In this document: positions 1-64,000 of the stretch, one piece after another
How the letters are laid out: each line of letters opens with the position of its first letter
Numbering within the stretch: the first letter of the stretch is position 1
Assembly (NCBI GenBank): GCA_031282835.1
Contig: JAITCU010000020.1
Location: forward strand, 15,805-79,804
From: Puniceicoccales bacterium
Lineage (GTDB): Bacteria; Verrucomicrobiota; Verrucomicrobiia; Opitutales; JAIRLM01
DNA length: 64,000 nt
Direction: 5' to 3'
The notes under the pieces: model-generated
What the model saw: the letters and a program-made list of their open reading frames with translations, nothing else
Databases searched by the model: none
What the model was told of the DNA's origin: nothing
Program-made: the position numbers and the translations under genes

Positions 1-598
1 CGGGCGCGGCGTTTTCGCTTGGAACGTCAAAAAGCGGGGAGGGCCGTATGACGATGACATCATCGAGCGTGGAATCGAGGGTGCCAATACCAATGATTGC
101 GGCACAGGCTAAAAAGAGGCTTAAAATTCCGATGAAAAGTAAACGGCGGCGGAGACGGGCCATCAGCGGGTAAGCACTCAAGGCAAAAAGCCCTAGCCAA
201 AAAGCCCCAACGAACAAAAGAATCCATCCATTGGGCGAGAGCGCACTGGCAAAGCGATGTCTCCAGCAGCGGCAGAGGTGGGGCAGGGCGGCAAAATCAT
301 GCACGGCGCTGAGTGCGTCCCAGAGAACGGAGTCATTCGGAGCCAGGACGAGGGCGTGGCGCAAATTGAGAACGCAAAATCCCAGATGGTTCAGATGGGC
401 TTCCGCGAGGGCAAGATTGGCAAAAATTTCCACGGACTTATCCCGGGTTGGAATCTGGGAATAGAGCTGGACCGCCTCCCGATAGTTACCCCGGTCGTAG
501 GCCGCACTGGCAGCACGGGACAGCGTTTCATCCCTGCCCGCCAGCAGGGTGGAAGCGCTCAAAATGATTAGGGAAAAGACCCCAGCCAGTGTTTTCAT
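1..598 (-). CDS. BatE-like TPR/membrane protein, partial (3' end lies beyond the window start)
   Basis: ATG at 598-596. The frame has no stop down to position 2 (checked codon by codon). Signal-like MKTLAGVFSLIILSAS, TPR-like AASAAYDRGNYREAVQLYSQI and two hydrophobic helices. ATGA overlap with the stop of the upstream BatD-like ORF. Absent from the ORF track because it runs off the window. Confidence 0.55.
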   Translation of the reverse strand, partial: MKTLAGVFSLIILSASTLLAGRDETLSRAASAAYDRGNYREAVQLYSQIPTRDKSVEIFANLALAEAHLNHLGFCVLNLRHALVLAPNDSVLWDALSAVHDFAALPHLCRCWRHRFASALSPNGWILLFVGAFWLGLFALSAYPLMARLRRRLLFIGILSLFLACAAIIGIGTLDSTLDDVIVIRPSPLFDVPSENAAP

Positions 599-2406
599 AG
601 GGCAACCTCCTGCAAGGCTTCAACGAGGCGGACCGCATCTTCCCAATTTTTTTCGCACTGGTGCCGGCTCAACCATGGAACGTGCGGACTGTGAATGTCT
701 TCCGCGGCGATAATAAAGCGGCGAATTTTTTCAAAATACTCCACCCATTGCCGATCCTTCGACGACCGAAGGATCTCTAAAACGCCGTAGACCGAGAGGC
801 GCACCTTGTTGTGGCGCATCATGTAGGCAAGCGTGGCCAAGATGGCCTGACGTAGGCTGCTATAAAAAAGCGTTTGGTCGTCGTTCGCAAGAGCCCGGCG
901 GGCCTTAAAAAGCAATGCCTTTATTTCCGGCGATCGCACCTTGTGCAGGTGAAAAAAGCCATAGCGCTCCCTTTGATGATGTTTCCAGAGTCGCAAAACG
1001 CCCCAAACGTAGAACCATAAAATAAATCCCTGGAGAACCCAAAAGGTGTAACTGCCCAAAATGGATGAAAAACTTCCAGCCGTGGATTCCCGGGGAGTTC
1101 GCAAGGGAAGTTTTTCCCCGAGGATTGTTCCCAGCGTGCGCTTGGCCCCATTAGGGCTCTTACTTGCCTTGGCCTTGGAATTGAAGGTCAACGGATTTTC
1201 AATTTCATAGGTTAATGTCATATATTCTCGGGCGTGGGGATCAAAGTATGAAAACGCAAAAGCTGGGAAGAGAAGCGCATCCGACCGTTGGGGGATTAGC
1301 GTATAGACGAATGTGATTTTCCCGGAAAATCCAAGGCGGTCCGTTGGCTCCACAATCTTCCGCGAACGATAAAGCCGCCATTGGGAATCCAATGAAAGCT
1401 CCGGGATGCCCACGCTCTGCAAATTTCCCTCACCGGCAACAACGAAGGCCACTTCGACGGGCTTCCCGACTTTCCGCGCCGTAGACGACTGAATGCGTGC
1501 CGGTAGAAGCTTAAATTGTCCAATGGCGCCGGAGAAGTTCTTAGGCCGCTTTTCGTCGGGTAGGGGAACAACCGAAATGGGGCACTTGAGCGATGTCACG
1601 GACAGTGGCACCCACTTATTCCCCTGATCAAAAAATCGGGAATAATTTTGCAACGTGGCCTCCTCCGGCAAAACCACGGAAATGCCGCATGCAAATACGA
1701 GCTCCCGCAACCCCAGGCGGGTTGGGGTAATCAAAGTCCGCCAGCGCTTTCCCCGGGAGCCATTCTCCCCGCCAACGTCATCTCCGCCAAGTTCCACATA
1801 GCTACCGATGGGCGCGTCCACACCACTGCCCACGCGAAACGGCCCCAATATTTTCTCCGGACTTGGCTCATTCATGCGAAAGCGCACACCATTTTGCAGG
1901 GAAAGGGTAATTTCTGCAGGAACCGTCTGCCCCAAAAACAAAGTTTTTTCTGGTACTTCCACGCCGAGCGTGGCAATGCGGGGGTGTTTCGCAATGGTTT
2001 CCTCCACCGTGGCGACATCCTCACGGACGACCAGAGTTGCCGCTGGGATCGGTAAAAGCTGTCCCGCCACCACGACAAAGGAGGAATTAAGCGTAAATTT
2101 TCCCTCCCCCCACGGGGTAACGCGGTAGATAAACCGATTGTTGAAGCGCCCGTTCGGTTGGGCCTCGTAGACCGCTTGCATGCGCTGCACATTAGCATCG
2201 GGCAGGCAAATTTGTGGCTCAATGGCCTGCTGGAACGGCCCATGGACGTCAATAACCAATTGGGAACTTTGGCGGACAAAAATTTCTGCGGGTTCAAAAT
2301 GGGCCCCAATCTGCACGTCTGGCTCCATCGCGGCAAAAACGGGAGAGGACAGCGTACCAACCCCCACCCATAGCGCGACAAGGACGCGGCCCACCAATGC
2401 ACCCAT
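595..2406 (-). CDS. BatD-like (oxygen-tolerance family) membrane protein
   Basis: 603-aa ORF with a signal-like N-terminus, a long extracytoplasmic region, a single late TM (FWVLQGFILWFYVWGVLRLW) and a basic cytoplasmic tail. Called from overall architecture and the TPR neighbour, not from a strict motif. Confidence 0.5.
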   Translation of the reverse strand: MGALVGRVLVALWVGVGTLSSPVFAAMEPDVQIGAHFEPAEIFVRQSSQLVIDVHGPFQQAIEPQICLPDANVQRMQAVYEAQPNGRFNNRFIYRVTPWGEGKFTLNSSFVVVAGQLLPIPAATLVVREDVATVEETIAKHPRIATLGVEVPEKTLFLGQTVPAEITLSLQNGVRFRMNEPSPEKILGPFRVGSGVDAPIGSYVELGGDDVGGENGSRGKRWRTLITPTRLGLRELVFACGISVVLPEEATLQNYSRFFDQGNKWVPLSVTSLKCPISVVPLPDEKRPKNFSGAIGQFKLLPARIQSSTARKVGKPVEVAFVVAGEGNLQSVGIPELSLDSQWRLYRSRKIVEPTDRLGFSGKITFVYTLIPQRSDALLFPAFAFSYFDPHAREYMTLTYEIENPLTFNSKAKASKSPNGAKRTLGTILGEKLPLRTPRESTAGSFSSILGSYTFWVLQGFILWFYVWGVLRLWKHHQRERYGFFHLHKVRSPEIKALLFKARRALANDDQTLFYSSLRQAILATLAYMMRHNKVRLSVYGVLEILRSSKDRQWVEYFEKIRRFIIAAEDIHSPHVPWLSRHQCEKNWEDAVRLVEALQEVAL

Positions 2407-2606
2407 CGGAGAGCATTTTGCCGCTCATGTTTCTCAAAAACAAGGAAAAACGACGCGAAGGCCTAGCTTGCCCCAGAGGCCAATATGCGATTTGCGAAAT
2501 TATGCGAGTTACGAAACCTAAACTCCTAGAGTCAGCATCAATATGCCGATCGCGATAGTCGTTTTTGATCATTCTCACAAGAGTTTTTCAGCATGACTGA
2601 CCTTAT

Positions 2607-4088
2607 TCAAATGACCACGCCAATTGGGTTAGTTTCTGCTAAGCATTTCGCCGCGACTTCAACGTCGCTAAACGGGACGGAGTGGTCACTAAATATTTGG
2701 CGTTCTTCGTGCCCCTTACCGGCAATGACCAGGGCTCCCCGATGAGTGCGCAGGGATTTTATCGCGAAAGAAATGGCCTCCCGCCGGTCATGTATGATGC
2801 GGTAATTTTTTTTGCAAAAACCTTGGACGATTTCATCGGTGATGGTTCCCGGGGCCTCCGAACGTGGGTTATCATCGGTTACAATGACGAAGTCGCTATG
2901 GGTTTCTGCAATTTTTGCCATTTGTGGGCGCTTTCCCCGGTCTCGGTCTCCGCCGCAACCAAAGAGCGTCCATAGGGTGCCAGTCTGGTGCTGGCGCAGG
3001 GTCATGAGGGTTTGTTCCAGCGCTCCAGGGCTATGGGCAAAATCGACAAATATTTTCCCCCCGTCGGCAAGAGTTAGCCGCTGGAGGCGGCCGCGAACGG
3101 GGACGAAAGTGGAAATGCGTTCCAAAAATTCTTGTAAGCGCTCGGGACAATCATGGGCAGCGGCGGCCAAGGCCTGGAGCAGGTTTATGGCATTAAATGC
3201 TCCTCGGAGAGCCGTCCGAAATGAATGGATCTTCCCGGCGTGGGAAAAATGGACGATCATCCCAAGTTCCGTTTGTTCGCAGCGGAGGAGTTGCCAATCG
3301 CATGGGTCGCTTTTCCCGACGGTGACGTATTTTTGTCCGTGGAGGAGGGTGATGAGTTGTTGTCCGCGGAGGTCGTCACCGTTGATGACGGCGCATCTGG
3401 GAACTTCTCCGTTACGGCCGTCGAAAAGGCGAAGTTTGGCATCGAAGTAGGCATCCATGTCGCCGTGAAAATCCAGGTGATCGCGGGAAAAGTTGGTGAA
3501 AACGGCGCATTCAAATGGCAGCCCGAAGACGCGATGCTGCATGAGCCCATGCGAACTTACTTCGAGGGCGACAGAATCACAGCCTTCGTTGGCCATCCGG
3601 CGAAGATGGGAAAAAATCAATTGGGCATCCGGGGTTGTTTGGTCGGCTTGTTCGACATGCCCAGCCCAGGCGATTTCGACGGTGCTCATGCACCCGCAGC
3701 GCTCCCCTAAAAGATGTCGGATGGCGTGGGTGGTGGTCGTTTTACCGGCGGTTCCGGTGACACCAAAGATGCGCAAGGACTGGTCGGGAAAACCATACCA
3801 GCACCTTTGGGCGTTTGCCCAGGCGATGGATGAATCGGAAACTTTTAATCCGCGAATTTGATGGGGAAGCTCGGTAAAATGCTCGCCAACGACGACCGTT
3901 GCCCCTCGTTGAATTGCCGCACCAACAAAACTGTGTCCATCTTTCACCGGGCCATGGATGGCGAAAAAAATTTTTATTCCCGGGACCTCATCCGTTGGAA
4001 TTTCTCCGTGATGTCGATACAGACCGGCGACGGATGTCTCCGCGGGGAAGATTTCGTTCCCAGGGAAAAAATCACACCACCGCTTCAT
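2607..4088 (-). CDS. murE: UDP-N-acetylmuramoyl-L-alanyl-D-glutamate--2,6-diaminopimelate ligase
   Basis: 493 aa. Mur-ligase P-loop GVTGTAGKTTT and a C-terminal DDNPRSE (the DNPR motif of meso-DAP-adding MurE). Confidence 0.9.
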   Translation of the reverse strand: MKRWCDFFPGNEIFPAETSVAGLYRHHGEIPTDEVPGIKIFFAIHGPVKDGHSFVGAAIQRGATVVVGEHFTELPHQIRGLKVSDSSIAWANAQRCWYGFPDQSLRIFGVTGTAGKTTTTHAIRHLLGERCGCMSTVEIAWAGHVEQADQTTPDAQLIFSHLRRMANEGCDSVALEVSSHGLMQHRVFGLPFECAVFTNFSRDHLDFHGDMDAYFDAKLRLFDGRNGEVPRCAVINGDDLRGQQLITLLHGQKYVTVGKSDPCDWQLLRCEQTELGMIVHFSHAGKIHSFRTALRGAFNAINLLQALAAAAHDCPERLQEFLERISTFVPVRGRLQRLTLADGGKIFVDFAHSPGALEQTLMTLRQHQTGTLWTLFGCGGDRDRGKRPQMAKIAETHSDFVIVTDDNPRSEAPGTITDEIVQGFCKKNYRIIHDRREAISFAIKSLRTHRGALVIAGKGHEERQIFSDHSVPFSDVEVAAKCLAETNPIGVVI

Positions 4089-4109
4089 CGAAGTACCCCA
4101 CCCAGTCCA

Positions 4110-4712
4110 TTAGACTTTATCCACAATTTTATCGGCGAGGCCGTATTCGATGGCCTGCTTGGCGTTGAGATAAAAATCACGATCCGTGTCCTTCTGGATT
4201 TTTTCCAGGGGCTGGCCAGAGGCATCCGCCAGGATGCGGTTCATTTCTTCCCGGATGCGTTCTATTTCCTCCGCTTGAATGTTAATGTCCACCGCCGGCG
4301 CATAGATTTGCCCGGAAATAAGCGGTTGATGGATTAGCACCTGGGCGTTCGGATAGAGCAGGCGGCGGCCCTTTTGTGGTGCGCACAGGAGGATGGATCC
4401 CATGCTGGCGGCCATTCCCGTCACAACCACGGTCACCGGCGAGGAAAGCAGCTTAATGGTATCATAGATAGCCATCCCCGATGTGGTGTGTCCGCCAGGT
4501 GTGTTAATGTAGAAGGTGATGGGTTTGCCCCGGTCGACAAGGTCCAGATAAATCAGCTTCTCCACAATGTCCTTCGCCGAGCGCTCGTTGACGCTACCCC
4601 AGAGAAATACGCGCCGCTCCTCCAGGAATCTTTCCTGGATTTTCATCACCACCGGCACGTCTTTTTTTTCGTCTTCCGCCTCTTCCCGATCGTCATCATC
4701 ATCCATTTTCAT
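4110..4712 (-). CDS. clpP: ATP-dependent Clp protease proteolytic subunit
   Basis: ClpP motifs YINTPGG, GMAASMGSILL (catalytic Ser context) and IHQPL. Start placed at MKMDDDDD (4712) rather than the ORF-track start 4775, to limit overlap with fabV. The N-terminus is uncertain. Confidence 0.85.
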   Translation of the reverse strand: MKMDDDDDREEAEDEKKDVPVVMKIQERFLEERRVFLWGSVNERSAKDIVEKLIYLDLVDRGKPITFYINTPGGHTTSGMAIYDTIKLLSSPVTVVVTGMAASMGSILLCAPQKGRRLLYPNAQVLIHQPLISGQIYAPAVDINIQAEEIERIREEMNRILADASGQPLEKIQKDTDRDFYLNAKQAIEYGLADKIVDKV

Positions 4713-5901
4713 CACTAATCTCCAATTCCGTTTCCACCGGCTGTGCATAGTCAATGTCGGAAAATCCAAAGCCAAAAAGCTTTAAAAATCCGGCAATGTA
4801 CGCGTCGTAGTCCGTTGCCGTGTGTAAATTTTCCGTTGTCAGCATGGGCCACGCTGCTGCCACCGCCGCCTGCACGTCCTCGCGCAATTCCAGGTTATCC
4901 ATGCGGATGCGGCCTTCTCCGTCGATGGTCGCTTTTTCGCCATAGAGCTCAGAAAACAGGCGGCACATCTGCTCGATGCAGCCCTCGTGGAGGCGCGCTT
5001 CCTTCATAATCTTAAATAGGAGGGAAATATACAGCGGGACCACGGGAATGGCGGAACTTGCCTGGGTAATAACCGCCTTGTTGACGGAAATAAACGCCTG
5101 GCCCTGAACAGGCGCCAGCAGCTTCCGAATTTTTTGGGCCGCCCGATCCAAGTCCATCTTTGCCCGGCCAATGGTGCCGTCCTTGTAAATGGCCCACGTG
5201 AGTTCTGGCCCGATGTAGCTGTAGGCCACCGTGCGCGCTCTAGGAGCCAAAACACCACCGGCAAGCAGGGCCTCTATCCATAGCTCCCAATCTTCGCCGC
5301 CCATCACCGCCACCGTTGCGGCAATTTCTTCCTCGGTGGCCGGATCGAGGGTTACCTCGTGTACAATGCCCCGGTCCGTGTTAACTGTTTTTCCCTGGAA
5401 CGCCTTGCCCGTGGGCTTCAATACCGAGTGGAAGACTTGGCCCGTTTTTGGGTGCGTCCGCCGGGGGGAAGCCAGGCTGTAGACGACCAGATCCACCGTG
5501 CCTAATGATTTTTTAACCGCCGCCACCGTTTGTGCCTTAATGGCATCGGAGAAGGCATCGCCGTTGATGTTGATGGACTTTACCCCCGGGCAATGGCGCC
5601 GCAGTTCGTCATTAAAGGCCACCGTGTTATACCAGCCGGCGGAGGCAGTGCGATCTCCGGCGGAGGGGCGCTCGAAGTACACCCCCACCGTGTTCGCATG
5701 GGCGCCGAATGCGGCGGCGATGCGGCTGGCGAGGCCATACCCGGTGGACGCGCCAATGACTAAGACGTTGTGCATGCCCACGATGGGTTTTTGTCCTTGC
5801 ACATGGGCGACCTGTTCTCGCACGTGGGTGGCACAGCCGGCTGGGTGGGCGGTGGTGCAAATAAACCCTTTGATGCGTGGTTCGATGATGCTTTTTGCCA
5901 T
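4699..5901 (-). CDS. fabV: trans-2-enoyl-ACP/CoA reductase, FabV/TER family
   Basis: 400 aa. N-terminus MAKSIIEPRIKGFICTTAHPAGC and GASTGYGLASRIA are characteristic of the FabV family. Confidence 0.85.
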   Translation of the reverse strand: MAKSIIEPRIKGFICTTAHPAGCATHVREQVAHVQGQKPIVGMHNVLVIGASTGYGLASRIAAAFGAHANTVGVYFERPSAGDRTASAGWYNTVAFNDELRRHCPGVKSININGDAFSDAIKAQTVAAVKKSLGTVDLVVYSLASPRRTHPKTGQVFHSVLKPTGKAFQGKTVNTDRGIVHEVTLDPATEEEIAATVAVMGGEDWELWIEALLAGGVLAPRARTVAYSYIGPELTWAIYKDGTIGRAKMDLDRAAQKIRKLLAPVQGQAFISVNKAVITQASSAIPVVPLYISLLFKIMKEARLHEGCIEQMCRLFSELYGEKATIDGEGRIRMDNLELREDVQAAVAAAWPMLTTENLHTATDYDAYIAGFLKLFGFGFSDIDYAQPVETELEISDENG

Positions 5902-5910
5902 GGCGTGGGT

Positions 5911-6429
5911 TTAACCTTTTCTATCCCCGGGGAAAGCATTTTTTGCCGCGCTCGCCGGTTCGAGCACGTCGATGTAACTGATAGTTTGCGGGGCGATACC
6001 AATGAGGTAGCGGCGCCCCTCGCATTCGGCGATGGCCAGATGGTGCTTGGCTCCAAGCGCCAGTGTGTCGCTGATGGAGATTTTAGCCACCTTCTTCGCC
6101 CGGCCGTTGTGTTTGCGCAGGTAGATGATGCCTCCGGCCAAAGCTCCGAGGAGGATGACCATGGTGGTTACTTTAAGCAGTACTTTTCCTGCGGATATTT
6201 GGGGCAAAACCGGTCCCAGGGGAGTGTCGAGATCCTTCCCGGCGGATTGGGGATCATGTAGATCATCGATGATGATGGCATTTACACTTGCCACATGTGC
6301 CGATCGGGGAATGCCCGGTGGAGCGGCAGGGGAATTATTGGTCGGACGCCTGTTGGTAATCCGCATGGCGATTGTCACATACGCCATAAGAATGAATACG
6401 GCGGCGAGTATGAAGAAGAAACGTTTCAC
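5911..6429 (-). CDS. FliO-like export-apparatus accessory protein (orphan)
   Basis: 172 aa. TM ILLGALAGGIIYLRK is followed by KISISDTLALGAKHHLAIAECEGRRYLIGIAPQTISYIDVL. This aligns by eye with E. coli FliO LKISASASLGARERVVVVDVEDARLVLGVTAGQINLLHKL. It also has an extra N-terminal signal-like helix. Confidence 0.5.
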   Translation of the reverse strand: MKRFFFILAAVFILMAYVTIAMRITNRRPTNNSPAAPPGIPRSAHVASVNAIIIDDLHDPQSAGKDLDTPLGPVLPQISAGKVLLKVTTMVILLGALAGGIIYLRKHNGRAKKVAKISISDTLALGAKHHLAIAECEGRRYLIGIAPQTISYIDVLEPASAAKNAFPGDRKG

Positions 6430-6477
6430 GGGAAATCTCTAGTAAAAAATTCGATTTTCGGCAAGCATTTTCTGCAA

Positions 6478-7278
6478 ATGGCGATTTATTATATCTATCA
6501 CCCCGAAGGTTTTAACCCAGGTACGGCCTGCCGGCCGGGGTTGAAGGAGGTGCACCACTTGCTGCGAGTCTTGCGGGCAACGGCCCGGGATAGGTTTTTT
6601 GTTTTCGACGGGACTGGAACCGTCGGCCGGTGTTCCCTGCAATGTGCGGAGCCCAATCATTGCGCCCTCGCCGTGGAGGAGGTGGTAAATTTTCCGCCGC
6701 CCAGGCCTCTCGCCCTTTTGCAGGGCGTGGTTAAAAACGCCGCCATGGACCAGATTATCCACCAAGCGGCGGAGTTGGGTGTGACGCAAATTTTCCCCAT
6801 CGTCGGTGCAAATGGCGTTGTTTCCACGGATGGAGCCCACATGGCTAAGCGCCTGGAGCGCTGGCGCCAAATCGCCATTGAAGCCTGCAAGCAGTCCAAA
6901 AATCCGTTTCTACCGCAAATTCTCCCGCCGCGTCCCCTGGGCGCGGCGTTGGAGACGCTATCCCGGGAGATGTTCAAAATTGTAGCGGCGCTGGGGGAAA
7001 ACTGCCAACCGTGGGCAAAATGCGTTTCCCGGGTGTCATCTGCGGAATCCATTGCCGTGGCGATTGGCCCGGAGGGTGATTTTTCAGGGGACGAATACGC
7101 AACCCTGGTAGCCGCAGATTTCTTCCCACTGACCCTTGGCCAACGCGTTTTAACCACGCAAACGGCCGCCGTTGCCCTCCTTGGAACTATTCAACAAACG
7201 TATTGCCTGGAGAAAAGCCCAGCCCATCTGGTCGGGATGGCCGGATTCGAACCGGCGGCCTCTACGTCCCGAACGTAG
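6478..7278 (+). CDS. rsmE: 16S rRNA (uracil1498-N3)-methyltransferase
   Basis: Start moved to ATG 6478 (MAIYYIY). Motifs RLERWRQIAIEACKQS, IGPEGDFS and LGQRVLTTQTA. The 3' end overlaps tRNA-Pro on the opposite strand. Confidence 0.8.
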   Translation: MAIYYIYHPEGFNPGTACRPGLKEVHHLLRVLRATARDRFFVFDGTGTVGRCSLQCAEPNHCALAVEEVVNFPPPRPLALLQGVVKNAAMDQIIHQAAELGVTQIFPIVGANGVVSTDGAHMAKRLERWRQIAIEACKQSKNPFLPQILPPRPLGAALETLSREMFKIVAALGENCQPWAKCVSRVSSAESIAVAIGPEGDFSGDEYATLVAADFFPLTLGQRVLTTQTAAVALLGTIQQTYCLEKSPAHLVGMAGFEPAASTSRT

Positions 7279-7305
7279 CGCTCTACCAGACTAAGCTACA
7301 TCCCG
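7229..7305 (-). tRNA. tRNA-Pro (anticodon CGG)
   Basis: Cloverleaf read by eye: acceptor CGGGATG/CATCCCG, anticodon stem CTACG/CGTAG with loop TTCGGGA, T-arm GCCGG-TTCGAAT-CCGGC, and an encoded CCA. Confidence 0.9.
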
Positions 7306-7411
7306 TCCGAGCGAATTCATGAATGGAACTTCGCCGTCCCACGCAAGCGCAAAAGCGTTTGGTGATTTCGGACGGGGACCACGGGGAATAACTTTCATCG
7401 GTCGACGGAAA

Positions 7412-8863
7412 CTATCCCACGATCTGGATATCCAATTCTCGCGTATCGCCCCGTCGGCGAAGGTCCTCTTTTGCCTGTTCCAGCGCCCCGTTGGCCATTC
7501 CCGGCGTAACAAGTGCCTCTCCGAGAGATCTAATGGTAACGGTTTTTAGATTTTTTGCTTCAATGAATAGGTGTTTCAGATCTTCGGCGGTGATGTTTTG
7601 CATACAACTGTAAATGGTAACCTCCGATAAATTCGGAAACTGGGCCAATTGCCGGATGTTGCAACACCCATAAGTCACACTGCCGACTTCATACATCAAG
7701 TTACCACCCGGCCTCTTAATTTTATTGTCATTAACACTGGCCGCGGTAACAGCATTCCAATCTTTTGGCGATTGCCCAACGCCGAGCTTTGACAGCGAAG
7801 CCCCAACGTTCGGCTTGGCTTCAATTGCTGCTCGCCCCTCAGTTAACCCACATTTAGTGTAATATTCCAAAAGGGCAGCCCGGGAAGCTTCGGGAAAGCA
7901 CCGCTCCAGGGCATAGTCAGCAATCCCATGGAGTGTACAATCAGCGTCGTCTAAGTAATTTTCAAAGTATTCCTGGGCGAAAAGGAACTTTCGCATCGCA
8001 TTGCCGCTGTCGTAGGCGTAAAGGGCGTCAAGCACTGCCTTGGCCGAATTTCTCTCGAAGTCATTTCCACCAAGTGCGGCGATGAAAATATCGGCGTTGC
8101 TTAATTCATTGCCCAACAAGGTGTCTGTAGTGGATTCATTAAACCAATTAAAAAAAGCTCCTACTTGTTCGGCTGTCAATGGTGTTGCGGTATTAAATTT
8201 AATGGCATCACACATTTTTGCCAATCTTGTTACTCCATCTTTTGCCCTGTGCTCAAGTGGTTTCCCGCCAACACCCAACCCGGTACTTGTATCTGGGGTA
8301 ATGTCTTGCTGCGCGAGGACGGAAATTATTTCTCCATTGTCCACCTGAAGATGCGCATCCGCATGCCATGTCGCAACCTCTTGTAGCGCTTCGGGCTCCT
8401 TGCTTGTATTTGCGGCAACGTATGCATAGAGACTCAGCGGGGGATTGCCAGTTGTTTTTTGCTGCAGCAATTCCTGCTGTTGTGAGGGGCTTAATTTCCC
8501 AATGAGGTTACCAAGGGGAGCGCGCGTTTGGGGATTCAAACAGGCGGCCATTGCCACGGTTATCCCTCCGGCATCCGCGATTTTTAAGAGATCAAGGATT
8601 TCCCGCCCTTCTCTGGTGGTTAGCTTCCTATCCAAGTTATTGAGTAATGGTCCCAATTTGGATGCCAAATCATTACGTGACGCAAATGCCCGTTCGAAGG
8701 TTGCCGTTTTTCCCAAACTACCCACGTATGCAGCGAATTCTCCGCCTCGAATTTCTCCTTTGAAAAACTTGCAAAGTGCATCCCAAAAGCCTTTCACTCC
8801 GGTCTGGGCAAGTGTGGAGAAATCTACCCTAGCTGGGGCGGCGAGGTTAATTGACATCGACAT
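7412..8863 (-). CDS. hypothetical protein with a C-terminal Cys-containing LRR-like segment (candidate secreted effector)
   Basis: 483-aa ORF with no signal peptide. C-terminus CCNIRQLAQFPNLSEVTIYSCMQNITAEDLKHLFIEAKNLKTVTIRSL resembles eukaryotic F-box-type LRR_CC repeats. A possible promoter TTGCCA-17-TATTCT lies upstream. Confidence 0.65.
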   Translation of the reverse strand: MSMSINLAAPARVDFSTLAQTGVKGFWDALCKFFKGEIRGGEFAAYVGSLGKTATFERAFASRNDLASKLGPLLNNLDRKLTTREGREILDLLKIADAGGITVAMAACLNPQTRAPLGNLIGKLSPSQQQELLQQKTTGNPPLSLYAYVAANTSKEPEALQEVATWHADAHLQVDNGEIISVLAQQDITPDTSTGLGVGGKPLEHRAKDGVTRLAKMCDAIKFNTATPLTAEQVGAFFNWFNESTTDTLLGNELSNADIFIAALGGNDFERNSAKAVLDALYAYDSGNAMRKFLFAQEYFENYLDDADCTLHGIADYALERCFPEASRAALLEYYTKCGLTEGRAAIEAKPNVGASLSKLGVGQSPKDWNAVTAASVNDNKIKRPGGNLMYEVGSVTYGCCNIRQLAQFPNLSEVTIYSCMQNITAEDLKHLFIEAKNLKTVTIRSLGEALVTPGMANGALEQAKEDLRRRGDTRELDIQIVG

Positions 8864-8955
8864 AACACCAAAAGAATACCGATGTTTTTTGTGGATGGCA
8901 AGAAATTTTTATGCTTATGCGTATTTCTAGCGTTAATCGCGGTAAATCCACACCA

Positions 8956-9585
8956 TTACGGGACTTCGGGCGCACCCCAACTGGGGCGGTTGCGCAATTT
9001 TTCGGCTCGATAGATGTGCCGCATGGCTTCGAAGGTAGCTCGCTTATTGCCGGGCGGGATGGAGTAATCATAGGTATGGGCCACCCGCACTTCGCTCCGA
9101 ATGGACTCCAGGCGCAGCGCGAGCTCGCTCTTTGACATCGGTCCCCGGCGGCGGATGCGGCGGATAAGTTCACTATCCGATGGAGGTAGTAAAAAGATGT
9201 TTACCACGCGACCGTGAAGCGTGGTGTTTTCTTCTTCCCGGGCTAGTTCGCGTAGCTTTGCCGCCCCCTGCACATCCAAATTAAGGAGCACGTCCAAGCC
9301 GTTTTTGAAATGCTGGCTGATTTCCAAATGGGTTAGCCCGTAAAAATGCTCCCGATGCACGCGGGAATATTCTAAAAATTCTCCCTCACTCCGCATGCGC
9401 AAGAATTCGTCCTTCGTAGTAAAATAGTAGTCCACTCCGTTGATTTCATGGGAGCGGGGAAGGCGGGTGGTCGTGGTGATGGCCGTGATGATTTGCCCGG
9501 GGAATGTACTGACGATACTCCTGCAAAGGGTCGTTTTACCAACGCCCGTTGGCCCTGAAATTACAAAGATTAGAGGCAATGTCAT
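8956..9585 (-). CDS. gmk: guanylate kinase
   Basis: P-loop ISGPTGVGKTTL and the TTTRLPRSHEINGVDYYF motif. Confidence 0.9.
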   Translation of the reverse strand: MTLPLIFVISGPTGVGKTTLCRSIVSTFPGQIITAITTTTRLPRSHEINGVDYYFTTKDEFLRMRSEGEFLEYSRVHREHFYGLTHLEISQHFKNGLDVLLNLDVQGAAKLRELAREEENTTLHGRVVNIFLLPPSDSELIRRIRRRGPMSKSELALRLESIRSEVRVAHTYDYSIPPGNKRATFEAMRHIYRAEKLRNRPSWGAPEVP

Positions 9586-9637
9586 CGAAGCGGTGGAGGG
9601 TCCTTGGGAAATGGATTTAAGTCAAGATTTCACGTGC

Positions 9638-10948
9638 TTAGAAGATAAAGTCATCATGTAGCACCGTCCGCTCGGGGACGCAAATGATCCCATCGACGAG
9701 GACGCAACCGTGGGACTCATAGCCATTTGGCTTGCCATCCGCAACAAGTCGGACCCGGTCGCCGATGCGGGAGTCCTTATCGATGATGGCGTTGCGGATG
9801 TAGCAATTTTTCCCAACTCCACAGGGAATGGGGCCATTTGGTGTGTGACGTTTTTCAAAAGCATTGTTCCCCATTACTAAAACGTCCTCCAGACATGAAT
9901 TTTCGCGGATAACCGATCGAATCCCGATGACACAACGGCGTAAAACCGCGCGATCAATGAGGCATCCATCGCCGATGATGACGCGTTCCATGGCGCACCC
10001 GTTGATTTTAGACGCCGGTAGATAGCGTGGTTTCGTAAAAATGGGATGCTTTTCGTCAAAGAAGTCGAACGGCGGGATAATATCCGTGAGGGCTAAATTT
10101 GCGTCGAAGAAAGAACGTACTGAGCCGATGTCCTCCCAATAGCCGCTGAAGAGATAGGTGTACATTGCCGTTCCCTGGGCCAATAGCTTAGGTAAAACGT
10201 TTTTCCCAAAGTCATTTTCGCTGCCTTCCAACGCTCGTTTAAGTGTTTCAAAACGAAATAAATAATTCCCCATGGACGCGACACAGTAGGATTGGTTAAC
10301 ATCGAGGTTGTGGCGTATGTATTCTTCTCGAGGGAGCAGGAGTCGGCGGATTTGCTCATCGGTGCTTGGCTTTTCCTCGAAGTTGCGGATTCGCATATCG
10401 GGATACAGTTCCATGACGCCGAGTTGGCGCACAATGCTGCTGGGAACGATTTTTCCCGAAATGGTAACTTCCGCTCTCGATTCCAAGTGCGCCCTTACCA
10501 TGGCGGAAAAATCCATGCGATAAAGGTGGTCCCCGGCGAGTATGAGGACCAGGTCATCGTCCGAAAGATTGATGTAATCCATATTTTTCCGGACCGCATC
10601 CGCGGTCCCTTCATACCAAGTATGGTCTTTCCCGTCAACTTGTTCGGCGGGAAGAACTTCAACAAACCCTCCAGCGAATGGATCAAAGTTATAGGTTTCA
10701 GCGACGTGGCGGTGGAGGGAACGGGTGTGGTACTGGGTCAGCAGGTAAATTTGATTATAGCCCGAGTGAATGCTGTTACTAATGGCAATGTCGACGAGTC
10801 GGTACTTGCCGCCGATGGGAACCGCCGGTTTGCATCGACCCTTGGTGAGGGGGAAAAGGCGACTTCCAACGCCTCCGCCCATAATGATCGTTTGCACCCG
10901 AACTTGTCGCATTATTTTATAGTATAATTGACGCTCGTAAAAACTCAA
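9638..10948 (-). CDS. glgC: glucose-1-phosphate adenylyltransferase
   Basis: GGGVGSRLFPLTKGRCKPAVPIGGKYRLVDIAISN plus a C-terminal left-handed beta-helix-type region. The true start may be the internal Met at 10912. Confidence 0.9.
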   Translation of the reverse strand: MSFYERQLYYKIMRQVRVQTIIMGGGVGSRLFPLTKGRCKPAVPIGGKYRLVDIAISNSIHSGYNQIYLLTQYHTRSLHRHVAETYNFDPFAGGFVEVLPAEQVDGKDHTWYEGTADAVRKNMDYINLSDDDLVLILAGDHLYRMDFSAMVRAHLESRAEVTISGKIVPSSIVRQLGVMELYPDMRIRNFEEKPSTDEQIRRLLLPREEYIRHNLDVNQSYCVASMGNYLFRFETLKRALEGSENDFGKNVLPKLLAQGTAMYTYLFSGYWEDIGSVRSFFDANLALTDIIPPFDFFDEKHPIFTKPRYLPASKINGCAMERVIIGDGCLIDRAVLRRCVIGIRSVIRENSCLEDVLVMGNNAFEKRHTPNGPIPCGVGKNCYIRNAIIDKDSRIGDRVRLVADGKPNGYESHGCVLVDGIICVPERTVLHDDFIF

Positions 10949-11102
10949 AACAATTCCGAAAATCGCTCACTTTTATGGATAACTTACATTATGCGCGATA
11001 CTTATGCAAGTTGACCGCTCACACGTGAATGTATGGAAATTTTTATCCGCCAGGATGCTGAGCGTGGGGCAACCATTTGATTTTACGTTCGATGCAGGCG
11101 AT

Positions 11103-12089
11103 TTAGCGGCGGGACCGACCCGATTTTGCCTCCTGCGCCGCGTTGATGATTTCTGCCGGAGTGGCGACCGCGGTACCGAATTTTCCGACAACGATCCCCG
11201 CCGCCGTGTTGGCAAAGCGTGCAGCCTCCTCCAAATCCTTGCCCACAGCAAGACTGATGGAAATCGCGGAAATAACCGTGTCCCCAGCCCCAGAGATATC
11301 GAAGACCTCCCGGACCGCCGTTGGAACCTGGCGTAATACCTGGCCGTCCTTACAGAGTAGCATTCCCTGGTCGCTCAGGGTGATAACCAAATATTTTGGC
11401 GCGTGTGACTGATAAATTTTTTTGCAGACAACTTGCCAGTCGACGGGGCGCCCCTTCTCCCGTTCCATTTCGGCCATTTCCAGGGCTTCATTGGCACTCG
11501 GGGTGATAAGGTCAACACTGGCGTAGCGCAACTTGTGTTGCGGGTTCGGATCCGCAGCCACGAAGCAGTTATTTCTATGGGCAATTTCAATGGCGGAATC
11601 GATCAAATGCTGCGTCAGCGCACCCTTGGCGTGATCCGACAGAATGAGCAAGTCCGTATTTTGCAAAATGTCTTTTAAATTTTCCATCGCCCGCTCAAAG
11701 GCGGTGGTATTTGTCGCCTTTCCCCGGTCAACGCGGCACAGCTGCTGCCGTTTCGCCATAATGCGCGTTTTGACGACCGTTTGCACATCATTGGTTCGCA
11801 ACCGTGTATCAAATAGGATCTTGTTGTCTACGAGTAGATTTTGCAACCGATCCCCGGCGGCGTCAACTCCCAGCGGCCCGATCACTTCAACGAGCGAACC
11901 AAATGTCTTCAAGTTTAGGGCCACATTGGCGGCGCCGCCCAACAACCAGATATCCTCGTGCACGTCCACAACGGGGACGGGTGCCTCAACGGAAAGCTGG
12001 CTCGCATCGCCCATTACGTAATGGTCGAGAAATAGGTCCCCAAGTATGACCGCGCGAATGCCGACGGCACGATCTAGAATTGACTGCAT
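11103..12089 (-). CDS. hldA: PfkB-family D-glycero-beta-D-manno-heptose-7-phosphate kinase (RfaE domain I-like)
   Basis: ILGDLFLDHYVMGDASQLSVEAPVPVV and DISGAGDT motifs. Start set at ATG 12089, preceded by GGAGGTAAGC, rather than the ORF-track start 12167. Confidence 0.7.
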   Translation of the reverse strand: MQSILDRAVGIRAVILGDLFLDHYVMGDASQLSVEAPVPVVDVHEDIWLLGGAANVALNLKTFGSLVEVIGPLGVDAAGDRLQNLLVDNKILFDTRLRTNDVQTVVKTRIMAKRQQLCRVDRGKATNTTAFERAMENLKDILQNTDLLILSDHAKGALTQHLIDSAIEIAHRNNCFVAADPNPQHKLRYASVDLITPSANEALEMAEMEREKGRPVDWQVVCKKIYQSHAPKYLVITLSDQGMLLCKDGQVLRQVPTAVREVFDISGAGDTVISAISISLAVGKDLEEAARFANTAAGIVVGKFGTAVATPAEIINAAQEAKSGRSRR

Positions 12090-12346
12090 GCTTACCTCCT
12101 GGTGGGAAAAAGCACTTTTGAGCACTTTTGTAAATATTTTGTTAATCAATTCCCTCGCAGGGAACATTCTCCCGCTTTTGGGGAGCTATTGGGATGAATG
12201 GCGGCGGCATGCGACCCACAGGACCCGCGCAGTAAATTCGCACACATCCGGGAAAACCGTAAAAATATCGCAAAAATTTCACCAACAGCCCAGCTCTTTT
12301 GTCGCAATCATCAAATAGATGGTCCTACTTTTGGAGCGCTGAGACT

Positions 12347-12390
12347 GAATAGAGATCCTGCAGAAGTCGCTTTTTGGCCATTTTGCAGGG
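12347..12390 (-). repeat. partial, inverted-orientation copy of the ~97-bp palindromic element
   Basis: GAATAGAGATCCTGCAGAAGTCGCTTTTTGGCCATTTTGC matches the reverse complement of the right arm of the 45982-46078 element over about 38 nt. The remainder has diverged. Confidence 0.45.
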
Positions 12391-12552
12391 CCGCTATAGA
12401 AATCTCAAAACCCATTGAAAAGTTCGCTTGGCCAAAATTTTTGCAAACAACCTGAGTTTGAGAAACGTTGGGAACAGCTTTTCGGGACGTTTGACGCTGG
12501 CTTCCAGTCGTGCTTGCTTTTCGTCGGTTTTGGTGGCGAGGATTGAAGCCTT

Positions 12553-13341
12553 GTGGAAGAAGGCAATCAACGGCAGCGGATTCAAAAGTTTCTTTCCGCG
12601 CAAGGGATTTGTTCCCGGCGCAGCGGCGAGAAAGCTGTTCTGGAGCAGCGTGTTTGCGTTAATGGGAAGCCTGCCACAATTGGGCAACTGATCGATCCTC
12701 AGCAGGACACTATTACCTTTGATGGGGAAACAATTCGTCCGCGTGTGCGCCAAAAACTTATCCTCATTGCCCTCCACAAACCGAGGGGTTACGTATGTAC
12801 CCATTGCGATCCACACTGTCCCATTTCCGACACAATTTATTCCCTTTTGCCTGGCTATGGCGATGTTAAGCTTATTTGTTGCGGGAGATTGGATAAGGAC
12901 AGTGAGGGTTTGGTGCTGTTGACAAATGATGGAGCTTTGGCCGCAAAGCTGCTGCATCCATCCAGTGGCATTGCGAAACACTACCGGGTGGAAATTCACA
13001 TGCCCCTTGATGAGGGCCACCGAAGGGCATTACTCGATGGCATTGAGTCGGAGGGTGATACCCTGCGCGCCGCGCACGTGGAGTGCGAGACCGGTGGCCG
13101 GCGACGGTTACACGTTGTTTTGCGCGAAGGTCGTAAGCGACACATCCGTAGGATGTTGGAATATTTTGGCTACCGGGTCGATCGGCTAATTCGCTTCCGC
13201 ATCGGCCACTTCGCCCTCGACAAAATCCCCGTTGGCCGCTACCGGAGGCTCGATGAAAGTCATTTGAAAAAACTCCTTGTGCATGACCAAAAGTTTGCCG
13301 ACAGTCTTCAGAAGTATGGGTCGCGCGGTGATTGTGAATAA
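12553..13341 (+). CDS. RsuA/RluB-family rRNA pseudouridine synthase
   Basis: N-terminal S4-like RIQKFLSAQGICSRR and the catalytic motif GRLDKDSEGLVLLTNDG. Confidence 0.8.
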   Translation: MEEGNQRQRIQKFLSAQGICSRRSGEKAVLEQRVCVNGKPATIGQLIDPQQDTITFDGETIRPRVRQKLILIALHKPRGYVCTHCDPHCPISDTIYSLLPGYGDVKLICCGRLDKDSEGLVLLTNDGALAAKLLHPSSGIAKHYRVEIHMPLDEGHRRALLDGIESEGDTLRAAHVECETGGRRRLHVVLREGRKRHIRRMLEYFGYRVDRLIRFRIGHFALDKIPVGRYRRLDESHLKKLLVHDQKFADSLQKYGSRGDCE

Positions 13342-13484
13342 CTTTGCGAATAAGATACCCAGATGTCGTCCAGACCGCGCCTTGCAAAGATGTTGGCCAT
13401 GGGCCGGCAAAAGTTGGATAATTTTGTAACGCTCTGTGTATGAGCCAGTTATCCATTGATGGCGGGTTTGTGGTTGGGGAGTAA

Positions 13485-14909
13485 TTGCTAGGGATGGCGA
13501 AGGATGCGATGAGCGGGTGCGCCGTGAATAACTTTGAAGATGTGGGCGAAAATGAGGTTCCATTTGCTGCGCTTTGGGGTGAACTGCAAAGCGATTTTCG
13601 CCAGCTATTTTCCGAGGATGTGTACCGTGTATGGTTTGCTAGTTTGCGTCCGGCGAAGGTGTCCGGGGATTCGCTTACCCTGCTCGCTCCCAATGAATTT
13701 GCTGCCATTTGGATCCGCGATAATTACAAGTCGCTCATCGAGTCTCAAATTGCCAAGCACACGGGGCGCAACATTTCCGTCGCGTTGGAATTTGCCGACA
13801 ATCGGGCGGAGACCGCGGCCAACCCCGTTGGACAAAACCAGCGGGCGAATACGGCGTCACGCTGCGCCGATGCCATGCAGAAATTCGACGAAACCTATTC
13901 GGTAAATTCCAAAAATACCTTCGAAAGTTTTGTAATTGGGCCTGGGAACCAGCTGGCACAGGCAACCTGTGTCGCCGTGGCGAGAAATCCGGGAAAGGCC
14001 TACAATCCGCTCTTTCTCTACGGGGCGACGGGGCTCGGGAAGACGCATTTGCTGCAAGCTATTGCCCATGAGGCGCTTAAAAAGAAAGCGCGGTTGAAAG
14101 CGGTGTATATTTCGACGGAAAAATTTACCAACGAATTCATTAAGTCCATCCAGGAAAACCGCGTTTCCAAATTCCGCGAAATGTACCGCGGGGTGGACCT
14201 CCTGCTCATCGACGACATCCATTTCATCGCCGGCAAGGAGCGGATTCAGGAAGAATTTTTCCACACGTTTAACGCGCTTTTTGAGTCCCAGCGGCAAATT
14301 TGTCTCTGCAGTGACCGGCCGGCGTCGGAAATCACAGGGCTGGAGAGTCGCCTGGTGTCCCGTTTCCAATGGGGATTTATCGCGGATATCCAGGCGCCGG
14401 ATCTGGAAACGCGCATCGCCATTTTGCAGCGAAAGGCGACCGCCATGAATTTGGAACTGGCCGAGGACGTTATCCATCTCCTGGCCAAGGGGGTGGCGAG
14501 CAACGTGCGCCGGCTGGAGGGCGCGCTTAACCGCGTGGCCGGGTACATGGCGCTAAAAGGTCGCCCGATCAATGTCGCCGACGCGCAGGACCTGCTGAAG
14601 GACTTTTTTTCCGATGAGCAACGGACGGCGAGCATTGGGCAAATTCAACGGCGCGTGGCCGACCACTATCGAATTACCCTTGCGGACATGTTGGGTAAGA
14701 AGCGGCCCGCGCGCATCGCCTTCCCCCGTCAGGTGGCCATGTATTTGTCGCGGTTGCTCACGTCGCATTCGCTCCAGCGCATCGGCAGCGAATTTGGCGG
14801 CAAGGACCATGGAACCGTGATCCACGCGTGCAAGGCCGTTGAGCTTGCAATTGAGCAAAACCCGGACGTGCGGCGCGACGTCAAAATGATCCAGGATGGC
14901 CTGCGGTGA
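13485..14909 (+). CDS. dnaA: chromosomal replication initiator DnaA
   Basis: AAA+ motifs GATGLGKTHLLQAI and LLLIDDIHF, and a C-terminal DNA-binding region SLQRIGSEFGGKDHGTVIHA. The start codon is ambiguous (Met at 13485, 13494 or 13509). Confidence 0.9.
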   Translation: MLGMAKDAMSGCAVNNFEDVGENEVPFAALWGELQSDFRQLFSEDVYRVWFASLRPAKVSGDSLTLLAPNEFAAIWIRDNYKSLIESQIAKHTGRNISVALEFADNRAETAANPVGQNQRANTASRCADAMQKFDETYSVNSKNTFESFVIGPGNQLAQATCVAVARNPGKAYNPLFLYGATGLGKTHLLQAIAHEALKKKARLKAVYISTEKFTNEFIKSIQENRVSKFREMYRGVDLLLIDDIHFIAGKERIQEEFFHTFNALFESQRQICLCSDRPASEITGLESRLVSRFQWGFIADIQAPDLETRIAILQRKATAMNLELAEDVIHLLAKGVASNVRRLEGALNRVAGYMALKGRPINVADAQDLLKDFFSDEQRTASIGQIQRRVADHYRITLADMLGKKRPARIAFPRQVAMYLSRLLTSHSLQRIGSEFGGKDHGTVIHACKAVELAIEQNPDVRRDVKMIQDGLR

Positions 14910-15002
14910 CTTCTTCGGCAACGCACCGGTTATTGGGAGTACGTTTTCCGTTTTCCAGCGAAATTAGCTTGCCATTAAACGGCATAGTAGTTTTATGGAT
15001 AT

Positions 15003-16715
15003 ATGATGCATATTCCCCAAGTGACGCGCCCGCTGGAATGGCAAACCATTTGGAAAAACCCGATCAAATTATTAGCACTTGTTGGCGTCGTAGTCACCTG
15101 GCCTATTTCCGCACCCATCTACGGACTGGTCCAGCTGCTGGCGGTTATGACTCAGTTGTCCGTCATTATTGGCTTTGCCAACGGCTATTGGGCTGCCATT
15201 TCCCTGGCTTTTCTGCGTAAGGCGATAGTTCCATCGCCTGGGGCGACCCCGCCACCGCCCGAGGTAACACCGGCCCTGCCCGTGGAAAAACCGCGGCTTT
15301 CGATCGAGAAGTTGCCAATATCCACGGAAAGTCCGCCTCTTGAACATTCGAGGACGAGCCCGTCTGAGAAGGTAGATTTTCAGGGATTATCTTCTCCTTC
15401 GGTATGGGATGACCCTATAACCGATGAATTTGTAGCCCGCCAAATAGAGATAGCTCGATCATGTGGCGATGACCTTAACCTGGAGGCTTTTTTGAGGCCA
15501 ATATTCCAGCGCAATTGTGGCCTTGAATTTTTTCATAGATGCGAACTGGCAGATCCGTTTCTAAGCGCAAGAGTAAGTGGATACATCAGTGGAAGGCAGA
15601 ATCTAAGATGGATGAGACGCGGCATGCAAATTTTAAGTACGCGATCACCTAACGCATTAATGATGTGCATACCGAAATTCGCTGAATGTACTAATCTGGC
15701 CAAGCAATGTGAGACTTTCCGTTACATCCTTAGGCATTATCCTAAACGTGTAAGCGAAATTTCCTCCGCGTTTGGGCAATATGTGGAATCTTCGAAAATG
15801 TGGATTAGCCTTGAGGATTTCAGGTGTTGCATCGATGCGGAGAAGTGCAAAGAATGCTTTTCATCTGGAAGCAATCCAGCGAGACAGTTGCTGGGACATC
15901 TACCGCGGTCGGCGGTTGCCAACGGTTGGAAGGCGACGGGGATTCCGCTTAATACGTTCATCTCGGAGCAACCTCCAGATTATGATACGGTTTTACACAT
16001 TCTTCAAGGTTTGCCAGTTAACGAGGCAGCGCGGGAACTTCAAAAACTTTCCCCATCTAATGCGGAACAGTTGATCCGTGATTCTTGCGGATTATGTCCG
16101 AAGCGGACGGCGCGAATTTTACTGCAAATTGATCCGTCACTTACTGAAACAATTCTCAGGGATTCAAATTTTTCCCTTGCACAACTGTTTGAGATGGCCA
16201 GCGAAATGAAAAAGCAAGATCACACAAAATGGGCAGAATTTTTTCCACAAGAGCCGAGTAAAATTCACAAAATGTACGCGAACCCTTTAACCCGCACGTT
16301 TTCATATGTGTGCATGCTCACCATGGCCGAAGATGAACGTTTGGCATTTTTTGAACAAGATCCGCATAGAATTGCCGATTTATTGGAACCCGTTGCAGAT
16401 TCTGGATCTCCGGAGCTTGCTAGAATTTTCTGGTTAATCTTCAAAAGCGGAATTATCATCAAGCATTCATTGCCTTTACGGCGCGTCAGTTTTTGGCACC
16501 GCCTTAAGCAAATGACTGCCAAACTTGCCGAAAGTAGATCCTTTTTTGCCTTTGTCGTTAAATGCGGGAATGCCTCGGACGCTGACCTCGCCCAGTTTTT
16601 CAATCGCTTCGAAAGCGAAGTGTTTGATGGAAGCCAACTTTTAAATCAGTTACCCCCCGAAAGGGTAAAAAATATCGAGCGTTTGATGGCTGCGGGGCGC
16701 CCAAATGCTCCGTGA
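15003..16715 (+). CDS. hypothetical membrane protein with an N-terminal bilobed hydrophobic domain (Inc-like)
   Basis: 570-aa ORF. Residues ~20-75 form two adjacent hydrophobic helices (LLALVGVVVTWPISAPIYGLVQLLAV / LSVIIGFANGYWAAISLAFL). A Pro-rich linker follows, and the rest has no motif I recognise. Confidence 0.7.
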   Translation: MMHIPQVTRPLEWQTIWKNPIKLLALVGVVVTWPISAPIYGLVQLLAVMTQLSVIIGFANGYWAAISLAFLRKAIVPSPGATPPPPEVTPALPVEKPRLSIEKLPISTESPPLEHSRTSPSEKVDFQGLSSPSVWDDPITDEFVARQIEIARSCGDDLNLEAFLRPIFQRNCGLEFFHRCELADPFLSARVSGYISGRQNLRWMRRGMQILSTRSPNALMMCIPKFAECTNLAKQCETFRYILRHYPKRVSEISSAFGQYVESSKMWISLEDFRCCIDAEKCKECFSSGSNPARQLLGHLPRSAVANGWKATGIPLNTFISEQPPDYDTVLHILQGLPVNEAARELQKLSPSNAEQLIRDSCGLCPKRTARILLQIDPSLTETILRDSNFSLAQLFEMASEMKKQDHTKWAEFFPQEPSKIHKMYANPLTRTFSYVCMLTMAEDERLAFFEQDPHRIADLLEPVADSGSPELARIFWLIFKSGIIIKHSLPLRRVSFWHRLKQMTAKLAESRSFFAFVVKCGNASDADLAQFFNRFESEVFDGSQLLNQLPPERVKNIERLMAAGRPNAP

Positions 16716-16790
16716 GCCATGCGGGGACGACGATTAAAACGGGACCCTTCGAAAATATTTGCTAGATTTTTACGTTCCAACGAAAAAGCG

Positions 16791-16855
16791 TTGACAACCA
16801 GCCACTTTCAAGCAGCATAATTCCCTAGAATTCGAATTCTAAAAAAAGGATTAAT
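16791..16855 (+). promoter_or_regulatory. cassette C1 promoter/operator
   Basis: TTGACA(16791-16796), 19 nt, CATAAT(16816-16821), TCCCT, AGAATTCGAATTCT (16827-16840, a perfect palindrome), AAAAAAAGGATTAAT, then ATG at 16856. Four other loci have the same layout. Confidence 0.55.
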
Positions 16856-16981
16856 ATGAAAAAAGATACCACTATCCCCGTCTCCGCGACAAGTATTCCC
16901 GATGGCGATTTAAAGCTGGCATGTTCCGAGCCCAGGCCTGATGAAGTGATTGACTGTAACAGTGATAATGTAATCCCATGA
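16856..16981 (+). CDS. 41-codon upstream ORF translationally coupled to alaS
   Basis: MKKDTTIPVSATSIPDGDLKLACSEPRPDEVIDCNSDNVIP. An SD-like AAGGA lies 6 nt upstream. Its TGA (16979-16981) overlaps the alaS ATG (16978-16980). Below the ORF-track size cutoff. Confidence 0.45.
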   Translation: MKKDTTIPVSATSIPDGDLKLACSEPRPDEVIDCNSDNVIP

Positions 16982-19695
16982 AAACCGCTGAAGAATTACG
17001 CCGGGAGTTTCTCGATTACTTTTCCACACACGAACACCGGATTGTTCCCTCCGAGTCGCTTTTGCCCGGTTCACCCAATTTGCTTTTTACAAATGCCGGG
17101 ATGAATCAATTCGTGCCCTATTTTCTTAACGAGCGCCCAAGCCCATTTGCGCGGGCGGCGGACTCTCAGAAATGCATCCGCGCCGGCGGGAAACACAACG
17201 ACTTGGACGACGTGGGCTACGACACCTACCACCACACGTTTTTTGAAATGCTCGGCAACTGGTCCTTTGGCGATTATTTCAAACATGAGGCCATCTCCAT
17301 GGCGTGGGATCTGCTGGTAAATCGGTGGAAATTTCCCAAGGAACGACTCCACGTAACCGTCTACAAGCCGAAAACCGGTGAACCCTCCGAGGAGGACCGG
17401 GAGGCGTACGGCATTTGGGAAAAAATATTTATCCGGGAGGGCTTGGAGCCCGGGCGGCACATCCACTTTGGAAGCGCGAGGGACAACTTTTGGATGATGG
17501 GCGAAACCGGTCCTTGCGGGCCCTGCACGGAAATTCACATGGACCTCACCCCCGATGGCAACGGGGAAAATTTGGTAAATTCCGGATCGCCCCGGTGCAT
17601 GGAGCTGTGGAATTTGGTATTTATCCAGTACAACGCATTGGGCGAGGGCAATTTCGCGCCGCTACCGGCTCGCTACGTGGACACGGGCATGGGACTGGAG
17701 CGCATTGCCGGGGTTATTGCTTCAACTGCAGGATTCCGCGATTTTTCCAAAAATCCCTCCAACTATGGCAGTGACCTATTTGAACCGCTTTTCGCCGCCG
17801 TGGAAGCGGCGGCGGGGCGGAAAATCACCTACAATGGCACCGTCCCGGCGGACCGGAAAAAGCTTTCTTCCCAGGAAATGGCCGATTGCTCCTTCCGCGT
17901 TGTTGCGGACCATGTGCGGGCCTTGACCTTTGCCATTGGCGACGGCATTTTGCCCGGTAATGAGGGTCGGGGATATGTGCTCCGCCGCATCCTCCGCCGG
18001 GCCATTTTATTTGGCCAACGCCTGGGCCTGGGGGGCAACTTTCTGGCCGATTTGTCCGCGGTCTGCATCCGGCAAATGGCCCATGCCTATCCGACGCTCG
18101 AAACCAATGGGGAAACCATCGGAAAGGTTCTCGTGCGCGAACAGGAAGCGTTCACACGCACCTTGGAGCGCGGGCTACAGTTGCTCCAAGCAGCTATCCG
18201 CGAGCATGATACCACCGTTCCCGGGGATGTGGTTTTCGAGCTTTACGATACCTACGGTTTCCCCGTCGACCTTGCCGAATTGGTCGCCGGGGAGTCGTCC
18301 CGGACTTTGGACCGGGATGGGTTTGAGAAGTGCATGGCGGCCCAACGGCAACGGGCGCGCGAGGCCCAACGGGCGGAAACAATCACCGTCAAAGATTCAG
18401 ACAATGCGGCCGCACAAACGGTCTTTGTGGGACATGCAACGACGGGCCCGGTGGAAACGTGCCTCATAAAAACGGTTTCGCAGGGTGGAAAATTTCGGGC
18501 GGTTTTTGCCGAAACGCCCTTTTATGCCGAAAAGGGCGGACAAGTCGGTGATAGCGGACACGCGTCCATCGATGGTCGAACTTACGCAATCACGGACACG
18601 CAAATTTCCTCGGATGGGACCATATTGCATGAAATGTCCGACGCCATCGGGGCCATCCCCTGTGGGAGTAGGGTTTTTTTAACCGTCGATGGGGACCGCC
18701 GGCAGCGCATTTGTTGCCATCACACGGCGACGCACGTTTTGCAGGCGGCACTTCGCCAAGTACTCGGTAACCATGTGAAACAGATGGGTTCGTCGGTCGG
18801 TGAGGATTCCCTCCGCTTTGATTTCAGCCACTTTGAAAAACTTTCCCGTGAACAGCTGGAACAAACGGAGGACCTGGCAAATGCCATCGTTCTCAAAAAT
18901 TTTGCCGTGCGCACGGCGGAAGTTCCATTTGCCCAACGGCCGGACCACTGCCTGGCCCATTTCGGGGAACGCTACGGGGATCGGGTGCGCGTGGTCGAGT
19001 TTGTTGGCACGCAAATGGCGGAACTGTGCGGAGGGACCCATGTACGGGCAACCGGTGAAATCGGTGTGATTAAAATTTTGAGCGAGCAGGGCATTGCCGC
19101 CGGGACGCGCCGCATCGAAGCCGTTGCCGGAGTGAATGCGCAAAAGCTTTTCGGAAAAATTTTCCGCGACCAATGCGAATGCGCTCAACGGCTCCACTGC
19201 CCAATGGATGACCTCGCCGATGCGCTTTCAAAATTGCAGAGCCAAAAACAACAACTGGAAAAACAGGTCAAAGCGATGGCTAAGACGCAGGCGCAACGGC
19301 AATTAAAGGAATTTCTTGAAAAAAGCGTTGAGGTAAACGGACAACGCTGGGTAACGGGATGCTTTGACGTACCTCTGGACAACGGCGCATTGCGGTCCTT
19401 TGCCAAGGAGGCATCGGTGCAATTACCGCAGGCGCATGCGCTATTGCTCGCTCGGGAGGACTCGGGCATCTCCTACGTTCTTTCCACGTCCCCAGAAAGC
19501 GGGGTTTCCGCACAGAAGCTCATCGAAACTTGGAACGCAATCGTAGGGGGCAGTGGTGGGGGAAACGACACCGTCGCGTGCGGCAAATGCCCTGCCATCA
19601 AGGATATCCAAACGGTGCTTCAAAAACTTTATGATGTTTCCTCCACCCGGAAATGGAACCTTGGAATAAGTACCCCAATACGCGCATCATTATAA
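16978..19695 (+). CDS. alaS: alanine--tRNA ligase
   Basis: 905 aa. HHTFFEMLGNWSFGDYFK, the editing-domain HTATHVL...CGGTHV pair, and a C-terminal GGSGGG segment. Confidence 0.95.
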   Translation: MKTAEELRREFLDYFSTHEHRIVPSESLLPGSPNLLFTNAGMNQFVPYFLNERPSPFARAADSQKCIRAGGKHNDLDDVGYDTYHHTFFEMLGNWSFGDYFKHEAISMAWDLLVNRWKFPKERLHVTVYKPKTGEPSEEDREAYGIWEKIFIREGLEPGRHIHFGSARDNFWMMGETGPCGPCTEIHMDLTPDGNGENLVNSGSPRCMELWNLVFIQYNALGEGNFAPLPARYVDTGMGLERIAGVIASTAGFRDFSKNPSNYGSDLFEPLFAAVEAAAGRKITYNGTVPADRKKLSSQEMADCSFRVVADHVRALTFAIGDGILPGNEGRGYVLRRILRRAILFGQRLGLGGNFLADLSAVCIRQMAHAYPTLETNGETIGKVLVREQEAFTRTLERGLQLLQAAIREHDTTVPGDVVFELYDTYGFPVDLAELVAGESSRTLDRDGFEKCMAAQRQRAREAQRAETITVKDSDNAAAQTVFVGHATTGPVETCLIKTVSQGGKFRAVFAETPFYAEKGGQVGDSGHASIDGRTYAITDTQISSDGTILHEMSDAIGAIPCGSRVFLTVDGDRRQRICCHHTATHVLQAALRQVLGNHVKQMGSSVGEDSLRFDFSHFEKLSREQLEQTEDLANAIVLKNFAVRTAEVPFAQRPDHCLAHFGERYGDRVRVVEFVGTQMAELCGGTHVRATGEIGVIKILSEQGIAAGTRRIEAVAGVNAQKLFGKIFRDQCECAQRLHCPMDDLADALSKLQSQKQQLEKQVKAMAKTQAQRQLKEFLEKSVEVNGQRWVTGCFDVPLDNGALRSFAKEASVQLPQAHALLLAREDSGISYVLSTSPESGVSAQKLIETWNAIVGGSGGGNDTVACGKCPAIKDIQTVLQKLYDVSSTRKWNLGISTPIRASL

Positions 19696-20027
19696 TCGTA
19701 CAGATGTGGTATTCCAGTCTCCACCATGCCAGCCCAATCCTGCCTCATTGAAGTTAAACACGACTCCATCTCTTGTCGTTGTCGATCAATCGTCATTGGG
19801 TGGCACGCTCGCATGACGACCCATCCAATAATTATCCCCGTATCAGAATTGCTCATAGGGCATACCGAAAATCCCGAATCACATCTGAGCGTCCTTACAC
19901 GTTCCATGAGATCTGAATAGCAGTCGTCACTTGCGTCACACATCAAAATGTAGCGAATAATTCCATCACTGGCATATTTGCTAGCTAAACAATATTCATA
20001 TTGCGAACGTGGAAAACCAACACCCAT
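19629..20027 (-). CDS. hypothetical small Cys-rich protein
   Basis: 132-aa ORF in a visibly A/T-richer stretch. Weak resemblance to the neighbouring 119-aa ORF (QYEYCLASKYASDGIIRYIL vs EFEYNCISFCRPEDGTTIWLL). Its 3' end overlaps alaS convergently. Confidence 0.35.
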   Translation of the reverse strand: MGVGFPRSQYEYCLASKYASDGIIRYILMCDASDDCYSDLMERVRTLRCDSGFSVCPMSNSDTGIIIGWVVMRACHPMTIDRQRQEMESCLTSMRQDWAGMVETGIPHLYDYNDARIGVLIPRFHFRVEETS

Positions 20028-20086
20028 AGGCAGTCAATCAGACGAAGTCAGGCAAAAACGCAAGTAAATTTTTTTTAACAAAACGC

Positions 20087-20446
20087 TCATCCGTTAACTC
20101 GCTCTATTTCTACAAACCGCGCCTTGCACGCCAGTGGGAACCCTTCTACCGCCCCTATGAAAGCACTCAAAGATTTACAATGTAATTCGGATTGCATAGG
20201 ATGAAACTCCCTAGAAAGAAGCCATATAGTAGTTCCATCCTCTGGACGGCAAAACGATATACAGTTATATTCAAATTCTGTAGCAATACCATTTAGCGCC
20301 TCTGCTATCGACACGCACGCAGGAGTATCTGGCACGCATGTTGCACAGACAGCATAGCCCACACCGCGGGGACTTTCCGCGGAATTGAATTTTACCAAAT
20401 GCTCCATTGTCCGAGTGGAGCGAGATTTAAGCGTGCATGCAAGCAT
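20087..20446 (-). CDS. hypothetical small protein
   Basis: 119-aa ORF (possibly starting at MEHLVKF, 20407). Same strand as sctSTU and downstream of it. No motif recognised. Confidence 0.4.
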   Translation of the reverse strand: MLACTLKSRSTRTMEHLVKFNSAESPRGVGYAVCATCVPDTPACVSIAEALNGIATEFEYNCISFCRPEDGTTIWLLSREFHPMQSELHCKSLSAFIGAVEGFPLACKARFVEIERVNG

Positions 20447-20670
20447 TTTTTTTGAACCCGGACGCCCCCTATTTCTTTTCCGCTGACCTTGTGGGCCATA
20501 TCGACCGCGGTGTTATTTCTAAGGTCCATGTCCGTACGGTCTCTTTCAGAGTTATACCAGCGATGGATAACGAATCCGTGCGATTGCCGTGACAAATTTT
20601 CACTCCGCCTGCATATTTCGTCTTGACTTTCAATCGAAAATTCCCATAAAAAAACGCAGTTCTTTGACAT
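20392..20670 (-). CDS. hypothetical 92-aa protein downstream of repeat copy 1
   Basis: MSKNCVFLWEFSIESQDEICRRSEN... has a protein-like composition. The homologous position in repeat copy 2 lacks the ATG and has an in-frame stop. Confidence 0.35.
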   Translation of the reverse strand: MSKNCVFLWEFSIESQDEICRRSENLSRQSHGFVIHRWYNSERDRTDMDLRNNTAVDMAHKVSGKEIGGVRVQKKCLHARLNLAPLGQWSIW

Positions 20671-21160
20671 TTTTCTAAGATTTGTGAAGCATTACAGACA
20701 TCGACCTGCCGTTTGGTCCTTTCGCCGAGCATGGTACTCGCACCTGAAAATGGTGCGACCGGCCGTGGGCGAGAACAAACTAATGGTGGGAAAGTTGCTG
20801 CGGTGGTATAGCAAGTGGCAGAAAAAATTTTATTCGTATACCGTAAGATCTGCGTATTCATTGCGTTGTGATATGGGAGCAGGTGTAAGAGTCGATTTTA
20901 AAGCATTCCGACTTCTGCAAAAGCTCCCCTGTCTCGACGCTCAAACGAGCATTCCTATGCAAGCATGCGATTCTTTGATAGACTTCTAACGCTTGTGAAA
21001 TGGTGCAGATTTCGACTTGTCTCTCGGTCCTTTCGCCGAGCATGGTACTCGCGTCTGAAAATGATGCGACCGGCCATGGGCGAGAACAAACCATTGATGA
21101 GAGGATTTTGCAATGGAAAGCAAGTAGCAGAAAAAATTTTATTCATATGCCGTAATGTCT
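20640..21160. repeat. tandem duplication, period 311 bp, with a ~150-bp highly conserved core
   Basis: 20697-20855 and 21008-21160 align by eye with few substitutions (GGTCCTTTCGCCGAGCATGGTACTCGC...GCGACCGGCC.TGGGCGAGAACAAAC...GCAGAAAAAATTTTATTC). Each core contains a 7-bp stem-loop, at 20738-20758 and 21049-21069. Confidence 0.75.
20862..20981 (-). pseudogene. decayed duplicate of the 92-aa ORF
   Basis: At the position homologous to ATG 20670 the sequence reads CTA (20981-20979). The frame gives LSKNRMLA and then TAG at 20957-20955. Confidence 0.3.
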
Positions 21161-21316
21161 GAGCACCCGCTGCGTCATAACGTCCGGGCTTGTGTCTCTT
21201 TTGGCTCCGTGTCCAATTAAAAATTTACCGCATGATCGTCGCGAAAGAGCCAACGCCGTTGCCGCCGAAGCGCTACATAGGCTGGGGTTCGGGTATTTTC
21301 CGAAAAAGCAAGATGC

Positions 21317-22432
21317 CTATTCTTCCTCTTCCAAGTACATGCCGAGGTCTTCGCGGGCCATGTCGACTTCGATGTTGCTCTCGCCAGCCTCCTGCAAATC
21401 CGCCACCCAGCGCAAAACCTCGGCCACCGCCTCAAGGAGCTGGGACGGAACATACTCCATCGCGTCCGCCGAGTCCATTAGCGCATGGGCCAGGGGGACG
21501 TTGCGCATGATGGGAATGCCTTCCGCGCGGGCAATGGCTATCATTTCCGCGGCGAGGATACCCTCGCCCATAGCCAACACGACGGGCAGTAGGGTAAGTT
21601 CCTCCTCGTAGAGTATGGCGACGGCCAGATGTGTTGGATTGGTAATCAGCGCCGAGGAACGCTTTGTGCGCTGGGCTGGACCCTCGTTCATCATTTCCTG
21701 GTGGATTTGCTTGCGTTTGCTTTTGATTTCCGGGGAGCCCTCCATTTCCTTATATTCGCGCTTAATTTCACTCTTGGACATCATCATCTTTTTGTTGAAG
21801 TCACGACGTTGGAAGAAGATATCCGCGACGGCGACCACCATATAGGCAAAGATGACCAGAGACGCGAATTTCTTCATCACCGGGCCAATAAACGCTATCA
21901 GACCCGACACCCCCGAGTAGGGCAGCAGGATCATCTCATCCAGCTGCGATTTGATAAGCCGGTAGATTAGGATACCCAGGAAGGTCACCTTTAAAACAGA
22001 TTTGAGAAATTCGAAGATATTTTTCTTCGAAAAGATCTGTTTAAATTTCTCTATGGGGTTGAGCTTTTTAATGTCAGGTTTAATGGGTTCGGTCGTGAAA
22101 ATGGCTCCCACCTGCATGAATCCAGCGGCAATGGCAAAAGCGGCCACAATCCCCAGTATGGGAAGGAGCAGGTCGACCAGTTCCGCAAAGCAGGCGGATA
22201 TAACCGCGCTCAGCCCCTGGCGGAACGGAGCACCGAAAAAGGGCACGGGGAGAACCAAAAATTCCTGAAGCTCGTCCACCGCCGTCCACCATTTCAGGCC
22301 GATGTAGGCAAATACGCCGATGAGCAAGACCGTGGACGTGAAATCCTTACTGTAGGCGACTTGTCCCTTTTTCTTTGCATCACGCAACCGCTTGGGTGTC
22401 GGCTGTTCTGTTTTTTCCTCGCCCTCTCCCAT
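21317..22432 (-). CDS. sctU: type III secretion export-apparatus switch protein SctU (YscU/FlhB family)
   Basis: 371 aa with four N-terminal TMs, the NPTH autocleavage motif (ALITNPTHLAVAI) and PIMRNVPLAHAL. Confidence 0.9.
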   Translation of the reverse strand: MGEGEEKTEQPTPKRLRDAKKKGQVAYSKDFTSTVLLIGVFAYIGLKWWTAVDELQEFLVLPVPFFGAPFRQGLSAVISACFAELVDLLLPILGIVAAFAIAAGFMQVGAIFTTEPIKPDIKKLNPIEKFKQIFSKKNIFEFLKSVLKVTFLGILIYRLIKSQLDEMILLPYSGVSGLIAFIGPVMKKFASLVIFAYMVVAVADIFFQRRDFNKKMMMSKSEIKREYKEMEGSPEIKSKRKQIHQEMMNEGPAQRTKRSSALITNPTHLAVAILYEEELTLLPVVLAMGEGILAAEMIAIARAEGIPIMRNVPLAHALMDSADAMEYVPSQLLEAVAEVLRWVADLQEAGESNIEVDMAREDLGMYLEEEE

Positions 22433-22438
22433 GGCAAC

Positions 22439-23227
22439 CTATCTCCAAAAAATCCTCACGAACTGGAGGGCACGGCTTTCTCCGAAGAAATGGGATTTAA
22501 AAAATCCCATGAGAAATGACAAATAGAGAATGATAAATAACGACGAGAGACCACTTTTAATGCCCATGGACAGGAAAAACACGTTAAGCTGGGGCGCAAA
22601 ACGATTGACCATACCCAAGCCGAATTCGGCAAGGAATAGGGCAAACAGAATCGGACCCACGAGAGCGAAAACGACATTGGCGTAATCGCTCGTCAATTGT
22701 ACGAAAAACGCCGCAACACCGCCGTCGAACATGGGAAATAGCGAAAACAGCGGCCACAGCCGATAGCTTTCGTAGAGGAGCTGCAGCAGAAAAAGAAATC
22801 CGCCGGTGATGAAAAAGAGCAGGAGGACGATTTGGACGAAAAAATCTGCCATCACCGTCGTTTGGCTCTCATTAAAGGCGCTGAACAGGGAAGCGGATGA
22901 GGCACCCCGCTGTACATCGATGAGATTCCCCACACCCTCCACGACGAAAAAAATAAAACTGGCCAAAAAACCGAGGACAAGCCCGATGAGCAGTTCCTTG
23001 GTGCAAAGCATGATGATCAGTCCCAGGCTGATGTCAGGGTTAATAAATTCCTTGTGGAGAACTGGATAAATAAAAAGCGTCAAGCCCAAAATCCATGCGT
23101 TGCGCCCCATGCCCATCACATTTTTTTTTCCGAAAAACGGAATGACCGAAAACATCGCTGCCGTGCGCACGATGCCCATGATCATCACAAAAAAGAAGCT
23201 GCGGAATATGAAGAGGAACGAAGGCAT
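22439..23227 (-). CDS. sctT: type III secretion export-apparatus protein SctT (YscT/FliR family)
   Basis: 262-aa polytopic membrane protein located between sctS and sctU, with FliR-like hydrophobic periodicity. Confidence 0.8.
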   Translation of the reverse strand: MPSFLFIFRSFFFVMIMGIVRTAAMFSVIPFFGKKNVMGMGRNAWILGLTLFIYPVLHKEFINPDISLGLIIMLCTKELLIGLVLGFLASFIFFVVEGVGNLIDVQRGASSASLFSAFNESQTTVMADFFVQIVLLLFFITGGFLFLLQLLYESYRLWPLFSLFPMFDGGVAAFFVQLTSDYANVVFALVGPILFALFLAEFGLGMVNRFAPQLNVFFLSMGIKSGLSSLFIILYLSFLMGFFKSHFFGESRALQFVRIFWR

Positions 23228-23248
23228 GGCGTATTCCCAGGGCTAGGG

Positions 23249-23518
23249 CTAGTGAAGTAAGGTCGGAAAATAGGCGAACAGGTAGCGGGTGAATTGCATC
23301 ACCTCCGATCCGATCCACCGGGCGGTGATCAGCAACACCACGACAACGGAAATGAGTTTCATCGTAAATCCCAGGGTTTGTTCCTGAATTTGTGTAAGTG
23401 CCTGCAGGAGGCTCACGATAAGTCCCACGCCCGTGGCCACCAAAATGGATGGCAACGACAAAATGAGCACCAAAATCATGGCGCGTATGCTAAAGTCTAG
23501 GACGATGCTGTTTTCCAT
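23249..23518 (-). CDS. sctS: type III secretion export-apparatus protein SctS (YscS/FliQ family)
   Basis: 89 aa: MENSIVLDFSIRAMILVLILSLPSILVATGVGLIVSLLQALTQIQEQTLGFTMKLISVVVVLL (the FliQ signature QA.TQIQEQTL). This is the C-terminal part of a spurious 594-aa ORF-track entry. Confidence 0.85.
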   Translation of the reverse strand: MENSIVLDFSIRAMILVLILSLPSILVATGVGLIVSLLQALTQIQEQTLGFTMKLISVVVVLLITARWIGSEVMQFTRYLFAYFPTLLH

Positions 23519-23659
23519 GGAACAATCCCCGCGTCGAGTGTTGGGAAAAAACGCCATACCGCAACTCTTTTGGAAGCGGATGGGCACAAATATTGGGCTA
23601 GTGGCGAAGTCGGCCATTTCCACTTGACGCTGCCGGGATACTACCGATTCATGGTCGCC

Positions 23660-24940
23660 ATGCTGGATCTCAAATCCCTGCGCGAGCACGGCGAAGAAGT
23701 CAAACTTGCCCTGCGGAAGAAGAAATTTTCCTGCGATATTGACGCATTTTTGGCGGTGGATGCGCTGCGCCGGGAGCGGATTTCGCGGGCAGAGTTGGCG
23801 CGGGCGGAATTGAAAAAAGCAAGCGACCAATTGGCGAAATCTTCGGGCGCGGGGGAAGACATTGGAAATTTGCGCGCCGCGTTGAAGGAACAATCCGTCC
23901 ATGCCAAGGAATTGGCTGATGCGGTTCAAACCCTTGAAGGAGAATGGCAAAGGCTTTATCTGTCCATCCCAAACGTGCCCCACGAAAGTGTTCCCGAGGG
24001 AAAAACGGAAGGAGATAATGTTACCATTTCCTTCTGGGGTGATGTGAATGCCGTTTCGCCGCACGCCATGCCGCACTATGACATCCCAGGGTTTGCAAAT
24101 GGATTGGATTTTGCCCGGGGGGTGAAGGTGGCCGGTGCCGGGTTTCCCTTTTACATCGGCGACATGGCCCGGTTGGTACGGGCGCTGGTTCAATTTTTTC
24201 TTTCCGAGGCCGAGGCCAATGGTTACGTGGAGTTCTTGCCGCCGATCCTGATCAACGGAGCGAGTGCGACCGCAACGGGCCAGCTCCCGGATAAGGAGGG
24301 CATGATGTATGAAATGCCCGCGGACGGGTTCTATGCTGTTCCCACGGCCGAGATTCCTGTGACCAATTTTTTTCGCGATGAAGTTTTCAGCGAGGCCGAT
24401 TTGCCCATCCGCCGCTGTGCCCACACGCCGTGCTTTCGCCGGGAGGCGGGTAGCTGGGGAAAAGACGTGCGCGGGCTCAACCGATTGCACCAGTTCGACA
24501 AGGTTGAGTTGGTCAAATGGGTTCACCCCTCCCGGAGTTTGGACGAATTGGAACTCCTGCGCGGGAATGCGGAGGGTCTGCTCCAGAAATTGGAGATTCC
24601 CTACCGCGTGCTCGCCATTTGTGCCGGTGATATGGGGTTTCCGCATTCCAAACAGTACGATTTGGAGGTTTGGTCCGGCGGGCAGAGGCGTTGGCTGGAG
24701 GTGTCCAGTTGTAGCAGCTTTACTGATTTTCAGGCACGCCGGGCCAATATCCGCTTCCGCCCAGCTGATGGGTCGGGGCTTCAATTTGTCCACACCCTCA
24801 ACGGCTCCGGGTTGGCGATTCCGCGAGTGTTGGCAGCCATTTTGGAAAATAACCTGCAGGAAGACGGGTCCATACGCGTGCCTTCTGTGCTCCACCGCTT
24901 CTTTGGGAAGGAAGTGGCGAAATTTTCCACGACGGTGTGA
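23660..24940 (+). CDS. serS: serine--tRNA ligase
   Basis: Start moved to MLDLKSLREHGEEV (23660). Class II motifs FRREAGS and GSGLAIPRVLAAILEN. Confidence 0.95.
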   Translation: MLDLKSLREHGEEVKLALRKKKFSCDIDAFLAVDALRRERISRAELARAELKKASDQLAKSSGAGEDIGNLRAALKEQSVHAKELADAVQTLEGEWQRLYLSIPNVPHESVPEGKTEGDNVTISFWGDVNAVSPHAMPHYDIPGFANGLDFARGVKVAGAGFPFYIGDMARLVRALVQFFLSEAEANGYVEFLPPILINGASATATGQLPDKEGMMYEMPADGFYAVPTAEIPVTNFFRDEVFSEADLPIRRCAHTPCFRREAGSWGKDVRGLNRLHQFDKVELVKWVHPSRSLDELELLRGNAEGLLQKLEIPYRVLAICAGDMGFPHSKQYDLEVWSGGQRRWLEVSSCSSFTDFQARRANIRFRPADGSGLQFVHTLNGSGLAIPRVLAAILENNLQEDGSIRVPSVLHRFFGKEVAKFSTTV

Positions 24941-24965
24941 GGGCCTGGGGATGTACGCTAGGCTG

Positions 24966-25115
24966 CTACCGAAATATGAATTTTTTAAAGATGTAAAATT
25001 TGTCATTAACATATGGTTGGGTCCAGTGAACATTAATACTGATTTGAATAATACCAGAGATACTAGCTGGGAGCTTTCCTGCGCGTGACATCATAATTGG
25101 AAGGTTCAATGCCAT
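24966..25115 (-). pseudogene. 49-codon relic of a giant-gene-like 5' end (cassette C2)
   Basis: Starts with ATGGCATTG at the same place relative to the conserved leader as the giant ORF (ATGGCGCCA). GGTATTATTCAAATCA...CCAACC resembles GGCATCTTCAAATCA...CCAACC at codons 36-50 of the giant gene. It stops after 49 codons, next to the serS 3' end. Confidence 0.35.
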
Positions 25116-25218
25116 TGTTGTTTCTGGCAACTTTACCGGAGTAACAATATGGCCTTTGTTCTTTGTTAATTGATTTCCATGCATTCTTTGATCGGCTGAG
25201 CCAGCTTGTTTTTTTTAT
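25116..25218 (-). promoter_or_regulatory. conserved leader, cassette C2
   Basis: Blocks AAAACAAGCTGGCT and AATGCATGGAAATCAATTAACAAA are shared with the leaders at 32885-33007 and 56173-56284. Confidence 0.4.
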
Positions 25219-25413
25219 TTATGGTGATATTTCCCAAGTGGTTTTTGTGGCTGGCAGCGGGCTAGCCCGTTCTAAAAACGCAGGAAATTCTCGTGCAGAC
25301 GAGGGTTCCAGTTTGAAGCCAGGTGTCAGTCCTGGGGTTAGGGACGTTTGCAGTCCCCAATCGTCATAAAAAATATCTGCCTCGAACGCGGCGGTAACGG
25401 TGGTGCTTTTCAT
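25219..25413 (-). CDS. cassette small protein, 64 aa (C2)
   Basis: MKSTTVTAAFEADIFYDDWGLQTSLTPGLTPGFKLEPSSAREFPAFLERASPLPATKTTWEISP. SD AAAGGAGAA upstream. It aligns full-length with the 61-aa C3 ORF, with an in-frame 9-nt indel, the same stop and several third-position-only differences. Confidence 0.5.
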   Translation of the reverse strand: MKSTTVTAAFEADIFYDDWGLQTSLTPGLTPGFKLEPSSAREFPAFLERASPLPATKTTWEISP

Positions 25414-25477
25414 ATTGAATTTTCTCCTTTGAACTCGAATTCGCAGGTTATATTGTTGGCAAGCGGGTGTTTGTCAA
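25414..25477 (-). promoter_or_regulatory. cassette C2 promoter/operator
   Basis: TTGACA(25477-25472), 19 nt, TATAAC, CTGC, GAATTCGAGTTC (25442-25431), AAAGGAGAAAATTCAAT, then ATG at 25413. Confidence 0.55.
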
Positions 25478-25533
25478 GCCAACTTGTAAAAAAAATGCGA
25501 AGGCCCACGAAAAATCCCTATTCACGCGGTGCC

Positions 25534-26169
25534 CTAGTTCGCCAGCGCTTGAATGGCCTTGCAAATTGTGCAACGGGTGCCGTCACATGCGCGCGCCGTG
25601 CAGTCCGTACGCCCATAGGCAATCATTCGTTGGTGAAGGGGGAACCATTTTTCGGGGGAAAAAATTTGCTTAAGATCCCTTTCAACGGCGATGGGCGTGC
25701 GGCCATTGGAAAGTTGCCATCGCCGGGAAAGCCGGTACACGTGGGTGTCTACGGGAAACGTGGGACGGTCGGTACACAGGCCGAGTACCACTGACGTCGT
25801 TTTATGGCCGACACCCGGCAGGGACTCCAAGTCTTCAAAGGTCATTGGCACGGTGCCGTTCCACCGATTTATCAAAATTTTGGACAACGACGAAAGTGCC
25901 CGGGCCTTTTGGCGGAAAAATCCAACGCCATGGATGAGTTCTTCTAACCTCATCAGCGGGAGATCCGCCATTGATCGGGCATCGGGCGCGACGGCAAAGA
26001 GCGCGGGAGTCACTCGATTGACTTGGACGTCCGTACATCGCGCTGACAAAACCACCGCGACTAGCAGCTGGAACGGCGATTTGAAGTCCAAGAAACCGTC
26101 CACACGCGGGAATCGGGCGAAGAGCATGGACTCGACAACCGCACCACGCCTTAGGCGTAAATCGACCAC
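25534..26169 (-). CDS. nth: endonuclease III
   Basis: HhH-GPD motif LPGVGHKTTSVVL and a C-terminal Cys cluster CTARACDGTRCTIC. Confidence 0.9.
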   Translation of the reverse strand: MVDLRLRRGAVVESMLFARFPRVDGFLDFKSPFQLLVAVVLSARCTDVQVNRVTPALFAVAPDARSMADLPLMRLEELIHGVGFFRQKARALSSLSKILINRWNGTVPMTFEDLESLPGVGHKTTSVVLGLCTDRPTFPVDTHVYRLSRRWQLSNGRTPIAVERDLKQIFSPEKWFPLHQRMIAYGRTDCTARACDGTRCTICKAIQALAN

Positions 26170-26181
26170 GGTAATTGCTTT

Positions 26182-26436
26182 TCATCCACCCGTTCGCCGA
26201 CGGGAGAAGCGCTTTTCAAATTTTTCCACCCGCCCGGCGGTATCGACAAAGCGCTTGATACCCGTGTAGGCTGGATGGGAGGCGGAGGTGATGTCGCAGT
26301 TGATGACACCGTAGGTGACCCCGTCGATTTCCTTCGTCTCGCGGAACTTCGCCGTGGAAACCGTCAAAAATTCTTTTCCGCTGGAGACGTCCACGAAACA
26401 TACGGGGTTCGATGTCGGATGCTTTCCCTTTTTCAT
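26182..26436 (-). CDS. rpmE: 50S ribosomal protein L31, type B (no zinc-binding Cys pairs)
   Basis: MKKGKHPTSNPVCFVD...SHPAYTGIKRFVDTAGRVEKFEKRF, with SD AGGAGGAGG upstream. Confidence 0.9.
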   Translation of the reverse strand: MKKGKHPTSNPVCFVDVSSGKEFLTVSTAKFRETKEIDGVTYGVINCDITSASHPAYTGIKRFVDTAGRVEKFEKRFSRRRTGG

Positions 26437-26650
26437 AAAACCTCCTCCTATGCCTGCTTGGCCTTGAACCGCGGGGCAACCTTATTAATGACGTACACCC
26501 GCCCCTTTCGCCGTACCACCTTACACGCGGGATGCCGGGACTTCAATGAACTCAACGACGCTGCAACCTTCATGACTGGCTCCACGCTGTACCACTGGCG
26601 GTGGATGTCAAGGCGTCCTTGGCAAGGATCTTGATTTTTTGGCTGTGCTA

Positions 26651-26747
26651 TAACAGAGGTCCTGCAAAAGTCGGAAACACTGTCTTAAGACCCGCATTTC
26701 ATGAGGGGCAAAATGGCCCAAAAGCGACTTCAGCAGGATCTCTAATG

Positions 26748-26750
<3 letters not shown>
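26651..26750 (+). repeat. ~97-bp palindromic element, copy A
   Basis: TAACAGAGGTCCTGCAAAAGTCGG...CGACTTCAGCAGGATCTCTAATGTTA: imperfect ~20-bp terminal inverted repeats around the internal hairpin CCCGCATTTCATGAGGGG. The right arm contains the stop codon of the Pro-rich gene on the other strand. Confidence 0.7.
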
Positions 26751-28382
<1,632 letters not shown>

Positions 28383-28559
28383 TGATGAGAAGTTTACTGA
28401 GATTTTTGTTTTGGCAACATAAAAATGCTCTGATGGGAAAATTTTGCTTAAAGATGCTTTATGGGTAGGATTTGGCGTTGGTTCATGTACGATGGAGAAA
28501 TGAATAATTTTTTATCGCAGGATTGATCGCAAACCTTAGGAGCTTCTCCGGGGACGGAG

Positions 28560-29363
28560 TTGGATATGAGGCAATATCTCATCCTATTGGAGGACGTTTT
28601 AAAAAATGGCGAGCCTTGCCACGATCGCACGGGCATTGGGACCCTGTGCCGGTTTGGGGCGCAAATGCGCTTTGATTTGCGCGAAGGGTTTCCGCTTCTG
28701 ACGACAAAAAAGGTGCACGTGAAGTCCGTGGTCCATGAGTTGCTCTGGTTCCTCAAGGGTTCCACTAACGTCAAATACTTGCAGGAACACGGGGTTCGCA
28801 TTTGGAACGAGTGGGCGGATGCGAATGGCGAATTGGGCCCAATATATGGAAAACAGTGGCGTTCGTGGCGTTGTACCGATGGGCGGACCGTTGACCAAAT
28901 CGCTGAGTTGATCCAAAATATTAAAAAGAATCCCCTGAGCCGGCGGCATGTAATTTCCGCGTGGAATGTGGGAGACATCGCCTCCATGGCGCTTCCCCCA
29001 TGTCACATACTCTTTCAATTCCACATTTCCGAAAAAGGCGAACTGCGTTGCCAGCTTTACCAGCGGAGCGGGGATTTATTCTTGGGGGTGCCGTTCAACA
29101 TCGCCAGTTATGCGCTGCTAACGCATATGGTTGCGCACGTGTGCGGGTTGCGGCCGCGGGAATTTATCCACGTGCTCGGGGACTACCACATCTACACAAA
29201 TCACCTGGAGCAGGTGCGGGAACAGTTGACGCGAGCGCCAAAGTCGCTCCCCCAGTTAAAAATTGCCGATCGCGGGCAGTCCATAGACACTTTTGCGTAC
29301 GAAGACTTTGAGTTCAGTGACTACGCCCCACACCCCACCATCCGCGGAGAGGTAGCCGTTTAG
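28560..29363 (+). CDS. thyA: thymidylate synthase (ThyA type)
   Basis: [25 protein letters not shown], the catalytic context [13 protein letters not shown], and [16 protein letters not shown]. Confidence 0.95.
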
Positions 29364-29417
29364 GCCCCGGGGGAACTCCAAATTTTTCCCAGTCCCCATG
29401 TCTGCGGAGATAACTTC

Positions 29418-30074
29418 TCACTTGGCATCGCGGGTTGTATCACTTCGTTTGAGGTAGTTTTTGTCGAGATCTTTGCTATTAAGGACTGTCCGCTCCTTGC
29501 GGACGTCCTCGTCTTCCGGGGGAGCCTCGGTGGCAATGTAACTTTCCATGACGCTAATTCCGTAGGAGTCCTTGCCCTTGAGGACAAAGCTTCCAGTGGA
29601 TAGGTTACCATCATCAAGTTTGGCATCTAATTTTTCCATCTCTTTCATGGAACGGTCTGGGTTCGTTACAACGATTTCCGTTAGGATCCTGCCGTCTCCG
29701 CGCTGTGTTTGCTGAATGTGCCAATTCCCGTTGATGGCTGTTTTTGCGATTTCGGGTACAACGGCTCCCGCATGCGCCCCTTCGACGGGGGACAGGTTAT
29801 GCTCCGTGTCACCTTCGGCCAGCTGCGTGAACGCTTCTTGGATTAACGCCACATCCCGTAAAAATCGTTGGTCTTCTCGGCGTTTCCATCCGTTCTTAAC
29901 CGTTGCAGCTCCCCATAAAACAACGGCAATAAAAACAACGAGCACGCCGCCGAATATGTAAACCTGCCGCCGTGTCCGCCGCCGTGCGCCGTCATTCGCC
30001 GCTCCGTCCGCCAGATCCGCTTCCGCGTTTTTCACGTCACCCTTGCCCATAATGAAGGCATTATGGAATGCCAA
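29418..30074 (-). CDS. hypothetical single-pass membrane protein
   Basis: 218-aa ORF with a basic stretch RRRTRRQ followed by the TM VYIFGGVLVVFIAVVLWGAA. No motif recognised. Confidence 0.55.
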   Translation of the reverse strand: MAFHNAFIMGKGDVKNAEADLADGAANDGARRRTRRQVYIFGGVLVVFIAVVLWGAATVKNGWKRREDQRFLRDVALIQEAFTQLAEGDTEHNLSPVEGAHAGAVVPEIAKTAINGNWHIQQTQRGDGRILTEIVVTNPDRSMKEMEKLDAKLDDGNLSTGSFVLKGKDSYGISVMESYIATEAPPEDEDVRKERTVLNSKDLDKNYLKRSDTTRDAK

Positions 30075-30098
30075 ATTCGAGATGCAAGAGGAAAAATA

Positions 30099-31277
30099 TC
30101 AGGTTGAAAGCCATTTAACCGCATTGCATACTCCGGCTTGAAAGCATTGTCGTAATTCGGCGGATACGGCGTTGAACTCCGAGCGTGCGTTGATGAGCAT
30201 AAGCAGTTGGCGCGCAATAACATCAGCCCGAGCCGCTCCTTGGATGTATTCCCGATAACATTCATAACCCAGGATGATATTTGCCAGGGCGAGAAATGGA
30301 ATTTTTATCAATTGCTGTCCGATCCAATGAGTCAGCGGACTGGTTTTGTAGATTACTACGCCGGGAATGCCCTCCAGGGCACACTGGAAAGACATGGTTC
30401 CAGAGCTTACGAGGGCCAGCCGTCCTCCGATGGGATTTTTGCGTGCCTCGTCCATGGGAATCAGTTGAATTTTGGGGGAAATTTTGGGGAATTTTCGCAA
30501 TTCCGCCTCCAGAAGTTCACGAATAGTTTCCGTGGGGTGAATGCAAACGGCGGACCAGTCGTCGCTTTTTTGCATTTCGGCGAATGCCTCCAGCATAGTC
30601 GGAAAAATACACCGAATATTTTGCCGCCGGCTGCCTGGGAGGAGGAAGATCGTTTGGTTTTTTTCGTAATGGATGGGACTTTTATGGTCTGGTGCCAGGA
30701 AGGGATGGCCTGTGAAAGTTACGGGCAGGGTGGTATCCGCGAAAACTTTGCTCTCAAATGGAAACAGGACGGCCAATGCGTCCAAGTCTTTTGCCATGGC
30801 AAAGCGGCGACTGGCTTTCCACGCCCACACCTGCGGCGCGACGTAGTAATAGAGCGAAACCGTCCCGCCACCCTTTAGGGAAATTTTTCGTTCACACAGG
30901 GCGCGAGCGACGCGCAAATGAAGTGCAGGGGAATCAATGAGGCAAATTCGTTTGGGGCGGTGGTTGTCTATCCACCGGATGACGTCCTGGTAATACTTAT
31001 AAAAAAAGCGCCCGTTGCGCAAGACTTCCCAAAATCCTAGAGCCGCATGCTCGGTGAGATCAAAGAGAAAATGAGGTGCTACCCGGGCCATATTGCGTCC
31101 GCCAATGGCGTAGATTTTTTCCCGAGGCCGTATTTTCAGAAGTCCTTCGATGAGTCGCGCCCCTAGCTCATCCCCAGAACACTCCGCCGCCATGAGCAAC
31201 AGGTCGACATCTCCTTGTGCCGGCGGGATTAACGGGATCGTGGAACTCACACATGGAATAACGGGTAAAAGTGGCAT
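30099..31277 (-). CDS. lpxB: lipid-A-disaccharide synthase
   Basis: The N-terminal AAECSGDELGARLIEGLL matches the LpxB AGE.SGD signature. Start set at Met 31277 to give ~392 aa; the longer ORF-track start (31409) would overlap divergent mpl. The start is uncertain. Confidence 0.8.
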   Translation of the reverse strand: MPLLPVIPCVSSTIPLIPPAQGDVDLLLMAAECSGDELGARLIEGLLKIRPREKIYAIGGRNMARVAPHFLFDLTEHAALGFWEVLRNGRFFYKYYQDVIRWIDNHRPKRICLIDSPALHLRVARALCERKISLKGGGTVSLYYYVAPQVWAWKASRRFAMAKDLDALAVLFPFESKVFADTTLPVTFTGHPFLAPDHKSPIHYEKNQTIFLLPGSRRQNIRCIFPTMLEAFAEMQKSDDWSAVCIHPTETIRELLEAELRKFPKISPKIQLIPMDEARKNPIGGRLALVSSGTMSFQCALEGIPGVVIYKTSPLTHWIGQQLIKIPFLALANIILGYECYREYIQGAARADVIARQLLMLINARSEFNAVSAELRQCFQAGVCNAVKWLST

Positions 31278-31323
31278 TAGCGCAATCCTATTGAGGCCGG
31301 ATTTGGGAACTCGACTTTCGCCG

Positions 31324-32805
31324 ATGGATTCTTGGAAATCGTCTGTGCAGCAAGATAATAAACGTGAACGTTTATATTTTTTAGCTATCGGCGGCGTGGC
31401 CATGGGCAATGTGGCGCTTTTGGCAAAGCGGCTGGGATACGAGGTTAGTGGCTGTGATCATAAGCTTTATCCGCCCATGGACCAGTTGTTGGGCGCAAGT
31501 GGCATTCCACTTGTGGAGGAATTTTCCCTGGAACATCTGATAAATTTTGTTCCACAGCGCGTTATTATTGGCAATGCCGTTGCCCGGGGAAATGCTGTGT
31601 TGGAGTATCTCCTTGAACGGGAGCGCCATCGTATGGTGTCGCTGCCAGAATTTTTTTCCCGGGATTTGGTAAAGGCTCGGAAACGCATTGTAATAAGCGG
31701 TACCCACGGGAAAACCACAACGGCTGCGCTGGCGGCATTTTACATGCGGCAAATGGGCGTACCTGGCGGATATTTTATTGGTGGCATTCCTAAGAATTTG
31801 CCGGGCGGTGTGGACCTGGGCGATGGTGCGGCTCCGTTCGTTTTTGAAGGGGATGAGTACGATTGTGCGTTCTTTGATAAGCGGAGCAAGTTTATTCATT
31901 ATTTGCCCGATACAGTTGTGATTAATCGCATCGATTTCGACCATGGGGATATTTTTCGCGATATCGGTGCCGTACAACGTAGTTTTTCTCATTTGCTGCG
32001 GCTCGTGCCGAACAGCGGTCATGTAATTGTCAACGGTGAGGACCCTAACATTGGCGCCATTTTGCCCGTGCCGTGGACGACCGTCCATCGGGTGGGATGG
32101 AAAAAGGAAAATGACTTTTCCCTGCAAAATTTTTCCATGGACCGGGGCGGTAGCAGGTGGGAGGTGGTACACGAGGGCGGGGCCTTTTGTGTGCAAACGG
32201 GTCTCCACGGGCGATTTAATGCCATGAATGCTACGATGGCCATTCTGGCGAACCACCTCACGCTGAATTTGCCTTTTCCCAAAGAAATTGATCTCCGGGA
32301 TTACGAAGGTGTGTGCCGGCGACAGGAAAAGTTGGTTGAAAATAGCGGTCTGGTTGTAATCGAAGACTTTGGCCACCATCCCCGGGCGGTTGCGGAAGTG
32401 CTTGCATCCCTGCGAGCACAGTACCCACATGATGAGCTTATTGCCTGCTTTGAGCCCGCCACTAACACTTCCATGTACCGCATGTGGGAGGAGGATTACG
32501 TCAGGGCATTTTCTGCCTGTGACCGCTGTTTCTGGGGCGTGCCGAGGAATATGGCTGGAGTTCCCTCGGAAAAGCGTTTGCGCGTTGATCGGCTCATGGG
32601 CGCGCTTTCCCAGAGCATTGGAGAAGCACGGCATTTTAGTGAAAACAAACTCCTGCTTGATCATCTGTTAGAGACACTCCAGGAAAATCCCAGCGGGAAA
32701 CGGCATGTGGTCGTACTTTTTTCCAGTGGCGCGTTTCCCGACGTACTCCCCTATTGGCGCTTGCGGGCCGGCCACGGCGCAAACGACAAGGAAGCGAGTT
32801 TATAG
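31324..32805 (+). CDS. mpl: UDP-N-acetylmuramate:L-alanyl-gamma-D-glutamyl-meso-DAP ligase (Mpl) / MurC-family ligase
   Basis: Start moved to MDSWKS (31324). N-terminal AIGGVAMGNVALLAKRLGYEVSGCD and the P-loop ISGTHGKTTT. Mpl versus MurC cannot be fully resolved by eye. Confidence 0.7.
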   Translation: MDSWKSSVQQDNKRERLYFLAIGGVAMGNVALLAKRLGYEVSGCDHKLYPPMDQLLGASGIPLVEEFSLEHLINFVPQRVIIGNAVARGNAVLEYLLERERHRMVSLPEFFSRDLVKARKRIVISGTHGKTTTAALAAFYMRQMGVPGGYFIGGIPKNLPGGVDLGDGAAPFVFEGDEYDCAFFDKRSKFIHYLPDTVVINRIDFDHGDIFRDIGAVQRSFSHLLRLVPNSGHVIVNGEDPNIGAILPVPWTTVHRVGWKKENDFSLQNFSMDRGGSRWEVVHEGGAFCVQTGLHGRFNAMNATMAILANHLTLNLPFPKEIDLRDYEGVCRRQEKLVENSGLVVIEDFGHHPRAVAEVLASLRAQYPHDELIACFEPATNTSMYRMWEEDYVRAFSACDRCFWGVPRNMAGVPSEKRLRVDRLMGALSQSIGEARHFSENKLLLDHLLETLQENPSGKRHVVVLFSSGAFPDVLPYWRLRAGHGANDKEASL

Positions 32806-32884
32806 TCAAGCCTGCGAAAGATTTATATACAAATCCAATGAACATTAAAATATTCACGAAAAATTTTCTTAGATACAATGCCAT

Positions 32885-33007
32885 AATTTAAAAGTCCAGT
32901 ACTGTTGTTGTCTTCGGCTCACTTGCCGAAATAATAACCCGTCATTTGTTTTTTTGTTAATTAGTTCCCATTGCTTCTCCAATCAGATAAGCTAGCTCAT
33001 TTTCTAT
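32885..33007 (-). promoter_or_regulatory. conserved leader, cassette C3
   Basis: GAGCTAGCTTATCTGAT, AATGGGAACTAATTAACAAAAAAA, and GTTATTATTTCGGCAAGTGAGCCGAAGAC with the stem-loop TTCGGC/GCCGAA (32913-32930). It ends in ATGGCATTG at 32884. Confidence 0.4.
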
Positions 33008-33193
33008 TTAGGGAGATATTCTCCAGGTGGCTTTCGCAGTTGGCAGCGGGCTGGCCCGTCCTAAAAACGCAGGAAATTCCCAAGAAAATGGGGGTTCCAG
33101 TTTGAAGCCAGGTGTCAGTTCTGAGACTGGTAACGTTTGCAATTTGCAATCATCATTAAAAATATCTGTCGTAGCTGTGGCGGTACTTTTCAT
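33008..33193 (-). CDS. cassette small protein, 61 aa (C3)
   Basis: MKSTATATTDIFNDDCKLQTLPVSELTPGFKLEPPFSWEFPAFLGRASPLPTAKATWRISP. SD AAAGGAGAA upstream. Paralog of the C2 ORF. Confidence 0.5.
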   Translation of the reverse strand: MKSTATATTDIFNDDCKLQTLPVSELTPGFKLEPPFSWEFPAFLGRASPLPTAKATWRISP

Positions 33194-33257
33194 ATTGAAT
33201 CTTCTCCTTTGAACTCGAATTCACAGACCATATTGCTGGAGAATAGGCGTTTGTCAA
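33194..33257 (-). promoter_or_regulatory. cassette C3 promoter/operator
   Basis: TTGACA(33257-33252), 19 nt, TATGGT, CTGT, GAATTCGAGTTC (33222-33211), AAAGGAGAAGATTCAAT, then ATG at 33193. Confidence 0.55.
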
Positions 33258-33829
33258 TCAACTTTTGAAAATTGTGAATATTTTTTGGGAAATCCCGCTT
33301 TATCCGGGGCCCGAGTCTGTCGGGATGGTTAAGAAATGCGCGCAGCACTTCAGGGGCCCACGTTCAACGGCGTTTGATATTTACTGGCTAGGGCGCGTTG
33401 ATTTTGAAAAAGGCAAAAAATTTTCTCTTTGCGTATTTAATACTCCTAGAAGTTGCTTCCCCAGATTTTCATCGCCACGGGGAGATGGATGCGCGTGTGT
33501 GCCCGACTGCGTGATGATTGAATGCCCCTTATACCCCCCAATGGAAGAAGTCTATGGCAAGAAATTTCTCACGGAAGTAGATTTTGGGTTGTTTCGTCTA
33601 GCATGGAGTTCGGATTTTGCAACGGCGGTTTCAACTTCCGCAAAAGCAGTGGGGTCCTTGGGAAGTACGTTAGCCTTTTAAGGCTACGGAAACTTTGACC
33701 GAGAAATTTCCGCGATCTCGACCTCCCAATCGGATTTCTTGGCCAACCGTGCCGCAGGTTGAGCCGTTTGCGTTTCGCATTTTACGGGCCCCCGGCCGCA
33801 TATACGGGGAGAAGCCTTTTCACGGGGGC

Positions 33830-33853
33830 GGACCTTGGCAAATTCCAAGGTCC
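33830..33853 (-). terminator. stem-loop just after the groEL stop
   Basis: GGACCTTGG-AATTTG-CCAAGGTCC (9-bp perfect stem) starts 13 nt after the stop. No U-run follows, so its terminator function is uncertain. Confidence 0.4.
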
Positions 33854-33865
33854 GTATTTCGAAAC

Positions 33866-35527
<1,662 letters not shown>

Positions 35528-35539
35528 TTATCCATCTCC

Positions 35540-35857
35540 TTAAAGAATCGCCAGAATGTCATTCTGGCGGACGATGAGATATTCCACCCCATCCATTTTG
35601 ATTTCATTGCCGCCGTAACGATTGATAAGGACCCGATCGCCGACTTTGACCTCGAAGGTCACCTTCTTATCCTTGCAGCAATCGTCCTTGCATTCGCACA
35701 CATTCCCCGTGCCCAGGGCAATGACCTCCGCTTCCTGGGACTGCTCCTTCGCCGTGTCCGGGATAACGATACCGCCCTTGACCTGCTCAGCGTCCTTCCG
35801 CCGCTTGACCAACACTCGGTCACCTAACGGTTTAATATTTATATTCGACTTACTCAT
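35540..35857 (-). CDS. groES: co-chaperonin GroES
   Basis: 105 aa with [12 protein letters not shown] at the N-terminus. It carries an unusual Cys-rich insertion ([15 protein letters not shown]). Confidence 0.9.
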
Positions 35858-36009
35858 AATACATCTCCTTTCGGTTGGAAATTCCTAACCCTCGATGGGG
35901 CTTAAGCACCTCCGCAGAGGGTAACGGCCCCTTATGGGTTCATTTTCTTCGCTTGGCAAATTTTTTTGAACCTTTCCTATGCCAAGTTAACCTCCCGATT
36001 TTTATTCGG

Positions 36010-37974
36010 TTACTTCTTGTCGTTGACCACTTCGAAGTCCGCGTCGACGACCTTCTCGCCCCCAGGGGCCGCACCCGTCCCCGGGGGGGGCGGTGGAGGT
36101 GCGCCAGCGGCGTTTTCGCTACCCGGTGGCGGCGATTGGGCATACATCTTCTGTGCTGCCGCTTGGAACTGTTTCATCAGCGCCTCTCGAGCCCGATTCA
36201 TCTCTTCCGTGGATGCCCCCGCGTTTTCGAAGACCTTTTTGGCTTCATCGAGGATGCTCTGAATGCCTTTGCGGTCGTCATCGGAGAACTTGTCCTTGAG
36301 TTCCTCCAGCTGCTTCCCGGTTTGATAAATTGTCGAATCCAACTGATTGCGCGCCTCGGCCTTATCTTTTCGTTCCTTGTCTGCCGCCGCGTACATTTCG
36401 GCATCTCTCTGCAACCGCTCCACTTCCGACTTGTCCAGTCCGGATCCGCCGCTGATGGTGATGGTCTGCTCTTTTCCGCTACCCTTATCCCGCGCGGTGA
36501 CGTGCAGGATGCCGTTGGCGTCAATGTCAAACGTTACCTCGATTTGCGGAACCCCACGCGGGGCCATTGGAATGCCTTCCAAGCGAAAGTTTCCCAGGCT
36601 TTTGTTATCGCAGGCCATTGGGCGCTCGCCCTGGAGGATGTGGACGTCCACACCGGTCTGACCATCCGCGTAGGTGGTAAAGGTCTGCGTTTTCTTGGTC
36701 GGAATGGTGGTGTTGCGCTCGATCATGGGCGTGGAAATTCCGCCCGCCGTTTCGATGCCCAGCGTCAGCGGAGTTACGTCCAGTAGCAAAATGCTTCCGA
36801 CACCCGCATCGCCCTGCAGTACGCCGCCCTGGATTGCGGCCCCGATGGCAACCACTTCATCCGGGTTGACCCCTTGGTTGGGTGTTTTACCGGTGAGCGT
36901 CCGCGCCGTCTCAATTACCTGCGGGTTGCGGGTCATGCCGCCTACAAGTACTAACTCATTGATGCTGCTTGATTTAATTTCCGCGTCCTTGAGGCAGGCT
37001 TCGAAAGGCGGCACGGTGCGCTTCACCAGGTGCTCACAGATGCGTTCTAACTCCGAACGGCGCAATTTGACATTTAGATGCTTTGGGCCAGAGGCGTCTG
37101 CCGTGATAAATGGCAAGTTGATATCCGTTTCCTGCGCTGAGGACAGGGCAATTTTGGCCTTTTCACCCTCTTCCTTAAGCCGCTGCAGGGCCATGGGGTC
37201 CTTGCGCAGGTCAATGCCATTGTCCTGTTGGAACTGATCCGCCAGCCATTTGATGATGGCTTCATCCCAGTCGTCACCGCCCAGTTGCGTGTCCCCGTTG
37301 GTGGCCTTTACCTCAAAGACGCTATCGCCGATTTCGAGGATAGAAATGTCGAAGGTGCCGCCACCCAAGTCGTAGACGGCAATTTTTTCCTCCTTTTTCT
37401 TGTCCAGTCCATAGGCCAGGGATGCCGCCGTGGGCTCGTTGATGATGCGAAGCACCTCCAATCCAGCGATTTGTCCTGCGTCCTTTGTGGCCTGCCGTTG
37501 TGAATCATTGAAATATGCTGGAACGGTGATGACCGCCCTGGTAATGGGCTCGCCCAGGTATTTTTCCGCATCCGCCTTCAGCTTGGCCAGAATCATGGAG
37601 GAGATTTCCTCTGGCGAGAAACGCTTAGTCTCACCGTTCACACTAACTTCCACCCAGGCATCGCCGTTTTTCCCCGCGACAACCGTGTATGGGAACTTCC
37701 TCGATTCTCGGTCGATTTCCTCCTTTTTCCTCCCGATGAGTCGCTTAATGGAAAAAATGGTATTTTGTGGGTTCGTGATCGCCTGCCGTTTGGCTGCCTG
37801 CCCCACCAACCGCTCGCCGTTTTTGGTAAACGCTACGATCGATGGCGTTGTCCGAGCTCCCTCCGCGTTGGGGATGACCACCGCTTTCCCGCCCTCCATA
37901 ACCGCCATGCACGAATTGGTCGTCCCCAGATCGATTCCTAAAATCTTCGTCCGCTTTGTATCCTGTGCTGCCAT
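36010..37974 (-). CDS. dnaK: molecular chaperone DnaK
   Basis: 654 aa. [25 protein letters not shown], and a Pro/Gly-rich C-terminus ending [11 protein letters not shown]. Confidence 0.97.
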
Positions 37975-38121
37975 AGTGCCCTTTACTTAGCAATTTGCCG
38001 ACCAAATCGTCCGTTTTTTTGCCGAAAACTCCTTAGGCCGCGCCAATGGTGACTTTGAGGGAAATGTTTCGTGGAATCGGCGGAAACTTTTCAGGGTCCG
38101 GACCCGCACCAGATGTTCCAT

Positions 38122-38163
38122 TGACACACTATAACGTGCGACAAGTGTGTCATTTGACACACT
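38122..38163. promoter_or_regulatory. inverted-repeat operator candidate in the dnaK/pgi divergent region
   Basis: TGACACACT (38122-38130), 13 nt, AGTGTGTCA (38144-38152), 2 nt, TGACACACT (38155-38163). A perfect 9-bp inverted repeat plus a third half-site, 150-190 nt upstream of dnaK. Confidence 0.45.
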
Positions 38164-38221
38164 AAACGACACTTTTATGTAATGGGGCGGAATGAAATGA
38201 TTTTGAAAATGCATTCCGGAA

Positions 38222-39754
38222 GTGGACAATGAGAACATGGGTTCATTGGCAGATTTTCTCCCCGGGTATATAAAGTTTGATACCATTGGGTTTGCCCTGG
38301 ACAGCAGCAAAATACCCATGGGAAAGGACATTTGGCGGAAACTTTCCCAGCCAACGGTGGCGGCATTTGAGGCCATGGACCGGCTGGAGAGGGGCGCCAT
38401 TGCCAATGAGACGGAGGGACGGCAAGTTGGCCACTATTGGTTGCGGTCACCGGAGCTAGCCCCGGACAAGACGGTGGGCGACGCCATCGGAGCCGTGGTG
38501 CAGCAAATTAAAACCTTTGCCGAAGCCGTCCATGGGGGGCAAATCAATGTCGGAGGCAAAAAATTTACCCATTTGCTTTGCATCGGCATTGGCGGATCCG
38601 CCCTCGGGCCACAGCTAATTGCGGACGCTCTTGGCCTGGAAAATTCGCCACTGGAAATTCTATTCCTCGACAACACGGATCCGGATGGCTTCGCCCGGTG
38701 CTTCAAATCATTGGAATCATACCTGGAAACTACCTTGGTCATTGCCACTTCTAAATCCGGATCAACGCCCGAGCCCAACAACGCGCTGGCGGCGACGACT
38801 GGATTTTTGGCTCAGCGCAAAATTCACTTCCCTTCCCACGCCGTTGCCATCACCTGCGATGGGAGCAAGCTTCACAAACGCGCCCGAAGTGAGGGCTGGT
38901 TGGCCATCTTCCCCATGTGGGACTGGGTTGGCGGCCGAACGAGTGTTACATCCGCGGTTGGCCTGCTGCCGGCAGCGCTCTACGGCATCGACATTGAATC
39001 CTTCTTGGAGGGTGCTGCGGCAATGGATGAACTCACCCGTGCCCGGGAAAACAACCCGGCCATGCGGCTAGCCCAGTGCTGGTATGTGGCGGCCGAAGGC
39101 AAAGGTACCAAGGATATGGTTATTATTCCCTACCGGGACGGGTTGGGGCTTCTTGCTAAATATCTGCAGCAACTTATTATGGAATCTCTGGGGAAGCGTT
39201 TGGACCGGAAGGGCAACGTGGTGTACCAGGGGATTACCGTCTATGGCAACAAGGGCTCAACGGATCAGCACGCCTACGTGCAGCAACTGCGGGATGGCAG
39301 GGATAATTTTTTCGTTACCTTTATTGAAGTTCTCCGAAGCCGGCGGGCCAATGGACGAAATGTGACCAATTTGGCTGAGGCGGCGGATTACCTGGAGGGA
39401 TTTTTGCTCGGCACCCGGGAAGCTCTGAGCGAATGCGGCCGGATGTCCCTAACCATTACCCTCCGGGAACTTACACCATTTTCCATGGGCATGCTCATTG
39501 CCCTGTACGAACGTGCGGTGGGTTTTTACGCGGAACTGATCGATGTAAATGCCTACGACCAGCCGGGCGTGGAAGCGGGGAAAAAGGCGGCTGCGGAAAT
39601 TTTGGTGCTCAAGAAGGAAATTTGTGATTATTTAAGCCAGAATTCCATTCTTCCGGAAAACGCTGATGTGACGGCCATCGCCGAAGCCCTTCATCGGGAG
39701 GAGCGGGGTGAATTGATTCTCAAACTGCTTGAGTTCTTGCGCGCCAATTCCTAG
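38222..39754 (+). CDS. pgi: glucose-6-phosphate isomerase
   Basis: 510 aa with LCIGIGGSALGPQ, SKSGSTPEP and GGRTSVTSAVGLLP motifs. The start is either 38222 or 38237. Confidence 0.9.
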   Translation: MDNENMGSLADFLPGYIKFDTIGFALDSSKIPMGKDIWRKLSQPTVAAFEAMDRLERGAIANETEGRQVGHYWLRSPELAPDKTVGDAIGAVVQQIKTFAEAVHGGQINVGGKKFTHLLCIGIGGSALGPQLIADALGLENSPLEILFLDNTDPDGFARCFKSLESYLETTLVIATSKSGSTPEPNNALAATTGFLAQRKIHFPSHAVAITCDGSKLHKRARSEGWLAIFPMWDWVGGRTSVTSAVGLLPAALYGIDIESFLEGAAAMDELTRARENNPAMRLAQCWYVAAEGKGTKDMVIIPYRDGLGLLAKYLQQLIMESLGKRLDRKGNVVYQGITVYGNKGSTDQHAYVQQLRDGRDNFFVTFIEVLRSRRANGRNVTNLAEAADYLEGFLLGTREALSECGRMSLTITLRELTPFSMGMLIALYERAVGFYAELIDVNAYDQPGVEAGKKAAAEILVLKKEICDYLSQNSILPENADVTAIAEALHREERGELILKLLEFLRANS

Positions 39755-39764
39755 GTATGTGCTC

Positions 39765-39920
39765 ATGTGCGTGCGTATCCTCGGGCTTTGTGCAGTCGTG
39801 GTTCTAAGTCTTTGTAGCGGGTGTCGATCGGAGCGCCCCCCCGATGAGGCGTCTTTGCCCTGGGCTCGCCCATCCAGTTGGGAGGGGAACAATCCCCTTT
39901 CGATGGTAACCCAGCGGTGA
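39765..39920 (+). CDS. possible small lipoprotein (51 aa)
   Basis: MCVRILGLCAVVVLSLCSGC is followed by a Pro/Ser-rich tail. It fills the pgi-rsmI gap. The lipobox is not canonical, so this is a weak call. Confidence 0.35.
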   Translation: MCVRILGLCAVVVLSLCSGCRSERPPDEASLPWARPSSWEGNNPLSMVTQR

Positions 39921-39924
39921 TTCC

Positions 39925-40647
39925 ATGGGACAGGTTGCGTCTTCACCGGCCCCTGGGCTTTATGTCGTTGCCACGCCCATTGGGAACTTGGGTGATATTA
40001 CCCTGCGCGCCCTAGAGGTTTTGCGGTCCGTGAACTTGATTGCCTGTGAGGACACGCGGACGACGGGTAGGTTGCTGCAGCACTATGACATAAAATGTGA
40101 GCTGATTTCCTACCATGAGCACAACGAACGGGCGCGGGCGGTGGAAATCGCCGATAAAATTCGGGATGGCCTGTCCGTGGCACTGGTTGGCGATGCGGGT
40201 ACGCCCACTGTTAGTGATCCTGGGTTTCGTCTCGTCCGAGAATGCCACGGGCGTCGGCTATTGGTTGTGCCGATTCCAGGGCCCAGTGCGTTTACCACGG
40301 CACTTTGTGCGTCGGGGCTGCCGTCCAATGCTTTTTTATTTTTAGGATTTTTGCCTAGTAAGTCCGCTGCACGTGTGCGGACATTGGAAAATTACCAAAA
40401 TTTCCCGCACACACTCATTTTGTATGAGTCTTGTCACCGGGCGCAAAAGCTCCTTAGTGAGATTGTCCAGATATTTAGTCCAGATCGGACCGTTACCGTC
40501 GCGCGGGAACTTACCAAATTGTACGAAACGCTTTACCGGGGGAACGCCGGTGAGGTTCAAAAAATATTAGGCGAGCGGCAGTGCCGCGGCGAATTTGTCT
40601 TCCTCATTGCCCCGAGAGATTTTGTTTGTTCTGAAACTCTGGCGTAG
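39925..40647 (+). CDS. rsmI: 16S rRNA (cytidine1402-2'-O)-methyltransferase
   Basis: GLYVVATPIGNLGDITLRALEVLRSVNLIACEDTRTTGRLL and the YESCHR motif. Confidence 0.9.
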   Translation: MGQVASSPAPGLYVVATPIGNLGDITLRALEVLRSVNLIACEDTRTTGRLLQHYDIKCELISYHEHNERARAVEIADKIRDGLSVALVGDAGTPTVSDPGFRLVRECHGRRLLVVPIPGPSAFTTALCASGLPSNAFLFLGFLPSKSAARVRTLENYQNFPHTLILYESCHRAQKLLSEIVQIFSPDRTVTVARELTKLYETLYRGNAGEVQKILGERQCRGEFVFLIAPRDFVCSETLA

Positions 40648-40664
40648 TTGCCAGGTCCAAAGCG

Positions 40665-42620
40665 TCATGCCTCATATTGCAAGGTTGCAATGTGGCTTTC
40701 GTGCCGAGACTTTCTTCCTCTCCACTTCCAGCTTTTTCGGCCATTTCGATGCGGTTTTTCAGGTATGACAAATTCGTCCATGTTGAGCGTTGGCTTTCCA
40801 GAGAGGTCACCTTTTTGGAAAAACTTTCCGTAGGGATCGGCTTCATCCGGTGAGACCTCCACGATGCGCGGGGAGATGATGAATAGGCGCTCCATGGTTT
40901 CCGTTGCCCGATCGGCCATGCTGAAAAGCCGGCCAACAACGGGCAGGTTCTTTAGGACTGGGATCCCACGCCGCCCATCGCTGTGGTGCTCATAGTAATA
41001 GCCGCCGACGATGAGGCTCTGTCCCTCGTTGAGGATGGATTGGGTGTTAATTTGACTACTGCTGACCAGAGGCATTCCCGCGGAGCCTCCGGAGTCGGAC
41101 ATGGCCCCGTCTTCGATGCTGACAAAGAGTTTGATTTTACGCTCCACTGTCCCATCCGACCTGGGAATCTCGATGATGTGGGGGATGACACGCAGGGCGA
41201 CCTTTGCGGAAACGGTGAATAGATCCGTGGCATAGGCGCCGGCCACGGGCACGTAGGTTTCCCGGTTATTGGAAATAACGGCGGCGATATTATCCAATGT
41301 CAGCACCGAGGGGCGGGAGAGGGTCTTTGCCGCACTGGATGACTCCAAAGCTTGCAACCGAGCAGTGATTCCCGATGCTCCAATGTTCGGGACCTTTAAA
41401 TAGAAGTTTAAATTTTTGTCGTCCAGTGTCACGTCCCCGCCTTCCGTGCGCCACAGCAGAGATCGTTCTCCATTAAGGAATTCCAGTACGTCGATACCCA
41501 TTTTGTGACTTCTGCCCACGTTGATATCCACGATGGCCACGTCGATTTCAACGGCCTTCGTGGGGACGTCAAAGCGGTCGATCAGCGATTGATAAAATGG
41601 CATGAGTTCCTTGCGATCCCTTATTATTACTGCATTTTGCCGGGCATCGTAGGTAATGGCGGTAAACTTTCCAGTTAGGTTCCTGGCCTCAGCTTCTTCA
41701 ACGGAGGTTTTAGTTTTTCTATCGTCCGTGGTCCGCAAAGGCTTGGAAGATAGCTTGGTAATTCCTTTCAATTGCGAAACCTGGGTTGATTGTTTTTTCG
41801 CCTCCTGGTCCTGTTGGGCCGCTTGTGCAGCCAACTGTTGGGCCTGATTTATCGCCGAGGAAACCGCAGATTGCTGCTGCAGTACTCCATCCAGGGTATG
41901 GGGCTTGGCCGGCGCACCCAGTAAGACGCTCTCCTGCATGACGTTGGGGATGGTGTTCATCCCGCTCAGGATGCGGGTTAGGAGCGTTGCCACGCCTTCG
42001 ATGAGGACGCCGTTGCCGGTGCCAACGTCTAATGTGACGTCGTAGGCGAAGGCATATTTTAATGGGAAAATTTGAACCACGGTTTCATCGGCGAAGTTCT
42101 GAATGGCATTCGTTTGGACCTTGGCGAGGAACGTGCGCAGTACCTCGAGGAACCGGGGCGGCCCGCTGGCGACCATCATCCGCGTATCTGGAACGTAGCG
42201 AAGGACGGTGTTTGACCCGGCAAAATCCAGGTCAGACACAACCTTTCGTAGGGCCGAGGCTTCTTGGGCGGTCATGGAAATGACCTCCGTCTTTATTTCC
42301 GTCCCCGGGTAGACGTAGAGCGCGGTGCCGTCGTAGAACCAAATCAAGTTGTAGGCCTTGGAGAGTCGCTCCCAAAATTCATGCGGCGGAATATTTTCAA
42401 AAATTCCGTTCACAATGCCGGACAATGGCGCGCCGATGACCACGTCCACCTGCTGAATGGCCGTGAAGTCGTGGATGAGGGCGTTGAGGTCTTGGTTTTG
42501 CGCAAAATGGTAGTAGTGCTCATCCGCCCATGGAATCTCGCCGGCCTGGAGCAAGCCGCCGAGTAGGGAGGAACCGATCGCCAGTACCGTGGACGAAAAA
42601 AAACGACGAAACAATTTCAT
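40665..42620 (-). CDS. sctC: type III secretion outer-membrane secretin SctC (YscC/InvG family)
   Basis: 651 aa with a signal-like N-terminus. The N-domain FWERLSKAYNLIWFYDGTALYVYPGTEI matches the YscC/InvG signature (L.WYYDGN.LYIY). The C-terminal secretin motif is GIPVLKNLPVVGRLF. Confidence 0.9.
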   Translation of the reverse strand: MKLFRRFFSSTVLAIGSSLLGGLLQAGEIPWADEHYYHFAQNQDLNALIHDFTAIQQVDVVIGAPLSGIVNGIFENIPPHEFWERLSKAYNLIWFYDGTALYVYPGTEIKTEVISMTAQEASALRKVVSDLDFAGSNTVLRYVPDTRMMVASGPPRFLEVLRTFLAKVQTNAIQNFADETVVQIFPLKYAFAYDVTLDVGTGNGVLIEGVATLLTRILSGMNTIPNVMQESVLLGAPAKPHTLDGVLQQQSAVSSAINQAQQLAAQAAQQDQEAKKQSTQVSQLKGITKLSSKPLRTTDDRKTKTSVEEAEARNLTGKFTAITYDARQNAVIIRDRKELMPFYQSLIDRFDVPTKAVEIDVAIVDINVGRSHKMGIDVLEFLNGERSLLWRTEGGDVTLDDKNLNFYLKVPNIGASGITARLQALESSSAAKTLSRPSVLTLDNIAAVISNNRETYVPVAGAYATDLFTVSAKVALRVIPHIIEIPRSDGTVERKIKLFVSIEDGAMSDSGGSAGMPLVSSSQINTQSILNEGQSLIVGGYYYEHHSDGRRGIPVLKNLPVVGRLFSMADRATETMERLFIISPRIVEVSPDEADPYGKFFQKGDLSGKPTLNMDEFVIPEKPHRNGRKSWKWRGRKSRHESHIATLQYEA

Positions 42621-42632
42621 TTTACGTGACCT

Positions 42633-43070
42633 CTATCTGTGGGGGTTAGATGGGAGCGTCCCCGGGGCGGGATCGACAAGGTTTTTCAGGGCGAGCCGGT
42701 TACGTTTTACGCTGTCAACGAAATCATCCACCATTTCCCCGATGGAATCTTCGTTGGCCGATTCGAATGGAACATCCAATGATAGGGCAAGCTCGTCGTA
42801 TTCCGGGACATAGACGAGGATCCCTAGTTCGACGATGGCGCGGTCGAAATTCATCTGCAGCAAATCCATGCATCTATCCATTTTCGTAAACACTTCGGAG
42901 GCCCCCTGTAGGAGCTGTCCCTCCAAAAGGAGATTCTTGCCGCTGCTTGCTATGAGCCGAATTTGTGACCCGTCGCCAAGTATGGCCCCGTAGTTACCGC
43001 TCCCATCGGCCTCCCAGTTGAAAACGCCCAACTCCGCGGCGATAATGGAAACTACCTCTGCCCTTTGCAT
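42633..43070 (-). CDS. CesT/SycE-like class I type III secretion chaperone (putative)
   Basis: 145 aa, acidic. N-terminal IIAAELGV....DGSGNYGAILGDGSQIRL and later ELALSLDVPFES follow the pattern I associate with the CesT family. It lies 12 nt upstream of sctC. Confidence 0.5.
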   Translation of the reverse strand: MQRAEVVSIIAAELGVFNWEADGSGNYGAILGDGSQIRLIASSGKNLLLEGQLLQGASEVFTKMDRCMDLLQMNFDRAIVELGILVYVPEYDELALSLDVPFESANEDSIGEMVDDFVDSVKRNRLALKNLVDPAPGTLPSNPHR

Positions 43071-43128
43071 ATAACAGACACGCGAAGTTACCTAGAAGGA
43101 TTTTGACTGGCAAGGAAAATCTTCCAAA

Positions 43129-43617
43129 TTACTCTGTTGGGTGAAACTTATTCGGGTACGACTGGCTGCCTTGCGCCCTGCCCTGCGTCCACCAGTCCCG
43201 CAATCGATAGGGACAGACAGCCAAATAGAGGCTTTCAAGGACAATGACGTAGACAAACACCTTCAATGCCAGGGACCACCATTGATAGTTGTCCAAAAGC
43301 GCATTGAGAATGGCCGCCGACCAAAGCAATTGCAGAATAACAATGCCGCGAACAACCAAGAAACCATAATTTCGCCAAAGGGCCCCCGCCGCCAGAAGCG
43401 CCAAAAAGCCCTCAATAACCTTCCGATGTTCGCCAAAATCCGCGTCTCCAAGCGTGGAAAATTTCCAAAAGAGACATCCCGCCCCGGCTAAAAAGACGGC
43501 GGAATTCACCCTCCGGCTAAATAAAAAACAGCGGATGGAATCGTCTCCAAACGGACGCCAAACCGCCAACACCAGCACCATAGCCGGAAGAAGACCCGTA
43601 ACGACCAAAAACCACAC
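43129..43617 (-). CDS. hypothetical polytopic membrane protein
   Basis: 162-aa ORF with about five hydrophobic helices, on the same strand as the run ending in sctC. Confidence 0.6.
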   Translation of the reverse strand: MWFLVVTGLLPAMVLVLAVWRPFGDDSIRCFLFSRRVNSAVFLAGAGCLFWKFSTLGDADFGEHRKVIEGFLALLAAGALWRNYGFLVVRGIVILQLLWSAAILNALLDNYQWWSLALKVFVYVIVLESLYLAVCPYRLRDWWTQGRAQGSQSYPNKFHPTE

Positions 43618-43668
43618 AAAACTACCTTGGGAACGCCCGCGTAGGATGCCACAAAAAACATAGGTGGA

Positions 43669-44352
43669 TCACACCTGTCCCATCGCGTAACGTCTGACGA
43701 ACCACTGCGCCAAACTGCCCAGCAAAAAGCCGAGTATTGCCGTGACGGCTGACAGAAAAATGCCCTGCCCGGGGATATTAAACCCGGCAAGCGACGCACA
43801 CAGCAGCCCAAGGAACGTGCAAAAGGCCGTAAACCCAGTTGCCAAACCGCCAGTACCCGCCCCCCCCAGGAGCGTGCGCACGATACCTTCCGGCGCCGCG
43901 GGAATCTTGCACGTCATGGTAAACCCCGAGTCCGCCACGACGTACCGAAACATTGTCTCGCGTCCGTTCGTTGCTTCCTGGATAAACTTTACCACATTGG
44001 AGAGATACCCATCGTTCTTTATCAGAAAAACGGACATGGCGCCACAAGTGCCAATCGCCACCATGACAACTCTATCCGCTACCCCTTCCACCAATTCAAC
44101 GGATTTTGTTCCCGGAGTGCCTACGGCAGACGGCTTGGTGACCTCAGCAATCCTCTTGCCGTCTTTATCAAAAAAGACCGGCGGGCCAGTCGCTGGTCCG
44201 ATCGCTTGCACTGCCGCGCTCGCGTCAACACTCCACGCATTCAATAAGGCGGTGGCTAGGCGTACATCACCTACCTCTTGCGCCCTAGACATGCTTCGTT
44301 TTCTACGCCCCTTCGCGTTGCAATGGCAGAGTACAATGCTGTATTTACTCAC
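43669..44352 (-). CDS. hypothetical protein with a C-terminal bilobed hydrophobic domain
   Basis: 227 aa. The last ~55 aa are GGLATGFTAFCTFLGLLCASLAGFNIPGQGIFLSAVTAILGFLLGSLAQWFV (two helices with a short loop). Confidence 0.6.
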   Translation of the reverse strand: MSKYSIVLCHCNAKGRRKRSMSRAQEVGDVRLATALLNAWSVDASAAVQAIGPATGPPVFFDKDGKRIAEVTKPSAVGTPGTKSVELVEGVADRVVMVAIGTCGAMSVFLIKNDGYLSNVVKFIQEATNGRETMFRYVVADSGFTMTCKIPAAPEGIVRTLLGGAGTGGLATGFTAFCTFLGLLCASLAGFNIPGQGIFLSAVTAILGFLLGSLAQWFVRRYAMGQV

Positions 44353-44775
44353 GGCAGCGACATTGCAGATTTTATTTTACATCTACAAAGCGTGCAAAAC
44401 GGCTGCTTACCAATTGTTAAAATGTAGCAGTTTTTTTGTGCGCAACAAAAATGTACTTGCCGCATCCGTTGACGTGTGGCGAGACTGCGCACATGGATGT
44501 GTGTATGGCGACGCCTTTGTGGCCGCAGTCGGGGTCATTTGGCGTGGGCAGTGGTGTGTCTATTGTGGGAAGCGCGGATGCAGAAGAAGAGGAAGTTTCT
44601 GATGCGAATGTGCTCATCGCGCGAATGAAGAGTGGACAGGCGGAGAAACTGGTGACGTGCCCTGGGCAAGTGCGCGCGAAAGTGAGTGCCATCGTGGTTC
44701 CGCGTAATGTCGCCATGTGGCTCGCGGCTTTGTGTGCGGTACATGGCGGGTTGCAAGCAGGTGGATGGGGTGTTC

Positions 44776-45759
44776 CTATTTCGGTTTTTGCGGCGAAAAC
44801 AGGGTAGAGGGCGAGAGTGGCTGGTGTTGTGTTGCGTAATTCGTTATGATATGGTCGGCTGCCTTTTTCATTTTCCCCGCCGGCGGTTGGAGTTCAAAGA
44901 TACGAAGAATCCCGTCCCTGGTGGCGACTTCCAGGGCTCCGTTTTGAATGCCCAAGGTAGTCCCTAGTTCGGCGCTCGGGTTCCCCTCGCGCCACTCGGT
45001 GCGTCCGACCTTGGTCGGCTTGTTGTTGTGAATAAAAAAGCTCCCCGGCCATGGTGTGTAAGCGCGGATTTGCGCCTCCAGATCCCTGGCGGGTTTGTTG
45101 AAGTCTAGGAGCCCGTCGGATTTTCGGATGAGTTTTGTGTAGGTTGCCTTTGTGTGGTCCTGTTCCATGGGCAGTAATCCGCCGGCCAGGGCGGCTTCTA
45201 AGTATTTCTTCAACACTTCGACGGCAGCATGGGATACCTTTTCCCGGAGCGTGGGTGTGGTTTCCTCCGGGGCGATGTCGATGGCTAAGGTTGCATAAAC
45301 GGGTCCCGTATCCATGGCCGGGACGAGTTTCATAAGCGATACACCTGTCTGGGTTTTCCGCTGCAAAATGGCGCTTTCGATGGGCGATGGGCCTCGGAGC
45401 TCCGGCAACAGCGATGGGTGCAAATTCAAAAAGCCAAGGGAAATGCCGTCCAACAACGTTTTGGGCAGAATGCACCCATAGGCAAAGACGAGGCCCACGT
45501 CCGCTTCCAGATCCAACATCCAGGGCAAAATTTCCTCCCTCGGCCGCTCCGGCTGCAACAAAGGAATGTTGTTTTCGCGTGCCCAGGCTGTGATGGGGTT
45601 TGGTTGAAGGCGGAGGCCGCGACCGCGCCTTTTGTCCGGACCACTCACGACGCCGGCGAGGCGGATTGCCGAGCCGGCGGTTGAAAAAAGCCATTGCAGT
45701 ACCCGGAGGCCGATACCATCGGATCCCAGGTAAACCAACCTCTTGGGTAAATCGCTCAA
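44776..45759 (-). CDS. fmt: methionyl-tRNA formyltransferase
   Basis: The HPSLLPELRGPSPIESAIL motif, plus a C-terminal domain with LQPPAGKMKKAADHI. Confidence 0.9.
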   Translation of the reverse strand: MSDLPKRLVYLGSDGIGLRVLQWLFSTAGSAIRLAGVVSGPDKRRGRGLRLQPNPITAWARENNIPLLQPERPREEILPWMLDLEADVGLVFAYGCILPKTLLDGISLGFLNLHPSLLPELRGPSPIESAILQRKTQTGVSLMKLVPAMDTGPVYATLAIDIAPEETTPTLREKVSHAAVEVLKKYLEAALAGGLLPMEQDHTKATYTKLIRKSDGLLDFNKPARDLEAQIRAYTPWPGSFFIHNNKPTKVGRTEWREGNPSAELGTTLGIQNGALEVATRDGILRIFELQPPAGKMKKAADHIITNYATQHQPLSPSTLFSPQKPK

Positions 45760-45872
45760 AGTGGCAGACTCTCAAACGATTCTCGGGCCTTGCCAAGGAA
45801 AGATATGCCGGCACCATCGAAACGGGGTTCCCCGGGAATATTTACAAAATCTTCGCATTTCCTCCGAAAGCG

Positions 45873-45937
45873 TTGACAAGCGCCCATTCTCAAGCAAGAT
45901 AGTCCAAGAATCTGGATTCTAAAAAAGAAAGTTCAAT
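45873..45937 (+). promoter_or_regulatory. cassette C4 promoter/operator
   Basis: TTGACA(45873-45878), 19 nt, GATAGT, CCA, AGAATCTGGATTCT (45907-45920), AAAAAAGAAAGTTCAAT, then ATG at 45938. Confidence 0.5.
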
Positions 45938-46111
45938 ATGAAAAATGTCATCATTATCGCCCCGCCCATGGCAGATATTTTTAATAGAGGTCCTGCGAAA
46001 GTCAGAAACACTGCCTTGAAACCCGCATTTCATGCGGGGCAAAATGGCTCAAAAGCGACTTCTGCAGGACCTCTATTATCCTCTTACCAACGTAGCCGGC
46101 TAAAACATTAA
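45938..46111 (+). pseudogene. cassette small ORF interrupted by the palindromic element (C4)
   Basis: MKNVIIIAPPMADIFN shares the ADIF(Y/N) motif with C2/C3. From codon 16-17 the frame runs into the 97-bp element and reads through it to a stop at 46109-46111. Confidence 0.4.
45982..46078 (+). repeat. ~97-bp palindromic element, copy B
   Basis: TAATAGAGGTCCTGCGAAAGTC...GACTTCTGCAGGACCTCTATTA, with the internal hairpin CCCGCATTTCATGCGGGG. Confidence 0.75.
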
Positions 46112-46674
46112 ACTTATTTTTTTCGGAGGAGGCCGTGGCGTTTATTTTGAGCTGTGCACGCATCACATTTAACAGATGAGACACGAAAGAAATAGCGCAT
46201 GGAGTGGATGTGGCATAATTGCCCGGAGACCGTTCTCCGGGTTCGTACCGCAGAGCCGAGCGGAAGCTGATTTGCTCGCCCCTTATGCGAATATTGAGCG
46301 AGAAAGACAGCGGGGACAAAATTGTATGTTGAAACTGCAGTATTGCATGCCAAGACGAATAAAATTTTTGTGCACCCTAGAAAGGGCGAGGTACGTTTCG
46401 GGGCGATGGCCACAGAAAAACAGCACCAGTGTTGGGTCACCGTCGTGCGGGAAGAGGGCACTGATGATGGAATCGCAAAAAGCAAAGGCGGTACGCCCAC
46501 AAGTCCCAACGGGGCAACCTGCAACCACAGAAAGCGGAAACTGGATTTTTGGCCCGAATGCAAAGTTTATTCGGTGGTGGCAAGCCTGGGTAATTTTGCC
46601 GCTTAGTACGCCCTGTAAATGGTTGTTGTCTCTGATTTGTCATAGTGGGGCCAACGGATACGGTTGCACCACTT

Positions 46675-49600
46675 CTAACCAACCCAACGTGGGATCCAGA
46701 GGGCAACGGCCGCGATGCCCGATGCGGCCCCCGGAAAGAAAAGAAGTGCGTATCCCCAGATGCCAATGGCAAGGATACCGATTATGTTGGTAAATACAAG
46801 GGCCAAAGCGGCGGCGATGAGCAGCAAACCGGAAATAATAGTAAGCGCGATGGCCCAACGTGGGTGCAGTATCTTCCGAGTTGCCGTGACTTGCATTATT
46901 TTCGATTTTGAAGGTCGATCGGGCACGACGGCAATGTCCTCTCTTACCGGGATGTTACCGTCTCCGTCGGGCCAGGTCTTGCCACAGCCCATTCCGAGGG
47001 GCCGGGAGTGGGAAATTGTTGTCCTAACATCCTCCCTGTCCTGGGTCGGGGTGCGGAGGAGGAGATAGTTTTGCCGCAGATTCAACAGCTTTGGATCGTG
47101 ATGTCCCTCACCGTCAGCGGCCATCACCTGCGCCACAAGGTCGCTGTTTTCCGTGAGGAGGTAGGGTATGTTTGCATTAAAAAGCGCCAATTCGCACAAC
47201 TTCCGCTGGCGGAACTCTTTAAGTTCATCCGGGATCTGCCCGTGGAGGCATGTGCCGGTTCCGGCGAGATAGATGCAGCAATTTTGCAGGTTTCCCTCCT
47301 TGGCGCGCAATGTATCGTACTCTTGCTTGGAAACGGCGATTGCACGTGGATTGGTCCTTTCGCTCTCCCATGTGATGACTAAATAACTGCAGTGCTTCTG
47401 GGTACGGTCGAAGACCGTATGTTCGGTTTCGCAGGATTGGGCGAAATTGCGGCTCAAATACAAGTCGGACGGAAAACAAGCGTCAAATTGGGAATAAATT
47501 TCGCGATCCTTCGGGTCCATGGGCCCGCCGTGCTCTCTTATTTGTTCGGGAACCGAACGACTTTTATCGGCGAAAAAGGTGTGCATATCCGTTGGACCAT
47601 CAATGATGAGCAGGTCCTCTTCTTTGGGATCCAGTCGATCGCCATAGCCGACTCGGGTTAGAAATTCTTCCAGCTGCAAATTAACGGAAATATTGCAGTT
47701 AACTTCCACCTCGGTCTGTTCTTGCACTTCGACCTGCACGGAGGCGTCGACATCCCCGGCATAGTTATCCGCGCCAACGGTGACGCATATGCCTTCCGTC
47801 CCTTGGAGGATTCTTACCTTTGTTTCATTGAAAGTTTTGGCGGCTTGTTCATCGAAGCGATCCAACAGTTGCGACTGCTCTAATTTTGTTTTTAATAGTT
47901 GTACTTTCCGATTGTAGTAGGCCTCAACGGCTTCATTGAGCGACATCGTGCGTTGGAGTGCAAAAAACATGGCTTCCGGCGAGAAATCATCCACTTTAGT
48001 CAATAGTTCTCCGACGGCGTTGGAAAAAATTGAAAGCCGCCAAGGGTCACTGGCCAAAGCGATCGCCGTCCGGCGGATGAAATCATCGACGAGTGTGTCC
48101 ACCTTGTCGTAACTGGCCCGGATGTATTGCTGGATAATGCTGCGCGACTGATTTCGCTGCAGGGTCGCATATATGTCCGCGGCCGTCGGTTCCCCGCCGT
48201 CCGCGAGGCGAAGGAATTGCGGCCGCGATTTTTCCAACGCCATGTAGTCAATGGTTTGCGAGCTGAGAAAGGCCCGCGGGCGGATATTCGCTTGGGCATT
48301 GCGATCGGTCGTTAGCCAGCTGGGATCGAGGGTTTGGAGTGCATGGCAATCGATGGGAAGCGGGAGGTCGGTACCCGTGCAACGTTGTTCGTCGTAGTAT
48401 GCAAAAAGAGCGTTGAAATCGTTGACGACGGCCGCCAGGGCCTCCCGGTTCATCGGCCGGATTGCGATGGGCTCCGTTCGATCCGCGCAAAGGACGAAGA
48501 ATGTCTGCCTATCGGGATCGTAATAAAGCACATGACGCACATCCGGAATGTCTTTCTGCGCGAAAGCCAAAATATCCCGCGCCACATCCCGTGGATGCTG
48601 GCCGTTGAGCAATGCTCCGGCGTCAATGAGTGCCCGCAGGCCTGTCACACCACCGACATGGGCCTCCAGCAGCATTTTCGCCGTTGGCCGCGCTTCACCG
48701 TTGTCCACGAATTGAATGGGCTGGGGCCGAGCGCCCATGAGTTCACAGTTCCGGGCAATGACCTGGCCGTCGCTGCCGGCCTGCAATTGGATGTCGACCT
48801 TGGCAAAGTTATATACGCCCTTGTTGGCCATGGTTCCGGAAAATCCGACGGTGCGGCTGAATAACCGCGGAAACTGTGCCGATTTACTCTCAACGGATTG
48901 GGTGGAAAAATGGATGCTTTTTTGGGCAAAAATTCGCGCAACTTTTTGCCGGCCGGAAATTTGAGTGTCTTGCCGAAGGAATGCGCACAGGCATTCGCAT
49001 ATCTTTTTCCGCGTGGATGGATCTGCCGTGGTTACGAGCGTTTCCACGGTCACCGGGCGATCCTCATAGTTGCAGTCCTTGAAGATTTCGTCAAATTCGT
49101 CGAAGGCCTTCCGCTGGCTTTCCTCGTCCGCCACGAGTCGCGATAACATGTCCACGTAGCTCTCAAGCATCCGCAGGGGAACGCCATCGATACTAATTCC
49201 AGCAAAGAAACAGCAGGCCGTCTGGTAGCAATTTTTGAATTCACTGCCCAGGTTGGGCTCGTTGGGCCCTTTGAAGGGGATGCAGGCGCCGTCGAGACCG
49301 AAGCCGAAGTTTTGGTTATATTTTTGCGTGAAAAGATGGGGCAACAGCGTGCCCAGCAGGCCCCGGGCTATGAGTATGCGATCGTAGGAGCGGAGGGATG
49401 CGGCGGTGCCCTGTTCCTTTTGCTGCTGTAAAAAGGCCAAAAATGCGTTTGCTTCCTGGCGCGTGGCGGTGTCCGTCTCCGGGACGTTGTCAAACTGGCC
49501 AAGGACGTATTTGTGGAAGGAGTTGCGCATTTCGTCGGGAATTTGAATGGCAAATTTTTCTTCAAGAACGTTTTGGGACAGCCGCCGCAGCACTTCCTGA

Positions 49601-52600
49601 ACTCGGTCCGGAGCCATGAGATGCTGCTGATTTTGCCGGAGTTCGGGACAAATCTCTGCAACGGAAATAATCACGTCACTGATAAAATCCAGATGCGCCT
49701 GGGGCATTCCCGGCAGCTGTCCGGCTGCCGGAGGTAGGGAAACATTCAGGTATTCCAGCGGGTTGAGGATGCGGTCAATTTCGTCGCCGATGAATATGGC
49801 ATCTTCGCCGAGAAGTTTGAAGATGTCTAGCAAAGTTTGGAGGCAAAGTTCATCCGTTTTGTTCCGCTGGGGCTTCCGCGCCAGGAGCTTGAATTGGGCT
49901 TCGAGTATTTCGATGGTGGTCGGGTCGATGACGAACACCCGGTCCCGCTCCTCCAGCGCCATTTGCATCTCCCGCAAAAGCCACTCCAGATTCCACGGTT
50001 CCCGTGTGTCCTGGAGGGTGAAGTTCGCGGACACAACCCGTATGTTCAGCCGCGAAAAGCTGGGTGCCAGTTCTGCGCGGAGGGCGTCAAACTGGGATTG
50101 ATTGTGGGCACAAACAAATGGGAGCTTCCGCTGCTGGGCTACCCGGGCGGCGTAGGTGGGGATGACCACACTCGTCTTTCCGGCGCCCATCTGCATTTGT
50201 ATGACCGTATCCGTTGGATTTTCCGCCCCCAAACCATCACACAATTTTTTAAGGATGTCGATTTGCCCGCGGCGGGCGTGTTTGCCGCTAACATATTCGT
50301 TGAGAAGGGCGTAGGGGTAACTTTCCGGGTTGTAGGTGTCGTCCCATTCTTCTAATTGGTCGAATAGGCGACTTTGGCAGGCGGACCGGCGGGCACCGTC
50401 ATTACCACCGGCACGTTGGAGGTCCTGAATGACTTGCATCAAATTGGCCATGCGGCGGAACATAATTTTGTGCCGCATGTACTGATGGGAACATTCCATG
50501 ATTTGAGGGACGTCGTCCGGCGTGATGCTGGGATTATATTTTTTGAGGAAATGAAAAAATCGCGCCGTATCGGGTGGCACGCGCGTTGCGAATTGGCCGT
50601 AGGCGGCGATGACCGCTTTGAGCTTTATGGGCGCGGAACAAACGACAACGTCCTGTGCCATTAGCATGGGACTCGGTTTGTTGACCAAGGCGAGGAGTTC
50701 CTCATGCAATTTCCGCGTCTCGGCGCGCATTTTTTGGCGGTGGACCTCGATGGATTGAGATGCGGCGTCACAATCGAAGGGCACCTTCTTAAGTTCCTCG
50801 TTGCGAGCTCGCTTGAGAGCCAATTGCTCGGCGCCGGTCTGGATTTCGCCGTTGAGTTCTTCGAGGGATTTTTGAAACGCATCGCCGATGGTATCCCGGT
50901 CGTCTGGGCTTAATTTTTTCAGATAATCCGCTGGAGTAAAATGGAGTGGACTTGCGGGCGCGGGCGAAGGGTTTTGGTGGAAGGCCACGAGCGCTCTTCG
51001 TAAACCTCCAAGGGCGGTTCCGACTCGGAAAAGTTCATCCTGCATGGGCAGGACTTGCAAATCGTGTGCCGCGGACGAGCCACTTTCCATGGCTTGAACT
51101 TTCTCTTCCTTTGCCAGCAACGGGTCGTAGTGCCGTAACCGTTCCGCCGGTTGTGCAAACTCTGCGGCAACTGAACCCGGGCGCAAAAAGTGGTCCAATG
51201 ACAGTAAACGCTTGGCAATGATCGGCTCCTGCGGATTGAGAATGCCGATGGACGCAAGGTGTTCCAACAGGCGCCGCTCCCGGCGGGGATCCATGCGCAA
51301 TTGTAGGGGCATGGAAGGTAAATTTTTGAGGTATGTTTCGAGGAGCGTCCCCAGGGGTTCGTTTTCAAATTTTAAAGCTCCCTCCCTGGGTTTGAGCACG
51401 GCGATGTCATTGCAATTGAGGCCGTACATTTCCGCCCATTTTTCCAATAGGAGCATGTGAACGGCGGCAACCTTCCCGGAATACCCCTTCATGCGTCGGC
51501 CTTCTAAAAGACAGTCTATCATAAGCTGGTGATGGACCGGCGAGAGGGCGGCTCCGGCGTGAAGTCGCTTAAAATATTCCGCAGCTTGGTCGTAGTCGCC
51601 CTGGAGCAGAAAAATGACGCCCAGTTGCAGGTTCCCGTCGTTGGATAATCCATCCAGGCGGGTTGCACCCGGTTCTTCCCGGCGTTGGACGAAGTGCGCC
51701 TCCACGGGTGTGGCTGTCCCGATGAAAGGCTTGTCCATGGTTGGCGTATTGCAGAAGGCGGAGGACACGGTTGCCCCAATTGGCCCAGCTCGCCCAAGCA
51801 TCTGGGCCACGCCGTCGGGCGCCGCATCATCCAATGCATCATCTCGCTGTGATTGTAAGCCGACGGCGGGCATTATAACTTTGTAGGAACCGGGCTGTTT
51901 CGTATTATGCAAAAAAATCGCATTTTTGTAGCTCCCGAGTGGGTTTGATTTTTTATTGCCGCCCGGGCCGGCGTACATCTCCGGCACGTCTACCAGCTGG
52001 TAATCCGTGCCGCGCTGCATCCATTTGTCGTCGCGCAACTCAAAGCATAAATCATAACGAGGGGCCCAGACCTTTTGCAGCTTGTTATGCGCATCCACAA
52101 AAAAAGCGCAATTTTTCTCATTTTCGAAGCGGGAGAGCCATGTGACACTTTGGGGGTTAGGATGGGGCGCCAAGAAAAGGCCCTTGTATGGTTCAAACGT
52201 GCACTCCAGTTTCCAGTCGGGACCGCTTCCCTGGCTTTGGAAGTAGATGATTTCTGGATGTTTCCGATCGCGCACCTGCAGTTGTCCACCGGGCCCCATC
52301 CATGCGGTGTATGTTTCGCTGCATAGCCAATTCGGAAGTTGAAGAGCCCTTTGTAAAATTCTCGCCGGTGCGTACTGCCACCACTGGTCCGATTTACCGA
52401 AATTGGTGCTAATCACCTGTCCATGCGTACCATAGGAAAGTCGGACGTTCCCGTAGGCTGGATCGGTGAAGGATGTCCATTCGCCGCTGTGGATAAATTC
52501 GCGGTTTTCAGGGCCAAAAAGCCGCTGATAGTCCCGCGCACTGGTGAGTGTGTCCGCCGTTCGAATTTCGTGCCCGCCCCAGAAAACGTGGAAATTGTTA

Positions 52601-55600
52601 AAATCTACCCAGGAATTTTTTGGCACCTCTCCCCCCATGCGTTGGCAGAAACTTGCCAATATTGATCGTTCGATGCGTGCCCGTTTGTTTGGAGACTTTT
52701 GCAGGAGACCACCCAGCTCTGGAACGGTACCACAAATGGTTTTGTAGCAGGAGTGCGGTATGCCTTGTAATTTGAGCGCGCGGGAGGCGAAAACGTCTCC
52801 GTAGAACCCGACGAGGAGTCCATCATCGATTTCTTCAATTTTGGAGCCATCGGTGAAGAACTTCATCCGTTCCACGGCGAGCTCGACCCTGGCTAGGTGT
52901 AAAATCGCCTGTTCGTCCGAGCCCAGGGTGCGGCCAAACTTTCTTTCTATTTCGTCGAGTTGCTGTAACCTCAATTCGACGGATGGGAAAATGGGTTCTT
53001 CGGTGGAACTAAATGGGCAGCCATGTATCTCCATGTGGATTTCTTGACACTGATGGATGAGGTGTGCCATGTAACAAAGGGCGTGTACGTCTGGCCGCTG
53101 GAAGGGTTTCATTTCCAGGTGGAGGCGCAGGACGGAGTTATACGTATCTTGCAATACTCTGAATAATTTTTCCGGATTTCGTTCGATCTCATCGGCAAGG
53201 GAACAAACCGGTCGGCTGGCAAACGGCCTTTCTCTGAAGAGTTGGCCATCCATTACGTAATGGGATCTGTTTTCCGCGGCGTTGGGAATGGATTCCGGAC
53301 GCTCGGCCTGTTGAAAGTTGGCAAGCAGCATGTTGTCCAACAGCGCAAGGAGCATGGTCTTTCCGTGCTGTTCCCTGTCATCGACGCCGAAACGGCTGAA
53401 TAGATCCAGGTGTGAATTGATGATGTCGAAGAGGGAATACACCTGCGTCCCGGGGACGGAGAGGGCCTTCCCAATTTCATAGAATAGGGGATGCTCGGCA
53501 AACGCCGTGTTGCCACCGTTTAGGAAACGTTTGCTGTGATATTCCAGCTTGGCCGGGGCGCCACGGCCATCGCACACCAGCTCAGGGACATGGGTCACAT
53601 TCCATGGGTCCAGGGCGGACACGTGATTTTCATCGTTGAAGCAGCGCCAATTGAACTTATCGCGTTCGTCCCAGTAATCCCACATGAGAGGAAGTTGATC
53701 CGATTGGACGCAGGCGCTCTCAAGTTGTACGCTTGGAAGCTGGTGCGGGTAAAATTCGTTGAATAAAAGTTTCGGACCGGGGATACCACCCAAAATCTTG
53801 CGCACGGACTCCCAATGGGCGCATTGGTCCTCAAATACGTATTTCGTGTCGTCGACGGATCTTGCCCAAACGTACGCCCATTTTCGTTCTTCGAAAAACT
53901 TGTCCATTTGGCCGTCAGGAGCTCCCGGGACTATCTTGCCAGCCACATTTTGAAAACCGGGACACGCCGCTGAAAAGCGTTGCAATTGACTCATGCCCTC
54001 GTCAGGTCCATGGCCGCCGTAGTTACAATACGAACGCATATAGGAATCACTGCGATCGATGGTTCCACAACCTAACGAAAAATCCACGGTCTGTGACTTG
54101 TTGTGCCTGTAAAAGTCTAACACCTTTTGCTGTCGTTCGCGATCTGCGGCGGACATGGATTGGCATGCGTCATTGGCGGTAAATAATTCAAATACATGGC
54201 AATCAAGTGAATATGCGGACAGACTGTCATCTGTCGCGCCACCGAGGCCTCCGGGCATTTTTAATAGCCAGAATGTGACCAGCCTGATATTGGTCACTTC
54301 CGCCGCGAATGGGGCCGCAATGTGCCAGGGGAGTTCGGCGCTGCTTTGGTCCAAAATTTGTTCCTCGAGGCCGGAACTGAAGAAATGTCGGTAGCCATCG
54401 GTTACGGACGACAAACTACCCCCCATTTGCTCGGTTAGCTTATCTAAGAATCTAGCAAAGATAGCAACGCACCGCTTATGGTCGTCAGAGTTCCCCTGCG
54501 CCCAGAATGGATCATTGGGCAATGGCAAAAGGGACATCAATTCCTTGGCGTAAAAGATACCCGCGTAGTCGTAGGGTTTACTTGTGGTGTCAAATGAGAA
54601 ATTCGCCATCGCATTAAGAACTTTGGCGTAATCTCTCTTTAGCAATTCGATTTCCGGGCGGACGATCTCAATGTGGGGGACCACATCGGCTTCGGTGGCC
54701 TTGTGAAGCACGCTTTGAATTTTAGCCGACATGTCACCACCCGGCGGCGGGGCGATGGTTTCAGGGAATGCATTTCGCGTCTCCGCCTGGTGCATGGCTT
54801 GGTAGTATTCGGGACTTTTTAGTGTGGTGTCGCATCGGTTCAAAAGGGCTTCCATCCCGTCAACGTATGGCGCAGCATCCGCGGAAAGTTCCTTAAGCCT
54901 ATGGCCATATTTTCTTAGAAAAAGCTCCGTGGTACCGACGCTTTCCCGGAGCATCCACAATTGATCCATTTTCCGCGCCGGGTCTCCAGCGGGATCGGTA
55001 AGTACATTGCTACAATGGTCATGAAGTGCCCCAAGCGCGCCCAGGCGGTTGAAGAGTTCGATGAGCCGCGTGTATTCACCGCTGCGTTTGACGAGCGCTT
55101 TCAATTCCGAAGGTGTTCCGTGTGGGTGTTTGCGCAAGAGATGCTGATAGATCGTCATGCGGAAGAGTGCCGCCAACGAAGCCCATGGGTCTTTATCGGA
55201 AACCTTGGAAAATAAATCCCCACGCAATGCTGCATGGCCATCCAGGAGAACCTCGTGGCCAATCTGGGTACTGGGATCCTCACCCCCCCAAAGTTTTTCG
55301 AAATTGCCTTGCTGGGCTGCAAATTCAATGAATTTGGGTAGAATGCTTTTGAGTGCATCCGCATTCAGGTGGAAGGACCGGCCCAGTCGGCTTTTTTCTA
55401 CGAAGGACGCATGCCTCTGTTTGTCGAATTCACCGCGCGCCCGGCTGGAACTAACATCGATCTCATGAAAATAAAATGTCCCGTCATCCAGCTTCTCAAC
55501 CACCACATAGCAGCAACTGGTTTGGCCATGAGCCTCGGGATAAGTGAGAGGCATGCAAAATCGTTGGCCTGGGTTTAGCGTACGGATTTTCTCAGAGATT

Positions 55601-56172
55601 TCCTCAGATTTTGCGGCAATTTGTGTTTTCAGCTCCGGTTCCCATAACGCCGCAAACGGGACCATTTCCGCGGAGAATGCTTGCGCCTGCTTGGCCATTG
55701 AGCGCAGTTCGGCGACCAAATCATGGGCCTCGCGGCCTTTGAGGATCCCCTCCATTTGGTCGAATACCCGCACGCTTGTTTCCAGCGGAGATTGCGAATC
55801 GCCATCATTTTCAATGGAAGTTTCGTGGATGAATTCGCGCATCAGGACCGGACCAACGGGCGCAGAGAAATGAGACGGGCTTTCCTCCTCGGGCGGCAAT
55901 GCGTTGGATGGAGCAAACGCCTCGGAAAACGGGTTGATATTCATAATGGCGGTATTATACATCTCCCGGGAGAGAACGCAATGCTCTCCCCATGGAATGT
56001 CTATTATAAATAGACAATTCCCCGGGTTGGCAAAATTTAAAGTAGAATTTTTGATTTGAAGATGCCCTTTTAGCAGACACACTCCCTTCTTTTGTTTTTT
56101 CATATTTTCTCGCGCTTTCTTAATATTAGAGCACGCCACGCCACCGGAAGGGTCTTCCGGACATGGCGCCAT
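46675..56172 (-). CDS. giant (3165-aa) tail-anchored protein with a SecA/SF2-like P-loop ATPase module (candidate effector)
   Basis: Uninterrupted 9498-nt ORF. Motifs: QMQMGAGKTSVVIP (nt 50173-50187), FIGDEIDRIL (49774-49785), VGFSGTM (48832-48846) and YDEQRCTGTDLPLP (~48364-48393). A C-terminal bilobed hydrophobic anchor at 46678-46860. No signal peptide. The start codon is uncertain. Confidence 0.9.
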   Translation of the reverse strand: MAPCPEDPSGGVACSNIKKARENMKKQKKGVCLLKGHLQIKNSTLNFANPGNCLFIIDIPWGEHCVLSREMYNTAIMNINPFSEAFAPSNALPPEEESPSHFSAPVGPVLMREFIHETSIENDGDSQSPLETSVRVFDQMEGILKGREAHDLVAELRSMAKQAQAFSAEMVPFAALWEPELKTQIAAKSEEISEKIRTLNPGQRFCMPLTYPEAHGQTSCCYVVVEKLDDGTFYFHEIDVSSSRARGEFDKQRHASFVEKSRLGRSFHLNADALKSILPKFIEFAAQQGNFEKLWGGEDPSTQIGHEVLLDGHAALRGDLFSKVSDKDPWASLAALFRMTIYQHLLRKHPHGTPSELKALVKRSGEYTRLIELFNRLGALGALHDHCSNVLTDPAGDPARKMDQLWMLRESVGTTELFLRKYGHRLKELSADAAPYVDGMEALLNRCDTTLKSPEYYQAMHQAETRNAFPETIAPPPGGDMSAKIQSVLHKATEADVVPHIEIVRPEIELLKRDYAKVLNAMANFSFDTTSKPYDYAGIFYAKELMSLLPLPNDPFWAQGNSDDHKRCVAIFARFLDKLTEQMGGSLSSVTDGYRHFFSSGLEEQILDQSSAELPWHIAAPFAAEVTNIRLVTFWLLKMPGGLGGATDDSLSAYSLDCHVFELFTANDACQSMSAADRERQQKVLDFYRHNKSQTVDFSLGCGTIDRSDSYMRSYCNYGGHGPDEGMSQLQRFSAACPGFQNVAGKIVPGAPDGQMDKFFEERKWAYVWARSVDDTKYVFEDQCAHWESVRKILGGIPGPKLLFNEFYPHQLPSVQLESACVQSDQLPLMWDYWDERDKFNWRCFNDENHVSALDPWNVTHVPELVCDGRGAPAKLEYHSKRFLNGGNTAFAEHPLFYEIGKALSVPGTQVYSLFDIINSHLDLFSRFGVDDREQHGKTMLLALLDNMLLANFQQAERPESIPNAAENRSHYVMDGQLFRERPFASRPVCSLADEIERNPEKLFRVLQDTYNSVLRLHLEMKPFQRPDVHALCYMAHLIHQCQEIHMEIHGCPFSSTEEPIFPSVELRLQQLDEIERKFGRTLGSDEQAILHLARVELAVERMKFFTDGSKIEEIDDGLLVGFYGDVFASRALKLQGIPHSCYKTICGTVPELGGLLQKSPNKRARIERSILASFCQRMGGEVPKNSWVDFNNFHVFWGGHEIRTADTLTSARDYQRLFGPENREFIHSGEWTSFTDPAYGNVRLSYGTHGQVISTNFGKSDQWWQYAPARILQRALQLPNWLCSETYTAWMGPGGQLQVRDRKHPEIIYFQSQGSGPDWKLECTFEPYKGLFLAPHPNPQSVTWLSRFENEKNCAFFVDAHNKLQKVWAPRYDLCFELRDDKWMQRGTDYQLVDVPEMYAGPGGNKKSNPLGSYKNAIFLHNTKQPGSYKVIMPAVGLQSQRDDALDDAAPDGVAQMLGRAGPIGATVSSAFCNTPTMDKPFIGTATPVEAHFVQRREEPGATRLDGLSNDGNLQLGVIFLLQGDYDQAAEYFKRLHAGAALSPVHHQLMIDCLLEGRRMKGYSGKVAAVHMLLLEKWAEMYGLNCNDIAVLKPREGALKFENEPLGTLLETYLKNLPSMPLQLRMDPRRERRLLEHLASIGILNPQEPIIAKRLLSLDHFLRPGSVAAEFAQPAERLRHYDPLLAKEEKVQAMESGSSAAHDLQVLPMQDELFRVGTALGGLRRALVAFHQNPSPAPASPLHFTPADYLKKLSPDDRDTIGDAFQKSLEELNGEIQTGAEQLALKRARNEELKKVPFDCDAASQSIEVHRQKMRAETRKLHEELLALVNKPSPMLMAQDVVVCSAPIKLKAVIAAYGQFATRVPPDTARFFHFLKKYNPSITPDDVPQIMECSHQYMRHKIMFRRMANLMQVIQDLQRAGGNDGARRSACQSRLFDQLEEWDDTYNPESYPYALLNEYVSGKHARRGQIDILKKLCDGLGAENPTDTVIQMQMGAGKTSVVIPTYAARVAQQRKLPFVCAHNQSQFDALRAELAPSFSRLNIRVVSANFTLQDTREPWNLEWLLREMQMALEERDRVFVIDPTTIEILEAQFKLLARKPQRNKTDELCLQTLLDIFKLLGEDAIFIGDEIDRILNPLEYLNVSLPPAAGQLPGMPQAHLDFISDVIISVAEICPELRQNQQHLMAPDRVQEVLRRLSQNVLEEKFAIQIPDEMRNSFHKYVLGQFDNVPETDTATRQEANAFLAFLQQQKEQGTAASLRSYDRILIARGLLGTLLPHLFTQKYNQNFGFGLDGACIPFKGPNEPNLGSEFKNCYQTACCFFAGISIDGVPLRMLESYVDMLSRLVADEESQRKAFDEFDEIFKDCNYEDRPVTVETLVTTADPSTRKKICECLCAFLRQDTQISGRQKVARIFAQKSIHFSTQSVESKSAQFPRLFSRTVGFSGTMANKGVYNFAKVDIQLQAGSDGQVIARNCELMGARPQPIQFVDNGEARPTAKMLLEAHVGGVTGLRALIDAGALLNGQHPRDVARDILAFAQKDIPDVRHVLYYDPDRQTFFVLCADRTEPIAIRPMNREALAAVVNDFNALFAYYDEQRCTGTDLPLPIDCHALQTLDPSWLTTDRNAQANIRPRAFLSSQTIDYMALEKSRPQFLRLADGGEPTAADIYATLQRNQSRSIIQQYIRASYDKVDTLVDDFIRRTAIALASDPWRLSIFSNAVGELLTKVDDFSPEAMFFALQRTMSLNEAVEAYYNRKVQLLKTKLEQSQLLDRFDEQAAKTFNETKVRILQGTEGICVTVGADNYAGDVDASVQVEVQEQTEVEVNCNISVNLQLEEFLTRVGYGDRLDPKEEDLLIIDGPTDMHTFFADKSRSVPEQIREHGGPMDPKDREIYSQFDACFPSDLYLSRNFAQSCETEHTVFDRTQKHCSYLVITWESERTNPRAIAVSKQEYDTLRAKEGNLQNCCIYLAGTGTCLHGQIPDELKEFRQRKLCELALFNANIPYLLTENSDLVAQVMAADGEGHHDPKLLNLRQNYLLLRTPTQDREDVRTTISHSRPLGMGCGKTWPDGDGNIPVREDIAVVPDRPSKSKIMQVTATRKILHPRWAIALTIISGLLLIAAALALVFTNIIGILAIGIWGYALLFFPGAASGIAAVALWIPRWVG

Positions 56173-56284
56173 TAGGAGGCTAAATGCTATTGTCGTCTTC
56201 GGCCGATTTGCCGAAGTAATAACTCGCCTTTTTTGTTAATTGATTTTCATTGGTTTTCCGATCGTCCAAGCTAGCTTGTTTTTT
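56173..56284 (-). promoter_or_regulatory. conserved structured leader, cassette C5
   Basis: AAAAAACAAGCTAGCTTGGACGATCGG, AATGAAAATCAATTAACAAAAAAGG, and GTTATTACTTCGGCAAATCGGCCGAAGAC with the stem-loop CTTCGGC/GCCGAAG (56197-56216). CCTCCT lies immediately before ATG 56172. Confidence 0.45.
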
Positions 56285-56329
56285 CTACTTACCCGCCGTG
56301 TGGGCGGTGATAATGGTAATACTTTTCAT
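56285..56329 (-). CDS. 14-codon cassette ORF (C5), internally deleted version of the C2/C3 ORF
   Basis: MKSITIITAHTAGK. It has the same promoter, SD and ATGAAAAG start as C2/C3. Whether it is translated is unknown. Confidence 0.3.
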   Translation of the reverse strand: MKSITIITAHTAGK

Positions 56330-56392
56330 GTTGAGCCTTTTTTTAGAATCCTGATTCTGGAATTATCTTGCGGGTAAGTTTGGGAATGTCAA
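56330..56392 (-). promoter_or_regulatory. cassette C5 promoter/operator upstream of the giant gene
   Basis: TTGACA(56392-56387), 19 nt, GATAAT(56367-56362), TCC, AGAATCAGGATTCT (56358-56345), AAAAAAAGGCTCAAC, then ATG at 56329. Confidence 0.55.
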
Positions 56393-56936
56393 CGGCTTTG
56401 TAAAAAACGCATGAATTTGGCAGATATTTTCGGAAAGTCCTCTTTTCGGCGGCAACGTGGCACGAGGTTTCCGGAAGGGGACCTGCCTTCTGGGCCAAGC
56501 CGTTTGTTTATGAAGGCCACAGCCTAGCAACGCCAGCAGTATCCGTGAGCGATTCAAAGATTTAAGACCCTCCACTCAAGAGAATTGCCAACAAAAACAC
56601 AATGTCATGGGTTGCGCAAATGGCAAGATCGGCGGCTGTCAATTCGTAGGCAAAAATCACACCTTATATGATATGCGCAAATACAATTAAGTGCGAATTG
56701 CAAAGCCCAGAGTTGTAAAATCAATAGCCGCGGCTAACTACGCAAATAGCACTCAGCAAACTAGCCATAAAATTTTTGCACATAGCAATTGCCGGTTACT
56801 GCAGGGAAAACTCGCATCGCAAGATCACCCGAGGATGATGCGATAAATTTTTGACAGACCCAACTATAATTCCGCCTAGAAATAATAGGTTTGGCGTTGT
56901 CATTGGCGGGATGGATAGCATTCATTGCCCCGGATA

Positions 56937-58784
56937 ATGTGTGGTATTGCGGCGTATCTGGGCCGGCGGCGGGCGGTGGAGATTCTTGTGGATGCGCTGC
57001 GAAGGATGGAATATCGCGGCTATGACTCGGCTGGAATTGCGACATTGGAGAATGATAAAATTCATTGCTGCCGGTCCGTTGGAGCCATTTCCGCGCTGCA
57101 GAAAAAACTTAGCGGCCAACCCCTGCCTGGCACCATTGGCATTGGCCATACCCGCTGGGCAACCCATGGGGGGGTTACGGAGTTAAATACCCACCCTCAT
57201 TTTAGTATGGATGGCAAGTTTGCCCTCGTGCACAACGGGGTTGTTGAAAACTTCACCTCCATCCGCGAGTTTTTATCTCTACAAGGGTATGCCTTTTATT
57301 CGGATACGGATACGGAAGCCCTGGTAAATCTCATCGCCTACCATTACGCCAAAGAGCCGATAAATCCCGTGAAGGACCGCTTCCTGGAGAGTGTTCGCAA
57401 ATCCCTCTTGCACGTGCGGGGGACCTACGGCATTGCCGTCGTTTGCTGTGAACGGCCGCGGGAAATGATCGGTGCCCGCAACAGTTCCCCCCTCGTACTC
57501 GGCATCGGCAAGGACGAACTTTTCCTTGGTAGCGATGTTGCCAGTTTCACCGCCCACACCCGGGACGTGGTCTTCCTCAACGACAACGAATTGGTTCACA
57601 TTAAAAATGACTCCTTTGCCATTACCACGCTGGACCGGGAGGAGGTGGCCGCCGTCCGGCAGCAGGTGGACTGGGACACGGTTGCCGCGGAGCTAAATGG
57701 CTATCCCCACTTCATGCTGAAGGAAATTTTCGAGCAACCATTAGCCCTGGAAAACGCCCTCCGGGGGCGCATCGAAAACGAAACCGCCACGGCCCATTTT
57801 GGCGGATTGCAAATGACAGCCGATGAACTGCGGGGCATTAACCGTATCATTTTCTGTGCCTGCGGAACCGCCTGGTGCGCATGCCTGGTCGCCGAATATC
57901 TCATCGAGCGATTTGCCCGCATTCCAGTGGAGGTGGAATATGCCTCGGAATTTCGCTACCGGAACGCTCCCCTTGACCCGAAAACATTGGTAATCGTCAT
58001 CAGTCAAAGCGGAGAAACCGTTGATACCCTTGCTGCCATGCGGGAAGCCCAACGGCGCGGAGTCCGCGTGCTCGCCATCACCAACGGCGTGGGGTCCGCC
58101 ATCGCCCGGGAGGCAAACGGCGGCATCTATCAGCACTCGGGACCGGAAATTGGCGTGGCCTCCACCAAAGCTTTCACATCCCAGCTGTGTATCGCCGCGC
58201 TCCTCGCCCTGCACCTGGGCCGTCTGCGAGACCTATCGGAGGCAAATGGCGCGGAAATCATTAGCGCGCTCAAGCAGTTACCCGCTCAGGTGAAAAGCAT
58301 CCTCGAACAAAGTCCCAATATTTTGAGCATTGCCGAGCACTATCAAAATTGTAACGATATGATTTTCTTGGGCCGGCAAAGCATGTTCCCCATTGCCCTG
58401 GAGGGGGCACTTAAATTGAAAGAGATTTCCTACATCCATGCGGAGGGCTATCCAGCGGCAGAAATGAAACACGGTCCTATCGCCCTCGTTGCCCCTCAGT
58501 GCCCCGTTTTATGTTTGGCGTGCAACGAGGAAAATATTTTCGAAAAGACATTAGCCAACGTGCAGGAGGTGCGTGCCCGCGGCGCCCGGACCATAGTCAT
58601 TGCCCGGGAAGGCAGTCCCATCGGCGACACGGACGATGTCATTTGGATTCCGCCGGCACATGCGGTGACAAGTTCCATCCTGGCAACCATTCCCGTCCAA
58701 CTTTTTGCCTACCACATGGGGGTTCTCCGCGGCTGCAATGTTGACAAGCCTCGGCACTTGGCTAAGTCCGTAACCGTGGAATGA
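56937..58784 (+). CDS. glmS: glutamine--fructose-6-phosphate aminotransferase
   Basis: Start moved to MCGIAAY (56937; Cys2 nucleophile). SIS-domain motifs are present and the C-terminus is KSVTVE. Confidence 0.95.
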   Translation: MCGIAAYLGRRRAVEILVDALRRMEYRGYDSAGIATLENDKIHCCRSVGAISALQKKLSGQPLPGTIGIGHTRWATHGGVTELNTHPHFSMDGKFALVHNGVVENFTSIREFLSLQGYAFYSDTDTEALVNLIAYHYAKEPINPVKDRFLESVRKSLLHVRGTYGIAVVCCERPREMIGARNSSPLVLGIGKDELFLGSDVASFTAHTRDVVFLNDNELVHIKNDSFAITTLDREEVAAVRQQVDWDTVAAELNGYPHFMLKEIFEQPLALENALRGRIENETATAHFGGLQMTADELRGINRIIFCACGTAWCACLVAEYLIERFARIPVEVEYASEFRYRNAPLDPKTLVIVISQSGETVDTLAAMREAQRRGVRVLAITNGVGSAIAREANGGIYQHSGPEIGVASTKAFTSQLCIAALLALHLGRLRDLSEANGAEIISALKQLPAQVKSILEQSPNILSIAEHYQNCNDMIFLGRQSMFPIALEGALKLKEISYIHAEGYPAAEMKHGPIALVAPQCPVLCLACNEENIFEKTLANVQEVRARGARTIVIAREGSPIGDTDDVIWIPPAHAVTSSILATIPVQLFAYHMGVLRGCNVDKPRHLAKSVTVE

Positions 58785-58927
58785 GGCATTGGTTTTTGCT
58801 CTGTTGGGGATTATGCTTCTTGGGCCCCAACATCCCAGCCCATGGTCAGTCATCCAACGGATTTGTTAAGTTTGGCAGCCTACAGGAGCTTTTGGACACC
58901 CATCAACGGGAATTTTTGGAGGAAAGA

Positions 58928-59620
58928 ATGCAAACAACACCGCAGCAGGCCCCATGGGAGAAGGGGGAATTCGTTCTCATCGCTATCGATGGCGGGGCGG
59001 GATCGGGAAAGACTTCGACGGCCCGTGTCATCGCCGAGCGGAACAATTTTGCGTTTGTTTCCACGGGAGAGCACTACCGCATCCTCACCCGTTACCTGGC
59101 GGAGGAAAATATTTCGCCCGGAAACGCCGCGGCCCTCCGGGGGGCACTGGGCCGGCTGCGACCCACCACGCAATTCATCGGCAACCAGGCACATATGTGC
59201 CTGGACGGGACTGTTGTGCCTGCTGAGGAGCTCCACAACGGCGTAATCAATACCATCGTCGCTGACTATGCCCAGAACCCCACTTTGCGGGAATTTCTCC
59301 ATGACTATCAGCGGCAGCTACCCCAGACGGCCCAGGCAGTCGGCTATGCCGGACTTGTCATCGAGGGTCGAGACATGACCAGCGCCGTTTTTCCCGAGGC
59401 CGATCTGTGTGTTTTCCTCGACGCCGATCCCCGGACACGACAACTTCGCCGAAAAATGGAGGGCATAGCCGATGACATCCATGCCCGGGATACCAAGGAT
59501 AGTCCACGATTACAACGAAGAGACGGCATGTTGTACGTGGATTCCACGGAACTTTCCCTAGACGAAGTGGTCTCCATAATTCAAAAAGAAATACAAAAAC
59601 TAACCGTCGAACATCATTAG
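58928..59620 (+). CDS. cmk: cytidylate kinase
   Basis: IAIDGGAGSGKTSTARVIA...VSTGEHYR. Start set at ATG 58928, preceded by GGAGGAAAGA. The longer ORF-track start (58781, ATGA overlap with glmS) would add a 49-aa hydrophobic extension. Confidence 0.85.
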   Translation: MQTTPQQAPWEKGEFVLIAIDGGAGSGKTSTARVIAERNNFAFVSTGEHYRILTRYLAEENISPGNAAALRGALGRLRPTTQFIGNQAHMCLDGTVVPAEELHNGVINTIVADYAQNPTLREFLHDYQRQLPQTAQAVGYAGLVIEGRDMTSAVFPEADLCVFLDADPRTRQLRRKMEGIADDIHARDTKDSPRLQRRDGMLYVDSTELSLDEVVSIIQKEIQKLTVEHH

Positions 59621-59712
59621 AAGTCCTGCAAAAATCAGAAACACTGCCTTGAAGCTCGCATTTTATGCGGGGTAAAACGGCCAAAAAGCGACTTCTGCAG
59701 GACCTCTAATAG
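59617..59712 (+). repeat. ~97-bp palindromic element, copy C
   Basis: TTAGAAGTCCTGCAAAAATCAG...GCGACTTCTGCAGGACCTCTAATAG. The left arm contains the cmk stop codon TAG. Confidence 0.7.
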
Positions 59713-59720
59713 AGCTAAAA

Positions 59721-59796
59721 TGGTGGAGCCGAGGGGATTCGAACCCCTGACCCCCACAATGCCATTGTGGTGCTCTACCAACTGAGCTACGACCCC
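59721..59796 (-). tRNA. tRNA-Ala (anticodon GGC)
   Basis: GGGGTCGTAGCTCAGTTGGTAGAGCACCACAATGGCATTGTGGGGGTCAGGGGTTCGAATCCCCTCGGCTCCACCA. It has the G3:U70 identity pair, anticodon loop ATGGCAT, and an encoded CCA. Confidence 0.95.
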
Positions 59797-59802
59797 AATC
59801 CC

Positions 59803-59879
59803 TGGCACGCCCCACAGGAGTCGAACCTGTAACCTCCTGATCCGTAGTCAGGTGCTCTATCCAATTGGGCTAGGGGCGC
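59803..59879 (-). tRNA. tRNA-Arg (anticodon ACG)
   Basis: GCGCCCCTAGCCCAATTGGATAGAGCACCTGACTACGGATCAGGAGGTTACAGGTTCGACTCCTGTGGGGCGTGCCA. Anticodon loop CTACGGA. One D-stem mismatch. Confidence 0.85.
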
Positions 59880-59948
59880 CAACGGGCCCCTAGCCTCGGT
59901 TCGCCAACATCCCAAGGCAAGGAAATTCTTTGTGCTCGTGTTCGCAGA

Positions 59949-61310
59949 TTATCGCAATTTTTGCAAACGATAGCCATCGGCTGTATCTTCGATGGCCCAA
60001 CCAAAGGCTTCCAATTGCTTCCGCAAGGAGTCCGCCCGGGTAAAATTTCTGTCTTTTCGTGCAGTAAGTCGTTCTTGTGCTAAATGTTCGATCTCCATCG
60101 GAATTTCCATCGCATTTCGATGAAATCCCAAGGCAAACATCAATCTCTGCCATTCCGCCCATTCGTTTACCGCTTGCACTTGGACTGGCGGATTCAATTC
60201 ACATTGGTGCACGTGGCTGAAAACTCGCCCCAATGCCTCCGGAACATTCAAATCATCGCAAATGGCGTCCCATGCAGGTGCCAATGAACAAAATTCAGAA
60301 GCCATGGGAACTTCGACTCCAGCGAGTTCCTGCAGTTTTCGACCAAATCGCTCCAACCGCTCCAAAGCCTTCCGCGCGGCATGGAGGGATTCAAAGGTAA
60401 AATTAAGTGGCTGCCGATAATGTCCGGCGAGCAATGCGTACCGCAATTCCATGGGCGTGTAGCCTTTTTGCTCAATTTCCGCAAGCGTGTACAAATTGCC
60501 CAGGCTCTTGGACATTTTTTCGCCATTCACGCATAGGTGGGCCACATGAAACCAATGGCGGGCAAATGGCTGCCCCGTCGCTGCCTCACTTTGGGCGATT
60601 TCGTTTTCATGATGGGGAAAGCAGAGGTCCATTCCTCCGCCATGGACACCGAAATTATTTCCTAAATACTTCAAGGCCATGGCACTACATTCGATGTGCC
60701 AACCAGGCCGGCCCTTCCCAAAAGGGCTATCCCAGAAGATGGATCCATCCATCGGTTTGTACGCTTTCCATAGGGCAAAATCTTCTGCGGCTTCTTTGTT
60801 AGAGGACACCTCCGCGCCCATGCGCAGTTCCCGTTCATCGAGGCGGGAAAGTCGGCCGTAATGTTTCCACGTGGAAACATCAAAGTATACTGACCCCTCG
60901 CGCCCATAGGCGAATTTTTTGTCAATAAGCGTCTGAATGAGGGCTATCTGCTCCTCCATATGCCCAACGGCGTGGGGTTCGCAGTCAGGGGGGAGAAGGT
61001 TTAATGCGACACAATCAGAGTGGAAAATATCCTCCCAGTGGCTTGTAAATGCATATAGGGAAACACCCTCCCGCTGCGCCCCGGCAATTGTTTTATCGTC
61101 CACATCGGTGACATTGCGGACGTAAAAGGGATTATACCCCGCCAGTGCGAGAACGCGGTAAAGGAGATCCGCCGCTAGGAAGGTGCGAAAATTGCCGATG
61201 TGGGCGAAGCTATATGCCGTCGGACCACAGCAGTAAAATCCAAATCTTTCCCCGTAGGGTTCCAGGGTTTTTACGCGACGGGAGAGTGTATCGTAGAGTC
61301 TAATATGCAT
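59949..61310 (-). CDS. cysS: cysteine--tRNA ligase
   Basis: HIGH-type motif AHIGNFRTF and KMSKS (GEKMSKSLGN). Confidence 0.95.
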   Translation of the reverse strand: MHIRLYDTLSRRVKTLEPYGERFGFYCCGPTAYSFAHIGNFRTFLAADLLYRVLALAGYNPFYVRNVTDVDDKTIAGAQREGVSLYAFTSHWEDIFHSDCVALNLLPPDCEPHAVGHMEEQIALIQTLIDKKFAYGREGSVYFDVSTWKHYGRLSRLDERELRMGAEVSSNKEAAEDFALWKAYKPMDGSIFWDSPFGKGRPGWHIECSAMALKYLGNNFGVHGGGMDLCFPHHENEIAQSEAATGQPFARHWFHVAHLCVNGEKMSKSLGNLYTLAEIEQKGYTPMELRYALLAGHYRQPLNFTFESLHAARKALERLERFGRKLQELAGVEVPMASEFCSLAPAWDAICDDLNVPEALGRVFSHVHQCELNPPVQVQAVNEWAEWQRLMFALGFHRNAMEIPMEIEHLAQERLTARKDRNFTRADSLRKQLEAFGWAIEDTADGYRLQKLR

Positions 61311-61352
61311 TTATGGGATCAATTCATAAAGACTTTTTGCCGGATGGCAAGC

Positions 61353-63521
61353 TCATTCCTCAGAACACGAGCAAGATGGCGAAAAATGCGCCGCTCTGCG
61401 CTGTTTGAATTCGCTCTGTTTTCCATCATTCCACTGCTGGACTGGGCGTAGGTACCCGACGACACGCGAATAAATTTCACAAGTAGCGCCGCAATGGGGG
61501 CACTTACCCTGCTCACCGGCCAGGTAGCCATGGGCGGGACAGACGGAGAACGTCGGAGTCAGGGAAAAATAGGGCAGCCTGTAATTGGACGTGATTTTGC
61601 GGACGAGATTTTTCACCACGGATGGGTCCGAAACACACTCGCCGAGAAAGAGATGCACGACGGTCCCTCCGGTGAACTTCGTCTGCAGTTCATCCTGATG
61701 GTCTAGCACTTCGAAAATGTCATCGGTGGCATCCACTGGGACATGGACCGAATTGGTATAGTAGGGAGCCGATTCGGACAAATTGGCATTATTTGCCACA
61801 CGGATGTCCGGAAACTCCGCCCGATCCTTCCGAGCAAGGCGGAAGGACGTCCCCTCCGCCGGAGTGGCTTCCAGATTGTAATGGTTCCCCGTCGCTTGCT
61901 GATAACCTAGAATTCGCTGGCGCATGAAATCCAAGACGCGAACGGCAAACGGTTTGCCCAATTTCCCACAAATATTTTCCCCCAACAGGTTGGTGCAAGC
62001 CTCGTTCATGCCCACGAGCCCGATTGTGGAAAAATGATTCTTCCAGAAGGATCCGAAGCGGGCACGGATGTGATCCAGGTAAAACGTCGTATAAGGATAG
62101 AGATTGGACTCGGTAAGCTCTTCCAGCCGCCGGCGCTTGATTTCCAGGCTGTCCCGGGCAATGTCCATGAGATCCCCGAGGCGGCGAAGAAAATCTTCCT
62201 CGTTCTGTGCCTGGTGCGCTAGCCGGGGGAGGTTGAGCGTAACCACGCCCACACTTCCCGTCAGCGGATTTGCCCCGAACAGGCCGCCTCCGCGCCGTTC
62301 CAATTGGGTATTATCGATGCGCAGGCGACAACACATGGACCGGCAGTCTTCCGGGGACATATCCGAGTTTACGAAGTTCGAAAAATAAGGAATTCCGTAT
62401 TTTCCCGTCATCTCCCAGAGACCGAGTAAATTGGGGTTATCCCAGTCAAAATCCTTTGTGATGTTTATTGTCGGAATCGGGAAGGTGAGCACGCGGCCCT
62501 TCGCATCGCCCGCGATCAGCACCTCGAAGAGCGCCCGATTAAAAACGTTCATCTCCTCCTGGAAATCTCCGTAAGACTTGTCCTGCGGTTCTCCACCGAT
62601 GATCACCGGTTCGTTGGCCAGATGCGTGGGGCAAAATAAATCGAGGGTAATGTTGGTAAATGGCGTTTGAAATCCAACCCGCGTGGGCACGTTCACGTTG
62701 AAAATAAACTCCTGCAGGGCCTGCTTGACGGCATCAAAGTCCAAATTGTCATAGCGGATGAATGGCGCCAGAAGCGTATCGAAATTCGAAAACGCCTGAG
62801 CTCCAGCGGCTTCTCCTTGGAGCGTGTAGAAAAAGTTAACAATCTGGCCCAGAGCCGTCCGCAAGTGGCGCGGCGGCGCCGCTTCTAATTTCCCAGCCAC
62901 GCCACAAAACCCACGCTGGAGTAGGTCGCCCAGGTCCCAGCCCACGCAGTAGACGGAGATTTGCCCTAGATCGTGGATGTGCATGGCCCCAGATTGATGC
63001 GCCTCGCGGATGCGCTCATTGTAAACATCGTAAAGCCAGTAGTTTTGACTCATTATCCCAGACAGGTAGTGGTTCAGCCCCTGGAGAGAGTAGGTCATGT
63101 TGCTGTTTTCCTTCACCTTCCAGTCGGCACGGGACAGGTACTCGTTAACCCTTTGAACATCGGCCAAATGGGCATGTTCCGCTTCCCGGGCTTCCCGGTC
63201 GCGGGCAATGATGAACGTGCGCGCGGTCAAGTGGTACGGGGAACGCAGGAGTACGTCCTCTATGACTTCCATGGGGGTCCGATCCGCATTTCCCCGCAAT
63301 TTGGCACTGCTAAGGCACTCGGCAACAACCGCATCTGCTAACTGGCGGGCTTCCGCTTCGCCGTATTCACCGGTCATTTTTCCGCAATCGGCGAGAATGG
63401 TAAAAATCTGCTCGCAGGCTTGTGCGTCCGTTTGGGCGGCCCCCATCGGGAGCCATGATTCAAAGCTTTTCAATGTTTCCATACTAATCCTAGTGGTCAC
63501 CCAAATGAAACGGCGGCACAT
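61353..63521 (-). CDS. nrdD: anaerobic ribonucleoside-triphosphate reductase (class III)
   Basis: C-terminal zinc ribbon CPAHG...CPHCG and the glycyl-radical motif SRVVGYLRP. The start may be Met 63482 (METLKSF). Confidence 0.9.
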   Translation of the reverse strand: MCRRFIWVTTRISMETLKSFESWLPMGAAQTDAQACEQIFTILADCGKMTGEYGEAEARQLADAVVAECLSSAKLRGNADRTPMEVIEDVLLRSPYHLTARTFIIARDREAREAEHAHLADVQRVNEYLSRADWKVKENSNMTYSLQGLNHYLSGIMSQNYWLYDVYNERIREAHQSGAMHIHDLGQISVYCVGWDLGDLLQRGFCGVAGKLEAAPPRHLRTALGQIVNFFYTLQGEAAGAQAFSNFDTLLAPFIRYDNLDFDAVKQALQEFIFNVNVPTRVGFQTPFTNITLDLFCPTHLANEPVIIGGEPQDKSYGDFQEEMNVFNRALFEVLIAGDAKGRVLTFPIPTINITKDFDWDNPNLLGLWEMTGKYGIPYFSNFVNSDMSPEDCRSMCCRLRIDNTQLERRGGGLFGANPLTGSVGVVTLNLPRLAHQAQNEEDFLRRLGDLMDIARDSLEIKRRRLEELTESNLYPYTTFYLDHIRARFGSFWKNHFSTIGLVGMNEACTNLLGENICGKLGKPFAVRVLDFMRQRILGYQQATGNHYNLEATPAEGTSFRLARKDRAEFPDIRVANNANLSESAPYYTNSVHVPVDATDDIFEVLDHQDELQTKFTGGTVVHLFLGECVSDPSVVKNLVRKITSNYRLPYFSLTPTFSVCPAHGYLAGEQGKCPHCGATCEIYSRVVGYLRPVQQWNDGKQSEFKQRRAAHFSPSCSCSEE

Positions 63522-63676
63522 TTAGGGCGCAAGGAGATTTTTTGCCAGCGAACATTTCTTTCGCAAATATACATACAACATGAACACCCTTGGAATCATC
63601 TCTGGAACGAGATTTAACACCTCCCCCGGCCAATTATGGGACAAAAATTTTCCAAACCTATTTTGAAAAACGCGGA

Positions 63677-63949
63677 TTAATCTTCATTTTTTGGTGGTTC
63701 AGGCAAATTTGTTTCCGGTGATTCGGCCAGCTTACACGCATAAGGGTATATAGCCCTGTGGATAGCAGAGCATGCAAACATACCAACCAAAAATGCCCCC
63801 ACCGTACAAAGGGCAGTGTGCAAAATGGATGCGGTTAAAAACGTAGCCACGCAGCCAAGAGCTGGAAAGATGGGCAGGAGGTATGGCATCGCCAGGAAGA
63901 CACACGCAAGAAACACGCCCGCAAACAGTATGCCGCTGAGCGCGCCCAC
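63677..63949 (-). CDS. small (90-aa) protein consisting mostly of hydrophobic helices
   Basis: MGALSGILFAGVFLACVFLAMPYLLPIFPALGCVATFLTASILHTALCTVGAFLVGMFACSAI, followed by a polar tail PETNLPEPPKNED. Confidence 0.5.
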   Translation of the reverse strand: MGALSGILFAGVFLACVFLAMPYLLPIFPALGCVATFLTASILHTALCTVGAFLVGMFACSAIHRAIYPYACKLAESPETNLPEPPKNED

Positions 63950-64000
63950 CGCGGCGAGCGACCAATGCCCCTTGGCCCCGGTGATGGCGACGGTATCCTC

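Follow-up and report, generated by a model that had tools for sequence, protein, structure and literature searches.

The results obtained for the 64,000-nt stretch of DNA analyzed here, referred to as the window, indicated with a probability of roughly 70% that the 3165-aa protein apparently encoded on its minus strand is an artefact of a repeat sequence. According to this reading, the cassette C5, located directly in front of the giant gene, is a decayed repeat copy; the gene itself starts at Met77, and an ATG belonging to the repeat opens the same reading frame further upstream. The window originates from a reduced, metagenome-assembled Puniceicoccales (Verrucomicrobiota) genome featuring type III secretion genes. 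The features of the region, all on the minus strand, are as follows:

46675 to 55944, minus strand: giant gene as re-delimited, 3089 aa, beginning MNINPFSEAF
55945 to 56169, minus strand: unique hairpin-rich untranslated stretch, formerly read as codons 2 to 76 of the giant ORF, coding score −7.6
55968 to 55990, minus strand: hairpin 4, GGGAGAG-N9-CTCTCCC
55998 to 56016, minus strand: hairpin 3, a palindrome, TGTCTATT-TAT-AATAGACA
56003 to 56033, minus strand: second promoter-like site, TTGCCA, 19-nt spacer, TATAAT, 59 nt upstream of the Met77 ATG
56133 to 56169, minus strand: hairpin 2, with the perfect core CCGGAAG-ACC-CTTCCGG at 56160–56144
56170 to 56284, minus strand: 3' "leader" segment of the repeat in C5 (nhmmer, E 7.8e-34; eight-copy alignment)
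56285 to 56329, minus strand: pseudo-ORF remnant of C5, MKSITIITAHTAGK plus stop (alignment with full copies)
56315 to 56453, minus strand: promoter module of C5 (nhmmer profile from five copies, E 2.8e-34; alignment)

A full copy of the repeat is approximately 450–570 nt long and consists of four parts, namely (I) a promoter module of about 140 nt, (II) a Shine-Dalgarno (SD) sequence and an ATG opening a frame of 54–64 codons, the sequence of which folds as a seven-helix RNA domain with a core of about 160 nt, (III) the leader, comprising a palindrome, a 4-codon mini-ORF, hairpin 1, a pyrimidine tract, and an ATG, and (IV) a variable 3' extension. Within the window, the promoter was detected in five copies and the leader in three (profile E 1e-31 to 7e-36), the promoter copies being 70–77% identical to each other over 79–146 nt. 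The DNA comparison covered the window copies and five further Logan-derived copies (L081–L085). In addition, 28 annotated paralogous pseudo-ORFs, all bearing locus tags LBB26_xxxxx of one assembled genome, were found together with truncated copies, which amounts to about 30 copies in a symbiont genome of roughly 900 genes. These copies are listed as hypothetical proteins in the NCBI annotation and match no Rfam family. An 88-nt palindromic element was found to be inserted in two copies.

Four of the ten copies examined (C2, C3, C4, and L085) converge on the neighboring gene, and the other six precede unrelated genes encoding AlaS, an M50 protease, a TrpR-like protein, a Na/H antiporter, GidB, and the giant protein. 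The earlier picture of C2 and C3 as cassettes heading genes had to be given up: the minus-strand ORFs of 594 and 427 aa on which it relied are antisense shadows of serS (23570–24940, plus strand) and of an mpl/murC-like ligase gene (31150–32805, plus strand), respectively. The leader pattern had no match in GTDB species genomes or JGI metagenomes, the core pattern had none in JGI metagenomes, and the repeat profile recovered no copy in 80 AlaS-anchored loci of related Verrucomicrobiota or in the 27-kb locus of P0032, a homologue of the giant protein. Judging from these searches, the family looks confined to this genome.

Membership of C5 in the family is clear. Its promoter module comprises a conserved upstream block, TTGACA (56392–56387), a 19-nt spacer, GATAAT, and the palindrome AGAATCAGGATTCT, and matches the sigma-70 hexamers at 11 of 12 positions. 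The family promoter recognized in the sequence-only reading, an interpretation made from the letters alone, was recovered by the profile. The ORF following it comprises just 14 codons (MKSITIITAHTAGK, from ATG 56329 to TAG 56287–56285), as that reading had also noted, and the central gap of about 150 nt relative to C2 and C3 was determined to be approximately 155 nt. This deletion takes out helices 2–7 of the RNAalifold consensus together with most of its closing helix 1; C5 would be a decayed copy of a dispersed, transcribed, and genome-specific repeat from which the structured core was lost with end points at the base of the closing helix, the 3' extension being absent as well. The 112-nt leader (56284–56173), previously described as conserved with C2 and C3, is indeed homologous to C2 25218–25091 and C3 33005–32880 (E ~1e-34 each) and holds AGCTAGCT, AATGAAAATCAATTAACAAAAAA, and the CTTCGGC/GCCGAAG stem-loop. 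Its parts are, in order, the AAGCTAGCTT palindrome, an SD-like GGAAAA, the mini-ORF ATGAAAATCAATTAA, hairpin 1 (56216–56197), the pyrimidine tract, and the terminal ATG. In the eight-copy alignment, 83.6% of the hairpin 1 cells are paired, compared to 32–53% in slid controls, and three cells are compensatory, which gives this hairpin modest covariation support. Homology between C5 and the other copies was detectable only up to the terminal ATG (56172); alignment by eye had proposed the stretch beyond it as the counterpart of the 3' extension of other copies, and this candidate was discarded after a profile built without C5 gave no match.

This terminal ATG is Met1 of the maximal 3165-codon ORF. 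It is the final triplet conserved across the repeat; at its position, two copies have GTG and one has ACG. The segment from Met1 to Met71 scored −7.6 in a 3-periodic coding model, lower than any of the 84 in-frame windows taken from this gene (mean +9.3, sd 6.1, minimum −2.9) and in the bottom 1.1% of 354 coding windows. From the start of the ORF, the score stays negative down to approximately position 55990 and is positive from there on. P0032, the only homologue found in an exhaustive HMMER protein search, has a maximal ORF that begins MDISSFTQA and is preceded by a TAA two codons upstream; this start aligns with Met77 of the giant gene (MNINPFSEA), and BLASTP placed V109 of the giant protein opposite V34 of P0032. 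Codons 1–76 are noncoding in character and almost certainly represent untranslated RNA, and Met77 (ATG 55944) is the best start of the giant gene, an assignment anchored by this single homologue at 51% identity, with Met71, six codons upstream of Met77, being less likely. The suspicion that the 5' end of the ORF looks like a UTR was therefore borne out by the coding score, the start of P0032, and the structure excess described below, whereas Met24 (56103), suggested as a possible true start, gained no support. The CCTCCT reported before the first ATG is present and directly adjoins it. The missing SD sequence, which had been taken as a mark of a UTR, is real; however, it is weak evidence, because most of the confident genes in the window lack an SD sequence as well. 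According to the mechanism proposed here, the terminal ATG of the repeat would open the frame of the giant gene 76 codons upstream by chance, giving rise to an illusory 3165-aa protein. The chance of an open stretch of this length upstream of a start is about 2.6% per gene, which is unremarkable over ~900 genes, yet not nothing. In-frame fusion of the 14-codon ORF of C5 to the giant ORF was rejected, since the frames differ (56329 − 56172 = 157). The gene product contains a DUF3638 P-loop domain (Pfam PF12340; aa 1946–2137 in maximal-ORF numbering, E 5.5e-13, 49.2 bits against a gathering cut-off of 31) and a double hydrophobic segment at its C-terminus, and is labeled as a DUF3638 domain-containing protein by NCBI.

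As the giant gene would start 76 codons further in, the hairpin-rich stretch in front of it is almost certainly untranslated RNA. Four perfect 7-bp hairpins, all located exactly where they had been seen before, occur within 266 nt, compared to 0.18 expected from the window-wide density; this number was matched in one of 1275 sampled 266-nt windows and in none of 2000 dinucleotide shuffles. The dense structure previously noted for the region was likewise confirmed, the RNA 55935–56350 folding at −111.1 kcal/mol (z = −3.43). The 226 nt between C5 and Met77 contain three of these four hairpins as well as the second promoter-like site. This unique stretch (55945–56169; z = −3.18) has homology neither to other repeat copies nor to the region upstream of P0032, which is unstructured (z = +1.8) and lacks counterparts of the unique hairpins. 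The core of hairpin 2 is extendable to GGCGCCATGTCCGGAAG / CTTCCGG..TGGCGTGGCGT, with no U-tract following the stem, and its local fold reaches −25.0 kcal/mol (z = −3.65). Strong hairpins were also found at its relative position in L082 (−20.6) and L084 (−21.2), a weaker one in L081 (−11.3), and none that is strong in C2, C3, L083, and L085. Hairpin 3 is extendable to GGAATTGTCTATT...AATAGACATTCC, its center being the −10 hexamer of the second promoter-like site. Hairpin 4 is located 24 nt before the Met77 ATG and would form the 5' end of a transcript initiated at that site.

Transcription of the giant gene would proceed from the C5 family promoter (leader of ~410 nt), from the site at 56033–56003 (leader of ~50 nt, starting with hairpin 4), or from both. 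Only three sites scoring 11/12 were detected in the 64-kb window, namely the family promoters of C1 and C5 and the 56033–56003 site, all with 19-nt spacers. Since approximately 1.4 sites of this quality are expected in the window by chance, the second site is only suggestive. We infer a regulatory role of the unique stretch in which the hairpins would act generically and not as a ligand or temperature sensor, for example by stabilizing the 5' end of the mRNA, by partially insulating against read-through, or as an operator in the case of the palindrome over the −10 hexamer.

A broader interpretation of the family is tentatively conceivable, according to which the cassettes represent an undescribed class of self-promoted structured RNA modules, present in about 30 or more copies and acting as portable expression units, with C5 having been domesticated as promoter and 5' leader of the giant gene and the hairpin junction tuning or insulating its expression. 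If so, each copy would supply a promoter, a translated structured leader, and a mini-ORF, and, with type III secretion genes located nearby, the giant DUF3638 protein might be secreted as an effector. Doubtful in its turn is the opposite proposal that C5 is an inert relic, that the giant gene is transcribed from 56033–56003 alone, and that hairpin 2 stops or insulates transcription arriving from the C5 promoter. The perfect TATAAT of the second site, its sharing of the 19-nt spacer of the family, and the very stable hairpin 2 placed between C5 and this site are consistent with such a relic. On the other hand, a terminator scan of the minus strand (56400–55900) yielded no intrinsic terminator, and none of hairpins 1–4 is followed by a U-run. 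Moreover, the family promoters probably drive neighboring genes, because no second promoter is obvious in L081, L083, L084, and C1, where the repeat directly adjoins the beginning of the gene that follows it.

The repeat core, once read as a gene of 61–64 codons, appears from its substitution pattern to evolve almost neutrally as a protein. Variability at the three codon positions of its frame is 0.228, 0.257, and 0.240, without a third-position excess, and dN/dS amounts to 0.73. AlphaFold, supplied with a 28-sequence alignment, gave no confident fold (pLDDT 57.7, pTM 0.18), and no Pfam domain appeared in the precomputed listings for any of the 28 paralogues. Accordingly, neither purifying selection nor a confident fold or known domain, the marks of a small-protein family, was found for the core frame, whereas the conserved fold with compensatory changes that characterizes structured RNA families was found for the core and, modestly, for leader hairpin 1. 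The RNAalifold consensus of the core contains 45 pairs, with 91.7% of cells paired and 14 compensatory cells, compared to 34–54% and 2–5, respectively, in slid controls, and none of 500 shuffles reached these values; this analysis used seven to eight related DNA copies, the relatedness of which inflates the shuffle control and makes the slid controls the fairer test. Across the 28 paralogues, the residue pairs P..W and S..R co-vary, with 10 and 9 cases versus 3 and 1 mixed ones (Fisher p = 0.0028), and this co-variation obeys base-pairing (CCA/TGG versus TCG/CGA). The abundance of G-U pairs assigns the structure to the transcribed strand.

Against this background, it is unlikely that the cassettes encode small secreted proteins, for instance type III substrates with Ser/Thr/Ile-rich N-termini, and that C5 is a pseudogene unrelated to expression of the giant gene. 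The genome does encode a type III system, the frame is open in 28 copies with 1–3 stops in both other frames, and, although genes of this genome seldom have an SD sequence, the frame is headed by a strong one (AAGGAG) and an invariant ATGAAAA. However, the near-neutral evolution, the lack of a confident fold, and the amino-acid co-variation that tracks base-pairing argue against it, as do the C-termini, which stop at many different points; about one third of the copies being open would correspond to neutral decay of an ancestral ORF, a figure that is our estimate and not a computed value. Due to the conserved SD sequence and the invariant ATGAAAA in this SD-poor genome, the pseudo-ORF may still be translated. 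A type I toxin was rejected as a candidate, the peptide not being hydrophobic.

The proposal of the sequence-only reading that the conserved leader exerts riboswitch-like or thermosensor control over the giant gene did not hold, as this leader belongs to a dispersed repeat, of which it forms the 3' segment. No evidence was found for a dedicated riboswitch before the giant gene, and it is improbable that the C5 leader and the downstream hairpins together form a dedicated cis-regulatory 5' UTR, be it riboswitch-like, an RNA thermometer, or a translational switch. What speaks for it is that the stretch is genuinely untranslated and has an unusual amount of structure, that hairpin 1 occurs in most copies with a few compensatory changes, and that hairpin 4 pairs the SD-like GGGGAGAG with CUCUCCC near the start. 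Nevertheless, riboswitch leaders are expected upstream of, and co-oriented with, related genes, and the conserved part found here is a repeat that also converges on neighbors or precedes unrelated genes. RNAalifold assigned the leader a single 5-pair helix only (−2.7 kcal/mol), and the hairpins outside it are missing before the homologue P0032. An Rfam scan of the whole window at the gathering threshold returned three tRNAs only, and nothing relevant was obtained for C3 and L081 even at E ≤ 10; a T-box, considered for the leader due to the positions of C1 before alaS and C2 near serS, was rejected for lack of an Rfam match. RNA thermometers of the ROSE or fourU type hide the SD sequence or start codon in a hairpin. 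Here, none of hairpins 1–4 sequesters a ribosome-binding site correctly placed for the real start: GGGGAGAG lies approximately 40 nt from the Met77 ATG and is thus not the ribosome-binding site of the giant gene, no SD sequence occurs 5–10 nt before this ATG, and the minimum-free-energy fold leaves the start codon unpaired. The explanation of an apparently riboswitch-like leader as a repeat remnant is a useful negative result.

Among known systems, the repeat resembles putative mobile promoters, defined as segments of 50–100 nt at ≥80% identity (Matus-Garcia, Nijveen and van Passel 2012, PMC3488235), in that promoter-bearing segments recur in one genome before unrelated genes, here alaS, the giant DUF3638 gene, and the M50 protease, gidB, and antiporter genes. 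In contrast to these, the present copies exceed this length (a 140-nt promoter and 300–430 nt of transcribed sequence), are only 70–77% identical, carry structured RNA with covariation, and in four of ten examined cases face away from any gene start. The many diverged intergenic copies in a small symbiont genome, with internal deletions and nested insertions among them, are reminiscent of MITEs, REP/REPIN, Rickettsia palindromic, and Correia elements. Unlike in MITEs, neither terminal inverted repeats nor target duplications were found consistently, no inverted pair recurring at the ends of C2, C3, and L081, for which the 5' boundary is approximate; REP and Correia elements are much shorter than the present unit, which, unlike non-autonomous dispersed repeats, possesses a sigma-70-like promoter of its own and a multi-helix sense-strand fold. 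Multicopy sRNA families and type I toxin-antitoxin mRNAs (hok/sok) share with it the predicted self-promoted transcripts of 300–450 nt, the many paralogous copies, and a conserved long-range fold that contains a small ORF; however, the peptide of the repeat is not hydrophobic, neither an antisense promoter nor an Rfam match was identified, and the copy number is far higher (~30 or more in a ~900-gene genome). A small host-associated verrucomicrobial genome thus holds dozens of diverged units of promoter and covarying RNA. If functional, they would exemplify a reducing genome that rewires transcription by means of a portable RNA/promoter module; if selfish, they would represent an unusual non-autonomous element without the usual transposon hallmarks.

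The notion of a lineage-specific N-terminal extension of 53–76 residues, translated from Met1 or Met24, is very improbable, since the open frame and the calls by IMG (Met1) and Prodigal in Logan (Met24) stand against a coding score under that of every in-frame window, a Met1 codon supplied by the repeat and variable among its copies, the stop two codons before the start of P0032, the five Cys among the 76 residues of the segment, and its four perfect hairpins. Over-extension of start codons at repeat-flanked genes is a common annotation artefact. The present case is similar in that an upstream in-frame ATG and an open frame misled the callers, three pipelines having chosen three starts (the remaining one, NCBI, used Met71), but differs from the usual one in that the spurious ATG is a conserved position of the repeat itself. 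In practice, the gene model is corrected to 3089 aa, beginning MNINPFSEAF, instead of 3165, 3142, or 3095 aa.

The cassette C5, which precedes the giant DUF3638 gene (maximal ORF of 3165 codons, 46675-56172, minus strand), was found to contain all elements described in the sequence-only reading, in the proposed order on the minus strand. Likewise, four perfect 7-bp hairpins were located exactly where they had been placed. The features of this region are as follows:

Minus strand, C5 promoter: TTGACA-N19-GATAAT with the conserved upstream block and the palindrome AGAATCAGGATTCT
56329 (ATG) to 56287-56285 (stop TAG), minus strand, C5 short ORF, product MKSITIITAHTAGK
Minus strand, C5 leader: 112 nt with AAGCTAGCTT, ATGAAAATCAATTAACAAAAAA and CTTCGGC-AAATCG-GCCGAAG
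56216-56197, minus strand, hairpin 1
56172, minus strand, first ATG of the giant ORF, with CCTCCTA directly 5' of it
56160-56144, minus strand, hairpin 2
56033-56003, minus strand, second promoter-like site TTGCCA-N19-TATAAT (11 of 12 sigma-70 hexamer positions matched)
56015-55999, minus strand, hairpin 3
55990-55968, minus strand, hairpin 4

The stretch before the giant gene is exceptionally hairpin-rich, with four hairpins per 266 nt compared to 0.18 expected from the window-wide density. Such a number was reached in 1 of 1275 sampled windows, and at least four hairpins in none of 2000 dinucleotide shuffles. In-silico folding of 55935-56350 as RNA yielded -111.1 kcal/mol (z = -3.43).

The proposal that the annotated 5' end of the giant ORF is untranslated was supported by the coding score of the segment and by the start of a homologous protein. 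Coding potential was evaluated with a 3-periodic Markov model, for which 21 further confident genes of the window served as training set, the tested gene being omitted. Real genes, divided into 354 in-frame windows of 210 nt, scored +10.2 on average (sd 7.3); for the giant gene (84 in-frame windows), the mean was +9.3 (sd 6.1, minimum -2.9). The segment between Met1 and Met71 of the maximal ORF scored -7.6, which falls into the lowest 1.1% of coding windows and is typical for non-coding sequence; the 210 nt following Met71 scored +7.3. When 1.84 billion representative proteins were searched exhaustively with HMMER for homologues of the giant gene product, one true homologue emerged, P0032 (3041 aa), featuring 51% identity over query residues 143-593. 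Its maximal ORF on contig L086 starts with MDISSFTQA, 63 codons upstream of the called start, and a TAA is located two codons 5' of this start. Since BLASTP placed V109 of the giant protein opposite V34 of P0032 (E 2e-15), Met1 of the homologue comes to lie opposite Met77 (MNINPFSEA versus MDISSFTQA).

The start codon was called differently by IMG (Met1, 3165 aa), Logan/Prodigal (Met24, 3142 aa) and NCBI PGAP (Met71, 3095 aa, MDR2677341.1, N-terminus MYNTAIMNINPF). Met77 was used by none of the three pipelines, yet is backed by the homologue, and we conclude that translation is most probably initiated there (ATG 55944), Met71 being a minor alternative. Met24, put forward as a possible internal start, found no support. 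Codons 1-76 of the maximal ORF are almost certainly untranslated.

For P0032 itself, ATG 10001 was annotated as the start, although the reading frame extends upstream to ATG 9812 (L086 9812-10000); since the N-terminus MDISSFTQA encoded there is conserved with the window protein, the annotation has probably omitted the first 63 codons. Both proteins also share a conserved C-terminal pair of hydrophobic segments (…IALTIISGLLLIAAALALVFTNIIGILAIGIWGYALLFFPGAASGIAAVALW…; 46675-46860, minus strand, in the giant gene), which may be similar to the bilobed membrane anchors found in inclusion-membrane proteins of chlamydiae.

Promoter and leader profiles built from the window's own copies were searched against the window, resulting in matches to five promoter modules and three leaders (E-values 1e-31 to 7e-36), with no further copies above noise:

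16728-16870, plus strand, promoter module C1
25531-25399, minus strand, promoter module C2
25218-25091, minus strand, leader C2
33309-33179, minus strand, promoter module C3
33005-32880, minus strand, leader C3
45812-45952, plus strand, promoter module C4
56453-56315, minus strand, promoter module C5
56289-56166, minus strand, leader C5

In all family promoters (C1-C5 and that of copy L081 from a Logan assembly), TTGACA is separated from the best -10 hexamer by 19 nt. A GAATTC-type palindrome lies where transcription probably starts, and a conserved block GGGAYTTYCCGAAAATATTTGC is located approximately 45-70 nt 5' of the -35 hexamer. The palindrome and the block could be candidate sites for a common regulator.

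The assumption that C2 and C3 precede minus-strand genes had to be abandoned, because the supposed ORFs of 594 aa (23249-25033) and 427 aa (31381-32664) are antisense shadows of serS (23570-24940, plus strand) and of an mpl/murC-like ligase gene (31150-32805, plus strand), respectively. The sole real minus-strand gene within the 594-aa ORF is the short sctS, which occupies the last ~90 codons of that ORF (Pfam Bac_export_3). C2 and C3 are therefore stand-alone units converging on the neighbouring gene, and C4 faces the 3' end of the giant gene in convergent orientation. C1 (16728-16980, plus strand) is truncated after ~60 transcribed nt and fused to alaS; the end of its 41-codon ORF overlaps the alaS start codon at 16978 (ATGA), so that the family promoter probably drives alaS.

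A profile derived from the small ORFs of C2 and C3 retrieved 28 proteins annotated as hypothetical, all from one NCBI genome named "Puniceicoccales bacterium" (locus tags LBB26_00095 to LBB26_04560), and matched no protein of other organisms. Whether the core of the repeat, a frame of 61-64 codons, is conserved as a protein was evaluated on seven full DNA copies and on the 28 paralogues. Variability was alike at the three codon positions (0.228, 0.257 and 0.240), dN/dS amounted to 0.73, the C-termini of the paralogues lay at many differing points, and AlphaFold achieved a pLDDT of only 57.7 and a pTM of 0.18 for the 28-sequence alignment. RNAalifold, on the other hand, proposed a seven-helix domain of 45 pairs (-35.95 kcal/mol). 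Pairing was found in 91.7% of cells compared to 34-54% with partners slid by 1-3 columns, compensatory cells numbered 14 compared to 2-5, and the observed values were reached by none of 500 shuffles. From the abundance of G-U pairs, the fold can be assigned to the transcribed strand. As a check independent of the DNA alignment, the residues encoded by the arms of helix 5 were compared among the 28 paralogues: P..W (CCA/TGG) occurred in ten cases and S..R (TCG/CGA) in nine, with the mixed pairs in three and one (Fisher p = 0.0028). Judged by these patterns, the small ORF behaves as an RNA rather than as a protein. Nevertheless, the frame is preceded by a strong SD (AAGGAG) and an invariant ATGAAAA, SD sequences being rare in this genome, and may thus be translated, irrespective of whether its product is conserved.

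C5 lacks ~155 nt of this core, in agreement with the gap of ~150 nt noticed relative to C2 and C3; with its end points in the two strands of the closing helix, 5' and 3', the deletion has removed the entire structured domain. In the leader alignment (A4, eight copies), the palindrome AAGCTAGCTT is followed by CCGATCGG. An SD-like GGAGAA and a TAA-terminated mini-ORF of 3-4 codons are present in seven of eight copies (ATG xxx xxx (xxx) TAA; 56233-56247, minus strand, in C5, with equivalents in C2, C3 and L082-L085), the mini-ORF of L081 being devoid of its stop. An A-run, hairpin 1, ACAACA, a pyrimidine tract and (A/G)TG follow in this order.

Regarding covariation among the leaders, the proposed structure was upheld in part. 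Hairpin 1 was paired in 83.6% of cells compared to 32-53% in slid controls, with three compensatory cells (e.g., CTTCGG/CCGAAG to CTGCGG/CCGCAG in L081); its covariation score of 0.276, compared to 0.172 for shuffles, was reached by 20 of 500 shuffles, indicating real but modest backing. No other conserved leader helix was detected by RNAalifold in the eight copies. The terminal triplet (ATG in five copies, GTG in two, ACG in one) is variable and hence not conserved as a start codon. Homology of C5 to the other copies is detectable only up to this triplet; other full copies continue for ~110-125 nt as a 3' extension, which C5 lacks. A riboswitch- or thermosensor-like function of the leader, as previously suggested, was not corroborated: the leader belongs to the repeat, for which Rfam contained no matching family even at E <= 10.

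Hairpins 2, 3 and 4 reside in a unique stretch of 226 nt between C5 and Met77 (fold z = -3.18); the corresponding region of P0032 is unrelated in sequence and unstructured (z = +1.8). Hairpin 2 extends to a 16-pair stem of -25 kcal/mol. Since stems similarly placed after the terminal triplet are present in L082 (-20.6), L084 (-21.2) and, weaker, L081 (-11.3), but absent in four other copies, it may represent a decaying repeat feature. The -10 hexamer of the second promoter-like site is the centre of the hairpin 3 palindrome, and any transcript from this site would carry hairpin 4 at its 5' end. Only three sites with 11 of 12 matches occur in the window, the others being the C1 and C5 family promoters, and all three have the unusual 19-nt spacer; as chance alone would yield ~1.4 of them in 128 kb, the second site is suggestive only. 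None of the four stems is followed by a U-tract, and none sequesters a properly placed ribosome-binding site for Met77. Expression of the giant gene would proceed from the C5 promoter (predicted start at ~56355), the second promoter-like site (predicted start at ~55996) or both, and the hairpins would probably act generically, by 5'-end stabilisation, by damping of read-through or as an operator overlapping the -10 hexamer. The finding as originally stated amounts to the ordinary case of an over-extended ORF beside a repeat remnant; the repeat family itself merits separate study.

Sequence comparison identifies C5 as a shortened copy of a repeat that seems restricted to this genome, and the conserved leader as a property of that repeat. 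No match to the family was obtained in GTDB species genomes, JGI metagenomes, 80 loci from related Verrucomicrobiota or the 27-kb locus of the giant gene's homologue. For five of the 28 paralogues, the DNA was taken from a Logan assembly, with the following downstream neighbours:

L081, M50 protease gene, co-oriented
L082, trpR-like gene and ABC transporter genes, co-oriented
L083, Na/H antiporter gene, co-oriented
L084, gidB-topA, co-oriented
L085, glycosyltransferase gene, convergent

The contigs of L082-L085 start inside the promoter module, just 5' of the ATG, which suggests assembly breaking at the repeat. Six of the ten copies (C1-C5, L081-L085) are aimed at a nearby gene start and four are not, a split that is the expectation under random orientation. 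In C1, L081, L083 and L084 the repeat reaches the next start codon or ends at most ~50 nt from it, so family promoters plausibly drive these neighbours. Of the known concepts, the putative mobile promoter (PMC3488235) comes closest; the copies differ from it by lying under the identity criterion, by their much greater length and by a covarying RNA fold. The repeat also resembles dispersed non-autonomous repeats of host-restricted bacteria, but is devoid of transposon termini: no consistent terminal inverted repeats were found at the ends of C2, C3 and L081, and no transposase or reverse transcriptase genes within the window.

A second repeat family of this genome is an 88-nt palindromic MITE-like element (AGAGGTCCTGCGAAAGTC ... 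GACTTCTGCAGGACCTCT) with the inner hairpin CCCGCAT/ATGCGGG:

45986-46073, plus strand, inserted in the C4 pseudo-ORF
~26655-26743, plus strand, standing alone
L083 304-391, inserted in the leader of the L083 copy

The window genome belongs to the Opitutae/Puniceicoccales group of the Verrucomicrobiota, and the top AlaS identity in GTDB was only 53%, to metagenome-assembled Puniceicoccales genomes. Going by the nearest AlaS relatives, the sample of origin may have been a termite gut. Type III secretion components are encoded in the window, split between two sites and with sctS lacking an adjoining sctR:

21317-23530, minus strand, sctS-sctT-sctU
40665-43070, minus strand, secretin gene sctC and CesT-like chaperone gene

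A protein of 544 aa (26748-28382, minus strand), composed of E/A/P/T-rich acidic repeats followed by an unbroken run of ~45 prolines, looks like a candidate effector. Finally, dnaA is located at 13485-14909 (plus strand), and a replication origin may therefore be close by.
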